64,000 bases of DNA from Lentisphaeria bacterium (lineage in GTDB: Bacteria; Verrucomicrobiota; Lentisphaeria; Victivallales; UBA1829), in assembly GCA_017455665.1 (NCBI GenBank), contig JAFSZN010000050.1, positions 183-64,182 of the forward strand, read 5' to 3'. The notes under the pieces are model-generated. The model did no database searches. It saw only the letters and a list, made by a program, of their open reading frames with translations, and was not told where the DNA came from. This document shows positions 1-64,000 of this stretch, in pieces. Made by a program: the position numbers and the translations under genes. Positions within the stretch are counted from its first letter, which is position 1. The number at the start of each line of letters is the position of its first letter.

Positions 1-321
1 GTTGTCGAGCGCGCTGGTGCGTGGAAGCAGATTGAAGCTCTGGAACACGAATCCGATCTTCTTGTTGCGGATCTTCGCGCGGCGGTCGCCGGAGATGCGC
101 CCGACTTCCTCGCCGTCGAAGAAATAATCGCCTTCGGTCTGGCGGTCCAGACAGCCGAGGATATTCATGAGGGTGCTTTTCCCGGATCCGGACGCGCCCA
201 TGAGGGCGACGTATTCGCCTTTGCCGATCTCGAGCGAAATGCCCTTCAGGACGGGCACGGAGATCTCGCCGAGGAAATACGTCTTGCCGATGTTGACGAG
301 TTTGATGAGTTCTTGTGACAT
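1..321 (-). CDS. ABC transporter ATP-binding protein, MacB/LolD-like (N-terminal part only; gene runs off the left edge)
   Basis: Not in the ORF track because it is truncated. Reverse-strand ATG at 321-319 gives MSQELIKLVNIGKTYFLGEISVPVLKGISLEIGKGEYVALMGASGSGKSTLMNILGCLD... with Walker A GASGSGKST. Starts 16 nt after the adaptor gene stop. Confidence 0.85.
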   Translation of the reverse strand, partial: MSQELIKLVNIGKTYFLGEISVPVLKGISLEIGKGEYVALMGASGSGKSTLMNILGCLDRQTEGDYFFDGEEVGRISGDRRAKIRNKKIGFVFQSFNLLPRTSALDN

Positions 322-337
322 GGAGGGGACCTCGCGA

Positions 338-1813
338 TCAGTTTCTCGGGGCTCCGGGACGTCCGCCCATGCCGCCCGCGCCGGGAGCGGTGACCGCGCC
401 GGAAGCGCCCGCGGCGGCTTCGCGCTGGCTGGCGCGTTCGCGTGCGCCCGCGCTGCCGCGTCCGGAGAACCTGGGCATTCTGGGCATGAACGGGTTGTTC
501 TGCATGCCGGATTCGGCGCCTTCGGGGCCGCGCATGGCGGCGGAGGTGTCGATGCCGGTGATGATGACGTCGCCTTCCTTCAGGTCGTCGGTGACGATCT
601 CGGCGAGCGTGCCGTTGTTGAGACCGACTTTGACCTTGACGGGGGAGAGGCGGCCCTCGGTCTTTTCGATCCAGAGGAGGGCTTCATTCTGTCCCGCCTG
701 AATGGGGTTCGCGAGGGCGGCGGGGTCGATGTTCTCCACGTTCGGGGTGTAGCGGAGGGCGGAGGCGGGGACGGTGAGGACGCCGCGTTTCGCCTCGCGG
801 ATGAACTTGACGTTGGCGGTGAGGTAGGGCTTCAGCATGCCGCTGTCGTTGTCGGTGTTGACCTCGACGATGTAGGTGACGACGTTGGAGGACAGCGTGG
901 CGTTGAGGCGGATGCGGAAGACTTTGCCGTGGAAGGTGACGCCGGGGAAGGCGTCGCAGGAGAACGTGACATCCATGCCGGGCGTGATGCTGCCGATGTC
1001 GGCTTCGTTCACGGAGACCCACACCTGCATCTTCGCGAAATCCTTCGCGACGAGGAAGATGCTGGACGCCGCCTGGTTGGAGACGACGGTCTGGCCGATG
1101 CTGACGCGGCGGTCGATCACGACGCCGTCCATCGGGGCGGTGATGGTGCAGTAGTCGAGGTTGCGTTTCGCGCGGAGCAGGGAGGCTTCGGCGCTGGAGA
1201 GGGTGCCCTTCGCGCTGGAGAGGGACGCCTTCGCCTCGGCGAGGGACGCCTTCTTCACGGCGATCTCCGCCTGGGCGGTGTTGTAGTCGGACTGGTAGCT
1301 GTCGTAGTCGCTCTTGGTCATGGTCTTGGACTGGTACAGGGTCTGCGCGCGGTCCCAGTTCGCCTTGGCGAGCGCGAGACGCGTCTCGCTCTGCTTCAGG
1401 CTGGCTTCGGCGCTTTCGATGCCGGCTTCCGCCTGGATGATGCCCGCCTTGGCGCGTTCGTGCGTGGCTTCGGCGTCCTGGAGGTCCGCCTTGTACGGCA
1501 CGTCGTCGATCTGCGCCAGCACCATGCCGGTCTTCACGCGGGAGCTGAAGTCGACCGGATTGCCGTCGACGTCCTTGCCGAAGCTCATGATCTTGCCGTT
1601 GACCTGCGCGCCGACGTTCACGAGCTCTTCGGGCTCGACGGTGCCGGTGGCGGAGATGGAGCGGATCACGTCGCCGCGGACGATCTCTTCGGTCTTGAAG
1701 ACGACTTTCACGCCGGCTTTGCTCCGGGAATAGCTGCGGAAAACGACCCAGCCGACGGCGAGCACGCCGAGCACGATGATGAGGACGAGAAAGTTTTTCA
1801 GGAAGTGTTTCAT
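338..1813 (-). CDS. Efflux periplasmic adaptor (HlyD/MacA-family membrane fusion protein)
   Basis: 491-aa ORF with an N-terminal TM anchor (FLVLIIVLGVLAVGWVVF). Long Ala/Ser/Glu coiled-coil hairpin and barrel segments typical of MacA/HlyD adaptors. Gly/Arg/Met-rich disordered C-terminal tail. Confidence 0.85.
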   Translation of the reverse strand: MKHFLKNFLVLIIVLGVLAVGWVVFRSYSRSKAGVKVVFKTEEIVRGDVIRSISATGTVEPEELVNVGAQVNGKIMSFGKDVDGNPVDFSSRVKTGMVLAQIDDVPYKADLQDAEATHERAKAGIIQAEAGIESAEASLKQSETRLALAKANWDRAQTLYQSKTMTKSDYDSYQSDYNTAQAEIAVKKASLAEAKASLSSAKGTLSSAEASLLRAKRNLDYCTITAPMDGVVIDRRVSIGQTVVSNQAASSIFLVAKDFAKMQVWVSVNEADIGSITPGMDVTFSCDAFPGVTFHGKVFRIRLNATLSSNVVTYIVEVNTDNDSGMLKPYLTANVKFIREAKRGVLTVPASALRYTPNVENIDPAALANPIQAGQNEALLWIEKTEGRLSPVKVKVGLNNGTLAEIVTDDLKEGDVIITGIDTSAAMRGPEGAESGMQNNPFMPRMPRFSGRGSAGARERASQREAAAGASGAVTAPGAGGMGGRPGAPRN

Positions 1814-1867
1814 GGAAAAACGGCCTTTATGTTATGTTTTCTATTTGATTCTGTTCGAACTGAAATG

Positions 1868-3400
1868 TCAGATGCCGGTCTGCTGATCCGCGGGGACCGC
1901 GGCGGGCTGGCTGGAATTGTTCGCCGGAGCGGAGGCGCCGGCGTCTTCCAGCTCCTTGTCGACGTCTTCGCCCGTTCCTTCCTCCTGATCCGTATCGCGG
2001 TCGCTGAACGCGTAGACGGCGGCTTCGAGCTGCGCCTTGGCGTTGGATGCGCTGATGACGGCGGAGAGAAGTTCGTGCTGGGCGTTGATGACGGAGCGTT
2101 CGGCCTCGTTGAGGCGGGTCACCAGGGCGCTGCCCGCCTTGTATTCGTTCTCGACGAGGTCGCGCGTTTCCTTCGTGAGTTTGTAGATGTCGCGCGCGAT
2201 ATGCGCCTTTTCGATGTTGGTGACGTAGTTGTCGTAGGCCGTGCGGACGTCGGTGATGACGGTGATCCAGGTCTGCGCGAGGGAGTAGTCGGACTCGGCG
2301 AGGCTGGCGTAGGACTGGAGCGCGGCGAAGTAGTCGGAGAATCCGTTGAAGATGTTCCAGTTCGCGCTGATGCCGTAGTTGAAGCCCCAGGACCCGGACC
2401 AGCTCGTGGTCGTGCGCGCCAGGCGCGTCTGGTTGCGGTTCCAGGTGTAGCCGAGGTTGTAGTTCGCGTTGACCTTCGGTCCGAACGCCGTGAGGGAGTT
2501 CCAGAAGCTGTACTTGGCGGTTTCGAGGCGGTCGCGGTACTGCTGGAGGTCGGGACGGTTCGCGAGCGCGGAGTCGAGGTAGACGGTCACGTCCGCGAGG
2601 ATCTCCTTTTCGGGCATGACGGCGTCCTCGAACGCGACGGAATCGGGGATGGTGCCGTCGGTGATGCCGAGCGTGCCGGCGAGGACGTACTTTGCGGCGC
2701 GGATGTTGTACTCGGTGCGGATCAGCTCAAGTTCGCCGTTCTTGAGCGTGATCTGGAAGTTGAGGACGTCGGAGTAGAGCGCGCTCCCGGCGTCGTACTT
2801 GTCCTGGGTCTCCTTCAGCATCTTCCTGCTGTAGTCGATCGACGCCTCCGCGATGGCTTTCTGAGAGATCGCCTGCTGGACGTCGTTGTAGGCGTACGCC
2901 ACGGAGCGGAGCAGGAGGCGTTTCGCGTCTTCCTGCGCGTCCTTCGCCTGGTTGAGGTTGTATTTCTGCGCGAGGATGTTCATCTCGCGTCCGAGGCTGT
3001 CGAAGATGAGCCAGGAGCCGCTGAAGGACGGTCCGACGCTCGTGCCGTATGTCCACGGCTTTTCGCCGGAGCTGGACGACGTGACCTTGGAGAAGCTCTG
3101 GCTGAAGGACAGCCCGGCGTTCAGGGTCGGCGCGTACGAGGAGAAGCTCTGGTAGTATCTGGCGCGCGCGGAGTCGATCGAGAACTTGACGCGGAGGAAA
3201 TCCGGGTTGTTCGCGAGCGCGATCTCCCGCGCCTTTTCGAGGGTGAGCGTCTTCATTTCCTCGGGGAAGAGGACTTTCTCTTCGTCCGGGATGTCGGTGT
3301 AGGTGGAGTGCTTGACGGCCATGGGGGGCTTGGTGTAGCTCTGGCAGCCGCCGAAAACGAGGACGGCCGGGATCGCGAGGAGGAGAAGTTTCTTATTCAT
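1868..3400 (-). CDS. TolC-family outer-membrane efflux lipoprotein
   Basis: Track ORF 1868..3856 is over-extended. The internal ATG at 3400 gives MNKKLLLLAIPAVLVFGGCQS (lipobox), then a two-fold TolC-like repeat architecture. Overlaps the tetR stop by 8 nt; 54-nt gap to the adaptor gene. Confidence 0.8.
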   Translation of the reverse strand: MNKKLLLLAIPAVLVFGGCQSYTKPPMAVKHSTYTDIPDEEKVLFPEEMKTLTLEKAREIALANNPDFLRVKFSIDSARARYYQSFSSYAPTLNAGLSFSQSFSKVTSSSSGEKPWTYGTSVGPSFSGSWLIFDSLGREMNILAQKYNLNQAKDAQEDAKRLLLRSVAYAYNDVQQAISQKAIAEASIDYSRKMLKETQDKYDAGSALYSDVLNFQITLKNGELELIRTEYNIRAAKYVLAGTLGITDGTIPDSVAFEDAVMPEKEILADVTVYLDSALANRPDLQQYRDRLETAKYSFWNSLTAFGPKVNANYNLGYTWNRNQTRLARTTTSWSGSWGFNYGISANWNIFNGFSDYFAALQSYASLAESDYSLAQTWITVITDVRTAYDNYVTNIEKAHIARDIYKLTKETRDLVENEYKAGSALVTRLNEAERSVINAQHELLSAVISASNAKAQLEAAVYAFSDRDTDQEEGTGEDVDKELEDAGASAPANNSSQPAAVPADQQTGI

Positions 3401-3992
3401 GGTTGGTTTGGATACTCCGGAGGAAAAGTTGAACGACGGGAACGGGATCGATGGGCTCGTCCCGGAAATCGCTGAGCATGCAGATGTTGTGGATGGCGCC
3501 GTTGAAGAGGACGACGGCGGCGGCGAGGTCGACGCCGAAGAATTCGCCGGACGCGACGCCGTCGCGGATGACGCCTTCGATGATCGCCTGGCGGCGCATG
3601 TCGCCGACGATGACCGGATGCGAGGAATCCTTGGGCGGAGGCACGTTCTCCATGATCGCGCGGTGGTACTTGCGCTTCTCGCGGAACGTGCGGATGATGA
3701 AGAGCGCCATTTCGGAGAGGCGTTCGGACGCCGGCTTTCCGTTTGCGGCGATCTCCTCGAGCTTGTCGCAGAGCGCGGCGATGGAGGCGCGGGCGATGGC
3801 ATACAGGATGTCGTTTTTGTCCTTGAAATAATTATAAAGGACGCCGCGCGACACATTGAGGCGCTTCGCGATGTTCTCCGTGGTGAAGGCTTCCCAGCCG
3901 CCCTCGCAGAGGAGTGCGATCCCGGCGGAGCATACGTCGTGCCGGATGGATTCGGTCATCATTTCGCGCATTTTCTGCGTGTATCTTGGCAT
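3393..3992 (-). CDS. TetR/AcrR-family transcriptional regulator
   Basis: 199 aa with an N-terminal TetR HTH (FTTENIAKRLNVSRGVLYNYFKDKNDIL). First gene of the efflux operon. Confidence 0.85.
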   Translation of the reverse strand: MPRYTQKMREMMTESIRHDVCSAGIALLCEGGWEAFTTENIAKRLNVSRGVLYNYFKDKNDILYAIARASIAALCDKLEEIAANGKPASERLSEMALFIIRTFREKRKYHRAIMENVPPPKDSSHPVIVGDMRRQAIIEGVIRDGVASGEFFGVDLAAAVVLFNGAIHNICMLSDFRDEPIDPVPVVQLFLRSIQTNHE

Positions 3993-4057
3993 AATGAATC
4001 GCGTGTTTGAGGGGGAAGATGCTGTATTTCGGACGAATTTGACAAGGTGATTTTATT

Positions 4058-4072
4058 GTGACACCGTGTCAC
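4058..4072. promoter_or_regulatory. Perfect palindrome GTGACAC-C-GTGTCAC, candidate TetR operator
   Basis: 7-bp inverted arms with a 1-nt spacer, in the divergent tetR/MFS intergenic region next to a TTGACA hexamer (4039-4044). Confidence 0.35.
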
Positions 4073-4207
4073 GAACGGCATAAAAAATACACCGTTTCCG
4101 CCTGAAATCAAGAAGAAATTCAGGACAACGGCTTGAATTTGATAAAAAATGCATTACATTTAGTAAAAAATTCATGCACCAAACAGTCCCGAAAGGAGAA
4201 AAAACAA

Positions 4208-5965
4208 ATGAGCGACAAACCGCTGCCGGACCTGACCCAACCGAAAAGCAAATGGAGCGTCGGCACGCTGACGTACACCGCCGCCGGACTCGCCGTGCTG
4301 TTCGCCCTGCTGCTGTGGGGCGATTTCGCGTGGTCGATGAAGGACCGCGTGGTCTTCCCGATGACCGTGAAGCTGGCGAAGGAACGGTTCGAGCTGAACG
4401 ACACGCTGTATTCCATCCTGATCATTTCGTTCCCGAATTTCACGAACATCTTCCTGATGCCGATCGTGAGCTATCTTTCCGACCGGCACCGCGGCCGCCT
4501 GGGACGCCGCATCCCGTTCCTGCTGTTCACCACGCCGTTCATCGTGGTCGGGTTGCTCGGCATCGGCCTGAACGCGGAGATCGGCGGCGTGATCGAAAAG
4601 ATCACGTCGATGAACGCGCGCACGGCGGCGCTGGTGGCGTTCTGCGTCTTCTGGGTGCTGTTCGACTTCGGCAACACGCTGGCGTCGGCGATCTTCAACG
4701 CCCTCGTGAACGACGTGGTGCCGCAGCGCATCATCGGGCGTTTCTTCAGCCTCTTCCGCATCATCAGCCTGCTGGCGGGCATCCTGTACAACTACTATCT
4801 CTTCGAGCACGCGCTTGACTGGTTCAAGTGGATATTCCTCGTGCTCGGCGCGCGGTATGCCGCGGGACTGTATTCCATGTGCTTCTTCGTGAAGGAAGGC
4901 AAGTATCCGCCGCCGGAGGAGATCCCGGCGGACAAGAGCAAGTTCCAGCGTGTCTTCGGCGCGTTCATCGACTATTTCCGGCAGTGCTTCTCCGTGCCGT
5001 ACTACCGCTGGATCATCGTCGCGCTCCTGCTGGCGAACATCAGCTTCCACCCCATCAACGACTTTTCCATCCAGTACGCCAAGGCGATCGGCGTGCCGGA
5101 CAGCACCTACGGTCAACTGCTCGCGATCACGTACTGTTTCTCCATCGTGCTGAGCTATCCGCTGGGCGCTCTGGCGGACCGGTTCCATCCGATCCGGACC
5201 AGTTTCGTCTCCCTCGCGGCGTACGCGGTCCTGATGCTCGTCGGCTGGCTGGTCGTCAACAATCCCTGGCAGAAGGAGATCACCTACTACATCCCCGGCC
5301 TCATGGCCGACCCGAAGAAGCTCGTCCTGTCCTCCTTCGCGATCGTGTTCATCATTCACGGCGTGGTGTCCGGGTGCTTCTTCACGCTGTCCAGTTCGCT
5401 GCCGCTGCGTCTCTTCCCCGGTTCGATCTTCGCGCAGTTCGCCTCGGCGAACGCCATGATCCTGGCGCTCGGCACCACGGTCATCGTCCCGGCGTTCGGG
5501 TTCTTCCTGGACGTGCAGGACAGCAATTACGACCTGCTGTTCGTGCTCGGCGCGATCCTGTCGCTAATCTCCGCGGTCGCATTCGTGAAGATCCATTTCT
5601 ACTACAAGCGTTTCGGTGGCGACGAGAACTACATCGCGCCTGACGTGATGACGCGCGAGAATATCCGGAAGGCAGGCGACAAGTTCCGGACGTTCATCAT
5701 CCCCGGCGCGGTCGCGGGCATCATCGCCGGATGCCTGTTCGGATACTGGTTCGAAGGTCCGGCGATCCGCGCGGAATACGGCTTCGGCGCATTCTACGGG
5801 CATTTCGTCGACATCATGTTCCGGCAGGCGGCGGACGCGAAGCCGCTTTTGGCGTATCTGCTTTCGGTCGTGACGTTCGGTCTGGTCGGGTTCTTCCTCG
5901 GCGCGCTGATCCCGAACAAGCGCCGTCCTGTGAAACGCGCTTCGGACGAGGCGGAAGCCGCCTGA
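4208..5965 (+). CDS. MFS-type transporter (GPH/SLC45-like)
   Basis: Track ORF starts at 4133. The ATG at 4208 is preceded by AAGGAG (4193-4198). Multiple hydrophobic helices and the loop motif DRHRGRLGRRIPF, typical of MFS loop 2-3. Confidence 0.7.
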   Translation: MSDKPLPDLTQPKSKWSVGTLTYTAAGLAVLFALLLWGDFAWSMKDRVVFPMTVKLAKERFELNDTLYSILIISFPNFTNIFLMPIVSYLSDRHRGRLGRRIPFLLFTTPFIVVGLLGIGLNAEIGGVIEKITSMNARTAALVAFCVFWVLFDFGNTLASAIFNALVNDVVPQRIIGRFFSLFRIISLLAGILYNYYLFEHALDWFKWIFLVLGARYAAGLYSMCFFVKEGKYPPPEEIPADKSKFQRVFGAFIDYFRQCFSVPYYRWIIVALLLANISFHPINDFSIQYAKAIGVPDSTYGQLLAITYCFSIVLSYPLGALADRFHPIRTSFVSLAAYAVLMLVGWLVVNNPWQKEITYYIPGLMADPKKLVLSSFAIVFIIHGVVSGCFFTLSSSLPLRLFPGSIFAQFASANAMILALGTTVIVPAFGFFLDVQDSNYDLLFVLGAILSLISAVAFVKIHFYYKRFGGDENYIAPDVMTRENIRKAGDKFRTFIIPGAVAGIIAGCLFGYWFEGPAIRAEYGFGAFYGHFVDIMFRQAADAKPLLAYLLSVVTFGLVGFFLGALIPNKRRPVKRASDEAEAA

Positions 5966-5997
5966 TCCATCCGCGCTGAAACAAGCTCGAAAACGAC

Positions 5998-6044
5998 CGC
6001 TCCGGCACCGGAAAAATCCCCCGTGCCGGAGCGTTTTCTTTTCC
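5998..6044 (+). terminator. Rho-independent terminator after the MFS gene
   Basis: 11-bp stem CGCTCCGGCAC/GTGCCGGAGCG followed by TTTTCTTTTCC. Confidence 0.75.
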
Positions 6045-6168
6045 CGAGACGGAAAACACTGTAAGATTGTGCTGTTTTTTCCTGAAAAAAACTGGAAAAA
6101 GAGCGCTTCGCGTGCTACATTATTAGAATAAAGATTTTCAACCACCCCTGAACGCGGAGATTTTTCCC

Positions 6169-7572
6169 TTGAAAAAAAGCACGGAAGAACAGCGGACGCG
6201 GCCGTATCTGGTGCGTCTGGTCAGCCTCGGCTGCCCGAAAAACACGGTGGACACGGGTGTGGCCGCCGGAGCGTTGCTCGTGGACGGATTCGGCCTGACC
6301 GCCGATGACGACGAAGCGGACGTGATGTGGATCAATACCTGCGCGTTCCTGCTCTCCGCCCGCAAGGAGGCGATGGAGGAGATACGCCGTGCCTGCGCTT
6401 GGAAGAAACGCCGCGCGGGACGTCTGGTCGTGGTCGCCGGGTGTCTGCCGCAATGGGACAAGGATGGCGCGGTCCGCGCGAAGTATCCGCTGGTGGACGC
6501 CTGGGAAGGCATCGATTCGCCCGCCGGGATCGGCGCCGTGCTGAAACGCCTGATCGCCGACAAGCCCGGCCCCGAACGGAAAAACGTGAAGCCGTGTTCC
6601 TGGATCTACGACGAAACGACCCCGCGTCTGCCTGTCGAATCGGAGCATTTCGCCTACCTGAAGATCGCCGACGGCTGCTGCAACTGCTGTACCTACTGCC
6701 TGATCCCGTCCATCCGCGGCGCGCTCCGCAGCCGTACCGTGCAGTCAGTCGTGGCCGAGGCGCAATCGCTCGCGGAGCAGGGGTTCCGCGAACTCATCCT
6801 GATCGCGCAGGACACCGGGGCGTTCGGACGCGACCGAAGCAGGGACGGCAAATCCGAACTGCCGGAGCTGCTCGCCGCGCTCGACAAGCTCCCCGGCGAA
6901 TTCCGTCTCCGCCTGATGTACGTGCATCCGGCGTCCGTCGACGACGCCATGATCCGCGCGTTCAGGAAATGCCGCCGCCTGATCCCCCATATCGAAATGC
7001 CGGTCCAGCACGTTTCCGACGCCGTGATGGCCGCGATGAACCGCCACATCACGGCGGAACGCCAGAACGAGGTGATCCGCAAGCTCCGCGAGGCGGGATT
7101 CACGATCCGCACCACGCTGATGACCGGATTCCCCGGCGAGACCGAGGCGGATTTCCAAATGCTTCTCGACGCTGTGAAGGCGCGCGTCTTCTCCCGCATC
7201 GGCGTGTTCGCATTCTCGCCAGAGGACGGAACTCCGGCGGCTTCCATGAAGGGGCGCGTCCCGGCAAAGACCGCCGCCGCGCGCGCCGCCATGATCGCCG
7301 CCGAACAGGAAAAGATTTCGCGGGAAACGAACCGGGCGCTGGTCGGACAGACGCTAGAGATCATCCTGGACGAGGACTCCGGACGCGGCCGCTGGCGTGG
7401 GCGCATGCTCATGGACGCCCCGGACATCGACCAGACGGTACATGTATCCAAGTGCCCCGCCGGGCTCACGGCGGGGATGGCAGTGCCCGTGACCATCACG
7501 CGGGCGGCCGCATACGATTTGTACAGAACCTACGAACCTGAAGGGCGTACGCCCGGAGGAAAGGCAAAATGA
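6169..7572 (+). CDS. rimO: Ribosomal protein S12 methylthiotransferase RimO
   Basis: 467 aa with a MiaB-family N-domain (LGCPKN), radical-SAM cluster motif CCNCCTYC and a C-terminal TRAM-like domain. Coordinates are taken from the track; I could not confirm the start codon by eye. Confidence 0.9.
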   Translation: MKKSTEEQRTRPYLVRLVSLGCPKNTVDTGVAAGALLVDGFGLTADDDEADVMWINTCAFLLSARKEAMEEIRRACAWKKRRAGRLVVVAGCLPQWDKDGAVRAKYPLVDAWEGIDSPAGIGAVLKRLIADKPGPERKNVKPCSWIYDETTPRLPVESEHFAYLKIADGCCNCCTYCLIPSIRGALRSRTVQSVVAEAQSLAEQGFRELILIAQDTGAFGRDRSRDGKSELPELLAALDKLPGEFRLRLMYVHPASVDDAMIRAFRKCRRLIPHIEMPVQHVSDAVMAAMNRHITAERQNEVIRKLREAGFTIRTTLMTGFPGETEADFQMLLDAVKARVFSRIGVFAFSPEDGTPAASMKGRVPAKTAAARAAMIAAEQEKISRETNRALVGQTLEIILDEDSGRGRWRGRMLMDAPDIDQTVHVSKCPAGLTAGMAVPVTITRAAAYDLYRTYEPEGRTPGGKAK

Positions 7573-8171
7573 AACATCTCCCGAACGCACTCACGGTCAG
7601 CCGCATCATCCTGATCTTCTGTTTTGTGGTGCTGGCGAACTTCGACAGCGCGAACCCGACCTGCATCAAAGTCGGCGAACACACGGCGTATGTGTGCCAC
7701 GCGATCGCCCTGATCGTGGCGTTTCTGGCGGGCATTACCGACCTGCTGGACGGCTACCTGGCGCGCAAATACCACGTGGAAAGCGATTTCGGACGTCTGA
7801 TGGATCCGCTCGCCGACAAGATCTTCATCCTCGCGACGTTCATCATGATGCTGGACTACGGCATGATCCCCGGCTGGGTGCTGATCGTGATCCTGACCCG
7901 CGAGTTCATGGTGACCGGCCTGCGGACGCTCGCGTCCTCCAAGAACGTGATCATCGCCGCCGACCGCTGGGGCAAGATGAAGACCGCCACGCAGATGTTC
8001 ACGCTGGCGTTCGGCGGCGCCGCCTGGATCCACCTCTTCGGACTCGACCTCGGCGTGTCGCCCGTGACAATCATCTGGAAATGCCTCCAGGGCGCGGTCG
8101 TGCTCATCACGGTCGGGTCCGGGCTGCAGTATTTCATCCGCTACCGTTCGCTGTTCAGCGACAGCATCTGA
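7569..8171 (+). CDS. pgsA: CDP-diacylglycerol--glycerol-3-phosphate 3-phosphatidyltransferase
   Basis: CDP-alcohol phosphatidyltransferase motif DLLDGYLARKYHVESDFGRLMDPLADK. ATGA overlap with rimO. Confidence 0.9.
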   Translation: MKHLPNALTVSRIILIFCFVVLANFDSANPTCIKVGEHTAYVCHAIALIVAFLAGITDLLDGYLARKYHVESDFGRLMDPLADKIFILATFIMMLDYGMIPGWVLIVILTREFMVTGLRTLASSKNVIIAADRWGKMKTATQMFTLAFGGAAWIHLFGLDLGVSPVTIIWKCLQGAVVLITVGSGLQYFIRYRSLFSDSI

Positions 8172-8209
8172 TTTTTGTTTGACCTCATTTCCCGCAGGAG
8201 CTTGACCGC

Positions 8210-9541
8210 ATGTCCCAGACGATGACATACCGGACGGACGAGAACGAACGGAAGAACGTCTTCCGCGCGTATCTGGTCGGCCCGTGCATCCATCCGGCGG
8301 ACCCGGCGTCCACGGCGGACGACCTGAAGGAGCTCGCCGAGCTGGTCCGCACGCTGGAAGTGCCGGTTGCCGGGCAGGTCGTCGCCGGGCTGAAAGCGCC
8401 GAACCCGAAATACTACGTCGGGAGCGGCAAGGCGGAGGAGATACGCGACGCGGCAAAGGAGGCGGAGGCGAACATCGTGATCTTCGACGTCGCGCTCAGC
8501 CCGACCCAGCAGCGCAACCTGGAACAGCTCTTCGGCATGAAGGTGATCGACCGCCAGGAGGTCATCCTGGACATTTTTGCGTCGCGCGCGCGTACTCGCG
8601 AGGCTGTGCTTCAGGTCGAGCTCGCCCGCTGCCAGTATTTCCTGCCGCGCCTAACCGGCGCCTGGACGCACCTGTCGCGCCAGCGCGGCGGCGTGACCGG
8701 GGCGCGCGGCGGCGGCGAAAAACAGATCGAATACGACCGCCGCGAACTCCGCCAGCGCATTTCCGATTTGAAGGCCGAGCTCGCGGAGATTCGCAAGCAC
8801 CGCGGCACCCAGCGGAAGAGCCGGATGCGCGCGAACCTGCCGAACGCGGCGATCGCGGGCTACACCAACGCCGGAAAATCCACGCTGCTGAACCTGCTGA
8901 CCGGAGCCGACGCATACGCCGCCGACCAGCTGTTCGCCACGCTCGACCCCACGACTCGCGCGCTGACTCTGCCGGACAAGACGCACCTGATCCTGACGGA
9001 CACCGTCGGATTCGTGCGCAGATTGCCTCACTCGCTGATCGAGGCGTTCCGGTCCACGCTGGAGGAGGCGGTGCTCGCCGACTTCATCGTGCTGGTGCTC
9101 GACGCGTCCAATCCGAACGTCTTCAACCACGTGGAGACCACGCTGTCCGTGCTGGGCGAACTCGGCGCGGAACGAAAGTCCATCCTCGTGGTCTGTAACA
9201 AATGCGACCTCATCACCGATCCGCTGACCCGGATCAAGCTCAAAAACACGTTCCCCGACGCCGTGTTCATTTCCTGCCGGACCCGCGAGGGCATCGACGC
9301 GCTGCTGGAGACGCTGTCCGCGAAGTGCGGCGGCCCTTCGGAGATCTGCCATGCGGAGATCCCGCCGGAACGCGCCGACCTGGTGGCGCTTCTGCACGAA
9401 AAGGCGCGGATCCTGGAGAGCGCATACCGCGACGACGGGGTGTTTGTCGCGACGGTATCCGTGTCCGGCCTCGAGTCGGGCAGATTCGCGCCGTTCCTGA
9501 CCCCGGACGACCCTCAACCGAATCAATCAAACGTTTTGTGA
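8210..9541 (+). CDS. hflX: GTPase HflX
   Basis: 443 aa with an HflX N-domain, G1 GYTNAGKST, G3 DTVGF and G4 NKCD. Confidence 0.9.
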   Translation: MSQTMTYRTDENERKNVFRAYLVGPCIHPADPASTADDLKELAELVRTLEVPVAGQVVAGLKAPNPKYYVGSGKAEEIRDAAKEAEANIVIFDVALSPTQQRNLEQLFGMKVIDRQEVILDIFASRARTREAVLQVELARCQYFLPRLTGAWTHLSRQRGGVTGARGGGEKQIEYDRRELRQRISDLKAELAEIRKHRGTQRKSRMRANLPNAAIAGYTNAGKSTLLNLLTGADAYAADQLFATLDPTTRALTLPDKTHLILTDTVGFVRRLPHSLIEAFRSTLEEAVLADFIVLVLDASNPNVFNHVETTLSVLGELGAERKSILVVCNKCDLITDPLTRIKLKNTFPDAVFISCRTREGIDALLETLSAKCGGPSEICHAEIPPERADLVALLHEKARILESAYRDDGVFVATVSVSGLESGRFAPFLTPDDPQPNQSNVL

Positions 9542-9562
9542 TAAAAAAACAGGAGAAACACT

Positions 9563-12500
9563 ATGAATATCAAGCGTTCCCGTATCCTGACCGCGCTCGG
9601 CATGGCACTGCTCGCCGGGACTCTGGCAGTCCCGCAGGAAGCTGCGTCGCAATCCGCATCGGAGGCATCCACGACCAGCGCGAACTGGGATATCTTCCGC
9701 GCCGGCGGCGACAACATCGAAAAAGGCGACAAGCTTTTCGAAGCCGGGAAATACGAGGAGGCGCTCGACGCCTACAGCAAAGCCCTTGCGGCGTTCCAGA
9801 AACTCCGCACGACCGATCCGAACTGGAACCGGTCCGTCGTGAACTACCGCATCACCACGTCCCAGAGCAAGGTCAGCTCCGCCGAACGCAAAGTCAACGA
9901 GGCAAAGGCAGCCGCGGCGGGCAAGACGCCGGCGTCGACCGGAGGCGCGAAGCCGTCCAACGAGGCGATCAACCAGCAGGCGATCGCCGAGATCGCAAGC
10001 CTGCGCAAACAGGTCGACGAACTTAAGAAACAGGCCGCCGCAAATCAGGCAGCCGCCGAAAAAAACAAACAGTCCGCGGAACAGGCCGCCGCCCTCGCGC
10101 AAGAAAAGGCGGCGCTTCAGAAGCAGGTCAAAGACCTGACCGCCGAACGCGACGCGCTGAAATCAGCCGGGGATGCGGAAAAAGTCGCCGCGCAGGCGAA
10201 GGCCGCCGAGGAACTGAAGGCGAAGCTCGCGCAGACCGAACAGAAACTTGCCGATGCGGAAAAGGCTTCCGCCGACGCGAAGACGAAACTCGCCGCCGCC
10301 GAAAAGAACGCGGCGGATTCCAAGGTGAAACTTGACGCCGCGGAGAAGGCTTCCGCTGATGCGAAGACGAAGCTCGCCGCCGCCGAAAAGGATGCGGCGG
10401 ACGCCAAGGCGCAGCTCGCCGCCGCGGCAGGCGCAGCCGGAGCCGCCGATGCTAATGTCAAGGCGCTTGCCGATGCCAACGCGAAGGTGAAGACGCTGAC
10501 CGACGCGAACGCAAAACTGACCTCCGATCTCGCCGCGCAGAAGGCCGCTTCGGACAAGGCCGCCGCCGAACTCGCCGCCGCACAGAAGACCGCCGCCGAC
10601 CGCAAGGCCGCGCTCGATACGCTCCAGGCTTCGTACAATGAAACGAAAAAATCCGAATCCGAGCTGAAACAGAAGGCCGAGGCTTCTGCCAGGACTGCCG
10701 CCGAGCTCGCCGGGATGAAGAGCACGGCGAACCAGCTGGAAAAAAAGCTCGCCGACGAACAGAAGAAATCCGCGTCGATCGAGGCGGAACGCAAGAAACT
10801 CGAGGCGGACCTCGCACAAGCGCGTTCCGCCCAGCCGGAAGCCGTCAAGAAGCTCGAAGCCGAACTCGCCGCGTTCAGGAAACAGAAAGACGCCGACGAC
10901 GCGAAAACCGCCGAGCTGGCGAAGAAAAACGCGTCCCTCACCGAAGACGTCACGAAGCTGAACGCGAAGAACGGCGCGCTCACCAATGAAAACAAGGCGT
11001 TGAAGGATGCCGTCGCCGAGGCGAGAAAAGCCGCGTCCGCCGGGGCTGCCGGCACAAGTGCCGCCGACGCCAAGGCGCTTGCCGACGCGAACGCGAAGGT
11101 GAAGACTTTGACCGATGAAAACGCAAAGCTGAAAGCCGACCTGGATGCCGCGAAGAAAGCCGCGCCTGCTGGTGCCGCCGACGCCAAGGCGCTTGCCGAC
11201 GCGAATGCGAAGGTGAAGACTCTGAGCGACGAAAACACGAAGCTGAAAGCTGATCTGGATGCCGCGAAGATCGCCGCGCCTGCTGGTGCCGCCGACGCCA
11301 AGGCGCTTGCCGACGCGAATGCGAAGGTGAAGACTCTGTGCGACGAAAACACGAAGCTGAAAGCCGATCTGAATGCCGCGAAGAAAGGCAGTCTGCCGAT
11401 GGCGGTCCCGGTCCGTTCCGAGGCGGATGCCAAAGCGCTTGCCGATGCGGACGCAAAGGTGAAGAGCCTGACCGATGCCAATGCGAAATTGAAGGCGGAT
11501 CTGGATTCGGCGAAGAAGACGCTTTCCGCGAGCTCGGATGCGAAAGCCCTGACCGACGCGAACGCGAAGGTGAAGACTTTGGTGGATGCGAACGCGAAGC
11601 TTGCCGCCGAACTGGATGCGCAGAAGTCCGCCGCGCAGAAAGCCTCCGAAGCCGCCTCGAAAGCCACCGGGACTCTGAACGAGACGAACGCGAAGATAAA
11701 GACGCTGATGGACGCGAATGCGAAACTTGCCGCCGAACTGGATGCGCAGAAGTCCGCCGTCGCAAAGTCCGCCGCGGAACTTGAAGCCGCGAAACAGGCG
11801 GCAGCCGATGCCGCAAACAAGCCCGTCCCGTCCGACGCCGCCGCGAAGATCGCCGCGCTGACGCAGGAAAAGGCGGCGCTTCAGGACGAACTGGTCGCCG
11901 CAAAGAGCGAACTCGACGCGGCGAAGGCGAAGGCCGACAAAGCCGGAACGGCCGCCGTTTCCGCGACCGCGCTTGCCGCCGCCGAAAAACGCGCATCCTC
12001 GCTCGAATCCGATGTGGCGAAACTCAACGCCGAGGTGAAGGACCTGACCGAGCAGAACAAAAAGCTCGCGGCGGGCGAGGCCGTCCGGAAATCTCTTGAG
12101 GCGGAGAACAAGACCCTGACCGATTCGAAGGCCGCTTCCGACAAGCAGATCGCCGACCTGAAGGCGCAGATCGCAAAATTCTCCGCGCCGTCCGCGTCCG
12201 ATGCGCCCGAGCTCGCGAAACAGAAGGAGCTGAACGCCTCGCTCACCGCCGCCAACGAAAAACTGACCGCCGAAAAGACGGCGTCCGCCGAGGCGCTCGC
12301 CAAGGCGAACAAGGACCTCGTGACAGTCCAGGCACAGCTCGAAAAACTCAAGATCGACCAGGCGTCCAACGCGGATGTGCGCAGGCTGACAGAATCGCTT
12401 GAGGACAAGGAGGCGCTCCTGAAGAAGAGCAACACCGAAAAGGAAGCGATCGAGAAGGAAGCCGTCCAGTACAAAGACAGATGCGAGGCGCTCCAGAACA

Positions 12501-13204
12501 CGCTTTCCAATGTGCTGACCCAGCAGACCGCGCTGAACGCCAAGCTTCAGCGTCTGGAACGGGAAGTCGAACTCCGCCGCAGAGACCCGAAGGCCGCCGG
12601 TTCCGCCGAGCTCCAGGAGAAGAACGATTCCATCGCGGAACTTCTGAAGGAACGCGCCGCATTTGATGACGAAGTGGTGAAGCTGAAAGCAGAGCTTGAC
12701 GACGAACGCGCGCTTTCCTCGCGTTACAAGAAGACCATGAACGCCGCGCGCAACGTGGCGGAAGCCGCGATCGTCGAGTCCCGTACGCTCCGCGCCGAGC
12801 TCGATACCTACCGCCGCAACGATCCCGACGCGAAACCCGAGATCGGCAAAACGGAGGATTCCATCCCCGACGAACTGAAACCGATGTTCGAGGATATCCT
12901 CGCCGGGAAGGAAGTCAAGCCGACGGTCTCCGTGGACAAAGCCAAGTTTGAAGAAGCCATGAAGGAGGCGCAGAAAGCCGAGAACGCGAAGGATTTCTCG
13001 ACCGCGCTGTGGCAGTACCTGATCGCCGCGGACGCCGATCCGTCCAATCCGCTCGCCCAGCTCTCCCTGGCACGCGTCCACTACGCGATGAAGCACGCCG
13101 ACAACGCCCGGAAGGCATACGAAAAGGCGCTTCAGCTCGGTGCGAAACGCGACCTGAACCTGGAAGAGATGCTGAAGGCCGCCCAGGGCGGTTCGGGTAA
13201 GTAA
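9563..13204 (+). CDS. Secreted giant Ala/Lys/Glu-rich coiled-coil repeat protein with TPR-like ends (hypothetical)
   Basis: 1213 aa. Signal peptide MNIKRSRILTALGMALLAGTLAVPQEAAS. TPR-like helix pairs at the N-terminus (GDKLFEAGKYEEALDAYSKAL) and C-terminus (ARVHYAMKHADNARKAYEKALQLG). About 1000 aa of heptad-like A/K/E/D/L sequence with internal repeats. The long antisense ORFs are shadows. Confidence 0.8.
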   Translation: MNIKRSRILTALGMALLAGTLAVPQEAASQSASEASTTSANWDIFRAGGDNIEKGDKLFEAGKYEEALDAYSKALAAFQKLRTTDPNWNRSVVNYRITTSQSKVSSAERKVNEAKAAAAGKTPASTGGAKPSNEAINQQAIAEIASLRKQVDELKKQAAANQAAAEKNKQSAEQAAALAQEKAALQKQVKDLTAERDALKSAGDAEKVAAQAKAAEELKAKLAQTEQKLADAEKASADAKTKLAAAEKNAADSKVKLDAAEKASADAKTKLAAAEKDAADAKAQLAAAAGAAGAADANVKALADANAKVKTLTDANAKLTSDLAAQKAASDKAAAELAAAQKTAADRKAALDTLQASYNETKKSESELKQKAEASARTAAELAGMKSTANQLEKKLADEQKKSASIEAERKKLEADLAQARSAQPEAVKKLEAELAAFRKQKDADDAKTAELAKKNASLTEDVTKLNAKNGALTNENKALKDAVAEARKAASAGAAGTSAADAKALADANAKVKTLTDENAKLKADLDAAKKAAPAGAADAKALADANAKVKTLSDENTKLKADLDAAKIAAPAGAADAKALADANAKVKTLCDENTKLKADLNAAKKGSLPMAVPVRSEADAKALADADAKVKSLTDANAKLKADLDSAKKTLSASSDAKALTDANAKVKTLVDANAKLAAELDAQKSAAQKASEAASKATGTLNETNAKIKTLMDANAKLAAELDAQKSAVAKSAAELEAAKQAAADAANKPVPSDAAAKIAALTQEKAALQDELVAAKSELDAAKAKADKAGTAAVSATALAAAEKRASSLESDVAKLNAEVKDLTEQNKKLAAGEAVRKSLEAENKTLTDSKAASDKQIADLKAQIAKFSAPSASDAPELAKQKELNASLTAANEKLTAEKTASAEALAKANKDLVTVQAQLEKLKIDQASNADVRRLTESLEDKEALLKKSNTEKEAIEKEAVQYKDRCEALQNTLSNVLTQQTALNAKLQRLEREVELRRRDPKAAGSAELQEKNDSIAELLKERAAFDDEVVKLKAELDDERALSSRYKKTMNAARNVAEAAIVESRTLRAELDTYRRNDPDAKPEIGKTEDSIPDELKPMFEDILAGKEVKPTVSVDKAKFEEAMKEAQKAENAKDFSTALWQYLIAADADPSNPLAQLSLARVHYAMKHADNARKAYEKALQLGAKRDLNLEEMLKAAQGGSGK
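11063..11404 (+). repeat. Three near-identical 114-nt (38-aa) tandem repeats inside the coiled-coil gene
   Basis: GCCGACGCCAAGGCGCTTGCCGACGCGAA... restarts at 11063, 11177 and 11291 (exact 114-nt period). The encoded unit is AADAKALADANAKVKTL(T/S/C)DEN(A/T)KLKADL(D/N)AAK(K/I)AAPAG. More diverged copies of KALADANAKVKTL occur at ~10440, 11421, 11535 and 11670. Confidence 0.9.
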
Positions 13205-13231
13205 CAATTGCTCTGCTGACGGGAGACACCT

Positions 13232-13309
13232 ATGATCGTATCGTTTGGCGTGATCGCTGTCGTTGTGATCGTCATCGCGGCCGTCTGCCTGGGGATATTC
13301 CACCACTGA
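13232..13309 (+). CDS. Possible 25-aa hydrophobic micropeptide
   Basis: ATG at 13232 preceded by GGGAGA. Encodes MIVSFGVIAVVVIVIAAVCLGIFHH (one TM helix). Too short to assess further. Confidence 0.25.
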   Translation: MIVSFGVIAVVVIVIAAVCLGIFHH

Positions 13310-13341
13310 TCCATTGAAAACAAACCTGAAAGGGATTTACT

Positions 13342-13650
13342 ATGTCTATGTTCGGTTCTTTCGGACAGCTCGCCGGGATGATGAAGGATTTCCAGGAGCT
13401 GAAAAAGAAAATTGAAGCCATGAAACAGGAGCTCGCGCAGATGGAGTTCCGCGGCGTGAGCCAGGACGGCACAGTGACCGCCGTCGTGAGCGGCGACTGC
13501 TTCGTGCGTTCCATCGCGAGCACGACCGCCAGCCCGAGCCCCCAGGCGACCGCCGAGGCCGTCAACCAGGGCATAGCGCAGGCGAAGAACGCGATCTCGC
13601 AGAAGATATCCGAGGCGACCGGCGGACTGCCGATGCCGGGACTTTTCTGA
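13342..13650 (+). CDS. ybaB: Nucleoid-associated protein YbaB/EbfC
   Basis: 102 aa. N-terminal ...LAGMMKDFQELKKKIEAMKQELAQMEF.G.S.DG.V is typical of the family. Sits upstream of recR, the usual synteny. Confidence 0.9.
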   Translation: MSMFGSFGQLAGMMKDFQELKKKIEAMKQELAQMEFRGVSQDGTVTAVVSGDCFVRSIASTTASPSPQATAEAVNQGIAQAKNAISQKISEATGGLPMPGLF

Positions 13651-13672
13651 ACTTGATTATCGGAGTCCGACG

Positions 13673-14320
13673 ATGTTTGCGCAGCCGTGGCCGGAACCTC
13701 TTGCCGAACTGATCGAAATGCTGAAGAACCTGCCGGGCGTGGGGAAGCGCTCCGCCGAACGCATGGCGCTGTCGCTGTACCTGTGGGACCCGGCGAAACT
13801 CGAGGCGCTGGCGGGGAATCTCGCCTCGCTCCACACGCGCATCCACGCCTGCCCGGAATGCGGCAACCTGTCCGACGCGCCCGACAACGGCGCGTGCGGC
13901 ATCTGCTCGTCCCCGGCGCGGGACCGTTCCATCATCTGCGTGGTGGAGGACGTGGCGCAGATCCATTCGCTGGAATCCGCCGGCGTCTTCAAAGGCGTCT
14001 ATCACGTGCTCGGCGGACGCATCGCCCCGCTGGAGGGGAAGTTCCCCGAATCGCTCTCCATCCCGCGCCTCGAGGAGCGAATTGCCGCCGGCGGCATCCG
14101 CGAAATGATCCTGGCGCTGAGCCAGGATATCGAGGGGCAGGCGACCGCCGTCTACCTCGCCAACCGGTTCCAGGGACGCGGATTCGCCATCACGCGTCCG
14201 GCGCGCGGACTGCCCGCCGGGTCCGACCTGACCTACGCCGACTCCGCCACGATCGCGCTGGCACTTGACGCCCGCACGAGCCTGAACCGTCCGAACGAAC
14301 AGGAGGACACCCCGCGATGA
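13673..14320 (+). CDS. recR: Recombination protein RecR
   Basis: HhH (LPGVGKRSAERMA), C4 zinc finger (CPECGN...CGIC) and Toprim (VVEDVAQIHSLE). Confidence 0.92.
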   Translation: MFAQPWPEPLAELIEMLKNLPGVGKRSAERMALSLYLWDPAKLEALAGNLASLHTRIHACPECGNLSDAPDNGACGICSSPARDRSIICVVEDVAQIHSLESAGVFKGVYHVLGGRIAPLEGKFPESLSIPRLEERIAAGGIREMILALSQDIEGQATAVYLANRFQGRGFAITRPARGLPAGSDLTYADSATIALALDARTSLNRPNEQEDTPR

Positions 14321-15201
14321 ACACGAAAACGAATGAAATAAAGACTGTCCGCGTGGCGCTGGTGCAGGATTTCGCGCCGGCGACCGTCGAAGAGGCGCGC
14401 GAACGCTTCGCCGCGAAAGTCGCGGAGGCCGCGGGGCAGGGGGCGAACATCGTCTGCACGCAGGAGCTGTTCCAGACGGAGTATTTCTGCTGGAAACAGG
14501 ACCCGGAATTCTTCGTGCTCGCCGAGCCGGTCCCCGGGCCGGGGACGGATTTCTACGCCGCCCTTGCGAAACGGTTCGGCGTGGTGATCGTCGCGTCGTT
14601 CTTCGAGAAGCGCGCGCCCGGGCTCTGCCACAACACCGCCGTCATCTTCGACGCGGACGGCAGCATCGCCGGGACCTACCGCAAGATGCACATCCCGCAG
14701 GACCCCGGATTCGAGGAGAAATTCTATTTCGCGCCCGGCGACGGGCCGTTCCGCGCCTGGGACACGGCCTTCGGGCGCATCGGCGTGGTGATCTGCTGGG
14801 ACCAGTGGTACCCGGAATCCGCCCGCCTGACCGCGCTCGACGGCGCGTCGATCATCTTCTGTCCGACCGCGATCGGCACGATCGAATCCGAGCCGGACGA
14901 CCTGATGCTGAAACAGCGTCACGCGTGGCTCACGGTCCAGCACGGACACGCCGTGGCGAACGGGTGTTTCTTCGCGGCGGTGAACCGCGTCGGCACGGAG
15001 CACGGCACGCGGTTCTGGGGCTCGTCGTTCGTGTCGGATTTCTACGGCGAGGACCTCTCGCTCGCGTCCCGCGACAAAGCCGAGATCGTGTATGCCGACT
15101 GCGACCTCGCCGCGATGGAGGAACACCGCCGCATGTGGCCGTTCTTCCGCGACCGCCGCATCGACGCCTACGGACCGATCCTGAAGCGGTTCGGAGACTG
15201 A
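14317..15201 (+). CDS. aguB: N-carbamoylputrescine amidase (carbon-nitrogen hydrolase)
   Basis: 294 aa nitrilase-superfamily protein (CTQELF, YRKMHIP, VICWDQWYPE). Adjacent to agmatine deiminase. Confidence 0.85.
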   Translation: MNTKTNEIKTVRVALVQDFAPATVEEARERFAAKVAEAAGQGANIVCTQELFQTEYFCWKQDPEFFVLAEPVPGPGTDFYAALAKRFGVVIVASFFEKRAPGLCHNTAVIFDADGSIAGTYRKMHIPQDPGFEEKFYFAPGDGPFRAWDTAFGRIGVVICWDQWYPESARLTALDGASIIFCPTAIGTIESEPDDLMLKQRHAWLTVQHGHAVANGCFFAAVNRVGTEHGTRFWGSSFVSDFYGEDLSLASRDKAEIVYADCDLAAMEEHRRMWPFFRDRRIDAYGPILKRFGD

Positions 15202-15204
15202 GCC

Positions 15205-16263
15205 ATGCCGGAGATGCCGGAGTCGGTCAGCGCCGCAGAACGCGGCTTCACGATGCCCGCGGAGTGGGAGGAACAGCGCGCGATATTGCTTTCGTGGCCG
15301 CTGAATCCCCTGACGTGGGAGGACCGCCGGGCTGAGGTCGAAGCAATATACGCCGGATTCGCGGCGGCGGTCTCGCGTTTCGAGGACGTGAAGATCAATT
15401 GCGTGCGCGCCGAACAGCCGCGCATCCTCAAGTTGCTTTCCGGCGCCGGAGCCGACGCCGCCCGTGTCGAACTGCTCGACGTGCCGACGAACGACGCCTG
15501 GTGCCGCGACCACGGCCCCGTGTGCCTCGTGAACCGCGCGACAGGGGCGCGTCTGCTGGTCCATTTCCGGTACAACGCCTGGGGCGGGAAATTTCCGCCG
15601 TGGGACCTTGACGCCGCCGTGCCGGAACACGCCGCCGCGCTGCTCGGCTATGAACGGAATGCCGTCCCGATGGTCTGCGAGGGCGGCGCGCTGGAATCGA
15701 ACGGCGCGGGGTTGCTGATGACGACCGAATCCGTGATGCTGAACCCGAACCGGAACCCTTCCATGACGCGGGCGCAGATCGGCGACACGCTGATGCGCTC
15801 GCTCGGCATGGACGAGATCCTGTGGCTGAAAGGCGGCCTCTTCTGCGACGATACGGACGGGCATATTGACACGCTCGCGCGGTTCGTGAACGCAAACACC
15901 GTGCTCGCGTGCGTCGCGCCGGAAGACTCGAAAAATGCCCCGATGCTGAACGAAAACCTGCGCCGTCTGCGCGAATACCGGACGCGCCTCGGACGTCCGC
16001 TCGACGTGATCCCGCTGCCGCTGCCCGATCCCGTGGCGCCGCCCGACGGCTGGCGCGAGGAGACGCTTCCCGCGTCCTACGCGAACTATCTGCTCGTGAA
16101 CGGCGCCGTGCTGGCGCCGTCCTACCGTCAGCCGCGCAACGACGCCCGCGCCGCCGCGATCATCGGAGAGGCGTTTCCCGGTCGCGAAGTCGTCCAAATC
16201 GACTGCGCGGACATCATCCTGGAGGGCGGCGCGCTGCACTGCCTTTCCCAGAATCTTTTCTGA
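15205..16263 (+). CDS. aguA: Agmatine deiminase
   Basis: 352 aa with MPAEWE, AWCRDHGP and C-terminal EGGALHCLSQ (catalytic Cys context). Confidence 0.85.
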   Translation: MPEMPESVSAAERGFTMPAEWEEQRAILLSWPLNPLTWEDRRAEVEAIYAGFAAAVSRFEDVKINCVRAEQPRILKLLSGAGADAARVELLDVPTNDAWCRDHGPVCLVNRATGARLLVHFRYNAWGGKFPPWDLDAAVPEHAAALLGYERNAVPMVCEGGALESNGAGLLMTTESVMLNPNRNPSMTRAQIGDTLMRSLGMDEILWLKGGLFCDDTDGHIDTLARFVNANTVLACVAPEDSKNAPMLNENLRRLREYRTRLGRPLDVIPLPLPDPVAPPDGWREETLPASYANYLLVNGAVLAPSYRQPRNDARAAAIIGEAFPGREVVQIDCADIILEGGALHCLSQNLF

Positions 16264-16296
16264 CCGTCATCCTCCCTCAAATTGCACGATAAAGAA

Positions 16297-16338
16297 CGCC
16301 TCCGCCGCGAAAATGCGAACGGAGGCGATTGCGTTTTG
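16297..16338. terminator. Hairpin between convergent aguA and GH127 genes
   Basis: CGCCTCCG/CGGAGGCG 8-bp stem with a 15-nt loop, followed by ATTGCGTTTTGTC. Confidence 0.45.
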
Positions 16339-16357
16339 TCTGAATGTCAGTCGTAGC

Positions 16358-18724
16358 TCATTTTTTCTCGGGCGGGGTGAGGATGGCGGCGTGGTAGACG
16401 GAGCCGATGCCGCCGCGTTCGCCTGCGGGCTGGTGACGGATCACGATGTGGTCCTTGCCCTTCGTGATGGATTCCGGGATCTCGTATTCGACCTCGAAGA
16501 ACTGGTTCGGATGCGCGGCGGAAAGCTTCTGCACGGCGATTTGCTGACCGTCGGCGAGGATGGCGGTCTCGGTCCAGTTGTCGCCGCCCCAGTAGGTGCA
16601 CGCGAGGATGTTCTTCTTGTCCGGGCTGACCTTCATGCGGAATTCGATCCAGCCGCCCTGATGCGCGCCGCGGTAGCCGCGCCCGTTGAAGCGCCCGGAA
16701 TGGGTGTTCTGGTACTTCACGGCGTGGTCGGTCTCGGACTGCTGTTCGCCGAAGTTCATCTCGTCGACGGTGCGCGCGGCGCGTTCGCGCTGGCGTTCGG
16801 CCTCGGCCTCGATCCGCGCCTTTTCGGCCGCCCACTGCGCCTCGTTCATGTTCTTCCAGTAGACGTTGTAGTGCTGGTACGGCATCTGGTTGAACGGGCG
16901 GATGAGGACGTTGGAGCCGTCGGCCGCGGGCAGGTTGTACGCGCGGTCGGAGCCGGGAACGGGCTTCGCGGCGGCGACGAGCTGCGCGGCGTTGTCGCCA
17001 AGGAGAATGGGCACGGGCTTGCAGGCGGCGTTCTGTAGGTCGAGCTGGTCGCGCAGATAGATGCGTTTCTGGTAGTTCTCGACTTCGCCGAGGTCGCCCG
17101 CGAGGAGCGTCGGGCCGTAGAAAAACGCGTTCTGCTCGGTATGGCCGCCGTGGAGGTGTTCCGTGCGGAGCGACATCGGAATATTGATCTCGACCTTGTC
17201 GCCGGTCTTCCAGTCGGCGTTCAGGACGGCGTTTTCACCGGGCTTCCCGGTCGCGATCTCTTTACCGTTGAGCGAGAAGGTCACCGGCTTGTCCGCCCAG
17301 CCGGGGCAGCGCACGTTCAGCGCGAGCTTTTTGTCCGGCGCCTTGTCGAACGTGAGCGTAACCTTGCCGTTCTTCGGGTACTCGGTGTTCATGGTGAGCT
17401 CGAGGCCGCGTTCCGCCCATTTCAGCTTCGACGGGGTGAAGAGCGTGACGAAGAGGTTGTCGTCGTCGTGGAAATAGATCGCGTGGTTGTACTTCGTGTG
17501 GTTCTCGATGCCGGTGCCGAAGCAGCACCAGAAGGACTGGTCCGGCGAGCTGTACACGCGGAACTGGCCCGGCTTCAGCGAGACGAAGTAGGTGAACATG
17601 GAGCGCTCGGGGTCCTGCGACGGCAGGATCTGGTTCAGCAGGGCGCGTTCGCGGTAGTCGCCGTAGACGGTGTTCGCGGGCTCCTGCATCTGAAGATGCT
17701 CGGCGAGGCGGATCATGTTGTAGACGTTGCAGCACTCGACGGACGCCGGGGAGAGGTGCCGGTCGGCCTCTTCGGGACGGTAGAAATGCTCGCGGTCGCT
17801 GTTGCCGCCGGTGACGTAGGTGTGGTTCTTCACGACGATGTCGAAGAAGTTCTTGCTGACCTTGCGCCCGAAATCGTCGCCGGTGATCTCGTAGTTGACC
17901 GCCTCGGCGATGACCTTCGGCACCTGCGTGTTCGCGTGCTTGCCGGCGAGGTTGTCCTTCCCCGCCGCGAGGTCGTCCACGAGCCAGTGGTGGCGGAACC
18001 GCTGGGCGAGCGCCTTGTGCGTCTCGTCCTTCGTCTCCGCGTAGAGTTTCCAGAAGACTTCGCCAATGCCGCCGAACTCCATGTCGAGCATGCGCTGGCA
18101 TTTCTTCTCGTCCAACCCCTTCGTGAGGCCGTCCACCCAGCGCGCGAAGTTCACGAGCACGTCCTTCGCCTGTTCGTTTCCGGCAATCTTCCACGCGTCA
18201 TAAAGCCCCGCGGCGATCTTGTGCTGCGTGTACCACGGCGCCCACGTGTGGTTGATCGTCTCCACGTCGCCGTCCTTCAGCACCTCAAGCGCGCGGCGGG
18301 CGTTCCGCGACATGCAGCCGATGTAGCCGGAGTCGCCGTACAGCTTCTGGCAGCGCGCCATCTCGCCGATGATGTAGTCCACGCGCTCCTTGAACCGCGC
18401 GTCGCCCGTGCTGGCGTATTCCAGCGAAAGCGCCGTCAGGTAGTGCCCGAGCGTGTGGCCGGACAGGTCGCTGCTCTCCCAGCCGCCGTAGACCGGGGCT
18501 TTCGGCGTCTCGCCGCAATACTCGTACATGCGAGCCATGAGGCGGTCCGCGCTCAGCGAGAGCAGGAAATCCGCGTTGCGTTTCTTGTTCGCGAGGAACG
18601 GGCTTTCGAGGAGCTCGACCTCGTTGAGCTTGAACGGGACGGCGGGGGGTGCGCCGAACGTGAACGGGATGGCGGACGCGAGCGCGGTCGAAATGCAGAG
18701 GCAGTGTTTCAGAGCGGTTGTCAT
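16358..18724 (-). CDS. Glycoside hydrolase family 127 (beta-L-arabinofuranosidase-like, DUF1680)
   Basis: Track ORF is extended to 18787. The ATG at 18724 gives MTTALKHCLCISTALASAIPFTFGA (signal peptide). GH127-like blocks GGWESSDLSGHTLGHYLTAL and HANTQVPK, plus a C-terminal beta-rich extension. Confidence 0.8.
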   Translation of the reverse strand: MTTALKHCLCISTALASAIPFTFGAPPAVPFKLNEVELLESPFLANKKRNADFLLSLSADRLMARMYEYCGETPKAPVYGGWESSDLSGHTLGHYLTALSLEYASTGDARFKERVDYIIGEMARCQKLYGDSGYIGCMSRNARRALEVLKDGDVETINHTWAPWYTQHKIAAGLYDAWKIAGNEQAKDVLVNFARWVDGLTKGLDEKKCQRMLDMEFGGIGEVFWKLYAETKDETHKALAQRFRHHWLVDDLAAGKDNLAGKHANTQVPKVIAEAVNYEITGDDFGRKVSKNFFDIVVKNHTYVTGGNSDREHFYRPEEADRHLSPASVECCNVYNMIRLAEHLQMQEPANTVYGDYRERALLNQILPSQDPERSMFTYFVSLKPGQFRVYSSPDQSFWCCFGTGIENHTKYNHAIYFHDDDNLFVTLFTPSKLKWAERGLELTMNTEYPKNGKVTLTFDKAPDKKLALNVRCPGWADKPVTFSLNGKEIATGKPGENAVLNADWKTGDKVEINIPMSLRTEHLHGGHTEQNAFFYGPTLLAGDLGEVENYQKRIYLRDQLDLQNAACKPVPILLGDNAAQLVAAAKPVPGSDRAYNLPAADGSNVLIRPFNQMPYQHYNVYWKNMNEAQWAAEKARIEAEAERQRERAARTVDEMNFGEQQSETDHAVKYQNTHSGRFNGRGYRGAHQGGWIEFRMKVSPDKKNILACTYWGGDNWTETAILADGQQIAVQKLSAAHPNQFFEVEYEIPESITKGKDHIVIRHQPAGERGGIGSVYHAAILTPPEKK

Positions 18725-19155
18725 GTCGGGAGTCCTGTGTTTTTTTGGGTGTTTTCGGGACGGGGGGATGTCCCGCCGCCCATGCAAAGCAGTATAGTTT
18801 GAGGTGAATTACGTTTTAAGAACGAAACAATATAGCCTTTCACATGGAAAAAAGCAAGTCGTTTTCCCAAAAAAACAAAAGAAAAAGAGAGAAAAAGCGA
18901 TCCTGATATCTTTCGAGGAAAGCCAGTCTTGCAAAACGGCGCCGCCCTTCAAGGGCAATGATCCCGCGGAATCGGCTCAAAGAAAAAAAATAACAATGTC
19001 CGCCGGAGGAGAATCCCCAAAAAAAATTGAAAAAAAACTGGCAAAATGAAAAAGAGGTGGTATATTAGTGTTGGGTATAAGCGCGCGCCCTCAAAACAAA
19101 TCCGGGCGATGTGCCGTCCGCCGCAAAAGGAAAACGCGAACAATCCGGAGTCGAT

Positions 19156-20235
19156 ATGACGAAGATGAAAAGAAGAACAGCCGGGAGCTACGGGAGCTAC
19201 GGGATCAAGACCGTGGAAGCCCGCCGTTCCCATACAGGGCTGTACCGTTTTTTCGCCGTTCTGCTGTTTCTGATCATTTGCGGCGCCATCGTGCTGGCGA
19301 TCAAGTCGCATGCCGACAGCCGCGGGTCCATCCCGCCCGACGTGAAGCCTCTGCCGGACAACGATGCGACGACGCTGACCTTCGCGGATGAACGCGCCAT
19401 CGAAGACATTTCGGCGACGAACGCGGCGATCCGGGATTACCGCGCCCGGGACAACGATTCGTCCGAACAGGCTTTCGATCTCCGGGAATTCGAACGGCAG
19501 CGCCTGAAACAGCAGCGCAAACTCTACGACGATGCGCTTCAGGCGTTCAATGAACGCAAGTTCGAGAAATGCCGCACGATCCTGCGCGACATGCTCGTGC
19601 CGATGGATCCCGCCGATTCTCTGTACGAACCGGCGGCGAGCCTGCTCGGACGCGCCAGCATGAACATCTATCGCAGCGGGACCGACTCGGAAACGAACGT
19701 CGACTACACGGTGAAGAGCGGCGACACGCTTTCCAAGATCGCCCTGAACTACAACACGTCGGTTTCCGCGATCCAGAAGGCGAACGGCATGACCACGACG
19801 CGGCTGAACATCGGGCAGAAGCTCAAGATCCCGCAGAGCGTGTGGTCCATCGAAATCCGCCGCTCCGACAACAAGTTGCTCCTCAAGACCAACAACAAGC
19901 TTTTCAAGATATACAACGTCTACCCCGGCTCCGCCATCACGCAGGCGGTCTCCGGTTCCTTCCGCATCTTTTCCAAGCAGAAAGACCCGGTCTGGCGCGT
20001 GGACGGACAGACGTATCAGCCCGGTTCCGCCGGAAACATCATCGGGCCCCGCTGGATGGCGCTGAAGGGCACAGGCGCCAGCGCCAACGCCGCGGGCACC
20101 GCCATTCACGGCACAAACCGCTCCGGCACGCCCGACAGCGCGCCCGGCGCACCCGGCTACTTCAGGATGTCGAACGACGACGTCAAAGAACTGTACGACC
20201 TCGTCCCGTGCGAAACGATCGTGGAGATCAAGTGA
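19156..20235 (+). CDS. Membrane-anchored LysM + YkuD (L,D-transpeptidase)-like protein, catalytic Cys apparently replaced
   Basis: ATG at 19156 lies 6 nt after GGAG. TM helix LYRFFAVLLFLIICGAIVLAI; LysM (YTVKSGDTLSKIALNYNTSVSAIQKANGM). YkuD-like C-terminus with IHGT but GYFRM where SxGCxR is expected. Confidence 0.75.
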   Translation: MTKMKRRTAGSYGSYGIKTVEARRSHTGLYRFFAVLLFLIICGAIVLAIKSHADSRGSIPPDVKPLPDNDATTLTFADERAIEDISATNAAIRDYRARDNDSSEQAFDLREFERQRLKQQRKLYDDALQAFNERKFEKCRTILRDMLVPMDPADSLYEPAASLLGRASMNIYRSGTDSETNVDYTVKSGDTLSKIALNYNTSVSAIQKANGMTTTRLNIGQKLKIPQSVWSIEIRRSDNKLLLKTNNKLFKIYNVYPGSAITQAVSGSFRIFSKQKDPVWRVDGQTYQPGSAGNIIGPRWMALKGTGASANAAGTAIHGTNRSGTPDSAPGAPGYFRMSNDDVKELYDLVPCETIVEIK

Positions 20236-20280
20236 TCCGTCCGCCGGACGTATGGCCGAACCAATAAGGAACAAAATCCA

Positions 20281-21246
20281 ATGTCCATTGCAGTCCTGGA
20301 ATTTGAAAAACCCCTTGCCGAACTGGAAGACCGCATTGACGCCCTCATGCGCATGGATGCCGTCGGCTCGGGAGACCATTCCAAAGAACTCCGGTCCCTG
20401 CGCAGAAAGCTGACCGCGTCAAAAAAGGCGATTTACAACAAGCTCACCCCTTGGCAGCGCGTCCAGCTCGCCAGACATCCTTTCCGCCCGTACACACTTG
20501 ACTACATCGCCCGCATCTGCACCGATTTCATGGAATTCCACGGCGACCGCAGGTTCGCCGACGATCCCGCCATCGTGGGCGGATTCGCCCGCATCGACGG
20601 CGTCCCCGTGATGATGATCGGCACGCAGAAGGGCCGCAACGTGAAGGAGAACGTATTCCGCAACTTCGGCTGCCCGAACCCGGAAGGATACCGCAAGGCG
20701 CTGCGCCTGATGAAGGTCGCGGAACTTGCCGGGCTTCCGATCGTGACGCTGATCGACACTCCCGGCGCATATCCCGGAGTCGGCGCTGAGGAACGCCACA
20801 TCGGCGAGGCGATCGCGGTCAATCTGCGCGAGATGTTCGGGCTAAAAGTCCCGGTGATCTCGTTCGTGATCGGCGAGGGCGGCAGCGGCGGCGCGCTCGG
20901 CCTCGGCGTGGCGAACAAGGTCTTCCTGCTCGAAAACGCGTATTACTCGATCATCACGCCCGAAGGCTGCGCCGCCATCCTCTGGAAGGATCGTGCCTAC
21001 TCGGAACAGGCCGCCGCGGCACTGAAGCTCACGGCGGACGAGCTGCTGAAGCTCGGCCTCATCGACGGCGTGATCCAGGAGCCGGTCGGCGGCGCGCATC
21101 ACAACTACGACAAGGCCGCGGCATACCTCAAGCTGGAGATCGTCAAACAGCTGGAAGAACTCTCCGGCATGTCTCCAGACGAACTGGTCGAACAGCGTTA
21201 CCGCCACTTCCGCGACGTCAAGTATTTCGGGGAGGCTGAAGCCTGA
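20281..21246 (+). CDS. accA: Acetyl-CoA carboxylase carboxyltransferase subunit alpha
   Basis: 321 aa with LEFEKPLAELE, DTPGAYPGVGAEERH and GEGGSGGAL. Confidence 0.92.
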   Translation: MSIAVLEFEKPLAELEDRIDALMRMDAVGSGDHSKELRSLRRKLTASKKAIYNKLTPWQRVQLARHPFRPYTLDYIARICTDFMEFHGDRRFADDPAIVGGFARIDGVPVMMIGTQKGRNVKENVFRNFGCPNPEGYRKALRLMKVAELAGLPIVTLIDTPGAYPGVGAEERHIGEAIAVNLREMFGLKVPVISFVIGEGGSGGALGLGVANKVFLLENAYYSIITPEGCAAILWKDRAYSEQAAAALKLTADELLKLGLIDGVIQEPVGGAHHNYDKAAAYLKLEIVKQLEELSGMSPDELVEQRYRHFRDVKYFGEAEA

Positions 21247-21247
21247 C

Positions 21248-21766
21248 ATGGCGGAACAGTCGCCATGCTCCGGCGCGCTGGTCCGTCCGGCACGAATCGA
21301 GGACGCGCCCGCGATCTATGCCCTGCTGGCGACGTTCTCCACCGAGGGCAAGCTTCTGCCGCGTCCCGTGGCGGACATCCAGGCGCGCATCGCGAATTTC
21401 ATCGTGGCGGAGCTGAACGGATCGGCGGCGGCATGCGGCGCGCTCCGCGACTTCGGAAACAACCTCAACGAGATCCGGTCCCTCGCCGTGCGCCGCGACC
21501 TGGCGGGGCAGGGGATCGGTTCGCGCATGGTGAAGGCGCTGCTGGCAAAAGCCATGGAACGCACCGGCGGCGAACACGGACACGTTTTTGCGCTCACGTA
21601 CCGGGTGGCGTTTTTCCAGCGCCTCGGATTCCGCATCATCGACAAATACACGTTCCCGCCGAAGATCTGGAGCGACTGCTGCGTCTGCCCGAAGAAAGAC
21701 CATTGCGACGAGACCGCCGTGGTGATCGACATCCCCGTCCCCGATGAACTCTTGAAGGAAGATTGA
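21248..21766 (+). CDS. GNAT-family N-acetyltransferase (amino-acid acetyltransferase-like)
   Basis: 172 aa with acetyl-CoA-binding motif RRDLAGQGIGSRMVKALL. Confidence 0.75.
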   Translation: MAEQSPCSGALVRPARIEDAPAIYALLATFSTEGKLLPRPVADIQARIANFIVAELNGSAAACGALRDFGNNLNEIRSLAVRRDLAGQGIGSRMVKALLAKAMERTGGEHGHVFALTYRVAFFQRLGFRIIDKYTFPPKIWSDCCVCPKKDHCDETAVVIDIPVPDELLKED

Positions 21767-21770
21767 CCCT

Positions 21771-22610
21771 ATGCCAGTGAAATGCCGCACCAAGAACTAT
21801 GACAACCGTCCGATCGGGCTCTTCGATTCCGGGCTCGGCGGCCTCACCGTCGTCCGTGCTGTCCGCGAGGCGCTTCCCGGCGAGGATGTGATCTACCTCG
21901 GCGACACCGCGCGCGTGCCGTACGGAAACCGTTCGCCGGAGACGGTCGAGCTGTTCGCGCGGCAGGACCTGGCGTTTCTGGAGAGATTCGGCATCAAGGC
22001 GGCTGTCGCCGCATGCAATACAGTGTCCGCGCTCGCCCTGCCGAACATCCTGCCGGAGAAACGCAGTTTTCCGCTCGGCGGCGTGATCCTGGCGGGCGTG
22101 GAGGCAGTGCTTGCTTCCGGGCGGCGCAAAGTCGCCGTGCTCGGCACACGCGGGACCATCGCCAGCGGCGCGTACGAACACGCCCTGCTTGCCGCCGATC
22201 CGCGACTGGTCGTGCGGAGCATCGCGTGTCCGCTCTTCGTGCCGGTGATCGAGGAAGGCGTGACCAACGGTGCGATCGTGCGCGAGATATTCGACCTCTA
22301 TCTGGCGCAGCTGCTCCGCGATCCGCCGGACGTCGTCCTGCTCGGCTGCACCCATTATCCGCTGTTCCGGCCCGCGCTCAGCCAGTATCTCCCGAAAGGC
22401 ACGCTGATCCTCGACAGCGCGGCGGCCGCGGCGGACTATTTGTGCCGTCTGCTGAAGGAAAAAAGCTTGTGCGCGGAACCCGGGAGGAAGGGGAGCGCGC
22501 AGTATTATGTGACCGACCGGACGCCCGGCTTCGAGCGCCTCGCGCGGCGTTTTCTGGATGCCGGAGACGGCGAGGTGATCGACATTCACCTGGCGGACGT
22601 CGTCAACTGA
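21771..22610 (+). CDS. murI: Glutamate racemase
   Basis: FDSGLGGLTV plus the two catalytic Cys contexts AACNT and GCTHYP. Confidence 0.9.
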   Translation: MPVKCRTKNYDNRPIGLFDSGLGGLTVVRAVREALPGEDVIYLGDTARVPYGNRSPETVELFARQDLAFLERFGIKAAVAACNTVSALALPNILPEKRSFPLGGVILAGVEAVLASGRRKVAVLGTRGTIASGAYEHALLAADPRLVVRSIACPLFVPVIEEGVTNGAIVREIFDLYLAQLLRDPPDVVLLGCTHYPLFRPALSQYLPKGTLILDSAAAAADYLCRLLKEKSLCAEPGRKGSAQYYVTDRTPGFERLARRFLDAGDGEVIDIHLADVVN

Positions 22611-22652
22611 CAGGAACGGCTGCCCCCTCTTTCTTGAGGGCGGGAGCGGAAG

Positions 22653-24383
22653 TCAATCCCGCCCCGCCGTCCCGTCATCGGCTTCACCCTCGGACGCCGA
22701 TGCTTTTCTGTGCAGTCTCCACACGATGATGCCGTTTTTCTGCGCCACGATGTCGGCGTCGGCGAATCCCAGCACCGCCCGGATCTCCTTCGGCGCCATC
22801 CGGTTCGTGCCGGTGATGAAGTAGAACGGGACGCGTTCATTTTTCTTCATGAGGTCTTCCAGGAAAGCCGGATCGTCGGAGAGCGCGTAGGGAAACGGCA
22901 GATAGCATCCGGGCTGGGAGAGCAGGCCCGGCGCGAGATTGTCGAACGCGTCGCGAGGCGGCGGATCGCAGACTTTCACCTTCCGCGGCGCGGCGATCTT
23001 GTCGGCGTATTCGTGGATGCGGTTGACCGGGATGACCTTGCGGTCTGTGCCGTGCAGGAAGAACTTGTCGGCGATCGCCGGATTGAACATGGAGAGGAGA
23101 ACCGCGTTTCCGGGGAGGATCGAGCCGAGATATTCCAGTTTCGCGCGGTCGTCCGGGATCCCGCGGATCGCCTTGTGGTAGTCGTTCAGGTTGCGCAGTG
23201 CGACACATTGCAGGATGATCGCCGCGCCCGCGAGAATCCAGCACGCCGTCTGGCGTTTCTTCAGGATCATCCGGAGCAGAAGCGCGGCGGCGGACGCGGC
23301 GGGCGGCAGGACCATGACCAGGATCGGCAGATACATGCGTTTGTCATAGAAGAAATAGACGATGTATAGGACGAAGATGATCGCGCTCTGGAGCAGGGCG
23401 AACGCCATGGACGCCTCCCACGCGGTCCACTTCGGGAGGCTCCGCAGCTTTTCCCCGCGTGCCGTGCGAGAGGCGCGGAACCATGCGGCGCAGACCGCCA
23501 GCAGCGCCATCGTCAGCCAGAAGCCTTTCTCCCGGACCAGACGCGGCAGATATTCCATGGCGTAGCGCGGATGGAATGTCAGGGGCATGAAGTCATACGG
23601 CACGGGACACCAGAAATGATACCCCGTGCGGAACGGCGACCCGAAGACCGCCCAGTTGAAGATGTTGGACGCGAGCAGGACCAGGGCGGTCGGGAACGCG
23701 GCGAGGAACCACAGCAGGAAGCGTTTTTTCCAGTCTTTTTCGCGCATAAAGATCAAAAGGAAGGGCAGGGCGAGCATCGGATACGCAGAGGAACGCACCG
23801 ATCCGCCGAGCGCGATCAGGACGCCGCACCAGATCAGGGAGACCTTGTCGACGCCCGGATGGACCGCGAGCCGCGTCCACAGGATCATCGCCCATACGCA
23901 GAACAGCAGATACGGGACTTCGGTCATCGCGTATCCGGTCAGCGCGATGAAGAACGAACTGAGCAGCAGCACGGGGAACGTCAGGAGTCCGGCAAGTCCG
24001 CCGAACGCCAGGTCGCGCGCGCCTGCAGGTCCGGGACGCACCGTGGTCTGGCGGGCAGACAGGAACATGAGGGAGGCAAGCCCGGCCGCCGCGAGCCAGG
24101 AACCGTAGACCGCGCCGTAGACATCCCCGGAGAGAGCCTGGAACGGAGCAAGGAAGAGCAGGGGAAACCACGGCAGGTAGCGCGACGGATGCAGGACGCC
24201 GTTCAAATAGAACCCGTATTTACCCTCACGCAGAAAATTGTCGGCGCAGAAGGCGTTTTCGAGCGCATCCGGGATCACGAGCCAGCATGTGCCGAATTTC
24301 GCGGGGACATAAAGTCCAAAAATGTCCAGAGCTAGGACCAAAGCGGCGACAATGAAGACGGTACGCTGGAATTTCTGGCTCAT
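22653..24383 (-). CDS. Polytopic membrane glycosyltransferase (GT-C fold, ArnT/PMT-like) with soluble C-terminal domain
   Basis: 576 aa with about 10 or more predicted TM helices in the first ~400 aa. Overall layout resembles GT39/GT83 enzymes. Assignment is by architecture only. Confidence 0.55.
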   Translation of the reverse strand: MSQKFQRTVFIVAALVLALDIFGLYVPAKFGTCWLVIPDALENAFCADNFLREGKYGFYLNGVLHPSRYLPWFPLLFLAPFQALSGDVYGAVYGSWLAAAGLASLMFLSARQTTVRPGPAGARDLAFGGLAGLLTFPVLLLSSFFIALTGYAMTEVPYLLFCVWAMILWTRLAVHPGVDKVSLIWCGVLIALGGSVRSSAYPMLALPFLLIFMREKDWKKRFLLWFLAAFPTALVLLASNIFNWAVFGSPFRTGYHFWCPVPYDFMPLTFHPRYAMEYLPRLVREKGFWLTMALLAVCAAWFRASRTARGEKLRSLPKWTAWEASMAFALLQSAIIFVLYIVYFFYDKRMYLPILVMVLPPAASAAALLLRMILKKRQTACWILAGAAIILQCVALRNLNDYHKAIRGIPDDRAKLEYLGSILPGNAVLLSMFNPAIADKFFLHGTDRKVIPVNRIHEYADKIAAPRKVKVCDPPPRDAFDNLAPGLLSQPGCYLPFPYALSDDPAFLEDLMKKNERVPFYFITGTNRMAPKEIRAVLGFADADIVAQKNGIIVWRLHRKASASEGEADDGTAGRD

Positions 24384-24596
24384 TTTATCTGAAGTCTTCT
24401 GATTTCGAATGTGTTATTACGTTTTACCCGCAAACGGTTCCGTACGGATCACGGATTCCAATATATCACGTTTGAACAAAAAAGCAAACATTCTTTTGAT
24501 TTTTTCAGAAAATGATACAATAAAAGCGTTCCGGGCAGCGTTAAATATCTTGAAAAAGCTCAAATTATACCCAGACGCCCAACCCAGGAGACCACG

Positions 24597-25241
24597 ATGA
24601 AAAAATCATCTTCTTCGAATCCGCAAAAAAACAGCCCTCTGTACAACTTCGTCTTCATCCTTGTTCTGCTTTTCACGGCACTGCCGTTTATTCTTTTTGC
24701 CCTGCTGCAATTCGCGCCTCCTTCGTTCGGATCCTCCAAGAAAACGATCGCGGCTGTTGACAATTCGTCGAAACGCATGACGCTGGAAGAACGCCGCGCC
24801 GCGCGGGAAGAAGCCCGCAAGGCAAGCGAGGCGGCTGCGCTCGCACAGAGAAATGCTGCGTCCGCTCCGATCATGACGACCACGACCGTCACCGGTCCCG
24901 GCATGGGAATGGGACCCGGCATGGGAATGGGACCCGGCATGGACTTCGGCCCCGGCGGCATGGGCGGTTTCGGCGGTCCCGGCATGGGTCCCGGCATGGA
25001 TTTCGGTCCCGGCGGCATGGGCGGCTTCGGCGGTCCCGGCATGGGCGGCATGGACTTCGGTCCCGGCGGCATGGGCGGCTTCGGCGGCGGCATGGGCGGC
25101 TTTGGCGGCGGTATGGGCGGCTTCGGCGGCGGCATGGGCGGCTTTGGCGGCGGTATGGGCGGCTTTGGCGGCGGCATGGGCGGCTTTGGCGGCGGTATGG
25201 GCGGCTTCGGCGGCGGCATGGGCGGCTTCGGCGGTTTCTGA
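24597..25241 (+). CDS. Membrane-anchored Gly/Met/Phe-rich low-complexity repeat protein (hypothetical)
   Basis: AGGAG lies 7 nt upstream of the ATG. TM helix FVFILVLLFTALPFILFALL and a charged helix (EERRAAREEARKASEAAALAQR). This is followed by about 110 aa of (GPGMGM)n, (DFGPGGMGGFGGPGMG)n and 8x GGMGGFGG. A terminator follows at 25270. The antisense Pro-rich ORFs were rejected. Confidence 0.7.
   Translation: MKKSSSSNPQKNSPLYNFVFILVLLFTALPFILFALLQFAPPSFGSSKKTIAAVDNSSKRMTLEERRAAREEARKASEAAALAQRNAASAPIMTTTTVTGPGMGMGPGMGMGPGMDFGPGGMGGFGGPGMGPGMDFGPGGMGGFGGPGMGGMDFGPGGMGGFGGGMGGFGGGMGGFGGGMGGFGGGMGGFGGGMGGFGGGMGGFGGGMGGFGGF
24895..25238 (+). repeat. Short-period coding tandem repeats (24-nt GGCGGCATGGGCGGCTTYGGC units and variants)
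   Basis: The unit ggcggc(a/g)t(a)tgggcggctt(c/t)ggc is reiterated head-to-tail from ~25066 to 25238. It is preceded by ggacccggcatgggaatg and ggtcccggcggcatgggcgg(c/t)ttcggc units. Confidence 0.85.
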
Positions 25242-25269
25242 TTCGTCCGTTACACAAAACGAAATAATC

Positions 25270-25306
25270 AAACGGTCATTTCTTTTCGGATTTGACCGTT
25301 TTTTTA
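25270..25306 (+). terminator. Rho-independent terminator
   Basis: AAACGGTC/GACCGTTT stem followed by TTTTTATT. Confidence 0.6.
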
Positions 25307-25423
25307 TTGGTTTTGGATTTGTAAACGCACGCATGTGATGTTATATTGATTCTGTCGCGCAAAAACCGGATCGTTCCGCCGGTATGCCCCCTCACAAATC
25401 CTTTTTAATCCAGGAGTGTCATC

Positions 25424-25915
25424 ATGAAGGTGTTGATCGCGGTCGTCATGTTCCTTTTCGGACTCTTTGTCGGGGTTCTCGTTGTTCCGATGTTCAAGGA
25501 GTTCTCCACTCCGTTTTATGCGGAGGAGGAGTATTCCACGCCCCGGATCAAAACGCTCCTGAACGAATTCGGCGTCATTCTCCCCGTTGAGGCGACTGAC
25601 ATCAATCTTTTCCTGCAGCGTAAGGGCGAAGTCCAAAGGGTCTGGGTCAAATTCGACTGCCCGCCAGAAGCGAAAGAGGCGTTTGTCGGCAAACTGAATT
25701 CCATGCATTCCGGATTGTTCAACCAGATCATCGAATCCCCGAAGATGATCGACGGAACCCCGATCATCTGGTGGACCTACAGCAATTCATTCCATTATTA
25801 CGAATTCAAGGATATGTGCGTGGCTTATGACGAACTGATGCACAGGCTGTATCTCTATGCCGTCTCCGGGGATGTCGAGCCGCAGCCTCCCGCGCATCCG
25901 GAGGAGGATGAATAA
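25424..25915 (+). CDS. Hypothetical membrane-anchored protein
   Basis: 163 aa with N-terminal TM MKVLIAVVMFLFGLFVGVLVVPMF and an acidic Pro-rich tail EPQPPAHPEEDE. No family recognised. Confidence 0.55.
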   Translation: MKVLIAVVMFLFGLFVGVLVVPMFKEFSTPFYAEEEYSTPRIKTLLNEFGVILPVEATDINLFLQRKGEVQRVWVKFDCPPEAKEAFVGKLNSMHSGLFNQIIESPKMIDGTPIIWWTYSNSFHYYEFKDMCVAYDELMHRLYLYAVSGDVEPQPPAHPEEDE

Positions 25916-26131
25916 AACCGGCATGCGGAGAAAAAACGCCAGTCATGCGAAACAGCGTTTCCCCGGATCCGCGACATGATCCACGGCGTTTCCGGAGCCG
26001 GAACCGGGAGAAAATGCGGAAAATGGGAAAAAAAACGGACTTTTTCGGAAACAGCGCTTGACAATACAGAGTTTTATGCTTAATTTCTGTATGCGATTTA
26101 ACTGAACCCTTTTCACAGAGGAACGCAAGAT

Positions 26132-26503
26132 ATGGACAAATACTACTCGAAAACCCACGAATGGGTCAAGACGGACGGAGAAGAAGCCATTGTCGGCATC
26201 TCCGAATATGCTGCGGCCGACCTCGGCGACATCACGTTTGTCGATCTGCCCAGGGAAGGAACGGATCTGATCTGCGGCGACAGCATCGGGACCATCGAAT
26301 CCGTGTCCGCATCCTCCGATGTCTATTCCCCCGTGAGCGGGACCGTTACCGCGGTCAACCACGCGCTTGACGACGATCCCGGCATCATCAGCACGAACGC
26401 CGAGGGGAAAGGCTGGCTGTACAAGCTCGACAACATCGACCCGACCGAGGTCGACGAGCTCATGTCGGAAGAAGAGTACGCCGAGTATCTGGAAACTCTG
26501 TGA
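26132..26503 (+). CDS. gcvH: Glycine-cleavage H-protein-like protein lacking the lipoyl-lysine
   Basis: 123 aa, colinear with GcvH (YSKTHEWVK..., GDITFVDLP, GWLYKL). The lipoylation motif reads ESVSASSDVYSP (codon TCC) instead of ESVKAASD. Confidence 0.85.
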   Translation: MDKYYSKTHEWVKTDGEEAIVGISEYAAADLGDITFVDLPREGTDLICGDSIGTIESVSASSDVYSPVSGTVTAVNHALDDDPGIISTNAEGKGWLYKLDNIDPTEVDELMSEEEYAEYLETL

Positions 26504-26512
26504 GGCGCCGCC

Positions 26513-27220
26513 ATGTCCGATCCCGACTTCAGAGACTTCACCGACTTTTCCGAACTTGTCGGCCTGAACGCGGAAGAGCCCTGGCGCATCTTCCGCATTA
26601 TGTCCGAATTCATCGACTCGTTCGAGACCATGGCAAAGCACAAACGCCTCGTCTCCGTCTTCGGGTCCGCACGCACGAAGCCCGATGATCCCGTCTACCA
26701 GGACTGTGTCCGCTTCGGCGAGCTTCTCACGGATCACGGCTACGGCGTCCTCACCGGCGGCGGCCCCGGCATCATGGAGGCCGCCAACCGCGGCGCGTGG
26801 AACAAGAACGGCGAATCCGTCGGGCTGAACATCAAGCTCCCGATGGAACAGCATCCGAATCCATACCAGAGCGAATCGCTGGATTTCCGCTATTTCTTTG
26901 TCCGCAAAGTCTGCTTCCTCAAGTATTCCGTCGCGATCGTCGTCTATCCCGGCGGCTTCGGCACGCTCGACGAGTTCTCCGAAGCCCTTACCCTCATCCA
27001 GACCAGCAAAGTCCGGAACGTCCCGCTCGTGGCGGTCGGGAAGGAATACTGGGGCCCGCTCTTCGACTGGTTCCGTTCCACCATGCTCCGCGACCGCATG
27101 ATCAACGAGGCGGACCTGGACCTCTTCTACGTCGCCGAAAACGCCGATGACGCATTCCGGTACATCAAGTCGGTCCACGACAGAAGCGGCGTCAAGACGA
27201 CAGTCCGGAAAGACATCTGA
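26513..27220 (+). CDS. LOG-family (TIGR00730) nucleotide 5'-monophosphate nucleosidase
   Basis: 235 aa with VFGSAR, TGGGPGIMEAANRGA and PGGFGTLDE. Confidence 0.85.
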   Translation: MSDPDFRDFTDFSELVGLNAEEPWRIFRIMSEFIDSFETMAKHKRLVSVFGSARTKPDDPVYQDCVRFGELLTDHGYGVLTGGGPGIMEAANRGAWNKNGESVGLNIKLPMEQHPNPYQSESLDFRYFFVRKVCFLKYSVAIVVYPGGFGTLDEFSEALTLIQTSKVRNVPLVAVGKEYWGPLFDWFRSTMLRDRMINEADLDLFYVAENADDAFRYIKSVHDRSGVKTTVRKDI

Positions 27221-27248
27221 CCCGATAGAAAGCATATCGGTCCTGCGA

Positions 27249-27296
27249 GGCGCGGCCTGCTTCGACGGCATGCCGCGCCGTTTCTTTTGTTTTTTT
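27249..27296 (+). terminator. Rho-independent terminator
   Basis: GGCGCGGC/GCCGCGCC stem followed by GTTTCTTTTGTTTTTTT. Confidence 0.7.
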
Positions 27297-27344
27297 CCCG
27301 ATGGCGGCTTGTTTTCCCGTGTTTCCGGTGTATATTAATATCAC

Positions 27345-27440
27345 ACCACGGGGTGCTGGGCTATGCGTCATCCGATGCGCGGCCCGGCTGAGATCATACC
27401 CGCACAACCTGATCCGGATAATGCCGGCGTAGGAAATCGA
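27345..27440 (+). promoter_or_regulatory. TPP (THI-box) riboswitch
   Basis: ACCACGGGGTGCTGGG...GGCTGAGATCATACCCGCACAACCTGATCCGGATAATGCCGGCGTAGGAA contains the conserved GGGGTGC, CTGAGA, ACCC and ACCTGATCCGGATAATGCCGGCG blocks. A CTTTCC/GGAAAG hairpin and a T-run follow; thi4 starts about 75 nt downstream. Confidence 0.85.
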
Positions 27441-27515
27441 CAGCGTCATCCTTTCCGATGGAAAGCCGCCCGCGTTTTCTGCGAAACCATCAACCCAACG
27501 AAAGGACAGACAGCC

Positions 27516-28316
27516 ATGTCGGACTCCTCCTCCCAGGTCATCGAAACGACCATCTCCCGCGCCATCGTCGAAAACTTCTCGGCGAAACTCCTCGACAACC
27601 TCACCGTCGACGTCGCCATCGTCGGCGCCGGCCCGTCCGCGCTCGTCGCGGCGCACTACCTCGCGAAAGCCGGCATCCGCACGGCCATCTTCGAACGCAA
27701 GCTCGCGCCCGGCGGCGGCACGTGGGGCGGCGGCATGCTCTTCAACGAAGTCGTCGTGCAGGACGCCTCGCTCGAGATCCTCGACGAATTCGGCATCAAA
27801 CACAAGCCCATCCCCGGCGCGCCCGGCTACAACACCCTCGATTCCGTCGAAATGGCGAGCGGCCTCATCTTCGGCGCGGTCAGCGCCGGCGCGAAGATAT
27901 TCAACGCCGTCAGCGTCGAGGACATCGTGTTCCGCGGCGAACAGGTCGGCGGCCTCGTCATCAACTGGACGCCCGTCGAACGCCTCGGCATGCACGTGGA
28001 TCCGCTGACCGTGATCTCGCAGTGCGTGCTGGACGGCACCGGCCACCCGAGCGAGATCATGCACCTCGCGGTCGAAAAGGCGCAGCTGAAGCTCGCCACC
28101 AGCACCGGCGGCATCCTCGGCGAAAAGCCCATGTGGGTCGACAGCGGCGAAGCATCCACCGTCGAAAACACCCGCGAATACTTCCCCGGACTCTTCGCCT
28201 GCGGCATGAGCGCGAACAACGTCATGGGCGGATACCGCATGGGCCCGATCTTCGGCGGCATGATGCTCTCCGGACGCAAGGCCGCGGACCTCATCCGCAA
28301 AAGACTCGGGAAGTGA
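27516..28316 (+). CDS. thi4: Thi4-family thiazole synthase (His-type, probably sulfide-dependent)
   Basis: Track ORF is over-extended through the riboswitch; the ATG at 27516 gives [18 protein letters not shown] motif [13 protein letters not shown] and [21 protein letters not shown] has His where I recall the yeast suicide Cys. Confidence 0.85.
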
Positions 28317-28320
28317 CCCG

Positions 28321-28980
28321 ATGCCGCGCCGCGTCTACACCACCCTGAACGAGCGCGTCGAAGCGTTCCGGCGCACGGACGTGTACCCCGTCGTCACGTC
28401 CGAATTCTGCGCCGGACGCAGCCCCGTCGACGTCGCCGCGTCGCTTCTGGCGGGCGGCGTCCGCCTCATGCAGATCCGCGAAAAGACCATGCCCGACCGC
28501 CCGTTCCTCGAGCTCCTGCGGCAGGTCCGCGAGCTCACATGGGACTATGGCGCGCTGCTGATCGTGGACGACCGCGTGGACGCCGCGCTGATCGCGCAGG
28601 CGGACGGCGTGCATCTGGGACAGGAGGATATCCCGCTCCCGGACGCCCGCCGCATCGCCCCGGACCTGCTGATCGGCGTCTCCACGCACAATGCCGACGA
28701 GATACGGCAGGCGCAGTACGAGGGATGTTCCTACCTCAACATCGGCCCGATCTTCCCCACGAAGACCAAACAGCTCGCATGCACGTTCCTCGGCTTGGAA
28801 CAGCTCCGCATGCTGGCGCCGCTCGTGCGCGTGCCGTTCTCCGTGATGGGCGGCATCAAATATGAACACCTCGCGGAACTCAAATCCGCCGGGGCGGGGC
28901 GCATCGCCGCCGTGACAGCCTTCACACAGGCGCCCGATCCCGGCGCGGAAGCCGCCCGCTGGCGCAAAGAACTGCACTGA
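28321..28980 (+). CDS. thiE: Thiamine-phosphate synthase
   Basis: 219 aa with LIVDDRVDAAL, GVHLGQEDIP and a C-terminal MGGI block. Confidence 0.9.
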   Translation: MPRRVYTTLNERVEAFRRTDVYPVVTSEFCAGRSPVDVAASLLAGGVRLMQIREKTMPDRPFLELLRQVRELTWDYGALLIVDDRVDAALIAQADGVHLGQEDIPLPDARRIAPDLLIGVSTHNADEIRQAQYEGCSYLNIGPIFPTKTKQLACTFLGLEQLRMLAPLVRVPFSVMGGIKYEHLAELKSAGAGRIAAVTAFTQAPDPGAEAARWRKELH

Positions 28981-29136
28981 ATCCGGAGGCGGATCGGGGC
29001 ACAAAAAAGCACAAATGCAAACTGTTGCTTTTTTTTCTTAAAGTTTTTTGCTTTCCTGCTTGTATTTTCCTCTTCCGCGTGATATGTTGTTTGACGGAAT
29101 ACATTTCACCATGCCCCGAACGGAAAGGATTTCAAC

Positions 29137-30063
29137 ATGTTCTTCTTCGGCCCCAAAAAAGACAAATACTACGACATCGCGCAGAAACTTTTCACCTCCC
29201 TCGCCGGCGCCGCGCAGCCCGAGTGGAAAAACAGGATCCTCATCCAGCGCGACCTGATGAAACGGGCGAAACGCGCCAACGAGGACTCCGCGCTCGCGCT
29301 CTCCTTCAAGTCTCTGCCCGATGACGCACGCATCATGCCGAAGCATCCGCAAGTCCTGGAAGTCCCGTTCGCATCCGTCCGCCTGAGCAAAGACGGCAAG
29401 GAGTTTTTCGCGGACATCAGCGTCTCCCCGGACGGCGCGATCGGCTTGATCCAGTTCACGCAGCATTATTTGGCGGAAAACGGCTTCGACGTGCTCGGCG
29501 TGGACTTCTTCCCGAATCTTTTCAACGCGCCGAGTCTTGGTTTGCCGAAACAGGAAAAGCCGTTCCGCATCTCCGAAAAGCTTGTTTCGATCCTCGGCGC
29601 GGATTGGGACCGCGAGCTCCCGCCGGTGGAGATCGACGATTCGGAAGAAGATTACGGCAGGCAGACCTACGCGCCCGCCCTGCCGCCGGAGATACGGGAC
29701 GAATTCGCCCGTCTGATCCACACGAAACCCCCCGATGACTGGCAGGAATTCAGCAGGCATTTCTCCCATGCGTCCTATCACGGCGCCCTCGATGTTTACG
29801 GTTACTGCGATGAAATGCAGATCATCCCGCTGGCGCCCTGCGAAACCGCGTGGTATCTCGTGGCGCGCGTGCGGAATGAAATGTCCTCCACCTTCGAATC
29901 CTATATCCTGGCGTCCTCCGATCCGGCGATGCAGGACTCGCTGTATTTCCTGACGGAACACGACGGCGGAGAATCCGATCTGATCCCGATCGGGACCGAT
30001 CTCTTCGGATTCCTGCGCAAGGCGGATGACGAGGATTTCCTGGACTCGCTGAAGAAAAAGTAA
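29137..30063 (+). CDS. Hypothetical protein with SMI1/KNR4 (SUKH)-like C-terminal half
   Basis: 308 aa. The C-terminal ~130 aa (LPPEIRDEFARLI...WQEF...IIPLA...YFLTEHDGGE...IGTDLFGFL) resembles the SUKH immunity-protein pattern from memory; not verified. Confidence 0.55.
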   Translation: MFFFGPKKDKYYDIAQKLFTSLAGAAQPEWKNRILIQRDLMKRAKRANEDSALALSFKSLPDDARIMPKHPQVLEVPFASVRLSKDGKEFFADISVSPDGAIGLIQFTQHYLAENGFDVLGVDFFPNLFNAPSLGLPKQEKPFRISEKLVSILGADWDRELPPVEIDDSEEDYGRQTYAPALPPEIRDEFARLIHTKPPDDWQEFSRHFSHASYHGALDVYGYCDEMQIIPLAPCETAWYLVARVRNEMSSTFESYILASSDPAMQDSLYFLTEHDGGESDLIPIGTDLFGFLRKADDEDFLDSLKKK

Positions 30064-30070
30064 TTCTTCT

Positions 30071-30973
30071 GTGAATAAGAAATCCAAAATCTCCCGGACA
30101 CGATTCGAACAGGACGAAGAGCGTCTGTTCGATGATTTCTGTTCCTACGAATCGTTTGACAGGGCGAAACTGGAGGAAGAGATCGCCGCTTTTTCTGAGA
30201 TCGCCGAATCCTATCGAAACTACCTGGAGCAGCCTCGCAGGAACAAATCTCTTGCGGAGGATGTCCGGTATCGGCTCCGGGACAGTTACAGACTGCTCCG
30301 GCGTCTGTACGATGCGGCCGGAGAACCGGACAAGGCGTTTCAGGCTGCGGCGACCGCGTATCAGTTATTGCAGCAGCATGAAGAAACAAATCCTGATGAC
30401 ATGCCGCATTTTGACGAACGGGAAGAATACATTGATTATCTCCTCCGGCGGAAACGTTTTGAGCTCGTCCCCGATGTGCTCCGCACCATCACGCCGAGCG
30501 TGTTTATCTTTGAGGGATATGAGCGCGCGGAACAGTTTTACAACGACCTGATTGCCGTTGAGGAACTGATCCGGTCAGTGCCGGATAAACTTCAGGAATT
30601 CCGGTTCCTGCTCGGGAAGACCGTGCCGGACGAACTGTCGCAGGCGGAATACATGCTGTATCTGATGAGAAACGGCCTGTTTCAGTTCTTCCATGACGTC
30701 TTCGAATCCATGACGGATGAGGCGCTTGATGCGCTGCCGAAAAGCGGCGCGGCGTCCCTGCCTGAGATCGTGCGCGAATACGACCGCCGATACAGCGACC
30801 CGAACGATCCGGACGACGATTCTCCGTTTTATGCCCGGACGGACAAGATTCTGTCGGGATCATGCCCGGTCGCGGAGCTGGAGGAATGCCGCGCGGTCTG
30901 TGTGGCGCGGGACCTGAAATGGCGCATTCGCGATTTCGACAGGATGATAAAATCGAGGCAAAACCGCCACTGA
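30071..30973 (+). CDS. Hypothetical protein, DUF4375/DMP19-like motif
   Basis: GTG start; 300 aa. MRNGLFQFFHDVFESMTDEALDAL resembles the NGGFxQFF core of DUF4375. Weak call. Confidence 0.5.
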   Translation: MNKKSKISRTRFEQDEERLFDDFCSYESFDRAKLEEEIAAFSEIAESYRNYLEQPRRNKSLAEDVRYRLRDSYRLLRRLYDAAGEPDKAFQAAATAYQLLQQHEETNPDDMPHFDEREEYIDYLLRRKRFELVPDVLRTITPSVFIFEGYERAEQFYNDLIAVEELIRSVPDKLQEFRFLLGKTVPDELSQAEYMLYLMRNGLFQFFHDVFESMTDEALDALPKSGAASLPEIVREYDRRYSDPNDPDDDSPFYARTDKILSGSCPVAELEECRAVCVARDLKWRIRDFDRMIKSRQNRH

Positions 30974-30985
30974 AGATGCCGCCCC

Positions 30986-32032
30986 TCAGCGTTTGACGTA
31001 GGCGGTTTGTTTTCCGCGTCCGACCTTTTCGATCATGCCTTCCGTCAGAAGCTTTTTGAGAGTCTGTTCGATCATGGAAATACTGATGTCCGGGCATTCC
31101 AGCGCAATATCCGCCTTCGATATTTTCCCCAGCCGCCTGTCGAAAACCGTTCGGATCCTATCCTCTTTCGTTTGTTTCCCGTTGACGAGGTGCGCCACAC
31201 GCTCTTCGAACTCCCTGTAGGCTTTGATAACGGTGCCGAGCATGTAGCGCAGGAACGGGATGTAGTTGTTCCGGCAAGTGTTCCAGCCGTCGGAACTCTC
31301 CCGGAGGACTTCGTAATAGGTCAGTTTGGAATTTTCGATCAGCCTTTCCAAACTGATGTATTTCCCGACACTGTATCCATGCCGGTACAGCAGAAGCAGT
31401 GTCAGGAGTCTGCTCATGCGGCCGTTGCCGTCGTTGAACGGATGGATGCAAAGGAAATCGAAGACAAACAGCACGGAAAGCAGGAGCGGATCGTAGACTT
31501 CCTGCCGGACAGCCTCATTGTATGCTTTGCAAAGGCGTTCCACCGCTTCGGGCGTTTCGAATGCCGAGACCGGAGTGAAACGAACGCGCTTTTTGCCCGA
31601 CCGGTCGGTTTCCGCGATCACATTGTTGCTGTTTTTCCAGTGCCCGCCAGCCCCGGATGCCTGAAAGGAATAGAGATCCCGATGGAGCTGCAGGATCGTA
31701 TTCGGGGTAACGGGGATGTATTCATAGTTTTCGTGGATCGTGGCAAGGACGTCACGGTACCCTGCGATCTCTTTTTCATTGCGCGTGGCGGGTTCCGCTT
31801 TTTGAACGACAAGTTCCTTCAACCGTTTATCCGAGGTGAAGATGCCCTCAATGCGGTTGGATGCGTCCGTGCTTTGGATCACGGCGAGTTCCAGCAGCGA
31901 CTTCAGGATGTCTTTTTTTGCGCTTGAAAACTGAGCCTGCTTTCCACGGTATTCGTGAATCGCAGCGATCAGATTGCATAGTTCCGATGTCAGCAGGGTT
32001 TCAGGTAAAGCGGAATAATCGAACTGTCTCAC
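30986..32032 (-). CDS. Fic-family protein (class II, N-terminal inhibitory helix) with C-terminal wHTH
   Basis: Fic motif HPFNDGNGRMSR. Inhibitory motif S-N-R-I-E-G, i.e. (S/T)xxxE(G/N), upstream. C-terminal DNA-binding-like region ...LLTEGMIEKVGRGKQTAYVK. Confidence 0.9.
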   Translation of the reverse strand: MRQFDYSALPETLLTSELCNLIAAIHEYRGKQAQFSSAKKDILKSLLELAVIQSTDASNRIEGIFTSDKRLKELVVQKAEPATRNEKEIAGYRDVLATIHENYEYIPVTPNTILQLHRDLYSFQASGAGGHWKNSNNVIAETDRSGKKRVRFTPVSAFETPEAVERLCKAYNEAVRQEVYDPLLLSVLFVFDFLCIHPFNDGNGRMSRLLTLLLLYRHGYSVGKYISLERLIENSKLTYYEVLRESSDGWNTCRNNYIPFLRYMLGTVIKAYREFEERVAHLVNGKQTKEDRIRTVFDRRLGKISKADIALECPDISISMIEQTLKKLLTEGMIEKVGRGKQTAYVKR

Positions 32033-32497
32033 TGGCTTGCCTCCAAAAGATATATCGTTCTGCCTATACTATAATCCGGTTCTGCACAATTTTCAAGTCA
32101 GATTGTGCAGAAAGAGAAAAAAGATTGTGGGAATCCGCCGAGCAGAAACTGACCGAAGTACAACCCGGTTTCCAGGTGCGGACGCCGCGTCAGAAGAGCG
32201 TACGAACGTTCGCGTTCCGGCGTGTCGAAGTATTTGCTCAGGTCGATGTCCATTTTGAACTCAATGCGGCTGTTGTTATGTTTTCGGAAGATAAGTATAC
32301 CACATCTTTTACGAAAAGACAAGGGCAAATCCGCCCGAATCCGGAAAATAGTCCGAAAAAGGGCAGGGGGCAGAAAAACAAAACAGACTTACATAAAAAA
32401 ACAGCAATATCTCCTCGACAAAAAACTTGACATCCGCCCGAAATCTGCTATAGTAACTGTAAACGATCGATCCGCAACCGACACGGAGAAACATGCC

Positions 32498-34042
32498 ATG
32501 GACACGTCAGCATCGAGCCATAGCGGGAAATCCCCTGATTGGGGGGAGCTGCTGCATTGGTATCTGCTTGTTGTCCTTCTGCTGTTTTCACAACTGGTGA
32601 TCCTCACTCTTTTTGCGCTCTTCTGTATCCGGGCGACTGCAGGTCTATTCACCAAGTTTATCGAATTTGCATACGTGCGCCCCGTTGTGTGGCTCGTCCC
32701 GGTCTTATTTGGAGATGAGAATCATCTGGGGAACGTCCCGCTCGGCTTGGGAATGCTTCTCCTGGTCGTCATAATCTACGCCTTCCTCGGCGGCACGGTC
32801 GTCTATCTGATTCACAGACTTTCCCATGGAAAACGGATGCTGTCCTTTTTCTGTTGCGCGCTCGGTCTGCTCCTGTTCGCCGCCTGCGGCAAAAGCGAAC
32901 CCGAAGCGCCGGAATCTTCCGAAGGGAAAGCCGATTCCGTCGTTTTCACGCTGAAAGACGGCGTCGTGCTCGAAATGATCCGGGTTGAGCCCGGCACGTA
33001 CACGGTCGGACTGCCCCGGGCGGACCATCTGTGGCGGCCGGACATCGACCGGCGCGAGGTGACCGTGCCCGCGCCGTACTGGCTGGGCAAGTACGAGGTC
33101 ACGCAGGAACAATGGGAGGCCGTCATGAGCGGGGAGAAACGCCCCGAGGGGTTCGACCTGAGCAATCCGTCCTTGTACAAAGGGGAAAAGCGTCCTGTCG
33201 ACGCCGTGAACCGGAACGATGTGAACAGGTTCATCGAAAAACTGAACGCGCTCTGCGCTGACAAGCTCCCGGATGGATACCGGTTCGACCTGCCGGATCC
33301 GCTCCGGTGGGAGATCGCATGCCGCGCCGGGACGACCACGCGGATGCCGTGGGGCGACGATTCCAAACCGGAAGCTGCGAATCTGATCGCCATGGGGGAA
33401 TTGGAGAATAGCATCGACGACCTGAGTGAGGATGTTACATTCACGAATGCCGCGAAAACCCTCTTTTCCGCCGTAAAGGTGGGAATCGGTTCCAGAAACC
33501 GCCATGCATTCCGCAAGACGAGCGAAATCGGACAATACCCGCCGAACGCCTGGGGTTTCTGCGATATGATCGGGAATGTCGCGGAACTCTGCCGGGAGCG
33601 GCACACATATTCCGGCGGATACGGCGGACCGATGCAGAATGCGGCCGAAGTCACAGGCGAACTGCCGCCGGGAAATGATTATTACGAGCGGAAAACGGAC
33701 GAAACAGTCACGCATGGCGGCTCATGGTGGGATCCCGACTCGGTCATCAGCCCGGCAAACAGCTGCTGGCATCCGTATTACAACCACGCGCACCCGGAAC
33801 CTGTCTATGACAAAGTCACCGGGCATCATGTCGTGGGCTGGAAAGAATCCTGCATCGGGTTCCGTCTGGCGCTGGTGCCGGCCGGAACGACTGAAGTGGA
33901 AACGGTTAAAGGTGGAATGCCTGTTCATGCGGCAGGGCAGAGGACCAGAGAAAAGACGTTGGAACAGAACGCTGGATCGGGCGGCCGTGAGGTCTTTGGA
34001 TATCCTGTGAACGAAACGTCGCAAAACGGAGGTCAACAGTGA
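32498..34042 (+). CDS. FGE/SUMF1-domain (formylglycine-generating-enzyme fold) lipoprotein, in frame with an upstream 3-TM module
   Basis: Track ORF starts at 32222; a plausible ATG at 32498 has GGAG ~10 nt upstream. An internal ATG at 32837 gives the lipoprotein signal MLSFFCCALGLLLFAAC. FGE blocks YWLGKYEVTQEQWEAVM, NAWGFCDMIGNVAELC and HGGSWWD. Confidence 0.7.
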   Translation: MDTSASSHSGKSPDWGELLHWYLLVVLLLFSQLVILTLFALFCIRATAGLFTKFIEFAYVRPVVWLVPVLFGDENHLGNVPLGLGMLLLVVIIYAFLGGTVVYLIHRLSHGKRMLSFFCCALGLLLFAACGKSEPEAPESSEGKADSVVFTLKDGVVLEMIRVEPGTYTVGLPRADHLWRPDIDRREVTVPAPYWLGKYEVTQEQWEAVMSGEKRPEGFDLSNPSLYKGEKRPVDAVNRNDVNRFIEKLNALCADKLPDGYRFDLPDPLRWEIACRAGTTTRMPWGDDSKPEAANLIAMGELENSIDDLSEDVTFTNAAKTLFSAVKVGIGSRNRHAFRKTSEIGQYPPNAWGFCDMIGNVAELCRERHTYSGGYGGPMQNAAEVTGELPPGNDYYERKTDETVTHGGSWWDPDSVISPANSCWHPYYNHAHPEPVYDKVTGHHVVGWKESCIGFRLALVPAGTTEVETVKGGMPVHAAGQRTREKTLEQNAGSGGREVFGYPVNETSQNGGQQ

Positions 34043-34365
34043 ACGTGAATCCATCGAAAACGAACGGCAGAATCTTCCGGGAACTGTCGCGGTGGTGGTT
34101 CTGCTTCAGGTTCGTTCTGACGGTGCAGATCCTGTTCGTTTTCTGGCTGTTTTTTCTCGGCAATTTTATCAATCTGAACCGTATCGGTCAATTCCTGTAC
34201 GCAGGGGCGATTTCATGGCTCGGGAATCTGCTTTTCGATGACCCGTTCTGTGGCGATAACGTACTCGGTTTATTGATGTTTCTCCTGACGGTTATCCTCT
34301 ATTCCGTGATCGCCGGAACAGGATTATATCTGTTCCGCAGATACGTTTCACACGAAACGGAATGA
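34039..34365 (+). CDS. Small 3-TM membrane protein, paralogue of residues ~15-113 of the preceding ORF
   Basis: GTG start overlapping the upstream stop (GTGA), with GGAGG 6 nt upstream. LFDDPFCGDNVLGLLMFLLTVILYSVIAGTGLYLFRRYVSHE aligns with LFGDENHLGNVPLGLGMLLLVVIIYAFLGGTVVYLIHRLSHGK. Confidence 0.6.
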   Translation: MNVNPSKTNGRIFRELSRWWFCFRFVLTVQILFVFWLFFLGNFINLNRIGQFLYAGAISWLGNLLFDDPFCGDNVLGLLMFLLTVILYSVIAGTGLYLFRRYVSHETE

Positions 34366-34435
34366 CTGTGCCGCGCCGCATCATGTCATTCATCCGCAAA
34401 ACAGGGCAGGGGGAAACACATCCGGATGGAATATA

Positions 34436-35434
34436 TTACGGAAAGAATCCGCGCCATTCGCGCCATTTCGTTTCATTCATTTCCCATTCGCAGTACACCG
34501 CGATGCCGCGGATGTCCTCCCCCGGAGCCGCTGCCGAAATTCCCCTCAATGCCGAAATAATGTTTTCCACGCGCGGATGATGATACCCCACGCCGGCGTC
34601 CTCGTAGGCGGGGATCCCCAGCAGCAGATCGCATCCGGTCGAACGCAGGGACTCCGTCAGCTGAACCGTCCAGCGGGTCATCAGGCCGATGTAGCATTTT
34701 TCCAGCGGGATGGCGGTATCGTACATCATCACGGCCACCTGGTCGCAGCGGGCGGCGACGCTGCGCAGATACCCGGGACTCCAGTGAACATCCGGGAACC
34801 GATGCCATGCCGTCGGAGGCGGATACGCCGCCACGCTCAGTGTTTTGCGGGGGATCGCCGCGCGCAATTCATCCAGCAGCGTCAGAAAGTCCGTGTTCCC
34901 GTCCGGCATCGGCTCGATATTGACCTGAACGCCTGCGAGCCGGGGATGCGCGTTCAGAAGTTCCGATATGGAATCGACAAAACGCTTGCGCCACTCCCCG
35001 TCGGCAGGGCAGGCGGATTCGCCGAAGACGCCGCCCACCCACGGGATGACACGGATGCCGGACTGCCCGGCAAGATCGAGAAACCGTTCGGTCTGTTCAT
35101 GGTCGCAGCGCGCGATCGATCCGTCGGGCCGCGCCGGACACAGGTGCGGATAGACGATCGAAATCTTGTTGTCGGCAAGCCGACGGAAAAGCGCCGCGAT
35201 CTTCGATTCGCTGCGGAAGTCCGCACGATCAGCCTGTTTGCGCTCGAACCAGGCGTCGTCGCCGAGCCATCCGTGCCCGATCCAGATCGCGTTGTCGGAG
35301 TAATCGGGCAGGGGGGTGTCGCAGCCCGGATCCCAGAGCAGATAGCAGAGCGCCGCTCCGCCGAGGATCACGGTCAGGAGAAAGACGATCCGCAGCAGAC
35401 TTTTCCCGAACTTTTGGAACAGAACGTGTTTCAT
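34436..35434 (-). CDS. Membrane-anchored hypothetical protein, TIM-barrel glycosyl-hydrolase-like
   Basis: Track ORF is extended to 35533. The ATG at 35434 gives MKHVLFQKFGKSLLRIVFLLTVILGGAALCYLLW (anchor). The alternating beta/alpha pattern (IVYPHL, VIPWVGG, VQVNIEP, VAAYPP, VMMYDT) suggests a (beta/alpha)8 fold. Family not identified. Confidence 0.55.
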   Translation of the reverse strand: MKHVLFQKFGKSLLRIVFLLTVILGGAALCYLLWDPGCDTPLPDYSDNAIWIGHGWLGDDAWFERKQADRADFRSESKIAALFRRLADNKISIVYPHLCPARPDGSIARCDHEQTERFLDLAGQSGIRVIPWVGGVFGESACPADGEWRKRFVDSISELLNAHPRLAGVQVNIEPMPDGNTDFLTLLDELRAAIPRKTLSVAAYPPPTAWHRFPDVHWSPGYLRSVAARCDQVAVMMYDTAIPLEKCYIGLMTRWTVQLTESLRSTGCDLLLGIPAYEDAGVGYHHPRVENIISALRGISAAAPGEDIRGIAVYCEWEMNETKWREWRGFFP

Positions 35435-35756
35435 CGTTTGCTTGATTGTTTGCTTGACGGCATGATTTGCGAGGGAAACGGATGCTTCCTTGTGCTCGAA
35501 CAACTTGATGCGGCGGCAGATTGTCGAGCGCAACGAGTATTCCGAATTTTGAATACTATATCACGCTTTCTGCCGTTGTCAAGCCGGATTCAAGCCGGAT
35601 TCCGGAAAACAACATCTTGTCCTTTTGTCTCATTATGGACATATATATGTGTGTATCACCAATCAGGGCAGGGGGACACACACATGTATTATAAATCAGG
35701 ACAGGGGGCAAGTATAAAATAGTACGACAAATGATAATATACTCTTCGCCCCAATC

Positions 35757-35857
35757 TTTTGAAATGCGCGCCTCGCGGTAACGAAAAGAATAGACGCGTG
35801 CATCAGGCACGCTTACCTAGGCTTGCAAACAGCAAGCCCCCGGACGCAAAAGAATCC
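35757..35857 (+). repeat. DFR unit L1 (type A)
   Basis: GCGCGCCTCGCGGT box, hp1 GCGTGC-ATCAG-GCACGC and hp2 GGCTTGC-AAACA-GCAAGCC. hp3 is degraded (GGACGCAAAAGAATCC). A T-run and then GGGTAGGG at 35876 follow. Confidence 0.85.
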
Positions 35858-35931
35858 TTTCATTTTTTTTCTTTAGGGTAGGGGGCAAATACAGATTCGC
35901 CATCCTACTGTCAACCAATTATTTATAAATC

Positions 35932-36025
35932 TTTGCCGTTCGCGTCTCGCGGTCAAATAAAACTTATCAAGCTCAAGCGAGTATTCCGAGGCGAGCGGAT
36001 GCGAGCCCCCGGACGCATCGCGTCC
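35932..36025 (+). repeat. DFR unit L2 (type B)
   Basis: TTGCCGTTCGCGTCTCGCGGT box, a CAAGCGAGTATTCC segment, a degenerate hp2 and hp3 GGACGC-ATC-GCGTCC followed by TTATTCTTTTT. Confidence 0.85.
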
Positions 36026-36102
36026 TTATTCTTTTTGGATCAGGGCCGGGAGTAAAGTTTTATTTATCTGTTTCATTGATTCTTGTTCACATTCCCATTC
36101 CC

Positions 36103-36199
36103 TTGTTGTTCGCGTCTCGCGGTATCGTGAAAAAACATATCGAGCGCAGAGAATTTTCCGAGGCTTGCGAACAGCAAGCCCCCGGACGCGAACGCGTCC
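36103..36199 (+). repeat. DFR unit L3 (type B)
   Basis: TTGTTGTTCGCGTCTCGCGGT box, a TCGAGCGCAGAGAATTTTCC segment, hp2 GGCTTGC-GAACA-GCAAGCC and hp3 GGACGC-GAAC-GCGTCC. Confidence 0.85.
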
Positions 36200-36339
36200 A
36201 AAAAAGTCGAGCGTAGCGAGCATTCCGAGGCTCGCGAAAGCAAGCCCCTCGAACGCATCGCATCAAAACAAATAAAATCAGGGCAGGGGGGCAAGTATAA
36301 AATAGTACGACAAATGATAATATACTCTTCGCCCCAATC

Positions 36340-36440
36340 TTTTGAAATGCGCGCCTCGCGGTAACGAAAAGAATAGATGCGTGCATCAGGCACGCTTACC
36401 GAGGCTTGCGAACAACAAGCCCCCGGACGCGAACGCGTCC
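36340..36440 (+). repeat. DFR unit L4 (type A)
   Basis: Near-identical to L1 but with all three hairpins intact. Part of the 157-nt duplication 35692-35848 / 36274-36430. Confidence 0.9.
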
Positions 36441-36570
36441 AAATACATTTTTTCTTTCGGGCAGGGGTCAGATATGCTTTCCCATCTTCCTCCTCCTATA
36501 TTTGCCGTCGCGTCTCGCGGAAAATATATCGAAGGGCAGAGGAGAAATAATAATCTATTTTCCAGAATAT

Positions 36571-36666
36571 TTGAAATGCGCGCCTCGCGGTCAAATAAGA
36601 CATGTGTCGAGCACAGTGAGTATTCCTAGGCTTGCGAACAGCAAGCCCCCCGGACGCATCGCGTCC
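36571..36666 (+). repeat. DFR unit L6 (type B)
   Basis: GCGCGCCTCGCGGT box, a TCGAGCACAGTGAGTATTCC segment, hp2 GGCTTGC-GAACA-GCAAGCC and hp3 GGACGC-ATC-GCGTCC. Confidence 0.85.
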
Positions 36667-36917
36667 AAATCTATCATAACGTCAGCCACACAAAAAAACT
36701 CAATCTTTCTTCATTTCATCTTTTTGTTTGTGGCATGAAAAAACAACGGCTTCATATCCATAGAGCAGGGCGATGTTACGCTTTTTCCGTCACATGGACG
36801 CACTCAGAAAATCTCCTCTTCTTCCCAGGCGATTTAAGCGCATGATAACGACCGATACAGCTCTTCATCCGTCTCTGATTTATCCCCGTGTTAAATGGGC
36901 TTTGCGGCCCATTTATA

Positions 36918-36945
36918 ACGTCGCATAATATATATTATGTTAAAT
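36918..36945 (+). other. dif-like XerC/XerD chromosome-dimer resolution site
   Basis: ACGTCGCATAA-TATATA-TTATGTTAAAT versus E. coli dif GGTGCGCATAA-TGTATA-TTATGTTAAAT. The XerD arm matches 11/11, the inner 7 nt of the XerC arm are identical, and the spacer matches 5/6. Lies in an AT-rich ORF-poor gap. A 9-bp-stem hairpin (36892-36915, TAAATGGGC/GCCCATTTA) abuts it. Confidence 0.75.
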
Positions 36946-37665
36946 CGAGTACGCTCAAAAGGGCGAACCAAGACATTTATATTGTCCTATAGACAAATGG
37001 ATTGCGGCGTGTGTACAATCCGATTGTCAACAACTTTTTAACAACTTTTGACAATTGACATCATTTTGGACCACAGCCCTGGAAAAACGGTCATCGGTTC
37101 CAAAGCAGTTTCGAGACAACAAAAAATATTTCGTTAATGGGTCGAAGGAACTTGATAGATTTGTTTTCATCATCGTGATTCGGACCGCCCATGTGTTGCC
37201 GAACGGGAAAGAACTTTTTTCGTCGAACATTCTGAATTTGGTCCATTTTTCACGGGCAGGGCATGGCAAAAGCCGTTTTTACCCCCTCGCCTGAGGTCAT
37301 TTTTTTTAGAAGGTGAGAACGATGAAAATTTTTGGGGTCTTTGGGGAGGTTGTCACGAGTTCGGTCTTGTTCGATTTTTTGATGTTTTGGATATAATATT
37401 CTCTGAAAACATGCCAATCTTTTCAAAACATCTTGTGTGTCCAAATGGGGGGGCGTTTACTTTCGGAATAGGGGCTGAGGAGAATTTGCGTCTGATGTTT
37501 TGAGCTCACTTTACTCCCCTACCCTATTGAAAAAGAGACATGTAGATACAAAATATGCCTTTTATCTTCTGCCAGGAAGAAGGAATAAATCAATAGTTTC
37601 TTTTCTTGTGTTTCTGTTTCATAATCCAATGCAGAATGATTACTTGTATTTCGAACAATCTTTTT

Positions 37666-37765
37666 GGACGCATTTGCGTCCGGGGGGCTTGCATTCGCAA
37701 GCCTCGGTAAGCGTGCCTGATGCACGCATCTTTTTTTTATTAACGCGAGACGCGCGAATCAAAAG
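37666..37765 (-). repeat. DFR unit R1 (type A, inverted)
   Basis: Reading the + strand: GGACGC-ATTT-GCGTCC, then GGCTTGC-ATTC-GCAAGCC, then GCGTGC-CTGAT-GCACGC, then ATCTTTTTTTTATT, then AACGCGAGACGCGCG. Confidence 0.9.
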
Positions 37766-37928
37766 GGTGGAGATATTCTTAGGTCGTATACTGTTTGATG
37801 ACGTTATACTTCTTTTCTTGTTACCGCGAGACGCGCAATGCTGAGTAGCGGGAAGAAACAGTGCGTTCATACAGAGCAGACAGCGAATCCATAATCCTAT
37901 GCCCCCTGCCCTAAATTTGACCAAATCA

Positions 37929-38027
37929 GGACGCATTCGCGTCCGGGGGGCTTGCATTCGCAAGCCTCGGTAAGCGTGCCTGATGCACGCATCTTATTTT
38001 CCCATTACCGCGAGACGCGAACGGCAA
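37929..38027 (-). repeat. DFR unit R3 (type A, inverted)
   Basis: Same three hairpins, followed by TACCGCGAGACGCGAACGGCAA, the exact reverse complement of the L2 box TTGCCGTTCGCGTCTCGCGGT. Confidence 0.9.
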
Positions 38028-38532
38028 TTTAAAAGTTAAACATTTCTTCTCACAAGATACAACAATGCAATGAAGGATTACAGGTGACCGCGAGACGCGA
38101 TAAACAAAGTCCTTTTGTGAACTCCCCGGAGACGAGAAATAATAGAAAAGGTTCAGGTTACCGCGAGACGCGCAAGTCAAATTATTCTTTAAAAGTAAGA
38201 TGTGTTTTTTGACAGACCATACAACTGACTTATCCGTTTTTGTTTCGTCTTTCGCCTTCATTAATCTTCAGTACAAAATAGCCTGACAAAGAAAGATCGA
38301 ACGGGGATTCATCCTATGTCTTTCAAGACCTCTTTGAATGATTCCGTGCGAACGGGTGACGGGTCCAGTTCACGTCGTCACCGGGGCGGGGAATCGGGGC
38401 ACAATGAATATTATTATCGTTTTTTGAACTCAAAATACCCCGCCGCCCCTGTCGTATATCGGATTTTTCCGCAAAAAAACAGATCGACTCTTGTTTTTTT
38501 GATTAAGATGGGGTATAATAATTATAAATCTC

Positions 38533-39246
38533 ATGTCTTGTCGCCTCGACTGGAGGATGCCGTCCGTGTACAAAACCGTTTTTTACAATGAAGACGATAA
38601 TATCCGTCTGACCAGGTATTGGTCATCCAAAGACGGGAAACTGATCCTGGATATCCACTCCGTCGGCGCGGAAGAGTATCCCGGACCGAAAGGCAATATC
38701 CAGTTCGATGCCGGGGTATGGTTCGCATACAACGTCTTCGACCGGGACGGACGCATCAAAGTGTCCTATGAGGCGGATGAACCGGACGACCGTTATCCCG
38801 ATGCGTACTGGAGTGTCAATGTGACTTATTTTTACGGCTTTACGGACGAAACGGTCCTGAAAAGCTGTTTCCGGATCCTCATGGACCGGGATTTCCGGAT
38901 CACGAAACGGACCATGGAAGACCTCGAGCTGCGCGATCTGGACGGTCTCCATGTCTTTTACGGGAAACGCCCGAAGTTCCTGCAGCGATACCGGGACGGG
39001 AAAAAGACCGGCGCCAACAGGTATTGTGACGACAAGCGGCTGCAGCAGTTCATCGAAATCGACCATGCCGATTACGCCGGACCGATCGACGTCTCCAGCC
39101 GCGGCTGCCGCAGGATCGAATGCGACGATGCGTTCAAATCGAAGCTTCTCAAATTCGACCGGCTGGTCTTTTATATCAAAAAGGTTTTTCTTGATCCGAC
39201 CTCCAAGTATTATCAAACGCCCCCTGCCCCGGAGAACGGAAAATGA
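38533..39246 (+). CDS. Hypothetical protein, possibly YwqK/MORN-like repeats
   Basis: 237 aa; an alternative start exists at 38557. Gly/Tyr-punctuated beta-hairpin-like repeats (FYGKRPKFLQRYRDGKKTGANRYCDDKRLQQFIEI). Ends with the tail YYQTPPAPENGK shared with the two downstream paralogues. Confidence 0.5.
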   Translation: MSCRLDWRMPSVYKTVFYNEDDNIRLTRYWSSKDGKLILDIHSVGAEEYPGPKGNIQFDAGVWFAYNVFDRDGRIKVSYEADEPDDRYPDAYWSVNVTYFYGFTDETVLKSCFRILMDRDFRITKRTMEDLELRDLDGLHVFYGKRPKFLQRYRDGKKTGANRYCDDKRLQQFIEIDHADYAGPIDVSSRGCRRIECDDAFKSKLLKFDRLVFYIKKVFLDPTSKYYQTPPAPENGK

Positions 39247-39431
39247 TGTTGGGGATACAGGGCACCTCTAAAAATTGGTTTCCGACGGCTTTTCGCGTCC
39301 GGTTTGCTCCTCCCTGACCTGACCAATCAGCATCAAAAAATATGTTTTTTCGCTTGCATTCCTGGGCGAGACGGTGTATAATAAATCAATAATAAAAATC
39401 CAGTTCCGTTCAAACAAATCAGAATATTCTC

Positions 39432-40820
39432 ATGCCGGACAGTCGCACCACGCACAACATAATCTTTTCGAGCATTGGCGTCTTCCTGATCGCCGCAGTC
39501 GTTTTGATCCTGCTGGCAATCCCCCGGGACGATCTTTCACTCGGCAGGATATCGAGGCTTCCCGTGATCCGCCTCTTCATTTCTCCGAATCCCGAACGGG
39601 CCGAAAGATTGTATCTTGCAGGACTCGACCTTGTCGAATACGACAAACAACAGGCGATCGAGTACATCCGGATGGCGGCGGAACTCGGCAATGTGCCGGC
39701 TCAATCCGCGCTCGGGTCTTTCTATTTCAACGGAGACGGCGTCGAACAGGATGCCGCCGAAGCCGTGAAATGGTTCCGCAAGGCGGCGGATCAGGGATTC
39801 CCCGAGGCGCAATCCAACCTCGGAATCAGTTACATAAAAGGCAGGGGCGTCGAACAGGACACCGCCGAGGCCGTGAAATGGTTCCGCAAGGCGGCGGACC
39901 TGGGATTTTCTCCCGCGCAGAACAATCTGGGGCTGTACTGTCTTGAAAACGGCCGGGAGGCAGAGGGGGTCGAACTGTTCCGCAAGGCGGCGGAATACGG
40001 ACTTGCCTCGGCGATGCATAACCTCGCGTTTTGTTATGGCGAAGGCCGCGGCGTCGAAAAGGATCCTGCAGAGGAACGGAAATGGTACCGCAAAGCCGCG
40101 GAACAGGGATACGTCAATTCTCAGTTCAACCTTGGCACGCTCTATTATTCCGAAAAGGGTGACGAGAACCTGAAAGAAGCGGCGAAATGGTACCACATGA
40201 CGGCGGATCAGGGGCTCGCGCAAGGGGAACTCATGCTTGGAGCATTCTATCTGAACGGCATGGGCGTCGAACAGGATATGGCGGAGGCGGTCAAATGGTT
40301 CCGCCTGGCGGCGGATCAGGGTGAAGAGTATGCGGAATACTCGCTCGGCGAGTGTTACAAGAACGGTTACGGCGTCCCACAGGATATGGCGGAGGCGGCG
40401 AAATGGTACCGCTTGGCGTCGGATCAGGGGCTTTCCTACGCTCAATGCGCGCTCGCGTTCTGTTATCGGAACGGGACCGGCGTGCCGAAGGATCCCGCCG
40501 TGGCGGACAAGCTTATCAACGAAGCCATGCCGAAACTGCGCGCGGCCGCGGAACAGGGCGACGCCGAGGCGCAGATGTGGATGGGGAGATGCTACGAAGA
40601 CGGATTCGGAGCGGAAAAGGACGAGCCGAAAGCCATCGAATGGTATCGCAAAGCCGCGGAACAGGACCATGCGGATGCCCAATATTCGCTCGCGCTGATC
40701 CTCAAACGGAACGGAGACGCGGACGAAGCGGAGACGCTGCTTCGCAAGGCTGCCGAATTCGGACATCCGGAAGCGAAAAAACTCCTCGATGTACCCGGTC
40801 AAACAGACCGGAAGCCATAG
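39432..40820 (+). CDS. Membrane-anchored Sel1 (SLR/TPR-like) repeat protein
   Basis: N-terminal TM IIFSSIGVFLIAAVVLILLAI, then about ten 36-aa repeats of the form AEAVKWFRKAADQG...AQ.NLG..Y..G.GV.QD. Confidence 0.85.
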   Translation: MPDSRTTHNIIFSSIGVFLIAAVVLILLAIPRDDLSLGRISRLPVIRLFISPNPERAERLYLAGLDLVEYDKQQAIEYIRMAAELGNVPAQSALGSFYFNGDGVEQDAAEAVKWFRKAADQGFPEAQSNLGISYIKGRGVEQDTAEAVKWFRKAADLGFSPAQNNLGLYCLENGREAEGVELFRKAAEYGLASAMHNLAFCYGEGRGVEKDPAEERKWYRKAAEQGYVNSQFNLGTLYYSEKGDENLKEAAKWYHMTADQGLAQGELMLGAFYLNGMGVEQDMAEAVKWFRLAADQGEEYAEYSLGECYKNGYGVPQDMAEAAKWYRLASDQGLSYAQCALAFCYRNGTGVPKDPAVADKLINEAMPKLRAAAEQGDAEAQMWMGRCYEDGFGAEKDEPKAIEWYRKAAEQDHADAQYSLALILKRNGDADEAETLLRKAAEFGHPEAKKLLDVPGQTDRKP

Positions 40821-40831
40821 GGACAGACAAG

Positions 40832-41524
40832 ATGGAATTATCATCCGGGCGAACGAATGAGATCCTGGGGCCGTGGCGGATCGGCTGGCTGGTCCTTGCC
40901 GCCGCGCTGGCTTCGGCGTACCTGGGGCCTTCGGTCGCGCCGATCGCCGGATATGTGGATTCGTGTGTTTTGGTGCTTTTCCTGTTCTGCGGAGCGGCAT
41001 TCATCGTCCTGTCGGTCTTCACGTTTGTCTGTTACATCCTCGTCGCTCCGTTTCCGGCGTTCTTCCGCCGGGACATCATTCCGTCGTGTTTCCGCCGCAA
41101 CAAAGACGGCACGCCGAAGGTCGCCAGGACGGTTTCCGTTTCGGAGGAATGCCTTTCAAAGATGGAAGACTCTTACGGCCGCGGGGTCGCATTCGATCAG
41201 ATCGTCGTTTATCCCGTTCTGATCTTCCTGTTTGTTCATTATATCTTGACGCGCGGATATGAGGATTATATGAACTGGCGCGATCCGAACGATTACGGGT
41301 TCTACTGGTATCCGGTGTTGTTCGCCGTCCTCTCGATCCCGTGGCATCTGCTCTATGCGTGGCGGAGCGGACGGCATTGTCCGTACTGCCTGACGCCGCG
41401 CACGAAAGACAACTTCGACCTCGAGCATCACGTCTGCATGCGGTGCCATACCCACTTCGTCGCGGGAAACGAAACCGAAACACCAAACGAAACGTCCCCG
41501 GCCCCGGAGGAGAACGGGAAATGA
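40832..41524 (+). CDS. Polytopic membrane protein with C-terminal CPxC...CxxC zinc ribbon (paralogue 1)
   Basis: Track ORF 40352.. is over-extended; the ATG at 40832 gives 230 aa with about 4 TM helices. C-terminus IPWHLLYAWRSGRHCPYCLTPRTKDNFDLEHHVCMRCHTHF and tail SPAPEENGK. Confidence 0.7.
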   Translation: MELSSGRTNEILGPWRIGWLVLAAALASAYLGPSVAPIAGYVDSCVLVLFLFCGAAFIVLSVFTFVCYILVAPFPAFFRRDIIPSCFRRNKDGTPKVARTVSVSEECLSKMEDSYGRGVAFDQIVVYPVLIFLFVHYILTRGYEDYMNWRDPNDYGFYWYPVLFAVLSIPWHLLYAWRSGRHCPYCLTPRTKDNFDLEHHVCMRCHTHFVAGNETETPNETSPAPEENGK

Positions 41525-42213
41525 GAATCAAAGCCCATCATTTATCCATCCAAAGGCTCTTTTTTATCGTGGGACCGTGGCGGATCGCGTCGCTCGCGTT
41601 TGCCGCATTCGGATTTCTTTCTCCGGATGCATTTTATGGGATCGCCGTCCCTCTCGTTATTGCCGTATTCGGTTTCAGCTGCGTGATCCTGTTCGGACTG
41701 ATCATCTTCGTGCCCGCCGAACTGATCGCGGATCTGACCAACGGCAGACGGGGCAGATGTTTCCACGCGGACTTGCGCGAATTGACCGGAAAGAAGAAAC
41801 AGGACCGCCAGCCGATGATCTTCAGGACGTATCCCGTGCCGGAAAGCTGGCTGGCGAAGATGGAAAATCTTACCAGTCACTGGGAAGGATTCCTCCAGAC
41901 TTTTGTTTTCCCCGCGATGATCGTCGGGTTGATTGCGAACTGCATGCACGGCTATGACAGATGGTTCGACTTCCATTATCCGATGCTGCCCTACGGATAC
42001 TTTACCTTCGAGGCGGCGTTCATTGCACTCGGAATCCCGTGGCATCTGCTCTATGCGTGGCGGAGCGGACGGCATTGTCCGTACTGCCTGACGCCGCGCA
42101 CGATCGACAACTTCGACCTCGAGCATCACGTCTGCATGCGGTGCCATACCCGGTTCATCGCGGAAAACGAAAACAAACTTGAGCCGCCCCCTGCCCCGGC
42201 GGACAAAGCATAA
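41521..42213 (+). CDS. Polytopic membrane protein with C-terminal zinc ribbon (paralogue 2)
   Basis: ATGA overlap with paralogue 1. Also exactly 230 aa with the same C-terminal block (…PRTIDNF…CHTRF) and tail PPPAPADKA. The N-terminal two-thirds are strongly diverged. Confidence 0.7.
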   Translation: MRIKAHHLSIQRLFFIVGPWRIASLAFAAFGFLSPDAFYGIAVPLVIAVFGFSCVILFGLIIFVPAELIADLTNGRRGRCFHADLRELTGKKKQDRQPMIFRTYPVPESWLAKMENLTSHWEGFLQTFVFPAMIVGLIANCMHGYDRWFDFHYPMLPYGYFTFEAAFIALGIPWHLLYAWRSGRHCPYCLTPRTIDNFDLEHHVCMRCHTRFIAENENKLEPPPAPADKA

Positions 42214-42337
42214 GAAAAAGCGCCCTGCCCGAAGCCGCCTTCCATATTGAGGAAAACTGCTCCGGACAGGACGCCCGGTCATGGCGGGATCCCGGATCGA
42301 ACGGGACACCCGTTCCATGATCTGAGATCGAGGGGAC

Positions 42338-42724
42338 TTACAGCGTATTCAGCCCGAGGTCACCACCTCCTCTGCTCTGATGTGACAGACGGCGGAGCGC
42401 CTTCTTCGCGGTCCGTCTTCTGTGGCGGAGAGGCCTGCCGAGCCGGACGGGCAGCAGATACCGCCGCGCGGTGCGATCCGCCACGTGAAGTCTCTGCGCG
42501 ATGACGGTGGGGTTGCCCACCCTCTCGTAGTAGAACATCTTGTAGGCGGCCCAGCGTTTCGGCTCCCGGCTTGCCCAGTCCGCCAGCAGGATCATCCGCC
42601 GCAGCGTTTCGGTTCCCGGCATGTCATTCTTTTTCCACGAGGCGGTGTCGTATTCCGCCTCGCGCAGGATCTGGTCCATACCGATGCCATGATCTGAACC
42701 GATCTCTTCGTTGTATTCACTCAT
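42338..42724 (-). CDS. Small HTH protein, sigma-70 region-4-like (putative transcription regulator)
   Basis: 128 aa. YKMFYYERVGNPTVIAQRLHVADRTARRYL resembles a region-4/LuxR-type HTH, with a basic C-terminal tail. Family not identified. Confidence 0.45.
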   Translation of the reverse strand: MSEYNEEIGSDHGIGMDQILREAEYDTASWKKNDMPGTETLRRMILLADWASREPKRWAAYKMFYYERVGNPTVIAQRLHVADRTARRYLLPVRLGRPLRHRRRTAKKALRRLSHQSRGGGDLGLNTL

Positions 42725-42978
42725 GATAACGTCCGCATCTTTCTTCCGTTTACGTTTTTATGGATGGGGTACATGTTCAATAAGGTGGATGTGTCTGGGG
42801 ATTCTGTCGTACAATTGTACGACACATCGGGCGGCGAGCGGTTCATGCGCGGTCCTTTCTTTTCGAGATTTGAAGTGTATGATTCGATGCCGGATCCGGG
42901 CGCCTGAATCCGTTTGCGGAGGCATCCTCCCGAATCCGGGAAAATATAGTACGTATCCCAGCCAAAGTCAAGCTCAAA

Positions 42979-43019
42979 TTGAAACTTTTCTGAAACTTTA
43001 TTGAAACTAGTTTCAATAA
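42979..43019. promoter_or_regulatory. Phased TGAAAC hexamer array ending in a 10-bp inverted repeat
   Basis: TGAAAC at 42980, 42991 and 43002 (11-bp phasing), plus an inverted GTTTCA at 43010. TTATTGAAAC-TA-GTTTCAATAA is a perfect palindrome (42998-43019). Lies between the divergent HTH gene and yjbQ. Confidence 0.4.
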
Positions 43020-43180
43020 AACATCTCACAAATCTGATCGTCAAAAAGAAAGAATCAAGGATCAGCCCTGCCCTGTCCGGCACAAAAACCGCTTCACGCG
43101 CTTGCAAACAGGGATCGCGCGCAGTATATTATTTGTCGGAAACGAATCAAACAAGCATCCATCGAAAGGAACCATCCATC

Positions 43181-43582
43181 ATGGCAGAATTCTTCGTCAA
43201 GACCAGCCGTCACTGCGAGATCATCGACATCACCGAGGACGTCAACCGCGTGCTGCCGCAGTCCATGGCGTGCGGCATGTGCCACATCTACTGCCCCCAC
43301 ACGACCGCCGGGATCACGATCAACGAGAACGCCGACCCGGACGTGAAGCACGACGTGCTGCAGAAACTCTCCTCGCTCATCCCGCACGACGAGGCGTATT
43401 ACCAGCACTGCGAGGGCAACAGCGACGCGCATCTGAAGGCGATCCTGACCGGATTCTGCCAGACCGTGCCGTTCCGCAACGGACGTCTTGAGCTCGGCAC
43501 CTGGCAGGGCATCTATTTCTGCGAGTACGACGGACCGCGTACGCGCCGTGTGAAAGTCTACTTCGAACCTGCACAGGATTGA
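43181..43582 (+). CDS. yjbQ: YjbQ/UPF0047-family protein (secondary thiamine-phosphate synthase-like)
   Basis: Track ORF is over-extended; the ATG at 43181 gives 133 aa. HTTAGITINENADPDV and EGNSDAHLKA are typical of the family. Confidence 0.85.
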   Translation: MAEFFVKTSRHCEIIDITEDVNRVLPQSMACGMCHIYCPHTTAGITINENADPDVKHDVLQKLSSLIPHDEAYYQHCEGNSDAHLKAILTGFCQTVPFRNGRLELGTWQGIYFCEYDGPRTRRVKVYFEPAQD

Positions 43583-43619
43583 CCCCTCCCCTGCCCTGCT
43601 TCTTCCTCAAAAAGAATCT

Positions 43620-43662
43620 CCCCTGCCCCGGAATCATATTCGAGGCAGGGGTTCGTTTTTTT
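43620..43662 (+). terminator. Rho-independent terminator
   Basis: CCCCTGCC/GGCAGGGG stem with a 16-nt loop, followed by TTCGTTTTTTT. Confidence 0.6.
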
Positions 43663-43782
43663 AGCCTGTATACATAAAAAGCCCGTAGAAAGCATTTACG
43701 GCTTTCCACGGACTGTTGTGGCAACCTGATTCCTTGTGCCCGAGCGAAGCCGGGCACTGCCGCAGTGGAGGCGTTCGCCTCC

Positions 43783-46086
43783 TTAGCTCTTCTTTTCCGC
43801 CGAAGCGGCGGCGGCGTTCTGCTCGCGGATCGCGGCGCGGCGGATCTTGCCGTTGACGGTCTTCGGGAGCTCGGCGACGAACTCGATGATGCGCGGATAT
43901 TTGTACGGCGCGGTATGCGTCTTGACGTAGTTCTTGATCTCTTCCTTGAGCTCGTCGCTGCCTTCCTTGCCCTTCACGAGCACGATGGTGGCTTTCACGA
44001 CCTTGCCCCGGACGGGATCCGGCACGCCGGTCACGGCGCATTCGAGGATGTACGGCAGCTCCATGAGGACGCTTTCGACCTCGAACGGGCCGACGCGGTA
44101 GCCGGACGTCTTGATGATGTCGTCGGCGCGTCCCTGGTACCAGAAGTAGCCGTCCTCGTCCTGCCACGCCTGGTCGCCGGTGTGGTAGTAGCCGTCGTGC
44201 CAGACTTTCTGTGTGTCCTCGGGATTCTTGACGTACTGGCAGAAGAGTCCGCACGGATGATCGTCCGGCTCCGCCTTCACGCAGATCTCGCCGGTCTCGC
44301 CGGTCTTGACCGGATTGCCTTCGGGATCGAGCAGGACGACCTCGTACTGCGGATTCGGGCGGCCCATGGAGCCGGGACGCGGCTTCATGTCGGCGAGCGT
44401 GGCGATGGTGAGCGTGGTCTCGGTCTGTCCGAATCCTTCGTACGGGAGCTGGCCGGAGACGCGCGCGAACGCCTCGCTGACCTCGGCGGGCATCGCCTCG
44501 CCGGCGGTGGTGACGTGTTCGAGCGTGGAGAAGTCGACGTGGGAGAGGTCTTCCTTCACGAGGAAACGGAAGATGGTCGGCGGCGCGCAGAACGTGGTGA
44601 TGCCGTACTGCTTGAACATCGGGAGCAGGTCGGCGGCGTGGAAACGGTCGAAGTCGAAGGTGAAGACGCCGGCTTCGCAGAGCCACTGTCCGTAGATCTT
44701 GCCCCAGAGCGCCTTGCCCCAGCCCGTGTCGGCGACCGTGAAGTGGAGGCCGTCGGGGTTGACCTTGTGCCAGTGGCGCGCGGTCATGATGTGCCCGAGC
44801 GGATACGCGTGGTCGTGCTCGACCATCTTCGGATAGCCGGTCGTGCCGGAGCTGAAGAAGACGAGCAGCGGATCGGTGGTCTTGTGGCCGGCGGGACGCT
44901 GGAAGACGGGCGGGAAGTTCGGATACAGGGCGTCGAGGTCGAGCCAGCCGTCCTTCTGTCCGTTGACCGTGAGCTTGAGCGTCATCCCGGTCACGGCGGC
45001 GGCCTCGTCGACTTCCTTCGTGATGTTGCCGTCGGCGGAGCAGACCACATAGCGGATGTCCGCCTTCTTGAAACGGTATTCGAAGTCGTGCGCGGTCATC
45101 TGGCAGGAGGCCGGGACGGCGACGGCGCCGATCATGTGGAGCGCGTTCAGCACAAACCAGAACTGGTAGTGGCGTTTCATCACCAGCATCACGCGGTCGC
45201 CCTTGCGGATCCCGAGGGAATGCAGCAGGTTCGCGCAGCGCATGGCGTTTTCGGAGATGTCGCGGAACGTGAAGTCGCGGCAGACTTTGTCCTTGGAGAC
45301 CCACTTCATGGCGATCTTGTCCGGGCACTCGGCGGCGAGGCGGTTCACCACGTCGAACGCGAAGTTGAAGTCGTCCGGCACATGGAAACGCACGTTCTTC
45401 AGCGTGCCGTCCGGGTTCCACTCCTCCTCCATGTACTCCTGGTACAGCAGACGGCGGGCGCCGGTCGGGGGTTCCTTGACCACGGGCTGCGGCACGAACG
45501 CGAACCGGTCGGGCTTTTCGTCGTCGTATTTGCTGTGCATGACGATGGAGAGGAACTTGCAGGGCTTGCCGTTGGCGGCCTGCATGGCGTGCGCCTCGCG
45601 GCCGTCGAAATAGATGCTGTCGCCCTCGTTCAGGACTTCCTCCTTGCCGTGCAGGAAGACCCTCAGCGAACCGGACAGGATCAGGACGAATTCCTGGCCG
45701 TTGTGCTCGGAATACTGAAGCGGCTCGTTCTCGCCGGCGGGCGGAGCGGTGACGATGAACGGCTCGCCGGTGCGGTCCTTCATGCGGATCGCCTGGTGCA
45801 GATAGGAGAACTCGGGGCGGCGGACGAAGGGGAAGCCCTCGCCGCTGCGCGTGACGGTATACAGGGCCAGGTTCGGAGCTTCGCCGCTGATGACGGAGGA
45901 GACGTCCAGTCCGAAGTGTCCTGCCAAGTTGTAGTAGAACGAGAACGGCGCCTGTTTGGCTCCGCTTTCGAACAGGGAGTATTCCTCCGGCGTGACGCCG
46001 AGGAGTTCCGCCATCTGTTCGACGGTGAAGTTTTTCTGAGCCCTGAGCTCACGGACTCTCATGGAGATCTGTTCTTTGTTTTCCAT
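43783..46086 (-). CDS. Fusion protein: XRE-type HTH + cupin + AMP-forming acyl-CoA synthetase (medium-chain/ACSM-like)
   Basis: 767 aa. HTH (ISMRVRELRAQKNFTVEQMAELLGVTPEEYSLFESG). Cupin (GQEFVLILSGSLRVFLHGKEEVLNEGDSIYFDGREAHAM). Adenylation motifs FFSSGTTGYPKMV, EGFGQTE, YHTGDQA, GRADDIIKTSGYRVGPFEVE and PKTVNGKIRR. The 870-aa + strand ORF is a shadow. Confidence 0.85.
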   Translation of the reverse strand: MENKEQISMRVRELRAQKNFTVEQMAELLGVTPEEYSLFESGAKQAPFSFYYNLAGHFGLDVSSVISGEAPNLALYTVTRSGEGFPFVRRPEFSYLHQAIRMKDRTGEPFIVTAPPAGENEPLQYSEHNGQEFVLILSGSLRVFLHGKEEVLNEGDSIYFDGREAHAMQAANGKPCKFLSIVMHSKYDDEKPDRFAFVPQPVVKEPPTGARRLLYQEYMEEEWNPDGTLKNVRFHVPDDFNFAFDVVNRLAAECPDKIAMKWVSKDKVCRDFTFRDISENAMRCANLLHSLGIRKGDRVMLVMKRHYQFWFVLNALHMIGAVAVPASCQMTAHDFEYRFKKADIRYVVCSADGNITKEVDEAAAVTGMTLKLTVNGQKDGWLDLDALYPNFPPVFQRPAGHKTTDPLLVFFSSGTTGYPKMVEHDHAYPLGHIMTARHWHKVNPDGLHFTVADTGWGKALWGKIYGQWLCEAGVFTFDFDRFHAADLLPMFKQYGITTFCAPPTIFRFLVKEDLSHVDFSTLEHVTTAGEAMPAEVSEAFARVSGQLPYEGFGQTETTLTIATLADMKPRPGSMGRPNPQYEVVLLDPEGNPVKTGETGEICVKAEPDDHPCGLFCQYVKNPEDTQKVWHDGYYHTGDQAWQDEDGYFWYQGRADDIIKTSGYRVGPFEVESVLMELPYILECAVTGVPDPVRGKVVKATIVLVKGKEGSDELKEEIKNYVKTHTAPYKYPRIIEFVAELPKTVNGKIRRAAIREQNAAAASAEKKS

Positions 46087-46599
46087 GTCTTGCGATCCTT
46101 GTGTTGGTTTGTATTAGGATTGCTCAGGAAAAATCAGGCATCCGGATACGGGTGGAAACACGTCCGGACCACCCGTATCTTCCCTGTGCAAAGGGTTTCA
46201 ACGGGCGGCCTTCGTAATAATGATGTCGATAATGGCATCGGACGCGGTACGGATCATGGCAATGCGGACAGACGCGAACGCCGCGGCGGAGAATTCCCCG
46301 TCGCGCTGTTCAAAACCGGCTGTCGTGCGGAACATCATTTGCGATTGCCTCGATCCGTTCGTAAGAAAAAAGAATAGATACAAATATACCCTCACTTTGT
46401 TTTTTTTTCAAGCGAATCGTGAAATTATCCTCAAAAAAAGACTTCACAGACACGGAAATCAGGCTGATCCTCTATTGGCAAGTCCCGAATCGTTTTTTCA
46501 GTCGGGATCCGAATCTTTTTTTTGGCGTTCGCCGGCTTGATATTTCCTGATGCGGTGTTATATTAAACTGAATAAAAACGACTAGCTGAAAGAGATTCG

Positions 46600-47802
46600 A
46601 TGAAACCGACTACCCTCCCGCCCGATCTTCTCCGCTCCAAACACTGGGAATGGCATATCCCGTCCGAAAAGACCGCCGAAACAGTCCGCGGTCTGGTCCT
46701 GTCCGCACAGCATCTGGTAAAAAGCACCCCGGTCCGCGCGGTGTACCACTGTGAGGATTACTTCCTCAAATTCGAACTCGCGACCAATCTGATGACATCG
46801 TTCAGAAACCGTCTGCATCCGAAGGCTGGCGCGGAGTACGAGATCGGACAGAGCCTGGCGGCGGCGGGGATCCCCGCCGTGGAATGCATCGGCTGGGGCA
46901 AGCTCGGCGGCACGAACGTGCTGATCACACGCGCCAAGCCCGGATTTATCACGATGGACGAGTATTTCTACACGCGGGTCGTCTACGGCGGAGAGAGTTT
47001 CGACGGCGTTCTTCCGGAGATCACATCATTCCTGCGGAAGTTCTTCGACGCCGGCTTTTATCACGGCGACATGCATTTCGGCAATATCCTGTACAATTCC
47101 GAAAAGCACGAACTTGCATGGGTGGACCTGATTGCGATCAGCCATATGGGTAAAGTCGAGCCTGCCGCACGCAGATTCATGTGCCGGTGCATTGTCTCGC
47201 TCCGCGAGGGGCTCTCCCGCACGCAGCTGCTGCATGCCATCCGCGAGCTCGGCGCGGCCGAGACGGACACCGAGGCGGAAACGTTCTATTTCTCGGAGAT
47301 CATGCGCACGGCACGCCACCTTGTCGAAACCTGGGAAAAGCGCAGCGGCCAGGCATTGGGCGGCTATTCGAAATTCGCCGATGCCATCCCCTGCCCCGGC
47401 GCGCCCGGCAGGACAATGCTTCTGCGGAAAGACTGGCTCGGACGCCCCCTCATCACGAAGGATGCCGCCGCGCACGGATTGCCGGCCGGCCATGAACTTT
47501 TCCGTGCGAAGGATGAAGCCGAAGCGGAAACACTTTATCTGCGGAGCATCTATCTGCAGACTCTGCGGATCAAACATCGCCGCATTGTCGCGTTCGCACG
47601 TCCTGACGAGCTTTGGCTTGAGCCGCTTCCGGCAGGACTTGAGGCTGTTCCCTCCGCTCCGGACGATGCCGACACGGCATTCTTCCGGCGCACGCTGGAG
47701 GAACAGATGATCGAGGCGCCCGCGGACGCCATCCGGCGCCTGCCGGACGGGTCGTTCTACCTGACCGGCCTGACGCGCCTCAAGACAGGCTTCGAGGCGT
47801 GA
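46600..47802 (+). CDS. Lipopolysaccharide (Kdo/WaaP)-kinase-family protein kinase-like protein
   Basis: 400 aa. YFLKFE (Lys), catalytic-loop-like FYHGDMHFGNILY and WVDL. Confidence 0.65.
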   Translation: MKPTTLPPDLLRSKHWEWHIPSEKTAETVRGLVLSAQHLVKSTPVRAVYHCEDYFLKFELATNLMTSFRNRLHPKAGAEYEIGQSLAAAGIPAVECIGWGKLGGTNVLITRAKPGFITMDEYFYTRVVYGGESFDGVLPEITSFLRKFFDAGFYHGDMHFGNILYNSEKHELAWVDLIAISHMGKVEPAARRFMCRCIVSLREGLSRTQLLHAIRELGAAETDTEAETFYFSEIMRTARHLVETWEKRSGQALGGYSKFADAIPCPGAPGRTMLLRKDWLGRPLITKDAAAHGLPAGHELFRAKDEAEAETLYLRSIYLQTLRIKHRRIVAFARPDELWLEPLPAGLEAVPSAPDDADTAFFRRTLEEQMIEAPADAIRRLPDGSFYLTGLTRLKTGFEA

Positions 47803-47872
47803 TCGCGCATCCTTTTTCACCAGACTTTATCCGAAACGGGTTCCATTCCACAAACGTTCAGAAAGACCCCCT

Positions 47873-49228
47873 ATGACCGCCGTACTGGTTTTCTGCATTC
47901 TTTCACTGTTCCTGGTGCTGGGAAAGATCCTTCGCGCCTTCATCCCCCTCCTCCAAAAACTCTATCTGCCCAGCTCCATCATCGGCGGCGCGGTCGCGCT
48001 TGCCGTCTTCAAAGGTTTTCCCAGTCTGGTCCCGTCGGACGTCATCTCCGCCATCGGCAAACTGCCGGGCTTCCTCATCAATGTGGTCTTTGCGGGGCTT
48101 TTCCTCGGCGTGACCGCGCCGAAGCTTTCCAGAATGATCGCGGTGGCGTTCCCGCAGCTCTGTTTCGGGCAGTTCATCGCGTGGGGGCAATACGTGCTCG
48201 GTCTCGGCCTGACGGGATTCGTTCTCATGCCTGCCTTCGGGCTTTCCCCGGCGTTCGGCAACCTGCTGGAGATCGGATTCGAGGGCGGACACGGCACGGT
48301 CGGCGGCATGGCATCCGTGTTCGAGGAATACAACTGGAGCGACGGCATCGCGCTGGGGTACACCGTGGCGACTGTTGGCATGATCATCGCGATCATCATC
48401 GGCATGGTCCTCGTGAACTGGGCGAACCGGCGCGGCTATGTGCATGACTTCATGCCGCTGGAAGAGATGGACCGCCTGCACATGCGCGGCATCTACCGCC
48501 GCCGGGAACAGCCCTCGGCGGGGCGACAGACGGTGCTGTGCGACTCCATCGACTCGCTGGCGTGGCATTGCGCCCTGATCGGCGCGGCAGTGGCGATCGG
48601 CTATGCGATCCTGTTCGGCTGCCGCCACCTGGAAACCGCGATCTTCCCGAAGGCGTCCATCCGCATCTTCTCCGGATTCCCGCTTTTCCCGCTTTGCATG
48701 ATCGGCGGACTCATCATCCAGCACATTTTCCAGCGGCTCCGCATCGCGCCGCTGATCAACGGCGACCAGATGAAACGCATCTCCGGCGCTTCGCTGGATT
48801 TCCTGGTGGTCTCCGCGATCGCCACGATCCGCATCGAAGTCGTGCTGCAGAACTGGCTGCCGCTGCTTATCCTGATCGGCTCGGGCGCGCTGCTCTCGGT
48901 CCTGATGGTGCTCTTCGTGGCGCCGAAACTCTTCCGCAACGCCTGGTTCGAACGCGCCATCGCGGACTTCGGGCAGTCGCTCGGCGTGACCGCGACGGGG
49001 CTTCTGCTGCTGCGAACCGTGGACCCGGAAAACAAGACCGACGCGACCGCGGCATTCGGCTACAAACAGCTGCTTCACGAGCCTTTCATGGGCGGCGGCA
49101 TCGTGACCGCGCTTGCCCTGACGCTGGTCTTCAACATCGGCTGGCTTCCGGTCTTCATCGCCTCGGCTGTCTTTTTCGTGTTCTGGGGGATCCTGATCGG
49201 CGTGATCATCGTCCGAAACAGGAAATAA
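47873..49228 (+). CDS. gltS: Sodium/glutamate symporter (ESS/GltS family)
   Basis: 451 aa polytopic protein. N-terminus LVLGKILRAFIPLLQKLYLPSSIIGG is typical of GltS. Confidence 0.8.
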   Translation: MTAVLVFCILSLFLVLGKILRAFIPLLQKLYLPSSIIGGAVALAVFKGFPSLVPSDVISAIGKLPGFLINVVFAGLFLGVTAPKLSRMIAVAFPQLCFGQFIAWGQYVLGLGLTGFVLMPAFGLSPAFGNLLEIGFEGGHGTVGGMASVFEEYNWSDGIALGYTVATVGMIIAIIIGMVLVNWANRRGYVHDFMPLEEMDRLHMRGIYRRREQPSAGRQTVLCDSIDSLAWHCALIGAAVAIGYAILFGCRHLETAIFPKASIRIFSGFPLFPLCMIGGLIIQHIFQRLRIAPLINGDQMKRISGASLDFLVVSAIATIRIEVVLQNWLPLLILIGSGALLSVLMVLFVAPKLFRNAWFERAIADFGQSLGVTATGLLLLRTVDPENKTDATAAFGYKQLLHEPFMGGGIVTALALTLVFNIGWLPVFIASAVFFVFWGILIGVIIVRNRK

Positions 49229-49488
49229 TGCCGGATCCCGGTCCGCCGCTTTTTTCGGAGGAGGGGCCTTCGGGCGCGGCTTGATCCCGTTTCGGGAAAA
49301 GGCATATTGAACACACAGCAAATCCCGAATAAAAAAGATACCCTTTAGGGTATACGGTTTCCCCGTGCCCGGTTTTTGAAAAAAAATGGATGCCCGGCAC
49401 AATATCCCGCGCCTTGGGAGCGTTAATTGACCAGAAGCGCGCAACGGAACAAACAAAAACACAACCAACACACAATCAGGTGACTGCA

Positions 49489-49950
49489 ATGAAATCCATC
49501 TCCAATCTTTTTGTCAATAAGCTCTCCGCTCTTTTCCTCATCGCCGCGATCGCCGGCATGGTCTCGGTCAACGCCTATGCTCACACCGATGACTACATGG
49601 GATTCGGCGGATTCCATCACTTCAACGGATTCGGATACGGGTTCGGCGGATTCCATCACTTCAACGGATTCGGATACGGGTTCGGCGGATTCGGCGGATT
49701 CGGCGGATTCGCTCCCGGCATGGAGTTCGGATACGGATTCGGCGGACATCATTTCGACGCTTATTCCGCGGTCGATTTCAACGGATTCGGATATGGCTTC
49801 ACGGCTCAGAACCCTGTTCACGCCTCGAACCGCAAGATCGTCCCTCTGCCGCCCACCGCTTCCACGGTCAACACCTCCATCACTTACGATGAATCCGGCG
49901 AACTCCACGTTCGCCCGTTCGACGACGAAGACCTCTTCGTGGAGGATTGA
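49489..49950 (+). CDS. Secreted Gly/Phe/His/Tyr-rich repeat protein (hypothetical)
   Basis: Track ORF is over-extended; the ATG at 49489 lies 6 nt after AGGTGA. Signal peptide MKSISNLFVNKLSALFLIAAIAGMVSVNAYA. Then MGFGGFHHFNGFGYGFGGFHHFNGFGYGFGGFGGFGGF..., a perfect 39-nt tandem duplication from ~49603, and an acidic C-terminus. Confidence 0.7.
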   Translation: MKSISNLFVNKLSALFLIAAIAGMVSVNAYAHTDDYMGFGGFHHFNGFGYGFGGFHHFNGFGYGFGGFGGFGGFAPGMEFGYGFGGHHFDAYSAVDFNGFGYGFTAQNPVHASNRKIVPLPPTASTVNTSITYDESGELHVRPFDDEDLFVED

Positions 49951-50121
49951 GGCAGCACAGGACCGCTTCCGAAAACAGCGAATTGTTCCACGGGGCGTCT
50001 CCCAGGGGGTGGGAGGCGTCCCCGTTTTTATGTGCATGCGCCCAGGCGCATATGACGAAAAACGGCCGCCCGGAATGAACCGGACGGCCTGATCTTTGCT
50101 TCAAAAAGCCCGACTTGTCGA

Positions 50122-52548
50122 TCAGAGCTTGATGGAGACGGTTTTGCCGGAGTACTTGACGGTCTTGCATTTCTCCGCGGGGGTGCGCGTCTCCTCGACG
50201 CCGACGCCTTCCTTCACGAGGACGACGCGGAACGTGCGGTTCTTCAGCATGCCGGGGAAGGAGCCCTCGGCGTCGCCGATGGTGAGCGTGCCGTCCTTGT
50301 ACGTGAACTCGATGGTGCTGAACGCGCCCTTCTCGTAGTTGTAGTTGTCGAACTCGTCCTCGTAGAGCGTGAAGGAGCCGTTTGCGCCCGGATAGACGCG
50401 AATCTCGAGGTCGTCCCACTTCTTCTGCTCGGCGTATTCGACCGGCTCGGCGATCGGGATGATGCTGCCCGCCTTCACGAACAGAGGCACGAGGTCGAGC
50501 GGAGCGGCGATGGTAACGGTCTGTCCGCCCTCGTAGGACTTGCCGGAGTGGAAGTCGATGAACTTGGAACCGGCGGGCAGATAGACGTCCCAGTTCTTCG
50601 TGTTCGAGACGTCGATGCGATTGTTCGCGAGGTACATGGACTTCACGATCGGGGCGACGAGCAGGGATTTGCCGAAGAGGAACTCGGTGTCGAGCTTGTG
50701 CGTCTTCTTGTCGGCGGGGAAGTCGGCGAAGAGCGGGCGCATCATGGAGCCGCGGTTCGCGGAGACGTCGTGCATCATGGAGTAGATGTACGGGAGGAAC
50801 GCGTAACGCGTTTTGATGGCGCGGAGCATGGCGTCGTACACGGGATCGCCTTCCTTGCCGAAGAAGTACAGTTCGCGCGGACCGTCGGTGCCGTGGCTGC
50901 GCATCATGGGCGTGAACGCGCCGAACTGCATCCAGCGGGCGTAAAGCTCGAAGAAAGCGATGTTTCGGCTGCGGTTCGGGTAGTTCCAGAGGAAGAAGCC
51001 GCCGATGTCGGCGTTCCAGTACGGGAGGCCGACGAGCGCCATGTTCAGGCCGCAGGCGATCTGGTCCTTCAGGGAATCCCAGCTGGTGACGGTGTCGCCG
51101 GACCAGGTGTTCGTGCCGAAGCGCTGCTGGCCGGCGTAGGCGCAGCGCGTGAGGATGAAGACGCGCTTGCCGTCGGGATTCTCGGCGCGCTGGTGCTCGT
51201 AGACGCTGCCGGTGGTCATGAAGGGATAGAGGTTGCGGACGCGGCGGAACGTGCCCTGTTCGGTCATGAGGTCGAAGTCGGCGTCCTTGATGTTGTGGTG
51301 GTCCGGCTCGGTGGAGTCCATCCACCAGGCATCGGGGCCGTAGTCGAGGAGCTTTTTCGCGTAGCTCCAATAGATTTCGCGGGCTTCCTTGCTGTAGGGA
51401 TCGTAGGGACGCGCGCCGCCGGACCCGCCGACGGAGGTGTCGTTCGGCCATGTGTCGATATCGAGGAGATGGCCTTTTTCCTTCAGGATCTTGAACTGCT
51501 CGGTCTTCTGTCCGAAGTCGGGCCAGATCACAAGCATGGCGTGCGCGTTCAGCTCATGGACGCGGTCGAACATCTTCTTCGGCTCGGGGAAGCCGGGGTT
51601 CAGGAACTGCATGGCGTTCCAGTAGTTGTTGTCCTCGCCCCAGTACTGCCAGTCCTGGATGATGCCGTCGAGCGGGATGTGGAGCTGACGGTATTTCTCG
51701 ACAACTTCGAGCAGTTCCGCCTGCGTTTTGTAGCGTTCGCGGCTCTGCCAGAAGCCGAGCGTCCAGAGTGCCTGCATCGGGCTGTCGCCGGTGAGCTTGC
51801 GCATCTGCGCGACGACGCCGTCCGTGGAGCCGCCGAACATGAAGTAGTAGTCGAGGTTTTCGCCGTCCTTGAACATGAAGTTCAGGACATTGTCCTTCTC
51901 CTCGAACTCGCCGCTGGCGGGGTTGTCGAGGAAGACGCCGTAGCCCTTGACCGTCTGGAACATCGGGACGGAGACGAAACGGTAGCCCTGGTGGATCGGG
52001 AACTTGCTGCCGCGCTGGGAGAATTTGTCGTTCTGCGGCTGTCCGAACCCGTAGATCTCCTCGTCGGCGTCCACGCGGAACCGCGCCGTGACGGTGTTCG
52101 TCTTGCCGCTGGGATACTCGACGGGCGCCATCTTGAACGGCGCGGCGGCATCCTCGGCGAGGAGGCGTGTGCCGTCGGGCTTCGCGAACGAGATCGCGCC
52201 GGTCTTGCGGTCCAGGGACACGCTCACCGCGGAGGATTTCGCCGTGTAGGCCGCATCCGTCTTTTTGACCTCGACCTGGACTTTTTCCGGCTTCAGGATG
52301 ACGGTGGGCGTGACGAACGGCGTTTTCGTACTGTTCGACGGGGTCTTGGTGACGCGGACGATCTCCGGCGAGTAGAAGACGACGCTCGTGACGACGCCGT
52401 TTTCTTCGAGCCGGAACCCGTTCTTTTCTTCGAATTTGCTCATGTTGATCTTCTGCGGTTCAAGCATTGACTGGTTTTCGTTCGCACAGGACGCTGCCGC
52501 GGCGGCCGCCGCGATCGCCATGCAAACGGGGAGGATGAGGTGTTTCAT
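50122..52548 (-). CDS. Glycoside hydrolase family 31 (alpha-glucosidase/alpha-xylosidase-like) lipoprotein
   Basis: 808 aa. Lipoprotein signal MKHLILPVCMAIAAAAAAASC. GH31-like blocks IPLDGIIQDWQYW, DAWWMDSTEPD and WSGDTVTSW. Confidence 0.75.
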   Translation of the reverse strand: MKHLILPVCMAIAAAAAAASCANENQSMLEPQKINMSKFEEKNGFRLEENGVVTSVVFYSPEIVRVTKTPSNSTKTPFVTPTVILKPEKVQVEVKKTDAAYTAKSSAVSVSLDRKTGAISFAKPDGTRLLAEDAAAPFKMAPVEYPSGKTNTVTARFRVDADEEIYGFGQPQNDKFSQRGSKFPIHQGYRFVSVPMFQTVKGYGVFLDNPASGEFEEKDNVLNFMFKDGENLDYYFMFGGSTDGVVAQMRKLTGDSPMQALWTLGFWQSRERYKTQAELLEVVEKYRQLHIPLDGIIQDWQYWGEDNNYWNAMQFLNPGFPEPKKMFDRVHELNAHAMLVIWPDFGQKTEQFKILKEKGHLLDIDTWPNDTSVGGSGGARPYDPYSKEAREIYWSYAKKLLDYGPDAWWMDSTEPDHHNIKDADFDLMTEQGTFRRVRNLYPFMTTGSVYEHQRAENPDGKRVFILTRCAYAGQQRFGTNTWSGDTVTSWDSLKDQIACGLNMALVGLPYWNADIGGFFLWNYPNRSRNIAFFELYARWMQFGAFTPMMRSHGTDGPRELYFFGKEGDPVYDAMLRAIKTRYAFLPYIYSMMHDVSANRGSMMRPLFADFPADKKTHKLDTEFLFGKSLLVAPIVKSMYLANNRIDVSNTKNWDVYLPAGSKFIDFHSGKSYEGGQTVTIAAPLDLVPLFVKAGSIIPIAEPVEYAEQKKWDDLEIRVYPGANGSFTLYEDEFDNYNYEKGAFSTIEFTYKDGTLTIGDAEGSFPGMLKNRTFRVVLVKEGVGVEETRTPAEKCKTVKYSGKTVSIKL

Positions 52549-52780
52549 GCGTCTGCTCCGGACGGTTGAGGGTGGATAAAAAAGGAAAAAGCATGCATTA
52601 TTATACTGCGTCGGACGAGGAAAGTCAATACGTTTTTTCTAAAAAAATGAAGATTCCGAAAATATCCTGTGAAGTCCGCAATAATCCACGGCATCGGAAA
52701 AAGTTTGCATGCATCGGGTGGAAACGTGCAAAAAGAGACAAACAGACAGGCGCCGTTTGAAGATGGCTGTCCCCGGCGGA

Positions 52781-53506
52781 TCAGGAGCCTTTTGCCAGTT
52801 TGACGGCACAGGAAGCGCACGCTCTCAGCCGCGCGGCAAGATAGTATCCGTCCGCGAAAACACGCCCGAATCCGTGTTTCAGCAGGATACGCCGCACCTC
52901 GGACGCCGTTTCCTGCCGCCGGACCGTGCTCACGCCGCCCAGCGCGAAATCCGTGATCTCCCGGTCGACGAACCGGAACACCGCACCGGACTCCTTCGCG
53001 CGCAGGAAAAGGTCCAGGTCGGCGCAGATATTCCACTGAACATCGAATCCGCCCAGGCGCTCCAGCAGGCTCCGCCGGATCGCCGACGCCGGATGGAAGA
53101 TGCGCGCGCCGCGGAATGACGACATTCCCTGCGCCGGACTGAACTTCCGCCCGTTCACGCGGATGCACCCGTGCAGGATGTCCGCGTCCGGGTTGGCGCG
53201 CAACTCGCGCACGATCTCCTCCAACGCGCCCGGCAGATAGCGGTCGTCGGCGTTCAGGAACATCACATACTCGCCCCTCGCCCGCGCCCACCCCTGGTTC
53301 ATGGCGTCGTAAATGCCGCGGTCGGGAGACTGCACGACGACCGCGTCCGGCTGGACTGCGCGGACGGCTTCGCAGGTCCCGTCCGTCGATCCGGCGTCCT
53401 TCAGGATGTATTCGACGCCCTCGGGCAATGGGCACCCGAGGGATTCCGCGGCGTGCGCCACGGTCCCGGCGGCATTTTTTGTGACGGTTACGATGGAGAG
53501 AAGCAT
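52781..53506 (-). CDS. Family-2 glycosyltransferase
   Basis: Track ORF is extended; the ATG at 53506 gives MLLSIVTVTKNAA. Also DAGSTDGT and FLNADD (DxD). Confidence 0.8.
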   Translation of the reverse strand: MLLSIVTVTKNAAGTVAHAAESLGCPLPEGVEYILKDAGSTDGTCEAVRAVQPDAVVVQSPDRGIYDAMNQGWARARGEYVMFLNADDRYLPGALEEIVRELRANPDADILHGCIRVNGRKFSPAQGMSSFRGARIFHPASAIRRSLLERLGGFDVQWNICADLDLFLRAKESGAVFRFVDREITDFALGGVSTVRRQETASEVRRILLKHGFGRVFADGYYLAARLRACASCAVKLAKGS

Positions 53507-53657
53507 GTTCGCCTTTCCTGTGAATGTTCTGCCTGATAATATCGCACGTTTCCGCGCAAAAATCAAGTCCGTTTTCGTTTTTGCGTTTGAAATCGCCCGC
53601 GCGGGAGATTATTTTATTAGAGTGTTTTTCCATCAACCCTCAACCATTGAACACACC

Positions 53658-54884
53658 ATGAGCATCCGGGAAAGCTACGTCCATACACTCCACGCCTGCA
53701 ACATCAGCTATGTCACGCAGGCAATCGTCAACGACTTCGCGCCGCTGCTCTTCCTGTGGTTCATGCGCGCCTACGACCTGAAGCTGGGCCAGCTCACGTA
53801 TCTCCTCATCGGGAATTTCTGGCTTCAGATGTGCGTGGCGTTCGCCTGCGCCAAGCTTGCCGACAGGATCTCCTACCGCCTCACGCTCGTGATCGGGCAG
53901 TTCTGTTCCGCCGCCGGGCTCGTGCTCATGACGGTCCTGCCCGACCTCATGCCGAATCCGCTCCTCGGCTTGACCTGCGCGGTCGCGCTGTACGCGGTCG
54001 GGGGCGGCGTGGTAGAGGCGGTCACCAGCCCGGTCGTCGAGGCGTGCCCGTTCAAACGCAAGGCCGCCGCGATGAGCCTCGTTCATTCGTTCTACTGCTG
54101 GGGACAGATGATCGTCGTGCTCGGATCGACCTTCTTTTTCCATCGTTTCGGGCTGGACAACTGGCGGCTGCTCGCGTATGTGTGGGCGGCGGTCCCGCTC
54201 TTCGACGGCGTGTACTTCATGTTCGTGCCGATGCGGCCGCTGATCGCCGAGGGGAAACAGGGACTCGGCATCCTCGGGCTCTTCAAGCTTCCGGTCTTCT
54301 GGCTCATGGCGGTGATGATGCTCTGCGCGGGCGCGTCCGAACACTGCATGAACCAGTGGGCGTCGTCGTTCGCGGAATCCGCCCTGGGCGTGAAGAAGGA
54401 GGTCGGCGACCTCGCCGGGCCGTGCCTCTTCGCGCTCCTCATGGGGCTTTCGCGCACGCTCTACGCCGCGTTCAGCACGCGCCTCAACCTCATCAACTGC
54501 CTCATCGCGAGCTGCGCGCTCAGCATCGCCGCCTATCTCACCGCCGTCTTCGCGCCCTGGCCGCCCCTCGCGCTTGCCGGGTGCGCCCTCTGCGGCTGGG
54601 CGGCGGGCATCCTCTGGGCGGGCGTCTTCAGCACGGCGTCCCTCGCGATCCCGCTCGGCGGAACCGCCATGTTCGCGCTGCTCGCCCTGCCCGGCGACTT
54701 CGGCTGTGGCCTCGGTCCCGTGTACGTCGGCAGGATCGCGGCGTTCTGCGGCGACGACCTCAAAGCCGGGCTTCTCGCGGCCGCCTTCTTCCCCGCGCTC
54801 ATGCTCGGATGCCTCCTGTACTACAAGTTCGGCTATCTGCCGCGCCACGGGGAGCTCGCCTCGAGCGGCATCCCCGAGGGCTGA
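53658..54884 (+). CDS. MFS transporter
   Basis: Track ORF is over-extended; the ATG at 53658 gives 408 aa with about 12 TM helices. Confidence 0.75.
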   Translation: MSIRESYVHTLHACNISYVTQAIVNDFAPLLFLWFMRAYDLKLGQLTYLLIGNFWLQMCVAFACAKLADRISYRLTLVIGQFCSAAGLVLMTVLPDLMPNPLLGLTCAVALYAVGGGVVEAVTSPVVEACPFKRKAAAMSLVHSFYCWGQMIVVLGSTFFFHRFGLDNWRLLAYVWAAVPLFDGVYFMFVPMRPLIAEGKQGLGILGLFKLPVFWLMAVMMLCAGASEHCMNQWASSFAESALGVKKEVGDLAGPCLFALLMGLSRTLYAAFSTRLNLINCLIASCALSIAAYLTAVFAPWPPLALAGCALCGWAAGILWAGVFSTASLAIPLGGTAMFALLALPGDFGCGLGPVYVGRIAAFCGDDLKAGLLAAAFFPALMLGCLLYYKFGYLPRHGELASSGIPEG

Positions 54885-55128
54885 CCGCGGCGCGTGCAAC
54901 ACCTCAATCATCCCTCTCCCCGCCCTCTAACGCGTCTTTCCGTTTTTTCAAGCCCGGTTCCGCATTTTTCCGCAAAAAAGTCCCTTCGGATCCGGCAGTT
55001 TATTTATTCTTCTGATTATCAGTGTTTTTACTGTTTTCGTCGGTGCGGATCGCAAGTGCCATTTTGACACAATGTAAAATACAAATTAATATTGAATAAT
55101 TTTTTGTTGAATTTTTTCCGTTTCGGTA

Positions 55129-55156
55129 TTGCATTTGTCAAGGGATTGATTATATT
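55129..55156 (+). promoter_or_regulatory. Candidate sigma-70 promoter for nrdGD (TTGCAT-N16-TATATT)
   Basis: Hexamers at 55129-55134 and 55151-55156 in an AT-rich leader. Confidence 0.3.
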
Positions 55157-55166
55157 ATACGGGAAC

Positions 55167-55184
55167 ACCACAAGATGTTGTGGT
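55167..55184. promoter_or_regulatory. Palindrome ACCACAA-GATG-TTGTGGT, NrdR-box-like
   Basis: 7-bp perfect arms. The core CCACAAGATGTTGTGG matches the remembered NrdR-box consensus acaCwAtATaTwGtgt at 12 of 16 positions. Lies just downstream of the candidate -10. Confidence 0.3.
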
Positions 55185-55235
55185 CTTCGTCCGTTTATCA
55201 CCACTCTTGCCACCATTCATTCTTTCCCCGCTCAA

Positions 55236-55961
55236 ATGAACGCCGACTCACGTTTCGGACTGCAGAAGCTCACGTTGCTGGATTACCCCGGCAAGGTCGC
55301 CTGCACCATTTTCCTGCACGGATGCAACTTCCGCTGCCCGTTCTGCCACAACGCCTCGCTCGTCGTGGTCCCGCAGGAGGATTCCGCCATGATCACGCTC
55401 GACGAGCTGAAGGATTTCCTGTCGAAACGGGGAAAGATCCTGGACGGCGCGTGCATCACGGGCGGCGAGCCTGTGATGCGTCCCGACCTCGCCGAGCTGC
55501 TGGAGCTGCTGCGTTCGTACCGCCTGCTCGTCAAGCTCGACACGAACGGCTCGTTCCCGGAACGCCTGCGTGAGCTCGTGGAACGTCGTCTCGTGGACGC
55601 CGTGGCGATGGACATCAAGAATACCTATGCAAAGTACGACGAGACGACCGGCGTGTCCGGCATGGCGGAACGCGTCGCGGAGAGCGCGGCATACCTCAAA
55701 ACTGCCCCGCTGGACTACTACGAACTCCGCACGACGGTCGTCCGTCAGTTCCATACAGTGGACGGCCTGGCGGCGCTCGCACGCGAGCACGCCGGAGTCG
55801 AACATTACTTCCTTCAGAAATTCAAGGATTCCGGCGACCTGCTCGGCGCAGGGCTGAGCGCGATGCCGGACGAGGAGATGGAGCGCGCGCTGGAAGCCGT
55901 CCGGGAGTTCATCCCGAACGCACAGCTGCGCGGCGTCGACACGTCCGGGGCGGAATCATGA
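55236..55961 (+). CDS. nrdG: Anaerobic ribonucleoside-triphosphate reductase activating protein
   Basis: Track ORF is over-extended; the ATG at 55236 is used. Radical-SAM cluster CNFRCPFCHN and ITGGEP. Confidence 0.88.
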   Translation: MNADSRFGLQKLTLLDYPGKVACTIFLHGCNFRCPFCHNASLVVVPQEDSAMITLDELKDFLSKRGKILDGACITGGEPVMRPDLAELLELLRSYRLLVKLDTNGSFPERLRELVERRLVDAVAMDIKNTYAKYDETTGVSGMAERVAESAAYLKTAPLDYYELRTTVVRQFHTVDGLAALAREHAGVEHYFLQKFKDSGDLLGAGLSAMPDEEMERALEAVREFIPNAQLRGVDTSGAES

Positions 55962-56014
55962 ACACTTTTTCATTTTTTCAATCATAACATTTTCAACACA
56001 GGAGCAGCAAAAAA

Positions 56015-58423
56015 ATGTACCAAGTCCAGAAACGCAACGGCAAAGTCATCGACTTCGACATCACGAAGATCTCCGACGCGATCAAGATGGCGTTCGAGGC
56101 GCAGGAAAAGAACTACCACCCCTCGATCATCGACTTTCTCGCGCTGAAGGTCACCGCCGAATTCGAGCCGAAGATCAAGGAAGGCCTGATCGCCGTTGAG
56201 GACATTCAGGACAGCGTGGAGTCCGTGCTCGTGCAGGCGGGCTACGCCGACGTCGCGAAAGCCTACATCCTCTACCGCCGCCAGCGCGAAAAACTCCGCA
56301 ACACCGCCAACACGATCATCGACTTCAAGACCACCATCGACGACTATCTGAAGATCAACGACTGGCGCGTGAAGGAAAACTCGACCGTCACTTACTCCGT
56401 CGGCGGCCTCATCCTCTCCAACTCCGGCGCCCTCACCGCCAACTACTGGCTCTCCGAGATCTACGACGACGAGATCGCGAATGCGCACCGCAACGCCGAC
56501 CTGCACCTCCACGACCTCTCCATGCTCACCGGCTACTGCGCCGGCTGGTCCCTCAAGCAGCTCATCCAGGAAGGCCTCGGCGGCGTCCCCGGCAAGATCA
56601 CCAGCGCCCCGGCGTCTCACCTCGCCACCCTCTGCAACCAGATGGTCAACTTCCTCGGCATAATGCAGAACGAGTGGGCAGGCGCTCAGGCCTTTTCCTC
56701 CTTCGACACCTATCTTGCCCCCTTTGTAAAGGTAGATAACCTCAGTCAGAAGGAGGTCAAGCAGTGCATCCAGAGCTTTGTCTACGGCGTGAACACGCCC
56801 AGCCGCTGGGGCACTCAGGCTCCCTTCTCCAACATAACTCTCGACTGGGTCGTGCCCAACGACCTCAAGAATCTGCCCGCTATCATCGGCGGCAGGGAGA
56901 TGGACTTCACCTACGGCGACTGCAAGAAGGAAATGGACATGGTGAACAAGGCGTTCATCGAGGTCATGATCGAGGGCGACGCCAACGGCCGGGGCTTCCA
57001 GTACCCCATCCCCACCTACTCCATCACCCGGGATTTCGATTGGAGCGAGACCGAGAACAACAAGCTCCTCTTCGAGATGACCGCCAAGTACGGCACGCCC
57101 TACTTCTCCAACTACATCAACTCCGACATGGAGCCCAGCGACGTGCGGTCCATGTGCTGCCGTCTTCGGCTGGACCTTCGCGAGCTTCGCAAGAAGTCCG
57201 GCGGCTTCTTCGGCTCCGGCGAGAGCACGGGTTCCGTGGGCGTGGTAACCATCAACCTGCCCCGGCTGGCGTATCTGGCTGCCGACGAGAAGGACTTCTA
57301 CGCCCGGCTGGATCGGATGATGGACATCGCCGCCAGAAGCCTCAAGACCAAGCGGACCGTCATCACCAAGCTGTTGGACGCGGGCCTCTATCCCTACACC
57401 AAGCGGTATCTCGGCACCTTCAACAACCACTTCTCCACCATCGGCCTCATCGGCATGAACGAGGTGGGCCTCAACGCCAAGTGGCTCCGCAAGGATCTGA
57501 CCCATCCCGAGACCCAGCAGTTCGCCAAGGACGTGCTGAACCACATGCGCAACCGCCTCTCCGACTACCAGGAGAAGTACGGCGACCTCTACAACCTGGA
57601 GGCCACCCCGGCGGAATCCACCACCTACCGCTTCGCCAAGCACGACAAGGAGGAGTTCCCCGACATCATCACCGCCAACGAGAACGGCACGCCCTACTAC
57701 ACCAACTCCTCCCACCTGCCCGTGGGCTACACGGAGGACGTGTTCTCCGCGTTGGACATTCAGGACGATCTGCAGACCCTCTACACCTCCGGCACCGTGT
57801 TCCACGCCTTCCTGGGCGAGAAGCTCCCCGACTGGAAGGCTGCGGCCAACCTGGTCCGGAAGATCGCCGAGAACTACAAGCTCCCCTACTACACCATGTC
57901 CCCCACCTATTCGGTGTGCAAGGATCACGGCTACATCACGGGCGAGCACTTCACCTGCCCCATCTGCGGTCAGAAGACCGAGGTCTACAGCCGCATCACC
58001 GGCTACTATCGGCCCGTGCAGAACTGGAACGACGGCAAGGCCCAGGAGTTCAAGGATCGGAAGGTCTACAACATCGGCCGGTCCGTGCTGACCCATGTGG
58101 GCCCCAAGCCCGAGGGCGCGCCCGCGGAGAAGCCCCTGTTCACGGCGCCGGCGGAGGTCCAGCCCGAGCCCGTGGAGGAAGCGAAGGCGGACGCCACGAT
58201 CCTGCTGTTCAAGACGCCCACCTGTCCCAACTGCAAGCTGGCCATGGCGCTCCTCGACAAGGCGGGCGTGGCTTACACGGCCCTGAACGCCAACGAGAAC
58301 AAGGAGCTGGTGGCCCAGTACGGCGTGAAGCAGGCCCCCACGCTGGTGCTCCTGGAGAAGGACGGGTTCGCCTCCTTCCGCGGCGTATCTGATATCAAGG
58401 GCTGGCTCATGGGGAAGAAATAA
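56015..58423 (+). CDS. nrdD: Anaerobic (class III) ribonucleoside-triphosphate reductase with C-terminal thioredoxin/glutaredoxin-like domain
   Basis: 802 aa. ATP-cone (MYQVQKRNGKVIDFD). Zn-ribbon cysteines CKDHG...CPICG and glycyl-radical motif SRITGYYRPV. An extra ~95-aa tail follows, with LLFKTPTCPNCKLAMALLDKAGVAY...APTLVL (CPNC redox motif). Confidence 0.92.
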   Translation: MYQVQKRNGKVIDFDITKISDAIKMAFEAQEKNYHPSIIDFLALKVTAEFEPKIKEGLIAVEDIQDSVESVLVQAGYADVAKAYILYRRQREKLRNTANTIIDFKTTIDDYLKINDWRVKENSTVTYSVGGLILSNSGALTANYWLSEIYDDEIANAHRNADLHLHDLSMLTGYCAGWSLKQLIQEGLGGVPGKITSAPASHLATLCNQMVNFLGIMQNEWAGAQAFSSFDTYLAPFVKVDNLSQKEVKQCIQSFVYGVNTPSRWGTQAPFSNITLDWVVPNDLKNLPAIIGGREMDFTYGDCKKEMDMVNKAFIEVMIEGDANGRGFQYPIPTYSITRDFDWSETENNKLLFEMTAKYGTPYFSNYINSDMEPSDVRSMCCRLRLDLRELRKKSGGFFGSGESTGSVGVVTINLPRLAYLAADEKDFYARLDRMMDIAARSLKTKRTVITKLLDAGLYPYTKRYLGTFNNHFSTIGLIGMNEVGLNAKWLRKDLTHPETQQFAKDVLNHMRNRLSDYQEKYGDLYNLEATPAESTTYRFAKHDKEEFPDIITANENGTPYYTNSSHLPVGYTEDVFSALDIQDDLQTLYTSGTVFHAFLGEKLPDWKAAANLVRKIAENYKLPYYTMSPTYSVCKDHGYITGEHFTCPICGQKTEVYSRITGYYRPVQNWNDGKAQEFKDRKVYNIGRSVLTHVGPKPEGAPAEKPLFTAPAEVQPEPVEEAKADATILLFKTPTCPNCKLAMALLDKAGVAYTALNANENKELVAQYGVKQAPTLVLLEKDGFASFRGVSDIKGWLMGKK

Positions 58424-58652
58424 AGGATTGTATTGAAAGCTCGCACCCTTTCTTGTAAGAAAGGGTGCGTCCCAAAGAACTTTTGATTGGGATAAGGGGT
58501 AGTATTTTCATCAGCTGCTTGCAACGAAAGCTTGTGCTGTCAAGCATCTATCCACCCGATCAGTAATACTGTTTCTTGGCTTTTCTTTTTCGGTCCCTTT
58601 TTCTTTTCTCCTGAAAAGAAAAAGGGACACAAAAATAATTGGAGAAAAAACC

Positions 58653-59570
58653 ATGTACGACATCATCGTCATCGGCGGCGGGCCGGCGGGAATGACCGCG
58701 GCGCTCTATGCCCTTCGGAACGGCAAATCCGTGCTGGTGCTGGAAAAGCACGGCTTCGGGGGCCAGATCACCTACTCCCCCAAGGTGGAGAACTACCCCG
58801 GCACCATCCAGATGAGCGGCAACGAGTTCGCCGACAAGATGCTGGAGCAGATTTTGGCCCTGGGCGCGGAGGTGGAGCTGGAGAAGGCCGTGGCCGTGGA
58901 AGAAGCGGACGGCCGCAAGCTGGTGAAGACCGAGGAGGGGAACGCCTTCGAGGCCATGGCCGTCATCCTCGCCACGGGCGTGAAGCATCGGATGCTGGGC
59001 CTGCCCGGGGAGAACGAGCTGGTGGGCAACGGCATCTCCTTCTGCGCCGTGTGCGACGGCGATTTCTTCTCCGGCCAGACCGTCTGCGTGGCGGGCGGCG
59101 GCAACTCCGCGCTGCAGGAGGCGATCCTGCTGGCGGAGAAGTGCAAGGAGGTCATCCTCCTCCAGGATCTGCCGGAGCTCACGGGCGAAGCGACCCTGCA
59201 AACCATCCTCAAACACCGGGCCAACGTGACCATCGAGACCAACCGGAAGATCGTGGGCGTCCAGGCCGGCGACGACGGCCTCACCGGCGTCACCGTGGAG
59301 GATCGGCTCACCGGGTGGCAGAGGACCATCCCCGCCGAGGGCCTGTTCATCGCCATCGGTCTGATCCCCGAGAACGGACCCTTCGCAGACCTGGCCGACC
59401 TCAACAGCTACGGCTATTTCGCCTCCGGCGAGGACTGCCTGACGAAGACCCCCGGCGTGTACGTGGCCGGGGACTGCCGCAGCAAATCCATCCGCCAGCT
59501 CACCACCGCCTGCGCCGACGGCGCCGTGGCCGCCCTGGCCGCCTGCCGGTATGTGAACGAACGAAAGTAA
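58653..59570 (+). CDS. trxB: Thioredoxin-disulfide reductase
   Basis: 305 aa with GGGPAGMTAA, redox-active CAVCDG, GGGNSALQEA and GVYVAGD. Confidence 0.9.
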   Translation: MYDIIVIGGGPAGMTAALYALRNGKSVLVLEKHGFGGQITYSPKVENYPGTIQMSGNEFADKMLEQILALGAEVELEKAVAVEEADGRKLVKTEEGNAFEAMAVILATGVKHRMLGLPGENELVGNGISFCAVCDGDFFSGQTVCVAGGGNSALQEAILLAEKCKEVILLQDLPELTGEATLQTILKHRANVTIETNRKIVGVQAGDDGLTGVTVEDRLTGWQRTIPAEGLFIAIGLIPENGPFADLADLNSYGYFASGEDCLTKTPGVYVAGDCRSKSIRQLTTACADGAVAALAACRYVNERK

Positions 59571-59685
59571 AATGGTCCTTTTGCTCTTCTGTGAAGAGAA
59601 GAAGGAACCGAAAAAGACAAGCGTAAGAAGACAAAGAGAGCTATGTGCAAAAGCACAGCCCTCTTTTATGCTCTCTGGTTTTGGT

Positions 59686-60393
59686 TCATTCCTTTATCAG
59701 ATCCTTAATGACTTCCCCCGCGATGATGAGCCCTGCCACCGAGGGCACGAAGGCCACGCTGCCCGGGGTGGCCCGGCGGTGGGTGTCCTCGTCCGCAGGG
59801 GCGGGGGAGAGGGCCGGTTCCGTGGAGTAGACCACCTTCACGTGCTCGACGCCCCGCTTCCTGAGCTCCCGGCGCATGATCCGGGCCAGGGGGCACACGG
59901 AGGTCTCGGAGATGTCCGCCACCCGGAAGGCCGTGGGGTCCAGCTTGTTTCCCGCGCCCATGGAGGAGATCACGGCCGTCCCCGCCGCCTTGGCCGCCTC
60001 GATGAGCTGGAGCTTGCCGGCCACGGTGTCGATGGCGTCCACCACGTAATCATATTGGCTGAAATCAAATTGATCCGCCGTTTCGGGGAGATAGAAGACG
60101 GGCCGGGTCCTGACCTGGCAGTCGGGGTTGACGCTCAGGACCCTTGCCTTGGCCGCGTCCACCTTCAGCATGCCCAGGGTGTCCCGGGTGGCGATGATCT
60201 GCCGGTTCAGGTTGGACAGGACCACCCGGTCGCTGTCGATCAAATCCAGAGCCCCTATGCCGCTTCGGGCCAGGGCCTCCACCGCATAGCCGCCCACGCC
60301 GCCGACGCCGAACACGGCCACCCGCGCACGGGCGAGGCGTTGTAGAGCTTCCTCCCCCAGCAGCATCCGGGTCCTCGAAAACATATCCTCCAT
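59686..60393 (-). CDS. tcdA: tRNA threonylcarbamoyladenosine dehydratase (ThiF/MoeB-family, TcdA-like)
   Basis: 235 aa with VAVFGVGGVGGYAVEALARSG, SNLNRQ and C-terminal PGSVAFVPSVAGLIIA. Confidence 0.8.
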   Translation of the reverse strand: MEDMFSRTRMLLGEEALQRLARARVAVFGVGGVGGYAVEALARSGIGALDLIDSDRVVLSNLNRQIIATRDTLGMLKVDAAKARVLSVNPDCQVRTRPVFYLPETADQFDFSQYDYVVDAIDTVAGKLQLIEAAKAAGTAVISSMGAGNKLDPTAFRVADISETSVCPLARIMRRELRKRGVEHVKVVYSTEPALSPAPADEDTHRRATPGSVAFVPSVAGLIIAGEVIKDLIKE

Positions 60394-60396
60394 AGG

Positions 60397-61314
60397 TTAC
60401 GCCTCCCGTACGGGCAGATCCTCGATCAGCACGTCCATGGTGCCCCCGCAGACCATGCCCTCCAGAGCCGCCACGTCGCCGGTCATATCCACGGTGACCA
60501 CCTGGCTTCGGCCCGTGCCCATGAGCCGCCGGGCCGCCAAAATGGCCTGATTCTCCCCGCAGCCGCCGCCGATGGTCCCGGCGCTGTTGCCCAGCTTGTC
60601 CGTGCCCATGAGGGCCCCGCCCTTCACCGGCGTGGAGCCCTTGGCGGAGAGCACCAGCAGCAATGCGGCGGGCCGACTGTCGTCGCTGAGGAAGCGCAGG
60701 GCGTCCAGGTCCGTGTTCTGCTGGGGCAAAAGGCCTTCGCCTGCGGGCAGGGCGTGGCGAACGGCGATAAGCTCCGCCAGGATGGACACGGCGATCTCCG
60801 CCGGGGTCACCGCCCCGATGGAAAGGCCGATGGGCGCGTGGACCCGAGCGAGGCGCGCCTGGTCATATCCCTCTTCCACCAGCAGCTCGAACAGCCCCTT
60901 CACCCGGCGGCGGGAGCCGATCATGCCCAGGTATCGGGGCTCGTTTCCTCGGAGCAGATATTTCATGCAGGTCACGTCGTCCTTGTGGCCCCGGGTCAAC
61001 ACGCACACAAAGTCCCCCGCGCCGATGTTCAGCCGGGGCAGAGCCGCTTCAAAGCTGTCGCAGAGGACCTCTTTGGCCTCCGGAAACCGGGCGTAGCCGG
61101 CGAAGGCGGGCCGATCGTCCGCCACCGTCACCGCAAAGCCCACCCGTATCGCCGCCTCATAGAGGGCCAGCGACACGTGGCCGCCGCCCAGCAGAACGAG
61201 ACGCTCCGGGGGCAGGAACCGGCGAACGATTCGCTGCCCGTTCACCTGGCGGACCAGGTCCGCCTCCCGGCCGGCCGTCACCGCGTCGAAAATCTCCTGA
61301 AACTCTTTACGCAT
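60397..61314 (-). CDS. XdhC-family maturation factor with apparently permuted domain order
   Basis: 305 aa. The Rossmann XdhC_C-like part comes first (LVLLGGGHVSLALYEAAIRVGFAVTVADDRP ... HAPIGL). The XdhC/CoxI-like part comes last (LLLVLSAKGSTPVKGGALMG...GTIGGGCGE). Confidence 0.7.
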   Translation of the reverse strand: MRKEFQEIFDAVTAGREADLVRQVNGQRIVRRFLPPERLVLLGGGHVSLALYEAAIRVGFAVTVADDRPAFAGYARFPEAKEVLCDSFEAALPRLNIGAGDFVCVLTRGHKDDVTCMKYLLRGNEPRYLGMIGSRRRVKGLFELLVEEGYDQARLARVHAPIGLSIGAVTPAEIAVSILAELIAVRHALPAGEGLLPQQNTDLDALRFLSDDSRPAALLLVLSAKGSTPVKGGALMGTDKLGNSAGTIGGGCGENQAILAARRLMGTGRSQVVTVDMTGDVAALEGMVCGGTMDVLIEDLPVREA

Positions 61315-61876
61315 CCTGCTGTGCCTCGTACCATTTCATGGCGTCCAGGGTGTCGGACAGGAGCTGTTCGAGAGGCCAGCCCAGCATATCCGCGCCCTTT
61401 TCGATCACATCCCGGGAGCAGCCGGCGGCGAAGTTCAACGTCTTATACTTCTTCTTCAGGGACTTCAAGCTCACCTCGCCCACCTTCTTGTTGGGGTGGA
61501 TCAGGGCCACGGCGCCGATGAGGCCGGTGAGCTCGTCCGTGGCGTAGAGGACCTTTTCCATCTCGTGCTCCGGCTTCACGTCGTTCCTATGGCCGTAGCC
61601 GTGGCTCACGACGGCCCGGATGAGCCGGGGGTCCAGATCCAGTTCCTCCATGATCTCCCTGGTCTTCTCGCAGTGCCGCTCGGGCCACTTCTCGTAATCA
61701 AGATCGTGCAGCAGCCCCACCAGCTTCCAGAAGTCCTTCTCGTCCCCGTAGCCCAGCTTGTCCGCGTACCAGCCCATGACGGCCTCCACGGTCTGGCCGT
61801 GCTGCAGATGGAAGGGCTCCTGATTGTATTTCGTGAGCAGGTCCCAAGCCTCCGCCCGGGTGATCTCTCTTGCCAT
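61307..61876 (-). CDS. HD-domain metal-dependent phosphohydrolase
   Basis: 189 aa with H...HD (LQHGQTV..., GLLHDLDY) and SHGYGH. 8-nt overlap with the xdhC-like gene. Confidence 0.8.
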   Translation of the reverse strand: MAREITRAEAWDLLTKYNQEPFHLQHGQTVEAVMGWYADKLGYGDEKDFWKLVGLLHDLDYEKWPERHCEKTREIMEELDLDPRLIRAVVSHGYGHRNDVKPEHEMEKVLYATDELTGLIGAVALIHPNKKVGEVSLKSLKKKYKTLNFAAGCSRDVIEKGADMLGWPLEQLLSDTLDAMKWYEAQQDA

Positions 61877-61984
61877 GTTTCGTCCACACCTTTCCGTACG
61901 TTTATTGCCTATTATAGGAAGAAAGGGGGGCGGCTGTCAATTCCCGTTCCATGCAAAAAAGCCCTCCCCTGGAAGGGGAAGGAA

Positions 61985-62121
61985 GCGTTTGCGACGGATG
62001 AGGCGTTCCTGTCCGCCCTCGTTGCATGTGATTGCGGGCCGGGCAAGCCGCGGCCCCTACGGCATAGAAGCGCAACTTTCATGCCGAGCCGCCGTAGGGG
62101 AGGGGCTTGCCCCTCCCGTGG
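61985..62121 (-). repeat. Multi-hairpin intergenic repeat, family 2, copy 1 (inverted)
   Basis: The reverse complement reads GGGAGGGGC-AA-GCCCCTCCC, then CCCCTACGG-N27-CCGTAGGGG, then GGCCGCGGCTTGCCCGGCC, then CGCAATCACATGCAAC..GGGCGG. It is colinear with 63758-63880. Confidence 0.8.
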
Positions 62122-62129
62122 CTAAAGGT

Positions 62130-62582
62130 TCAAGCGCACATGCCGTGGGCGGCCATGTAGTCATAGAGCATCTGGCCGTGCTCCTGCTCCTCCTTCTGGA
62201 TGTGGTTCAGGGTCGACCGGGCGCCGGCGTCGGTGAACTCGAAGATGCAGGTGTCGTACACGCTGGACACGTGCTTCTCCGTGTCCAAGGCGTCCTTCAG
62301 CAGGTATTCGTCGTTCTTGCTGTGGGATTTTTCCGCGGGCTGGCCGCTGCCGGGCTGGCTGCTCTGCTGGCTCTGGCTCCCGGACATCATGGGCACCGTG
62401 CCCTCCATCAGGCGGTTGATGGTCTTCAGGTGCTCCTCCTCCTTGGACCGGATGGTCAAAAACAGATCCGCCAGGGCCTGGTCCTCGGCCTTCTGGGCGT
62501 ACTGGCCGTACTTCTCGATGCAGATCTCCTCCGAAGTCTTGAGGTCCTGCAACAGCATGGATTCTTTTTGCGTCAGTTTCAT
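62130..62582 (-). CDS. Coat F (CotF)-domain spore-coat-like protein
   Basis: Two ATGs (62591, 62582). GAGGTG lies 9 nt upstream of the second. Two ferritin-like half-domains (LQDLKTSEEICIEKYGQYA...EEEHL and LKDALDTEKHVSSVYDTCIFE...EEQEHGQMLYDYM) with a Gln/Ser-rich linker. Confidence 0.7.
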   Translation of the reverse strand: MKLTQKESMLLQDLKTSEEICIEKYGQYAQKAEDQALADLFLTIRSKEEEHLKTINRLMEGTVPMMSGSQSQQSSQPGSGQPAEKSHSKNDEYLLKDALDTEKHVSSVYDTCIFEFTDAGARSTLNHIQKEEQEHGQMLYDYMAAHGMCA

Positions 62583-62726
62583 TGTTTTCATCACCTCGCT
62601 TATAGGATGACCCGGTGCGCCGCCCGCCATGCGGCGAGGACAAAGTCTCTCCTTTTTTGCGGTTTTCTCTTGCGTTTTTCATCTTAGTGTCGTATACTGT
62701 CCCATATTTTTTGCGAGGTGATCCCC

Positions 62727-63437
62727 ATGGAAGCATATGGATACAGGGAGGGACTCAGGGACGGGCTCCCCATCGGCCTGGGGTATCTGTCCGTGTCCTT
62801 CGGCTTTGCCATCTGGGCGGTGAAGCAGGGCATCCCGGGCCTGGTGCTCGTGCTCCTTTCCGGCACCAATCTGACCTCCGCAGGCCAGGTGGCGGGGGTC
62901 ACGGTCATGGCGGCGGGCGGGCTGCTCATCGAGCTCGCCTTGACGGAGTTCATCATCAACCTTCGCTACGCCCTCATGAGCGTCACCCTGACCCAAAAGC
63001 TCCACCCGGACTTCTCCCTGATGAAGCGGATGCTGGCGGCGTTCTTCGTCACCGACGAGATCTTCGCCGTGTCCTCCACCCGCAAGGGGCTGTTGACCTT
63101 CCCCTATATGATGGGCCTGGGGTGCCTGCCCTGGATCGGCTGGACCTTGGGCACGGCCCTGGGCGCCTTCGCCGGAACGCTGCTCCCCCCGGCCCTGTCC
63201 GCCGCCTTGGGCATCGCCATCTACGGCATGTTCATGGCCATCATCGTGCCGGGAGCCATGGAGGAGAAGGGCGTGCTGCTGGCCATATCGGCCGCCGTGG
63301 GCCTGGGCCTGGTGCTCCGGTATGTGCCCCTGTTTCGCTTCCTGTCGGAGGGGTTCGTCATCATTCTCAGCGCCGTTTTCGGGGCCTGCATGGCCGCCTG
63401 GCTCCAGCCGGTGAAGGCGGGGGAGGGGGACGCATGA
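62727..63437 (+). CDS. azlC: Branched-chain amino-acid exporter subunit AzlC
   Basis: Track GTG at 62718; the ATG at 62727 lies 6 nt after GAGGTG. GLRDGLPIGLGYLSVSFGFA, LTSAGQ and INLRY are typical of AzlC. Confidence 0.85.
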   Translation: MEAYGYREGLRDGLPIGLGYLSVSFGFAIWAVKQGIPGLVLVLLSGTNLTSAGQVAGVTVMAAGGLLIELALTEFIINLRYALMSVTLTQKLHPDFSLMKRMLAAFFVTDEIFAVSSTRKGLLTFPYMMGLGCLPWIGWTLGTALGAFAGTLLPPALSAALGIAIYGMFMAIIVPGAMEEKGVLLAISAAVGLGLVLRYVPLFRFLSEGFVIILSAVFGACMAAWLQPVKAGEGDA

Positions 63438-63742
63438 AGCTGTATCTGTATCTCCTCGTCATGGCGGGCGTCACCTATCTCATTCGCATGCTGCCCCTCG
63501 CTTTCTTCCGCAAAAAGATCACCAGCCCCTTTCTGCTGGGCGTCCTCCACTATATGCCCTTCGCGGTGCTGGGGACCATGACCGTCCCCGCCATCTTCAC
63601 CTCCACCGGGGAACCCATCTCCGCCGTGGCGGGCTTTTTGGTGGCTCTGCTCCTGGGCCTCAAGCGCCGGTCCCTCATCGAGGTGGCCTTGGCCGCCACC
63701 GCCGCGGCGTATGTGACCTCCCTGATCCTGCCGCTGCTGTAA
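63434..63742 (+). CDS. azlD: Branched-chain amino-acid exporter subunit AzlD
   Basis: ATGA overlap with azlC. 102 aa: MKLYLYLLVMAGVTYLIRMLPLAFF... The track hides it inside a longer out-of-context ORF (62615..63742). Confidence 0.8.
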   Translation: MKLYLYLLVMAGVTYLIRMLPLAFFRKKITSPFLLGVLHYMPFAVLGTMTVPAIFTSTGEPISAVAGFLVALLLGLKRRSLIEVALAATAAAYVTSLILPLL

Positions 63743-63757
63743 CGGTGCATGGGGCTC

Positions 63758-63955
63758 GGGAGGGTCAAGACCCTCCCCTACGGTGGGGCGCGAAGGTTGT
63801 GCTGCGGTACCGTAGGGGCCGATCACGATCGGCCCGCATTCACGCGCAACTTGGGCGGGCGATTCGTGAATCGCCCCTACGGGGGAAACCGCCTTTCGCG
63901 CCTGGAAACCGTACGGCGGGGCGCGAAGGCTGCGTGGCGAAACCTGGGCTCGCCC
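63758..63955 (+). repeat. Multi-hairpin intergenic repeat, family 2, copy 2 (with partial internal reiteration)
   Basis: GGGAGGGTC-AA-GACCCTCCC, then CCCCTACGG-N26-CCGTAGGGG, then GGCCGATC-AC-GATCGGCC, then CGCATTCACGCGCAAC..GGGCGG, then GGGCGATTC-GT-GAATCGCCC. TACGGCGGGGCGCGAAGGCTGCG is repeated at ~63912. Confidence 0.8.
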
Positions 63956-64000
63956 ATCCCGTGTACACAGAAAAAAAGACTTGACCCTGACGCAACGTCA

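Follow-up and report, generated by a model that had tools for sequence, protein, structure and literature searches.

The window (the whole 64,000-nucleotide stretch of DNA analysed here) contains, at 24597..25241 on the forward strand and exactly where the initial annotation had placed it, a real protein-coding gene under purifying selection. Its 214-aa product combines a predicted membrane anchor, a charged helix and a disordered tail made largely of Gly, Met and Phe, and we infer, at a rough probability of 0.35, that it is an exported, anchor-tethered protein of cohesive or elastomeric character that, together with co-regulated partners, builds a gel in the envelope. The interpretation offered in the initial annotation was, as a whole, partly supported. 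The gene and its surroundings comprise the following features:

24494..24546, forward strand: promoter-like module consisting of TTTTG and a T-run, TACAATAA, a 12-nt spacer and CAGCGTTAAAT (conserved blocks)
24586..24590, forward strand: Shine-Dalgarno sequence AGGAG, 6 nt before the ATG (direct sequence reading)
24597..25241, forward strand: coding sequence, 214 aa, type A family member (ORF list, selection statistics, homologues)
24636..24713, forward strand: hydrophobic helix, residues 14-39, predicted signal-anchor (transmembrane) segment with the motif LPx(L/V)LFAL followed by PP (AlphaFold2, conservation)
24783..24851, forward strand: basic Ala/Arg/Glu helix, residues 63-85, with the motif (A/E)ERRAxRxEARKA (AlphaFold2, conservation)
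24894..25238, forward strand: disordered tail, residues 100-214, ending in Phe (composition, pLDDT)
24927..25087, forward strand: 57-nt (19-aa) units, 2.9 copies, approximately GPGMDFGPGGMGGFGGPGM, each with a GMDFGPGG motif (Tandem Repeats Finder)
25065..25232, forward strand: eight perfect GGMGGFG heptads (21-nt units), followed by GF and the stop codon (Tandem Repeats Finder, sequence written out)
25270..25305, forward strand: intrinsic-terminator-like hairpin with arms AAACGGUCA and UGACCGUUU, followed by U7 (folding)

The forward frame of 24597-25241 showed a median dN/dS of 0.15 over 95 codons, the lowest of all frames, and the variable sites were distributed as 32/21/72 over codon positions 1/2/3. 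The corresponding dN/dS values were 0.26 (a Pro-rich frame), 1.0 and 3.75 on the opposite strand, and 1.7 and 3.4 in the alternative forward frames; these values and the stops present in homologues ruled out the opposite-strand and alternative frames as coding, in agreement with the strand originally assigned. The ATG is conserved in homologues and the GGAG upstream of it was invariant in 7/7 aligned sequences, as AGGAG in six of them and as TGGAG in L011. Both the AGGAG and the downstream terminator proposed earlier were found, the latter as a putative hairpin with a 9-bp stem at 25270-25301 (dG -20 kcal/mol, z -3.59; 0/200 shuffles folded equally well), which a consensus terminator scanner had missed because of its long loop. 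From this terminator, the Shine-Dalgarno sequence and a conserved 5' spacer of 213 nt, the gene appears monocistronic and looks expressed. The Rfam search yielded no match for the gene or its 5' leader, and the fold of the leader was not significant (z -1.9). Chance origin is far from explaining the architecture of this ORF, because it recurs in about 50 sequence clusters.

These clusters, approximately 50 at E <=1e-3, were retrieved by an exhaustive profile search among 1.84 billion representatives. Every family source that could be named was a ruminant-gut Lentisphaeria/Victivallales metagenome or MAG, and all 12 loci recovered from species-representative genomes (12/12) came from ruminant-gut MAGs. 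Short single-gene contigs were considered as assembled transcripts, an idea that was rejected since they are metagenome scaffolds. The family comprises two paralogue types, A and B, which occur together in the genomes RUG11954 (L010, L015) and RUG10770 (L006, L017). In alignments A1 and A3, of which the window protein is the first sequence, M1, N8, P30, E65, A68 and E72 were invariant, and N8, Q10 and the anchor sequence LPxLLFAL were kept between paralogues only ~35% identical. Members share the order of a short Lys-bearing N-terminus, a hydrophobic helix of 22-26 residues, PP, a linker of ~20 aa, a basic helix and, ending in Phe, a disordered Gly/Met/Phe(/Pro/Asp) tail whose length varies greatly; in the window protein we found all the corresponding elements, namely the Lys segment, LPx(L/V)LFAL with PP, (A/E)ERRAxRxEAR and the low-complexity tail. 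The earlier statement that no bacterial family was recognisable held in all profile searches: the best Pfam match of the window protein had an E-value of 0.014 (CAMSAP_CC1, 15.8 bits vs a cut-off of 27), no significant Pfam family recurred among the 21 aligned members (best E = 0.0059, DUF2561, in 7/21 members), NCBIfam returned zero matches and the best PDB profile match had E = 1.2. Keratin_2_head, DUF2561 and DUF4834 were rejected as relatives, their weak matches being compositional. A search of phage genomes gave no match, and the family was not described in the literature found on GGMGG, Planctomycetes FG repeats, Victivallales and periplasmic disordered proteins. Judged by their sequences, these anchor-ER/K-helix-low-complexity proteins of Lentisphaeria are thus an undescribed family.

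The anchor, charged helix and disordered tail recognised in the initial annotation agreed with both the AlphaFold2 model and the composition. The helix at residues 14-39 was predicted with a pLDDT of ~90; within and just after it P30 is invariant, and conservation reaches at least 90% at L29, F34, A35, P41 and P42. In the basic helix, whose motif (A/E)ERRAxRxEARKA is still present in the most distant members, E65, A68 and E72 are invariant and R66, R67, R70 and R74 at least 90% conserved, so that the suggested check of N-terminal conservation came out positive for anchor and basic helix alike. Past residue ~88 the model is disordered throughout, with a pLDDT below 50 along the entire tail. The 115 residues of the tail (100-214) consist only of G70, M19, F14, P9 and D3, that is, 61% Gly, 16.5% Met and 12% Phe, with 14 F-G dipeptides and without His, Cys, Tyr or Lys; Cys is absent from the whole 214-aa protein and the sole Tyr is Y16, in the hydrophobic helix. 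As to orientation, type A carries +3 K/R before the hydrophobic helix and +2 over the first 15 residues past it, a stretch that is near-neutral in type B; across the family the N-flank holds 1-3 K/R and 0-1 acidic residues, and residues 16-60 after the helix hold 8-11 K/R vs 4-8 D/E. The membrane topology of type A is therefore weakly determined by its K/R counts.

The terminal array had been described as GGMGGFGG octads encoded by 24-nt units; the actual unit is the heptad GGMGGFG, repeated eight times with a period of 21 nt (Tandem Repeats Finder: 8.1 copies, 93% matches, score 293). The synonymous variation reported between copies (TTC/TTT, GGC/GGT) is real. In the preceding 57-nt units, the MDF of the GMDFGPGG motifs falls at residues 115, 134 and 152. 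Repeat units vary by lineage (GGMGGFG, GPGGMGGFGG, GGMGGMGGFG), the Met/Phe ratio of homologue tails ranges from 0.5 to 1.6, with just 3-5 Met in some of them, and from these sequences Met and Phe appear interchangeable between tails. Variation in repeat number, the other check suggested at the outset, was borne out by tails that differ widely in length between relatives, from 33 to 124 aa across the family, as in P0001 and L009, with identical N-terminal ~110 aa yet tails of 42 vs 124 aa; repeat collapse may distort the lengths taken from short-read MAGs. Genes of this kind are also under-represented in MAG annotations, because the repeat breaks or distorts short-read assemblies. The C-terminal Phe was present in 26/26 full-length homologues tabulated. 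Type A also has the short conserved motif GMDFG, type B has FDNGMAM(G/A)PG, and one subfamily bears a clearly different, motif-carrying tail.

The initial annotation had also pointed to a second, exported GF-rich protein at 49489-49950 on the forward strand, hereafter GF2. The protein, described there as differently built, is present; it is not independent of the 24597 gene, since the two genes share an upstream motif and the two proteins share GMDFGG motifs. Two further features are involved:

49396..49430, forward strand: second copy of the bipartite motif, GGCACAATAT-N12-GAGCGTTAATTGA, 5' of GF2 (motif comparison, PWM)
49489..49950, forward strand: GF2, predicted secreted protein of 153 aa, ATG at 49489 (signal peptide, sequence)

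The blocks of the promoter-like module upstream of the 24597 gene were invariant in six orthologous loci and, at fixed spacing, gave the bipartite consensus YRCAATAW-N11/12-NNGCGTTAWWT, an architecture that recurs 5' of the GF2 gene and in front of type B paralogues. When the 64-kb window was scanned with a PWM, the 24494 module scored 32.6 and the 49396 copy 39.2, with 13.6 for the next best site and a maximum of 18.9 in 20 shuffles; the bipartite motif thus occurs in the 64 kb at the 24597 and 49489 genes only, with 0 occurrences expected by chance. Of the 23 loci first compared, 16 have exactly one strict copy directly 5' of the family gene; L020 and the GF2 genes were subsequently picked up with relaxed patterns. 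The motif is kept 5' of the GF2 orthologues in L074, L075 and L071, and in the last of these only 292 nt separate a family member at 1116-1499 from the GF2 gene at 1791-2219, each with its own motif copy. A metagenome-wide scan produced 47 matches, 6 of them real and all six 5' of family A/B genes from rumen samples; the remaining ones were rejected as regulon members, being chance matches in AT-rich DNA. The motif is a candidate promoter from which transcription would begin a few nt past GCGTTAAAT. GF2 itself matches P0091 ('hypothetical protein IJT68_03490 [Lentisphaeria bacterium]') at 100% identity. It has a clear, fairly conserved Sec-type signal peptide ending in ...AYA|H, followed by low-complexity sequence of G/F/Y/H/M/D that holds GMDFGG-type motifs; the C-terminus, RKIVPxPxxAS..SIxYDExGxxHVRPFDDEDLFVED, is invariant. 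In AlphaFold2 models of the family and of GF2, nothing was predicted beyond the transmembrane helix, the basic helix and one small hairpin, and a fold search was ruled out because these models were too poor. Taken together, the 24597 and GF2 genes share a dedicated promoter-like motif and are presumably co-regulated.

Synteny of type A is limited to its genus. At paralogue loci the gene is solitary and its neighbours, for example the trp operon, amtB-glnK, PFOR, a YdbH-like gene or rhaA, are unrelated to it; the neighbourhood was dropped as a functional clue, its genes being unrelated between paralogue loci. In one distant lineage, both flanking genes also bear GGMGGF low-complexity sequence.

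FG-type arrays and Met-rich Cu(I)-binding proteins had been brought up for comparison with the tail; by composition, the closest analogue is abductin, the scallop rubber protein of the bivalve hinge ligament, a Met-rich, random-coil elastomer that contains 58% Gly and repeats GGFGGMGGGX (PMC9999432). The compositions are nearly identical, both built of di- or tri-Gly blocks split by a single Phe or Met, and both proteins are short (116 aa for mature abductin vs 115 for the tail), exported (as far as can be predicted for ours) and predicted to be random coils. The differences are also clear: abductin repeats a decapeptide and the tail a heptad, Pro amounts to 1% there and 8% here, and the Lys, Tyr and Cys used for cross-links are missing from the tail. 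Moreover, abductin forms a bulk extracellular matrix and has an Ala-rich N-terminal domain with Cys/Tyr cross-link sites, whereas the bacterial protein has transmembrane and Arg/Glu helices that would tether it to the membrane. The compositional features of abductin were accordingly found in the 24597 protein, and evidence of common descent was not; the likeness, one of composition only, is convergent, because one protein is animal and the other bacterial, with no homology between them. FG-nucleoporin domains and the PEX13 YG domain are cohesive selective phases and resemble the tail in being anchored, disordered and uncharged, with regular aromatic residues beside Gly; self-cohesion of the tail is plausible. 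FG nucleoporins, however, have polar Ser/Thr/Asn/Gln spacers in place of the Gly/Pro spacers and co-equal Met sticker seen here, and the bacterial envelope offers no pore scaffold or transport-receptor system; neither GLFG/FxFG motifs with polar spacers nor a scaffold domain or sequence relationship (Pfam, PDB) were found. TolA/TonB-type bitopic proteins have an N-in single-pass anchor and a charged or extended periplasmic spacer, the TolA helix being rich in Lys, Ala and Glu. The predicted layout of the 24597 protein is similar up to that point, but it lacks a C-terminal globular domain and the SHLS/His anchor motif; no tat, tol or exb (tolQR, exbBD) neighbours were found in the loci examined, nor any Pfam match to MttA_Hcf106, TolA or TonB even at E <=1.

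In the reading that we prefer, the 24597 protein would sit in the inner membrane in an N-in/C-out orientation, and its basic helix and tail would therefore lie in the periplasm or envelope. The 1-3 K/R and few acidic residues of the N-flank, the near-neutral stretch past the helix in type B and the Sec signal peptide of GF2, a protein with the same GMDFGG motif, counted in favour of export. The tail would behave as a sticker-and-spacer chain, with Phe and Met as interchangeable hydrophobic stickers every 3-4 residues, a pure Gly spacer and embedded GMDFG, and thus as a highly flexible, self-cohesive random coil like abductin and the FG/YG domains. Many anchored copies would create an elastic, gel-like layer along the periplasmic side of the cytoplasmic membrane, and the co-regulated, secreted GF2, with low-complexity sequence of the same GMDFGG type, would be part of it. 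Such a gel might provide mechanical cushioning, or a matrix retaining or recruiting envelope proteins of similar low-complexity sequence, and in-frame gain or loss of 21-nt repeats would tune tail length with function unharmed. Besides the weakly determined topology and the possible distortion of tail lengths, three observations were counted against parts of this proposal: abductin needs covalent cross-links via Tyr, Lys or Cys, none of which the tail has; a cleavage-type pattern past the PP (VDA|S, SFG|S) could mean that the hydrophobic segment is removed; and FDNGMAM(G/A)PG, GMDFG and the subfamily with the odd tail may point to the binding of particular partners and not to cohesion of a generic kind.

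Cleavage would lead to a released form, a possible though unlikely alternative. The hydrophobic segment would be a long Sec signal peptide cut after PP-x-x-(D/N)-(A/T/G), and the mature protein a soluble, disordered, periplasmic or extracellular one that, with GF2, would make up a secreted coacervate, matrix or adhesive, as do the Gly/aromatic/His-rich secreted proteins of squid beak, which form coacervates. Most members have small residues at positions -3 and -1 past the helix-breaking PP (VDA|S, SDA|T, VNA|S, SFG|S), and GF2 is plainly secreted via a cleavable signal peptide. The hydrophobic stretch of 22-26 residues (helix 14-39), however, exceeds the usual length of the h-region in signal peptides that are cleaved, and the conservation of LPxLLFAL, Pro30, N8 and Q10 between paralogues of ~35% identity would be unusual for a disposable signal peptide, an argument tempered by the likewise fairly conserved signal peptide of GF2.

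Somewhat less probable is a holdase-type chaperone brush, in which the flexible Met/Phe-rich Gly tail would bind hydrophobic segments exposed on unfolded envelope proteins leaving the translocon, much as GroEL (GGM)n tails or the G/F and G/M regions of J-domain proteins act. The anchor and its conserved transmembrane helix would suit a subunit of a membrane complex, and the tail shares with those regions a flexible, weakly hydrophobic Gly-Met/Gly-Phe sequence. The GGMGG of the yeast Hsp40 literature is presumably that of the Sis1 G/M region. The GGM-type sequence does resemble GroEL tails, the subject of PMC12571646, and GGMGG is listed for two yeast Hsp40 (Sis1) papers (PMC2289895, 10.1101/2024.02.05.578849). 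Those regions, however, belong to ATP-dependent cytoplasmic chaperone machines, whereas the present tail is likely outside the cytoplasm and 5-10 times longer than that of GroEL. J, chaperonin and Spy/CpxP domains were all absent (Pfam/NCBIfam); when all 21 members were searched against Pfam, neither DnaJ nor Cpn60 turned up, and no member adjoins sec, yidC, bam or chaperone genes in the loci examined. A brush predicts neither a length spread of 33-124 aa nor co-regulation with a second low-complexity protein.

Inverted topology, with the N-terminus outside and the basic helix and tail forming a membrane-tethered cytoplasmic low-complexity domain (for instance a DnaK-interacting G/F-like region or a condensate scaffold), seems distinctly improbable. 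The post-anchor helix is very basic, which would fit the positive-inside rule if distant charges count, and GMDFG recalls the D-I/V-F motif (DIF) of DnaJ G/F regions; but the 1-3 Lys/Arg and near lack of acidic residues in the N-flank disfavour its translocation, and the co-regulated GF2, with the same GMDFGG-type sequence, has a classical cleavable Sec signal peptide. We regard as very unlikely a soft-metal buffer, in which Met thioethers would bind periplasmic Cu(I)/Ag(I), an idea already entertained in the initial annotation. Copper-resistance proteins do have Met-rich periplasmic segments, and the 19 Met of the tail are regularly spaced. Nevertheless, His and Cys are missing, Met and Phe swap freely in homologues down to tails with 3-5 Met, neither CopA/PcoA/CusF-type motifs nor copper-gene linkage was found, no cop, cus, cue or other metal genes occurred in the nine distinct neighbourhoods examined, and the upstream motif is shared with GF2 and not with metal genes. 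An oxidant sink or redox switch, in which exposed Met would scavenge oxidants at the envelope of a strict anaerobe or Met oxidation would melt tail-tail association, comes slightly lower still. The Met content is high and solvent-exposed, and earlier work describes oxidation-regulated self-association of Met-rich low-complexity domains (PMC10576115, PMC8394241) and an antioxidant role of exoprotein Met (PMC5526929); Met content as such is not conserved, however, and msr genes were not seen near the loci examined. Lastly, that the product is the opposite-strand Pro-rich ORF (24560..25219, reverse strand), or that the repeat DNA is non-coding, is scarcely credible: this frame is open over 219 aa in the window and its dN/dS is lowish because it shares wobble positions with the forward frame, but it has stops in 8/13 homologues, including the close orthologue L010, and no conserved start or RBS, whereas the forward frame has the lowest dN/dS, a conserved SD/ATG, a terminator, and an N-terminus and Phe-stop kept across ~50 clusters.

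The tethered gel could also be part of something broader, which we consider conceivable though on balance unlikely: in rumen Lentisphaeria, several co-regulated, exported Gly/Phe/Met(/Tyr/His) low-complexity families under one promoter motif would build an envelope gel or condensate. The anchored family would be that of the 24597 gene and its type B paralogue, and the secreted one that of GF2; the shared motif might be read by an alternative sigma factor, and GMDFG-type low-complexity sequence would be the ticket recruiting proteins into the phase.

Natural low-complexity proteins that are phase-forming or elastomeric are well studied in eukaryotes, and to our knowledge those of bacteria are known almost solely from the cytoplasm. 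Our literature search for a natural exported bacterial example found none, just an engineered surface-display system. A conserved, membrane-tethered abductin-like tail, with a dedicated regulatory motif and a co-regulated secreted partner, offers a testable case that could reveal how disordered protein material is used in the bacterial envelope, and the tail repeats offer short natural sequences for protein-based elastomers or hydrogels. If the broader gel exists, it would be an independently evolved bacterial counterpart of abductin-type elastomers or FG/YG selective phases.

Two genes of the window encode Gly/Phe-rich proteins, the gene under study (main gene) and a second one, GF2. Features of both and of their surroundings are as follows.

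22653-24383, - strand: flanking gene, 576-aa polytopic membrane protein
24494-24546, + strand: bipartite motif blocks upstream of the main gene (TTTTG plus T-run, YRCAATAW, N11-12, NNGCGTTAWWT(GA))
24597..25241, + strand: main-gene CDS, 214 aa (ORF list)
25065-25232, + strand: eight perfect GGMGGFG heptads, then Gly-Phe-stop (sequence written out)
25270-25305, + strand: terminator-like hairpin 3' of the main-gene stop, 9 bp into U7 (dG -20 kcal/mol, z -3.6)
25319-25347: sigma-70-like promoter match
25424-25915, + strand: flanking gene, 163-aa protein whose N-terminus includes a hydrophobic segment
27339-27453: TPP riboswitch RF00059 (57.5 bits), upstream of the thi4-like and thiamine-phosphate synthase genes
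27363-28316: thi4-like gene
28321-28980: thiamine-phosphate synthase gene
49396-49430, + strand: motif copy upstream of GF2, same blocks as for the main gene
49489-49950, + strand: GF2, 153 aa, with signal peptide, low-complexity region and invariant C-terminus

Sequence comparisons indicated that the + strand is the coding strand at the main gene, as the initial annotation had proposed. Over the entire neighbourhood, the window shared 84-88% nucleotide identity with six orthologous loci, all of them in other rumen MAGs. Variable sites in the first 95 codons were distributed as 32/21/72 over codon positions 1/2/3, and the median dN/dS was 0.15 in the annotated frame, at least 1.0 in four other frames and 0.26 in a Pro-rich antisense frame, which has wobble positions in common with the + frame. 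The ATG and GGAG were kept in the orthologues, and AGGAG, located 6 nt upstream of the ATG in the window, was present in 6 out of 7 aligned sequences. The possibility that the Pro-rich ORF was the real gene, raised initially, was examined and its frame turned out to be interrupted by stop codons in 8 of 13 homologues, one of them a close orthologue; these stops, the dN/dS values and the conserved start signals leave next to no credence for an antisense ORF or a non-coding repeat. The main gene is monocistronic and under selection. Its two flanking genes have no match in Pfam or NCBIfam; inside the genus they keep synteny with the type A gene (the paralogue type of the main gene, see below).

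The AlphaFold2 model of the main protein, obtained from a 21-sequence alignment, showed helices at residues 14-39 (pLDDT ~90) and 63-85 and no structure beyond the second helix, in agreement with the anchor-type helix, charged helix and disordered G/M/F tail initially described. Residues 100-214 consist exclusively of Gly (70), Met (19), Phe (14), Pro (9) and Asp (3). The 24-nt GGMGGFGG octad first reported had to be corrected: Tandem Repeats Finder (period 21 nt, 8.1 copies, 93% identity) and the written-out sequence revealed a 21-nt GGMGGFG heptad, whose copies differ synonymously (TTC/TTT, GGC/GGT). The heptads are preceded by 2.9 copies of a 57-nt unit, with GMDFGPGG in each. Within the tail (24894-25238), GGT accounted for 11 of 70 Gly codons; six housekeeping genes elsewhere in the window together had 1 among 135. 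All 9 Pro codons of the tail were CCC, versus a background of 33 CCC and 39 CCG.

A word-indexed search yielded ~40 homologues of 125-214 aa, named in every source only 'hypothetical protein [Lentisphaeria bacterium]', and when the family's N-terminal 103 positions were run as an HMM exhaustively against 1.84 billion cluster representatives, just 50 proteins reached E <= 1e-3. The exact main-protein sequence had no entry in a 5.8-billion-cluster collection. All 12 loci found in species-representative genomes belonged to ruminant-gut MAGs (labelled Victivallales, Lentisphaeria or uncultured rumen bacterium), and the window itself derives from such a MAG. Profile searches of Pfam, NCBIfam and PDB gave no match for the main protein or any aligned member, so that the initial failure to recognise a bacterial family was confirmed and, on this evidence, the anchored family is small, lineage-restricted and undescribed.

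The family alignments (A1 and A3) revealed an N-terminus MK(K/N)(S/T)...N(P/T)QK with invariant N8, a conserved hydrophobic helix (LPx(L/V)LFAL core, invariant Pro30, PP next), a linker of ~20 aa, a basic helix (A/E)ERRAxRxEARKAKK with Ala each 3-4 residues, and a low-complexity tail ending in Phe in 26 out of 26 full-length members tabulated. Two paralogue types were distinguished, both present in RUG11954 (loci L010 and L015) and RUG10770 (L006 and L017). Type A, which includes the window gene, is marked by TTTTV, by GMDFGPGG units and by heptads that can expand; type B has an FDNGMAM(G/A)PG motif and tails of 40-66 aa. FDN(G/S/N)MAM(G/A)PG is almost invariant in type B tails (A1 columns ~140-152; e.g. 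L012-L017, P0067, P0078), and type A and GF2 repeat GMDFG(P)G in its place; judging from the alignment, both are specific motifs inside low-complexity sequence. The repeat unit varies even between close lineages (GGMGGFG in the window, GPGGMGGFGG in L010, GGMGGMGGFG in L009), as does the tail Met/Phe ratio among homologues (0.5 to 1.6), and therefore composition and spacing, not sequence, are conserved in most of the tail, the GMDFG and FDNGMAM motifs inside it being the exceptions.

In more distant members both the anchor and the ERRA helix are retained, and the tails are rich in G/F/P/D/N/Q. One subfamily (P0047, P0065, P0071, P0080, P0083 and L021 6001-6597) combines both elements with a non-G/M/F tail, whose conserved motifs APRSKQATPYxPGTVPGDSGV ... 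RRIDPDDPFFQQxIPNPF suggest partner binding via linear motifs. A distant match, P0084 (L080/L081, 1916-2488), has an anchor, a Glu/Lys helix and a Q/G/M/F-rich tail, and lies among many small genes in a row on one strand, none with a known domain; this stretch looks phage-like, and tblastn against 50,697 phage genomes gave no match.

Type A tails ranged from 33 to 124 aa, a kind of variation for which a check had been suggested initially, although part of it may be assembly collapse, given that contigs L007, L008 and L011 terminate within the repeat, the L006 orthologue is frameshifted within the tail (~5560-5684), and P0001 and L009 are identical over their N-terminal ~110 residues with tails of 42 and 124 aa, respectively. 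The repeat disturbs short-read assemblies.

The 213-nt spacer upstream of the main gene was conserved above the gene's synonymous sites. Its motif (YRCAATAW-N11/12-NNGCGTTAWWT) recurs upstream of type B paralogues, ~35% identical as proteins, and of GF2 orthologues on other contigs (loci bearing it upstream of family or GF2 genes: L001-L017, L044-L045, L055, L068, L071, L074). Within the 64-kb window the pattern occurred only at the main gene and GF2 (0 expected in shuffles), with PWM scores of 32.6 and 39.2, respectively, the next best being 13.6; a metagenome-wide scan returned further A/B genes and chance matches only. This fixed-spacing motif looks like a two-part promoter, and YACAAT-N16/17-CGTTAA recalls, in our view, how the -35 and -10 elements of alternative, ECF-type sigma factors are arranged. 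The motif could be an alternative-sigma promoter, or an operator, in which case genes for exported Gly/Phe-rich proteins would form a small regulon.

GF2 has the same sequence as NCBI 'IJT68_03490 [Lentisphaeria bacterium]' (100% identity); its Lentisphaeria family is uncharacterised and large, with at least 247 matches. It contains a classical signal peptide (...AYA|H), a G/F/Y/H/M/D-rich region (GFGGFHHFNGFGYGFGG; GMDFGG-type motifs) and an acidic, invariant C-terminus (RKIVPxPxxAS..SIxYDExGxxHVRPFDDEDLFVED); AlphaFold2 modelled only a beta-hairpin at residues 129-143. Although initially considered differently built, this secreted partner is linked to the main gene by the co-occurring upstream motif and GMDFG motifs, and at sequence level a shared regulatory module ties both genes together. 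In L071, a 73-kb rumen contig from a more distant lineage, the anchored-family gene (1116-1499) lies 292 nt upstream of the GF2 gene (1791-2219) on the same strand, with one motif copy each (region 1038-2219); another assembly of this arrangement yields P0079 as a read-through product. In the distant L076/L077 lineage, both family-gene neighbours (L076 2-253, 1387-1947; L077 2-346, 1484-1798) encode GGMGG(M)GGF low-complexity segments, and an ordinary TTGACT-N16-TATATT promoter replaces the bipartite motif.

The N-flank of the hydrophobic helix bears 1-3 Lys/Arg and hardly any acidic residues, and the 15 residues after it are near-neutral in type B; these charges, and a Sec-exported partner with the same low-complexity sequence, point to a probable N-in/C-out topology. 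With 22-26 residues the helix exceeds the length of a typical cleaved signal peptide, and its conservation is also too high for one, so it probably stays in place as an anchor; a (-3, -1) pattern of small residues following PP nevertheless gives cleavage a modest chance. The tail carries a hydrophobic sticker (Phe or Met) each 3-4 residues in glycine spacer and matches in composition abductin, a Met- and Phe-rich random-coil elastomer (GGFGGMGGGX repeat, 58% Gly; PMC9999432), and by analogy is probably a cohesive random coil. On the basis of this topology, anchor and coil, we tentatively favour (probability roughly 0.35) a tethered, self-cohesive, elastic disordered layer or gel on the outer face of the inner membrane, which GF2 and other proteins with the same low-complexity sequence would join.

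A released, secreted disordered protein serving as matrix or adhesive would entail the same chemistry at another location, and has a modest chance of being correct. Somewhat less probable is a holdase-like hydrophobic brush: the tail resembles GroEL (GGM)n tails and the G/F and G/M regions of J-proteins, but members lack chaperone domains and chaperone neighbours. A cytoplasmic tail, consistent with the basic helix, is improbable, since GF2 is exported and the charges of the N-flank speak against it. Cu(I) buffering, suggested initially, becomes very improbable with a tail devoid of His and Cys, Met and Phe interchanging among homologues and no metal genes nearby, and a Met-based oxidant sink or redox switch appears a shade less probable still, despite precedent in Met-rich low-complexity domains (PMC10576115, PMC8394241).

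Compared with known systems, the tethered tail would work most like abductin, FG/YG cohesive domains or chaperone GGM/GF tails; it has no homology to these families. Membership was rejected in each case, as matrix cross-link sites (abductin), a pore scaffold (FG/YG type) and a chaperone domain (GGM/GF tails) were looked for and not found. The anchor-plus-charged-helix layout is similar to that of TolA and TonB, with no profile or partner-gene support. We rate the main protein as a putative structural or cohesive protein of low complexity that would be exported, in an undescribed bacterial family, unusual for its architecture, its abductin-like convergence and its dedicated co-regulation.

Follow-up and report, generated by a model that had tools for sequence, protein, structure and literature searches.

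The octamer GGGNAGGG converges from both sides on a single dif site in a 64-kb stretch of DNA (the window, meaning the whole of the sequence analysed). It is very probably the FtsK-orienting polar sequence (KOPS) of this lineage, with the window spanning the chromosome-dimer resolution region. The host belongs to the Lentisphaeria (PVC superphylum) and is uncultured; its nearest named relatives are metagenome-assembled genomes from rumen and gut. In E. coli, V. cholerae and P. aeruginosa the same octamer serves as KOPS and is read by the gamma domain of FtsK, and inversion at dif is the hallmark of KOPS (PMC3384302, PMC13342612). Because the octamer points at dif from both sides and is dense beside it, a DNA-pump steering code known from Proteobacteria is probably active in this distant phylum too. 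An earlier note on this DNA had proposed the KOPS reading, which is supported by the identity of the octamer, its over-representation, polarity, inversion at dif, recurrence in relatives and rank among all words; a sequence specificity and a density gradient are likewise observed.

The dif site of the window, ACGTCGCATAATATATATTATGTTAAAT, agrees with the dif consensus, has the 28-bp format with an 11-bp arm on either side of a 6-bp centre, and lies in a 3-kb AT-rich non-coding gap (35534-38532). Its arms were assigned to the XerC and XerD types by comparison with the E. coli dif, with which 23 of 28 bases are identical. No second dif site was found in the window at up to three mismatches, and the polarity switch of GGGNAGGG falls on this single copy. 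The 24-nt core of the site recurs unchanged in more than 120 GTDB genomes, most of them gammaproteobacterial, and there too GGGNAGGG converges on it. XerC/XerD recombinases were absent from the window proteins scanned.

An exhaustive scan of both strands located 27 copies of GGGNAGGG in the window, compared with 8.3 +/- 2.8 in dinucleotide shuffles; none of the 100 shuffles reached 27. Relative to composition, the octamer is also over-represented within 32-44 kb (17 copies; 1.3-1.6 expected under Markov-1 to Markov-3 models) and within the non-coding gap (7 copies; 0.2-0.5 expected). The by-eye tally of the earlier note for 32-44 kb was upheld, with every copy confirmed and none to add, apart from two starts placed one base low (34403 and 35305). 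Sixteen of these 17 copies point at dif (Table 1), and the dif-ward polarity described earlier extends beyond the range then covered: all ten copies from 14.4 to 36.5 kb lie on the + strand and all 11 from 37.5 to 54.7 kb on the - strand, giving 21 correctly oriented copies in succession with one exception, at 37254. The complement CCCTNCCC is indeed absent left of dif. In the whole window, 23 copies point toward dif and four away. Orientation is mixed beyond 60.7 kb, i.e. more than 24 kb right of dif, and the mixed pattern recurs in related contigs L195-L198, in which it continues for some 7 kb past the window end. The polar zone around dif may therefore be local, with roughly 20 kb on each side.

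Table 1. Positions of the octamer, the repeat arrays and dif in the window.
Feature	Position	Strand	Remarks
GGGNAGGG copies, 32-44 kb	32361, 34404, 35306, 35666, 35876, 36281, 36459, 37254	+	exhaustive scan
GGGNAGGG copies, 32-44 kb	37517, 37904, 39222, 42189, 42223, 43066, 43584, 43589, 43621	-	exhaustive scan
GGGNAGGG copies outside 32-44 kb, same polarity	14434, 21506, 23763 (+); 47389, 54685 (-)
Permissive GGGCAGGG (five copies) on the left side of dif, beyond the repeat gap	14434, 21506, 23763, 32361, 34404 (span 14434..34411)	+
Permissive GGGCAGGG	35306..35313	+	antisense inside GH18-like gene 34436-35533 (-)
Left array of repeat modules	35663..36670	+	repeat families D1-D10; exact octamer at 35666, 35876, 36281, 36459; degenerate at 35692 (GGACAGGG) and 36033 (GGGCCGGG)
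Conserved block left of dif	36829..36900	+	GCGATTTAAG at -105, CCCCGTGTtAAAtGGGC at -50
dif, ACGTCGCATAA-TATATA-TTATGTTAAAT	36914..36941	+	XerC-type arm left, XerD-type arm right
Conserved block right of dif, ATTGTCAACAACTTTTTAACAACTT	37023..37047	+	+89; same distance in 7 clusters
Non-permissive GGGCAGGG, points away from dif	37254..37261	+	XerD side, ~320 nt from dif centre
TGAGCTCA palindrome, then innermost right permissive copy	37501..37530	-	CCCTACCC at 37517-37524, within CTCCCCTACCCTAT
Right array, same modules in mirror orientation	37654..38200	-	inverted pairs I1-I23; families D5, D7, D8; octamer at 37904; CGCGAGACGCG hairpins at 37824, 38008, 38088, 38161
Permissive copy	39222..39229	-	antisense, 3' end of gene 38533-39246 (+), encodes ..PPAPENGK*
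Two permissive copies	42189..42230	-	42189 encodes ..PPPAPADKA* tail of gene 41521-42213 (+); 42223 directly past its stop codon
Permissive copy	43066..43073	-	intergenic
Three permissive copies	43584..43628	-	43584, 43589, 43621, right past stop of YjbQ-like gene 43181-43582; 43621 is 5' arm of a terminator-like hairpin
Two distal permissive copies	47389..54692	-	47389, 54685, each antisense in a + gene
Mixed-orientation zone	60745..63778		60745+, 61962-, 62097+, 63420+, 63771-; 4 of 5 copies are GGGGAGGG

Gene orientation was ruled out as the cause of this pattern: 14 of the 27 copies are intergenic, and right of dif the octamer occupies the - strand while most genes lie on the + strand. The five left GGGCAGGG copies outside the repeat gap (three sense in + genes, one antisense in a - gene, one intergenic) make the same point, that orientation is independent of gene strand. 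Composition was ruled out as well, with a GC skew of just +0.012 left of dif and -0.012 right, and with GGGCAGGG the commonest and most skewed among the 56 permutations of its own composition. Nor is repeat amplification the cause, as copies in unique sequence, genic or intergenic, are equally polar. Three octamers had been thought to encode a shared PPAP tail; three neighbouring genes do end in related C-terminal tails (..PPAPENGK, ..SPAPEENGK and ..PPPAPADKA), with the exact octamer in two of them only (39222 and 42189).

Loci sharing this dif sequence were grouped into 37 independent clusters, with the window excluded and with no flank alignable to it. They comprise fragments centred on dif and reaching at most 14 kb to either side; only three of the clusters can be linked to named PVC genomes. 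In 56 metagenome contigs carrying the same 28-nt dif, GGGNAGGG occurs 162 times on the + and 11 times on the - strand left of dif, and 15 and 105 times, respectively, right of it. Dereplicated into the 37 clusters, 167 copies point toward dif and 19 away; toward exceeds away in 35 clusters and the reverse is true of one. As in the window, the octamer thus runs dif-ward on either arm and switches strand at dif. Five PVC genome loci gave 34 copies toward dif and five away, and here GGGNAGGG ranked second of about 15,000 words, behind the overlapping AGGGNAGG. The comparison with all other octamers that the earlier note had asked for, made on the dif-centred fragments of the 37 clusters, placed GGGNAGGG first: more than 1 kb from dif it is rank 1 of 43,610 words, with a toward:away ratio of 96:0 (p = 2.5e-29). 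A positive control of 114 mostly gammaproteobacterial dif loci returned the known convergence on dif (80/14/13/105).

The polarity depends closely on the sequence of the octamer. In the related loci, GGGCAGGG has a toward/away count of 73/1, and the other bases at position 4 are also skewed (A 9/0, G 25/2, T 8/0), while other single substitutions nearly all lose both abundance and skew (e.g. CGGCAGGG 11/11, GGGCCGGG 6/7, GGGCATGG 12/11), GAGCAGGG keeping a weak skew (19/5). This is the KOPS octamer GGGNAGGG with its degenerate fourth position, at which C is preferred as in E. coli. Across the 37 clusters, the density of toward-dif copies is 1.8 per kb at 0.5-1 kb and 1.1 per kb at 1-2 kb, dropping further out to 0.63, 0.42, 0.28 and 0.12 per kb. 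The 114 mostly gammaproteobacterial loci range from 0.07 to 0.35 per kb without a near-dif peak; the peak of about 1-2 copies per kb in the 2 kb nearest to dif is 5-10 times the density of these controls.

The copy at 37254, correctly described before as the sole + copy right of dif within 32-44 kb, had been read either as a tolerated non-permissive copy or as a sign that the switch point lies between 37261 and 37517. An equivalent single + copy about 0.3-0.8 kb right of dif (+365 to +772) recurs in 8 of 38 clusters, in keeping with the first reading. Permissive copies in relatives reach within 96 nt of dif on the left and 177 nt on the right, which places the polarity switch at dif itself and led us to reject a displaced switch point. 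Judged by its recurrence, 37254 is a conserved non-permissive copy. In the pooled data, 20 of the 23 'away' copies lie less than 1 kb from dif, some of them conserved, and a pure loading-site model does not predict such copies.

Many octamers are built into repeat units flanking dif, as previously claimed. These modules are 170-240 nt long, carry one octamer apiece, are arranged in mirror orientation and occur only near dif. On the left, a CGCGYCTCGCG hairpin lies 50-100 nt downstream of the octamer and is followed by the hairpins GCGTGC..GCACGC, GCTTGC..GCAAGC and GGACGC..GCGTCC. The right array has a 100-nt indel at 37993/37994 relative to a 99.8%-identical contig (L001). An element TTGAGCTCAAA-N5-7-CCCCCCTRCCCTAT, the counterpart of the palindrome and innermost right copy at 37501..37530, is conserved in relatives. 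Between five and seven octamer copies lie in modules, two of which (family D2) are 90% identical duplicates, so that some copies in the gap are not independent events.

If the octamer acts as KOPS, the winged-helix gamma domain of FtsK would read it as in E. coli; the hexameric FtsK motor would load in one orientation, pump DNA toward dif, halt at XerCD-dif and activate dimer resolution. The near-dif pile-up may serve as a zone in which FtsK loads with high probability and in the correct orientation for the last approach to dif. FtsK is known to stop at XerCD-dif (PMC2800217), and ftsK is conserved throughout the PVC superphylum, the FtsK of Verrucomicrobium having a gamma domain (PMC12283558). 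The window and all related loci that were fetched yielded neither ftsK nor xerC nor xerD, and FtsK is therefore the inferred reader of GGGNAGGG.

With the KOPS (= FRS) of E. coli, V. cholerae and P. aeruginosa, the motif described here shares the octamer, the free fourth position with C preferred, the dif-ward polarity, the inversion, the over-representation and the independence of gene strand. It differs in its host, a member of the PVC superphylum (Lentisphaeria) and not of the Proteobacteria, and in its density close to dif (less than 2 kb away), where about 1-2 copies fall in each kb, against roughly one in 12 kb in E. coli (Table 1 of PMC3384302). Many copies here are, moreover, parts of dif-specific repeat modules, and conserved non-permissive copies stand 0.25-0.8 kb from dif. 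The SRS of B. subtilis (GAGAAGGG, read by SpoIIIE) and the KOPS of L. lactis (GAAGAAG) share the logic of a short polar G/A-rich motif that guides FtsK-family translocases toward the terminus (PMC3384302); those motifs have diverged and co-evolved with their gamma domains, whereas the proteobacterial motif is unchanged here. AIMS (Hendrickson and Lawrence) are likewise skewed octamers rising in abundance toward the terminus, but are defined on whole replicons, whereas our data are fragments of at most 14 kb per side and a 64-kb window. The ranking of all octamers made here is of the AIMS type.

It is improbable that the octamer, though selected and polar, is read by a protein other than FtsK and matches the E. 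coli KOPS by coincidence. A factor that organises the terminus, a polar barrier to replication forks or a protein binding the repeat modules would suit the near-dif pile-up and the hairpin modules, which have no counterpart at E. coli dif, as well as the polarity seen to about 20 kb from dif and mixed farther right, and the conserved non-permissive copies close to dif. Neither the window nor the 198 fetched loci gave a match in a tblastn search with an approximate E. coli gamma query, which also fits such a reader. However, the specificity GGG-N-AGGG with a free fourth position is the exact KOPS profile, gammaproteobacterial copies of this dif core likewise have the motif converging on them, and ftsK is a conserved gene throughout the PVC superphylum (PMC12283558). 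In relatives, genic copies as far as 14 kb from dif are perfectly polar (96:0), as would be expected of a guide for a translocase more than of a local barrier.

Even less probably, the pattern is a functionless by-product of G-rich leading-strand bias and of tandem duplication of one chance copy per side. The octamers within modules, the near-identity of the two D2 modules and a module copy number that differs between near-identical strains would agree with this, as would the mild dif-ward tendency of other G6-C-A permutations (151:60 in total, including overlapping motif shifts). Yet copies in unique sequence are as polar as the rest, almost none of the one-base variants of equal composition is skewed, the GC skew is about 0.01, and this GC-rich motif is 14-35 times over-represented in an AT-rich gap. 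The word ranking (96:0), obtained in clusters without alignable flank to the window, and the specificity profile largely refute a by-product.

Of the explanations considered, we give least credence to a recombination hotspot of the Chi type, with RecBCD or AddAB as its reader, and we know of no described Chi site that resembles GGGNAGGG. Like KOPS, Chi sites have a polarity, are over-represented and favour the leading strand (discussed in PMC3384302), and the window by itself cannot separate Chi from KOPS, but a density maximum less than 2 kb from dif, an absolute skew (96:0 beyond 1 kb) alongside the skew of 1 given by Nolivos et al. for E. coli KOPS in the dif region (PMC3384302), and the identity of the octamer with KOPS all argue against it.

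Beyond the octamers, dif is flanked by blocks at fixed distances (-105, -50, +89 and +135), the left ones fixed in seven to nine clusters. At -96, most related clusters have the octamer after GCGATTTAA, where the window's own cluster reads GCGCATGA. To our knowledge, the chromosomal dif of E. coli functions without accessory sequences. Such sequences accompany the XerC/XerD core of cer and psi, plasmid Xer sites that resemble the present site in having conserved non-coding blocks at fixed distances beside the core; the blocks here stand on both sides of a chromosomal dif.

An exhaustive search of both strands located 27 copies of the octamer family GGGNAGGG, in which position 4 is free, in the 64-kb window. 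Dinucleotide shuffles gave an expectation of 8.3 ± 2.8 copies, and none of 100 shuffles reached 27. Seventeen copies lie between 32 and 44 kb, where 1.3–1.6 are expected analytically (Markov-1 to Markov-3), and seven in the non-coding 3-kb gap at the dimer-resolution site dif, against 0.2–0.5 under the Markov models. A single dif was found in the window when up to three mismatches were allowed. From 14434 to 36459, all ten octamers are on the + strand, and from 37517 to 54685 all 11 are on the − strand; the sole exception to this polarity between 14.4 and 54.7 kb is a + copy at 37254. Copies that point 5'→3' toward dif are called permissive, and those that point away non-permissive. The earlier note had listed the octamers of the 32–44 kb range by eye. 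That list proved complete and free of false entries; the exhaustive scan moved two start positions (34403 to 34404 and 35305 to 35306, all others being exact) and bore out the reported absence of CCCTNCCC left of dif in this range. The polarity reaches well past these limits and is strong as far as about 22 kb on the left side of dif and 18 kb on the right.

Beyond 60.7 kb, five copies occur in both orientations, four of them GGGGAGGG, and no mobile-element genes were seen in this zone. Related contigs at the right end (L195–L198, 95–98% identical from 56015 to the window end) do not explain it; they show the same mixed pattern, mainly of GGGGAGGG, which extends about 7 kb beyond the window and is polar in neither orientation. 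Their identity to the window covers nrdD, trxB-like, thiF, xdhC and other genes up to position 64000; the genes left of nrdD differ, which places a synteny break between close relatives at about 56015. In three of them (L195–L197), the sequence past the window end includes a barnase/barstar pair. At the left end, the two leftmost genes had no matching record from which relatives could be extended.

At least 120 loci in GTDB genomes matched the 24-nt dif core, mostly Gammaproteobacteria among the matches listed. The 120 listed loci served as a positive control and reproduced the known proteobacterial pattern (left of dif, 80 + and 14 −; right, 13 + and 105 −). Relatives were picked from the listed loci by k-mers in common with the window or by the full 28-nt dif; they are the uncultured bacterium RUG10770 (L078, ~87% identity over genes), Lentisphaeria MAGs from sheep rumen (L074) and yak cecum (L045, 24-nt dif core only), a Victivallales MAG (L136), a Verrucomicrobia MAG (L092) and a further MAG sharing k-mers or the 28-nt dif (L058). 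These matches place the window in an uncultured Lentisphaeria-type bacterium, within the PVC superphylum. Five named PVC loci have 34 octamers toward dif and five away. In 56 metagenome contigs with the 28-nt PVC-type dif, most without a taxonomic label, the counts are 162 + and 11 − on the left and 15 + and 105 − on the right. The window and 61 related loci, the latter being dif-centred fragments, were grouped by common 16-mers, dif itself left out, into 38 clusters. In the 37 clusters without the window, 167 copies point toward dif and 19 away; toward exceeds away in 35 clusters and the reverse holds in one. In L074, positions 4949–7981 are homologous to window 26057–28997 but inverted, lying 3.8–6.8 kb right of dif as against 8–11 kb left in the window. 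This inversion is symmetric about dif and thus keeps the strand polarity relative to it.

Strand skew relative to dif was then ranked for all octamers and all octamer families with one internal N. In the five named relatives, GGGNAGGG came second of ~15,000 words, with only the overlapping AGGGNAGG (22:0) ahead of it. More than 1 kb from dif, it ranked first of 43,610 words in the 37 cluster representatives (154 kb in total; 96:0, p = 2.5e-29), so that the comparison with all other 8-mers proposed in the earlier note, made here on dif-centred fragments, places this motif at the top. A single-substitution scan defined its specificity. The C form GGGCAGGG occurs 73 times toward dif and once away, and skew is kept with any of the four bases at position 4 (GGGAAGGG, 9/0; GGGGAGGG, 25/2; GGGTAGGG, 8/0). 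Substitutions elsewhere abolish both abundance and skew (CGGCAGGG, 11/11; GGGCCGGG, 6/7; GGGCATGG, 12/11), except for a weak signal in GAGCAGGG (19/5). A is preferred on the 5' flank (59%) and G on the 3' flank (64%). The E. coli KOPS (FtsK-orienting polar sequence) is GGGNAGGG with C preferred (PMC3384302), the same motif definition, free position 4 included.

Amplification of repeats alone is ruled out as the source of the pattern by the substitution analysis and by clusters whose flanks cannot be aligned to those of the window. Gene-strand bias was assessed with a crude gene model and the gene calls of a 99.8%-identical metagenome contig (L001). It is ruled out as well, since 14 of the 27 copies are intergenic and, right of dif, genes are mostly on the + strand but octamers on the −, making octamer orientation independent of gene orientation. 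GC skew as the cause is dismissed at +0.012 left and −0.012 right of dif, with a cumulative profile that has no clear inflection; no other permutation of G6-C-A, of 56 in all, is as common or as skewed as GGGCAGGG (18:2).

In the pooled relatives, all non-permissive copies lie within 1 kb of dif. A single + copy recurs 0.36–0.77 kb to the right, on the XerD-arm side, in eight clusters, usually with a conserved TGAGCTCA palindrome and a permissive CCCCCCTRCCCTAT lying immediately beyond it as seen from dif. The earlier note had read the copy at 37254 either as a tolerated non-permissive one or as a sign that the true switch point lies between 37261 and 37517. Its recurrence in eight clusters favours the former and, together with the single dif, rules out the latter. 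The nearest permissive copies in relatives are at −96 and +177 nt, showing that polarity changes at dif itself. Judged by these sequence comparisons, the copy at 37254 is neither noise nor a displaced switch point. Victivallales-like clusters carry non-permissive copies 226–400 nt left of dif, on the XerC side, often as pairs 50 nt apart, mirroring the XerD-side exception of the window's own group.

Permissive copies number 0.9, 0.6, 1.8, 1.1, 0.63, 0.42, 0.28 and 0.12 per kb at 0–0.25, 0.25–0.5, 0.5–1, 1–2, 2–4, 4–8, 8–16 and 16–40 kb from dif, respectively, the density beyond 16 kb coming from the window alone. In contrast, 114 listed, mostly gammaproteobacterial dif loci have 0.07–0.35 octamers per kb and no near-dif peak, and KOPS average about 1 per 12 kb in E. 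coli (PMC3384302, Table 1). The gap at dif is free of ORFs for ~2.9 kb in the window and ~1–1.4 kb in close relatives, and is AT-richer, with a GC content of 0.45 within 1 kb on either side versus 0.61 in the rest of the window. It is filled by mirror arrays of 170–240-nt modules, each with one KOPS followed 50–100 nt downstream by a CGCGYCTCGCG hairpin and then by GCGTGC..GCACGC, GCTTGC..GCAAGC and GGACGC..GCGTCC hairpins; octamers are thus built into dif-flanking repeat units, as the earlier note had noticed. The polar module hairpin faces dif in 22 of 23 cases (22:1). Module elements are confined to ~1.3 kb around dif and were found in several related clusters, being absent from others. Relative to the near-identical L001, the right array differs by an indel of 100 nt, which indicates that arrays differ in length between strains.

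Known RNA families and phage-borne elements are ruled out as the source of the modules, which matched no Rfam family at a threshold as loose as E ≤ 1 and no viral contig. They are not genome-wide REP-like elements either, occurring within the window only at 35.7–38.2 kb. The idea that the gap holds traces of integrated mobile elements found no degenerate dif remnants at ≤3 mismatches. The arrays also contain a terminator-like GCGTGCCTGATGCACGC hairpin with a T-run, facing away from dif on both sides, and the gap is rich in promoter-like sites, with 16 versus 5.3 ± 2.2 in shuffles. The 24-nt dif core is exact in 13 IMG/VR viral contigs of 6–19 kb, possibly dif-integrating elements of other hosts.

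Four blocks are conserved at fixed distances from dif in seven to nine otherwise unalignable clusters and, with dif, form an 'extended dif' of ~250 nt. Their conservation suggests putative accessory-factor sites or a promoter.

Features at and around dif in the window and in relatives
Feature	Window position (strand)	Position relative to dif	Description
dif ACGTCGCATAATATATATTATGTTAAAT	36914-36941		XerC-type arm left, XerD-type arm right
Fixed-distance blocks	36829-36900, 37023-37047
Block GCGATTTAAG		-105
Block CCCCGTGTCAAAAGGGC		-50
Block ATTGTCAATAACTTTTCAACAACTT		+89
Block GGGCACAGACC		+135	about +135 in relatives
Left module array	35663-36670
Right module array	37654-38200
TGAGCTCA/CCCCCCTRCCCTAT element	37501-37530
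Non-permissive octamers, L136/L181		-304 and -254
Non-permissive octamers, L166		-276 and -226
Non-permissive octamers, L171		-575 and -341
ORF MKIFGVFGEVVTSSVLFDFLMFWI	37322-37396 (+)	0.4 kb right	24 codons; AGGTGA Shine-Dalgarno 6 nt upstream
First small protein	38533-39246	just right	no Pfam match
Second small protein	40832-41524	just right	no Pfam match; 230 aa, paralogue of third
Third small protein	41521-42213	just right	no Pfam match; 230 aa, paralogue of second
Hairpin	43620-43662		terminator-like, after YjbQ-like gene
TPP riboswitch	27339-27453 (+)		RF00059, 57.5 bits

FtsK that has stopped at XerCD-dif goes on to activate recombination. The octamer GGGNAGGG is recognised by its gamma domains, which set the orientation in which the hexamer is loaded; the motor then heads to dif (PMC3384302), and it stops at XerCD-dif (PMC2800217). 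All of the PVC superphylum conserves ftsK, and the FtsK of Verrucomicrobium spinosum has a gamma domain (PMC12283558). The same reader, FtsK gamma, would act on GGGNAGGG in this Lentisphaeria-type lineage, and the near-dif arrays may make it likelier that FtsK loads near the site in the right orientation. A tblastn search with an E. coli gamma query found no gamma domain in the window or the fetched loci. As far as sequence analysis reaches, the interpretation of GGGNAGGG as a KOPS is well supported by polarity, ranking and specificity, and we regard it as probable. The proteobacterial KOPS code would then be present in a PVC lineage, a known kind of motif in a new host lineage.

KOPS specificity has drifted with FtsK gamma, the motif being GGGNAGGG in Proteobacteria, GAGAAGGG in Bacillus and GAAGAAG in Lactococcus (PMC3384302). 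In the literature searched, KOPS were described for Proteobacteria and diverged motifs for Firmicutes, and no KOPS analysis was found for PVC bacteria; dif has been predicted in three Verrucomicrobia by Kono et al. (PMC3025954). The proteobacterial octamer as the top polar word in one PVC lineage would imply either that the gamma–KOPS code is both older and more broadly conserved than the Firmicute examples suggest, or that it had multiple origins. It also offers a practical marker to place and orient terminus contigs in MAGs of this uncultured gut and rumen lineage.

The local architecture appears unusual in its KOPS pile-up in dif-specific mirror modules, its fixed-distance blocks and its conserved non-permissive copies. 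Neither the KOPS-dense repeat modules near dif nor the conserved wrong-way copies are known from E. coli. Together, these could serve as a natural setting in which to learn at what distance from dif FtsK loading counts and, in the wrong-way copies beside dif, what non-permissive KOPS do; the architecture may merit study in its own right. More speculatively, and in our view rather unlikely, dif could be the centre of a dedicated 1–3 kb non-coding cassette comprising the fixed-distance blocks, the non-permissive KOPS and TGAGCTCA palindrome on the XerD side, and mirror, expandable arrays of modules with KOPS and three to four short GC hairpins. Such a cassette might have evolved as a landing-and-stopping platform for FtsK, its hairpins and palindrome binding a putative second terminus protein (a polar fork trap or terminus organiser). 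If true, termination, translocation and dimer resolution would be coupled here by an architecture of a new kind.

Several minor features lie nearby. The 5' arm of the terminator-like hairpin is a permissive CCCTGCCC and its 3' arm is GAGGCAGGGG, which falls one base short of GGGNAGGG in the non-permissive direction, as though an octamer of the wrong orientation were avoided. The three small proteins end alike (..PPAPENGK, ..SPAPEENGK and ..PPPAPADKA); a shared PPAP tail encoded by the octamer had been proposed, and the common tails hold, but only two of the three carry the KOPS complement. The MKIFGVFGEVVTSSVLFDFLMFWI peptide is hydrophobic, like a small membrane peptide, with no visible conservation in the alignment of relatives. 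The TPP riboswitch lies upstream of a gene starting at 27458 or 27363.

Follow-up and report, generated by a model that had tools for sequence, protein, structure and literature searches.

The dif locus and its non-coding gap

The window analyzed in this work is a stretch of 64,000 nt from an uncultured rumen bacterium, Lentisphaeria bacterium GCA_017455665.1 (contig JAFSZN010000050.1, positions 183-64,182, forward strand), and all coordinates are given as positions in this window. A non-coding gap of 3.1 kb (35434-38532) houses a dif site and two arrays of a repeated composite unit, one on each side of dif. Table 1 lists the features. A first-pass annotation of this DNA had seen no convincing CDS in the gap, and none of the ORFs inside 35434-38532 had a Pfam match. 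The left flanking gene is preceded by a promoter-like site (TTGACA-16-TATAGT, 35582-35555) and is missing from the same position in two related loci, L001 and L004. The product of the right flanking gene contains no known domain, and its AF2 model is unusable (pLDDT 39.7).

The 28-bp dif has the 11-6-11 layout, with two partly palindromic arms and a 6-bp centre. Of its 28 positions, 23 match E. coli dif (sequence from PMC3025954), and the XerD arm matches throughout. Allowing as many as 3 mismatches revealed no second dif-like site in the window. The 20-bp core pattern ATAA-N6-TTATGTTAA occurs once per locus in the nine dif-bearing loci compared and the core is identical across them; the 28-mer is near-identical in relatives where it was read, with variable flanks. 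GC skew over the 64 kb was uninformative. The site lies exactly where the KOPS-type motif described below changes strand. Judged by its uniqueness, the conserved core and this strand switch, it is very probably the functional dif, as the first-pass annotation had called it. On the XerD side, the conserved dif-proximal block consists of an inverted repeat, ATTGTCAA...TTGACAAT, around two 11-bp tandem repeats (CAAYAACTTTT).

Table 1. Positions of the flanking genes, dif, repeat units and individual KOPS-class motifs in the window
Feature	Position	Strand	Remarks
Left flanking gene, GH18/TIM-barrel-like	34436-35434	-	Transcribed away from dif
Outermost partial copy	35522-35543	+	Type-B fragment TGTCGAGCGCAACGAGTATTCC; repeat family D9
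Two tandem 33-nt mini-repeats	35661-35711	+	Repeat family D11; mini-repeat also in L010
Unit L1, full	35756-35859	+	With box; GCGTGC/GCACGC and GGCTTGC/GCAAGCC hairpins, third hairpin decayed
Unit L2, full	35931-36029	+	With box; first hairpin decayed (type B) and second broken, GGACGC-ATC-GCGTCC intact
Unit L3, full	36101-36203	+	Box, type B, two core hairpins intact; covariance model 79.4 bits
Unit L4, partial	36208-36264	+	Decayed, without box; followed by KOPS GGGCAGGG at 36281
Unit L5, full, type A	36339-36444	+	Followed by KOPS GGGCAGGG at 36459
L6, box-only copy	36509-36520	+	Exact box match
Unit L7, full, type B	36568-36670	+	Innermost copy, XerC-arm side
dif	36918-36945	+	XerC arm ACGTCGCATAA, centre TATATA, XerD arm TTATGTTAAAT
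Conserved dif-proximal block	37024-37057	+	XerD side; found in every lineage
Anti-oriented GGGCAGGG, single	37254-37261	+	XerD-arm side
KOPS variant GGGTAGGG	37517-37524	-	Directed to dif
Unit R1, full, type A	37663-37765	-	Reverse-complemented; box 37743-37754 with one mismatch
Box-only copy	37824-37835	-	Box search and nhmmer profile
KOPS GGGCAGGG of unit R2	37904-37911	-	Directed to dif
Unit R2, full, type A	37925-38029	-	Reverse-complemented
Box-only copy	38088-38099	-	Exact box match; conserved flank TCACCTGTAATCC
Box-only copy, outermost right	38161-38172	-	Box search and nhmmer profile
Right flanking gene, 237 aa (229 aa from ATG 38557)	38533-39246	+	Transcribed away from dif

Composite units and KOPS-class motifs

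Each unit consists, in order, of a box (CGCG-N3-CGCGG), an A-rich spacer, up to three GC-rich hairpin-capable palindromes, an A/T stretch and often the 8-mer GGGCAGGG. The repeat finder and sequence reading together gave 7 full and 6 partial copies in the gap, the same count as in the first-pass annotation, and none in the remaining 61 kb of the window. All copies left of dif are on the + strand and all copies right of it on the - strand, so the mirror-image orientation described earlier applies to every copy in the gap; the distances of 252 bp from the left array to dif and 721 bp from the right array were also confirmed. Exact matches to the box CGCGYCTCGCGG lie on the + strand at 35767, 35941, 36111, 36350, 36509 and 36579 and on the - strand at 37824, 38008, 38088 and 38161, with no exact match elsewhere in the 64 kb; a further - strand box at 37743 carries one mismatch, giving six boxes left and five right of dif. 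With up to 1 mismatch allowed there are 21 matches in the 64 kb against 4.8 expected, a number reached by 0 of 100 shuffles. The box itself is a small palindrome (CGCG-N3-CGCG), which adds to the earlier description, and copies reduced to the box, as had been claimed, are present at 36509, 37824, 38088 and 38161. An nhmmer profile built from seven copies matched only within 35756-38182 of the window (six matches on + in the left array and four on - in the right one), and a covariance model of the two core hairpins gave eight matches with E<1e-5, all within 35814-37972, and just two weak ones outside that range (E 0.037 and 0.3).

Traces of local duplication are visible. Unit L5 lies inside a 188-nt duplicate (36287-36474; repeat family D2, 90% identity) of the stretch 35704-35891 around L1. 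Unit R1 is orthologous to positions 527-632 of locus L004. Within the mini-repeats at 35661-35711 there is a KOPS, GGGCAGGG at 35666, alongside a decayed one, GGACAGGG; the variant GGGTAGGG follows unit L1 at 35876.

The palindromes keep their stems and vary in their loops (3 to 5 nt), as had been noted from the sequence. The second hairpin changes from GGCTTGC/GCAAGCC to GGCTCGC/GCGAGCC and to GGCGGC/GCCGCC, the position of the first is occupied by three unrelated stems, and many decayed hairpin copies are present. The type-B segment, previously taken for a separate module, is a decayed GAACTCG/CGAGTTC hairpin that is intact in relatives. As single-stranded DNA, units of the window fold with z = -3.6 and -5.5; units of divergent lineages fold no better than shuffles (z = -1.45 and -0.45). 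A covariance-model check for compensatory changes, proposed in the first-pass annotation, found slight covariation: only 2 of 13 pairs changed on both sides (5 cells), with 95.4% of cells paired. G.T wobbles amount to about three events per strand and favour neither strand.

KOPS are directional FtsK loading sites of the form GGGNAGGG that are oriented from origin to terminus (PMC2680272). The G-rich end of the unit, GGGCAGGG or in a few cases GGGTAGGG, has this octamer form. GGGCAGGG thus belongs to the KOPS class, and by analogy with known KOPS it would be bound by FtsK. Its polarity is 18:2 in the whole window; with the arrays excluded it is 14:1 (p about 0.001), and there GGGCAGG was the most polar of 3160 6- and 7-mers tested. 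The origin-to-dif strand bias holds on both arms. In the pooled loci the polarity of GGGCAGGG more than 1.5 kb from dif is 60:3, and one anti-oriented GGGCAGGG lies within 1.5 kb of dif in all nine dif loci. This polarity outside the arrays, with a strand switch exactly at dif, supports both the dif call and the KOPS part of the hypothesis that the arrays orient FtsK. The arrays raise the density of dif-directed KOPS beside dif; in the pooled loci dif-directed GGGCAGGG occurs at 1.66 per kb near dif and 0.54 per kb farther out, an enrichment of only about 3-fold above an already dense background.

KOPS and the E. coli dif activity zone offer a close parallel: sites of the same 8-mer class point at dif from both arms, change strand precisely there and become more frequent as dif is approached. 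E. coli has only 2 GGGCAGGG within 10 kb of dif (PMC2680272), whereas 4-6 lie within 1.5 kb here, and unlike E. coli KOPS those near dif are embedded in a longer repeat whose box and palindromes are unexplained by KOPS biology. Many units lack a KOPS (L2, L3, L7 and R1 in the window, and all seven tandem units of locus L012), so KOPS alone cannot be the reason that the unit exists. The earlier proposal of an FtsK-orienting array therefore stands for the AGGGCAGGGGG part, a GGGNAGGG KOPS, and leaves the box and the hairpins unexplained.

Conservation and distribution of the layout

The layout was found again in at least eight related rumen Lentisphaeria genomes. In eight distinct dif loci 40 of 40 units are directed to dif and none away from it, and boxes in the pooled loci are polar at 38:1, the lone exception being a chance match in coding DNA. 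Arrays are present on both sides of dif in nearly every genome. Copy number and flanking genes vary among the genomes, and the layout is therefore maintained rather than merely frozen. In the most divergent lineage (L002/L027) mirrored units were found without a canonical dif between them.

A scan for the two-hairpin core in one genome for each of 185,579 species returned four contigs, one per MAG. Every contig comes from a rumen MAG; two carry Lentisphaerae/Lentisphaeria in their titles, and three of the four have the same dif core. No unit was found in 91 kb of non-dif Lentisphaeria loci, and the layout was not found in the viral, phage and plasmid collections. The first-pass annotation had asked whether copies are confined to the dif neighbourhood and always point to dif, and had named a generic REP or MITE scattered without relation to dif as the result that would count against it; in the window and its relatives confinement and orientation both hold, and no such scatter was seen in the window, the species scan or the 91 kb of other loci, with the reservation that the confinement to dif is judged from incomplete assemblies, all genomes being MAGs or metagenome contigs. 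Nothing in the units, on reading, suggested a RAYT transposase or terminal inverted repeats with target-site duplications.

In all lineages examined (the window, L001-L005, L009, L010, L012, L013, L015 and L018), the box and the last hairpin (GGACGC-N3-4-GCGTCC) have one and the same sequence; the remaining hairpins have been exchanged, altered with compensation or lost, and the spacers are unalignable. The flanking protein is only 79-82% identical across lineages in which box and last palindrome are identical. Type A and type B are exchanged at orthologous positions between close relatives.

Several known elements share part of this description. REP/BIME elements are GC-rich imperfect intergenic palindromes with kept stems and free loops, often in composite clusters, and the hairpin-forming imperfect palindromes of the unit are of this kind; REPs are scattered over hundreds of intergenic regions, whereas the present family occupies one locus per genome and comes with an asymmetric box and KOPS. 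Like matS/MatP in enterics and ZapT in Caulobacter, the sites are short palindromic or protein-bound sequences marking the terminus region. The matS consensus is GTGACRNYGTCAC, and GGACGC-N3-GCGTCC has the same 13-15-bp palindrome-with-spacer format. The ZapT sites of Caulobacter have no defined motif (PMC7188993). Both matS and ZapT are spread over hundreds of kilobases without polarity; here the sites have polarity, stand in tandem and keep to within 1.5 kb of dif. Lactobacillus chromosomes likewise have mirror-image sequence at the terminus of replication, as large single inverted repeats of 38-76 kb, compared with arrays of a unit of about 100-200 bp here (PMC5345009). Searched against Rfam 15 at the gathering threshold, and with the cutoff relaxed to E = 10, the unit matched no family, and we found no prior description of mirror-image composite arrays around dif in the literature searched, in line with the earlier remark that no element with this layout had been described.

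A possible polar terminus array and competing explanations

We tentatively favor the explanation, at somewhat less than an even chance, that the array is a lineage-specific cis-acting DNA mark of the chromosome terminus that combines FtsK-orienting motifs with putative factor sites. The composite unit would have been amplified locally on both sides of dif, with each copy kept in the orientation directed to dif. The stacked KOPS would steer FtsK loaded within the last 1-2 kb onto XerCD-dif, and the box and the invariant palindrome would be recognition sites of a terminus-specific DNA-binding factor, working either as duplex DNA or as extruded hairpins. The units would thus act as DNA rather than as separate RNA genes. 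A translocase that reads the array as it travels along the DNA may be what maintains the strict polarity; FtsK has the best support for this role, with the replisome, RecBCD/AddAB or SMC as further possibilities. No candidate for the binding factor turned up among the neighbouring genes, which encode no DNA-binding domain and are not conserved as neighbours in all genomes. The polarity could also be passive: copies made by tandem duplication share an orientation, and a single inversion spanning dif would produce the mirror image, which leaves few independent orientation events.

The main rival is a replication fork trap, in which a putative terminator protein would recognise the asymmetric box as a Ter-like site, perhaps with the invariant palindrome as part of it. 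Forks could then enter the dif zone and not leave it, so that termination would be pinned within about 1.5 kb of dif. Multiple asymmetric sites, set in opposite orientation to either side of the terminus, are the defining geometry of Tus/Ter in Enterobacteria and RTP/Ter in Bacillus subtilis (including the adjacent opposed IRI/IRII). There too dif lies between the opposed clusters, and fork traps arose convergently at least twice (PMC10331603). The 6 + and 5 - boxes of the window and the 38:1 ratio of the pooled loci reproduce this geometry, the box is strictly conserved in sequence, and box-only copies retain their polarity; a polar protein-binding box fits these observations. The resemblance considered here is one of site layout. 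In known fork traps a Ter site is located in the promoter of the terminator gene (PMC10331603), but no tus or rtp homologue adjoins the arrays: the flanking genes have GH18-like, Sel1, FGE-sulfatase or no domains and zero Tus/RTP matches, and there is no conserved neighbouring regulator gene. A cognate terminator protein encoded away from the arrays is possible. The sites also lie within about 1.5 kb on each side, compared with tens to hundreds of kilobases in fork traps, and are associated with hairpin-capable palindromes, to which known fork traps give no part. Linkage to KOPS accounts equally well for the polarity. We consider a fork trap unlikely.

Likewise improbable, in our estimate, is a selfish or neutral origin. 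A terminator-like or REP-like palindromic cassette would have been amplified by unequal crossing-over in a recombination-prone, gene-poor terminus and moved across dif by symmetric inversion, the box and hairpins having no function of their own and the copies being tolerated only in the orientation that keeps the embedded KOPS permissive. Fast turnover of copy number and cassette composition between close relatives (the type-A to type-B swap), the many decayed copies, weak covariation and tandem duplications such as the 188-nt pair all agree with this. Neutral repeats would drift between lineages, however, and the box and last palindrome do not differ from one lineage to the next; both sides of dif retain arrays in nearly every genome, and no copy has spread to another intergenic region of the window or of the 91 kb of non-dif loci.

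We regard multi-copy small RNA genes, another first-pass suggestion, as quite improbable. Each unit would specify a three-hairpin RNA of about 100 nt which, read away from dif, starts at the C-rich KOPS complement and ends with the GCGTGC hairpin and a U-run. As RNA, the hairpins fold well whichever strand is read, the linkers between them are conserved, promoter-like hexamers precede a few copies, and type-A copies show a terminator-like hairpin and T-run when read away from dif. Such tails are found only on the type-A copies of this lineage and are absent from type-B copies and from the L013/L015/L018 lineages, and no promoter has a fixed position across copies in either direction. Variable loops combined with sequence-conserved stems are the reverse of most structured RNAs, and the scarcity of compensatory change, the balance of wobbles between strands and the lack of an Rfam family leave this suggestion weakly supported at best.

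It is very unlikely that the polar box is a Chi-like or other repair signal that halts RecBCD/AddAB degradation from terminus breaks. Its orientation, + left and - right, is the one read by an enzyme leaving a break at dif, and two E. coli studies document breaks centred on dif (PMC5638614, PMC5862497), but Chi sites occur genome-wide, and outside the arrays sub-words of the box show no over-representation and no co-orientation with replication (TCGCGG 45:71 and CGCGG 217:268, both opposite to the Chi-like direction). The earlier suggestion of scars from repeated Xer-dependent IMEX insertions, which the position beside dif and the repeated modules had favored, is close to refuted: there is a single dif with no additional dif-like attachment site or XerD-arm half-site even with mismatches allowed, no similarity to viral contigs, phages or plasmids was found, and one-sided insertion at dif does not give mirror-oriented copies on both sides.

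Beyond a lineage-specific mark of the terminus, the box and the invariant palindrome might, with low probability, be the cis sites of a new terminus system, either a third independent fork trap or a polar "dif-zone insulator". If so, fork fusion and FtsK/Xer activity would be confined to about 3 kb around dif in these bacteria, by hairpin-capable sites in place of Tus- or RTP-type Ter sites.

The dif site and the polarity of KOPS

The site proposed as dif in the first-pass annotation shares 23 of its 28 positions with E. coli dif (PMC3025954), the XerD arm being identical throughout, and it is an ordinary dif. GC skew across the 64 kb is uninformative, so the evidence for polarity rests on KOPS. 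The G-rich octamer of the repeat unit, GGGCAGGG, fits the E. coli KOPS consensus GGGNAGGG (PMC2680272). Left of dif all of its occurrences in the window lie on the plus strand, and right of dif all but two lie on the minus strand (18 vs 2). With the arrays masked the count is 14 vs 1 (p about 0.001), and GGGCAGG is then the most polar among 3160 6- and 7-mers tested. All related loci show the strand switch at dif, and for KOPS more than 1.5 kb from dif the pooled loci give 60 vs 3. This switch validates the dif call, and the convergence of KOPS on the site indicates a terminus, not an origin. At the level of sequence, a unique and conserved dif at the KOPS polarity switch is demonstrated. Judged by motif and by polarity, both of which were tested and hold, the KOPS component of the unit belongs to the known class. 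Up to 1.5 kb from dif, dif-directed KOPS have a density of 1.66 per kb, vs 0.54 per kb farther out; in E. coli only two GGGCAGGG are present within 10 kb of dif (PMC2680272). In an 8-mer screen of the whole window, TCCGCCGA showed a polarity around dif equal to that of GGGCAGGG (18:2), for which either coding-strand bias or a second polar signal may account.

Exactly one anti-oriented GGGNAGGG is found within 1.5 kb of dif in nine of nine dif loci, always on the XerD-arm side. It is 310-430 bp away from dif in one clade; in the other the separation is about 700-940 bp, and the site falls within the 226-aa gene's promoter region. To find a non-permissive KOPS this near dif was unexpected. Also on the XerD side, 85-125 bp from dif, is a block conserved in every lineage examined, in which an 8-bp inverted repeat surrounds two tandem 11-bp repeats; it looks like a putative protein-binding or bending site. 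On the other side, a 51-aa ORF ending in the TAA of the dif XerC arm was considered as a gene and taken as non-coding: the whole ORF is kept in the related loci L003 and L005, but L001 and L004 lack its start. On this side of dif, conservation at the DNA level covers about 110 bp. One relative only (L015) has a 38-nt repeat between the left array and dif.

Features of the terminus region (window coordinates unless a related locus, L-number, is named)
Feature	Position	Strand	Description
Non-coding gap	35434-38532		3.1 kb; ~45% G+C vs ~60% G+C for the window
Left flanking gene		-	GH18-like; transcribed away from the gap
Right flanking gene	38533-39246	+	237 aa (229 aa in shorter form); transcribed away from the gap
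dif	36918-36945		ACGTCGCATAA-TATATA-TTATGTTAAAT; unique in the window with three mismatches allowed
Exact box CGCGYCTCGCGG, left	35767-36590	+	six copies
Exact box CGCGYCTCGCGG, right	37824-38172	-	four copies
Box, one mismatch	37743	-	
Seven-copy profile	35756-38182	+ on left, - on right	all ten matches
Covariance model, two core hairpins	35814-37972		all eight strong matches
Weak covariance-model match	43767-43782	-	third-hairpin palindrome; E 0.037; 6.8 kb from dif; probably chance
Tandem repeat, 33-nt period	35661-35711		ATCAGGGCAGGGGG + ACACACACATGTATTATAA; counterpart in L010 at about 590-720
51-aa ORF	36773-36928	+	taken as non-coding
Inverted-repeat block	37024-37057		ATTGTCAA...TTGACAAT around two CAAYAACTTTT
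Anti-oriented GGGNAGGG	37254-37261	+	
Anti-oriented GGGNAGGG, relatives	L003 3008; L004 1031; L005 869; L013 9828; L015 9829; L018 7907		
38-nt repeat	L015 8838-8935		CTTCGCCGTTGCGTTTTGCCGGCACCATCTTT...; three tandem copies
Right-flank paralogues	L015 10001-12056; L016 484-2539; L018 8088-9457		two or three in tandem
Degenerate dif-like site	L002 ~5521-5549		ATACAAAATAA-GAGTAAA-TTATGTTGCAA; same in L027, L029
TPP riboswitch	27339-27453	+	Rfam RF00059, 57.5 bits; immediately upstream of ORF 27458-28348

Confinement of the repeat arrays to dif

The repeat families described from the sequence were recovered by a repeat finder, and the arrays and their coordinates were reproduced by box search, profile and covariance model as well; the tally of seven full and six partial copies and the distances of 252 and 721 bp between arrays and dif also stand. 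No exact box occurs elsewhere in the 64 kb, and with up to one mismatch the window holds 21 matches vs 4.8 expected. A second, simpler KOPS-bearing tandem repeat borders the left array on its outer side. The description of the gap as free of a convincing CDS agrees with the lack of Pfam matches among its short ORFs. An exact database look-up returned no record for the left flanking protein, and an NCBIfam search of the genes adjoining the arrays gave nothing. The right-flank protein (226-237 aa) belongs to no Pfam or NCBIfam family, and the AF2 model of its 229-aa form, considered as a candidate binding protein, is unusable (pLDDT 39.7); no partner protein emerged from the analysis of the neighbouring genes. 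This protein is present as tandem paralogues (~20% identity) in several relatives and is absent beside dif in L003.

A scan of 185,579 species, each represented by a single genome, with the two-hairpin core found four contigs, all from rumen MAGs, two titled Lentisphaerae/Lentisphaeria and two "uncultured bacterium"; in three of the four an identical dif core lies beside or between the copies. Four further short contigs with genuine arrays (L005, L009, L010, and L012) came from a metagenome scan, while its pattern matches in L006, L007, L008, and L011 contain one hairpin only, are matched by nhmmer in no case, and are due to chance. More contigs were reached in NCBI, ENA, and Logan via homologues of the right-flank protein (75-97% identity), and each has the order KOPS(+), units(+), dif, units(-) with extra box-only repeats, KOPS(-). 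The comparison genomes are all MAGs or metagenome contigs of one lineage, mostly from rumen where the source is known. At eight distinct dif loci 40 units are directed at dif vs 0 away, and boxes are directed at dif by 38 to 1, the exception being a match by chance within coding sequence. Lentisphaeria loci away from dif, 91 kb in all, served as a negative control and contained no unit, box or palindrome. The layout thus recurs in relatives, and the expectation that copies are confined to dif and point toward it is borne out. Comparison of these sequences establishes a terminus-restricted, strictly dif-directed repeat family with embedded KOPS. Copy numbers and flanking genes vary between genomes, L001 has an array on one side of dif only, and where the window has a type-A cassette, L004 has one of type B at the orthologous position. 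Polarity and location are thus retained although the content of the arrays turns over.

Conservation is less certain beyond this lineage. The short contig L012 carries a divergent array of seven copies and no dif. In L002, from a more distant Lentisphaeria lineage, mirrored units surround an AT-rich centre in which no canonical dif was found; a dif-like sequence with a 7-nt centre and an altered XerD arm, on which the flanking genes converge, is possibly a degenerate dif site, and GGGNAGGG is absent from this locus. Orthologous kinase loci in other genomes (L021-L026), found via the kinase flanking the L002 array, have no arrays and so act as negative controls; L027-L030 are of L002's species and add no phylogenetic depth.

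Anatomy of the unit

Comparison of 34 distinct units gave the ancestral order: TTG-N5-6, box CGCG-N3-CGCGG(T), A-rich spacer, hairpin 1, ACCRAGG linker, hairpin 2, CCC, a GCGAAGC mini-hairpin in some lineages, hairpin 3 (GGACGC-N3-4-GCGTCC), an A/T stretch, and often KOPS followed by about 25 conserved bases. The box arms, with a centre of always 3 nt, and the hairpin 3 arms are invariant across the sampled lineages. Hairpin 2 is GGCTTGC/GCAAGCC in most copies, GGCTCGC/GCGAGCC in L010 and L018, and GGCGGC/GCCGCC in L012; the mini-hairpin takes its place in L013, in L015, and in the right-hand array of L018. No fewer than three unrelated stems occur as hairpin 1 (GCGTGC/GCACGC, GAACTCG/CGAGTTC, and CGGAGC/GTTCCG). 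Of the two forms in the first-pass annotation, the type-A GCGTGC hairpin stands, and unit comparison resolves type B as a decayed GAACTCG hairpin. Loops vary from 3 to 5 nt, which argues against rigid duplex-DNA dimer sites at hairpins 2 and 3 and favours hairpins that may be extruded or single-stranded; for the box, whose 3-bp centre is fixed, a duplex protein site seems the likelier form. A Chi-like role of the box found no support from k-mer/word skew.

Compensatory change was counted on a covariance-model alignment of 36 distinct sequences, which replaced a MAFFT whole-unit alignment in which hairpin 2 was misaligned and hence missed by RNAalifold. The proposed pairing holds in 95.4% of cells, but change on both sides is seen in only two of 13 pairs (5 cells), and hairpin 3 is invariant. 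Folded as single-stranded DNA, the window units are far more stable than shuffles (z = -3.6 and -5.5), whereas units from divergent lineages are not (z = -1.45 and -0.45). With covariation and folding this modest, sequence conservation of box and hairpin 3 is the strongest signal and hairpin capacity the second. The conservation pattern demonstrates purifying selection on the 12-bp box and the 15-16-bp palindrome.

Possible roles of the arrays

We read the arrays, at a likelihood somewhat short of even, as DNA acting in cis. FtsK loading in the last 1-2 kb would be driven into XerCD-dif by the stacked permissive KOPS, a putative terminus factor would bind box and palindrome, and polarity would be retained because a translocase reads the array. 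Of the two main rivals, a functionless local repeat tolerated only in the KOPS-permissive orientation is unlikely: the mirror image needs only tandem duplication and one inversion across dif, but this leaves unexplained the identical box and palindrome in lineages whose spacers are unalignable. The other, a Ter-like polar fork barrier, has the right array geometry but is rather improbable; no Tus/RTP-like gene was found nearby. With no terminator protein found, the arrays are not filed as Ter/Tus or Ter/RTP sites. Separate sRNA genes are decidedly unlikely. Type-A copies read away from dif do end in GCGTGC-CTGAT-GCACGC and a T-run, a plausible terminator, and fair promoter-like hexamers precede the C-rich KOPS complement in two copies, but neither type-B copies nor the lineages L013, L015, and L018 have these features, and no promoter-like sequence keeps a fixed distance across copies. 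Reading toward dif, the hairpins are followed by A-runs, not T-runs; G.T wobbles number about three per strand, RNA folding is about equal for both strands, and the unit has no Rfam match. Scars of IMEX insertions are essentially excluded, since dif is single in the window and nothing unit-like was found among viral contigs or phage and plasmid collections.

The arrays also differ from other described repeats. REP/BIME elements are dispersed and the composite box-hairpin arrays are not, so they are not REP/BIME; nor are they of the matS/ZapT type, whose sites lack polarity and are distributed across hundreds of kilobases (PMC7188993), while these are polar and at dif. The 38-76-kb inverted repeats at the Lactobacillus terminus (PMC5345009) are likewise not of this kind. 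In the literature on repeats around dif we found no description of box-hairpin arrays, and none for Lentisphaerae.

To our knowledge, a mechanism fixing the place where bacterial replication ends is known only for enterics and a few Bacillus species. Here, compact, strictly polar and conserved cis elements lie against dif in an uncultured PVC-group lineage, which bears on the way FtsK, Xer, topoisomerases, and the division septum deal with the last kilobases next to dif. Defined sequences are offered: the 12-bp box, the 15-16-bp palindrome, and KOPS. We see a small chance that the arrays form the cis part of a new system for termination or insulation. If they only concentrate KOPS, they would be an extreme natural form of the E. 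coli dif activity zone; should a polar barrier protein bind the box, they would be a new solution for replication termination.
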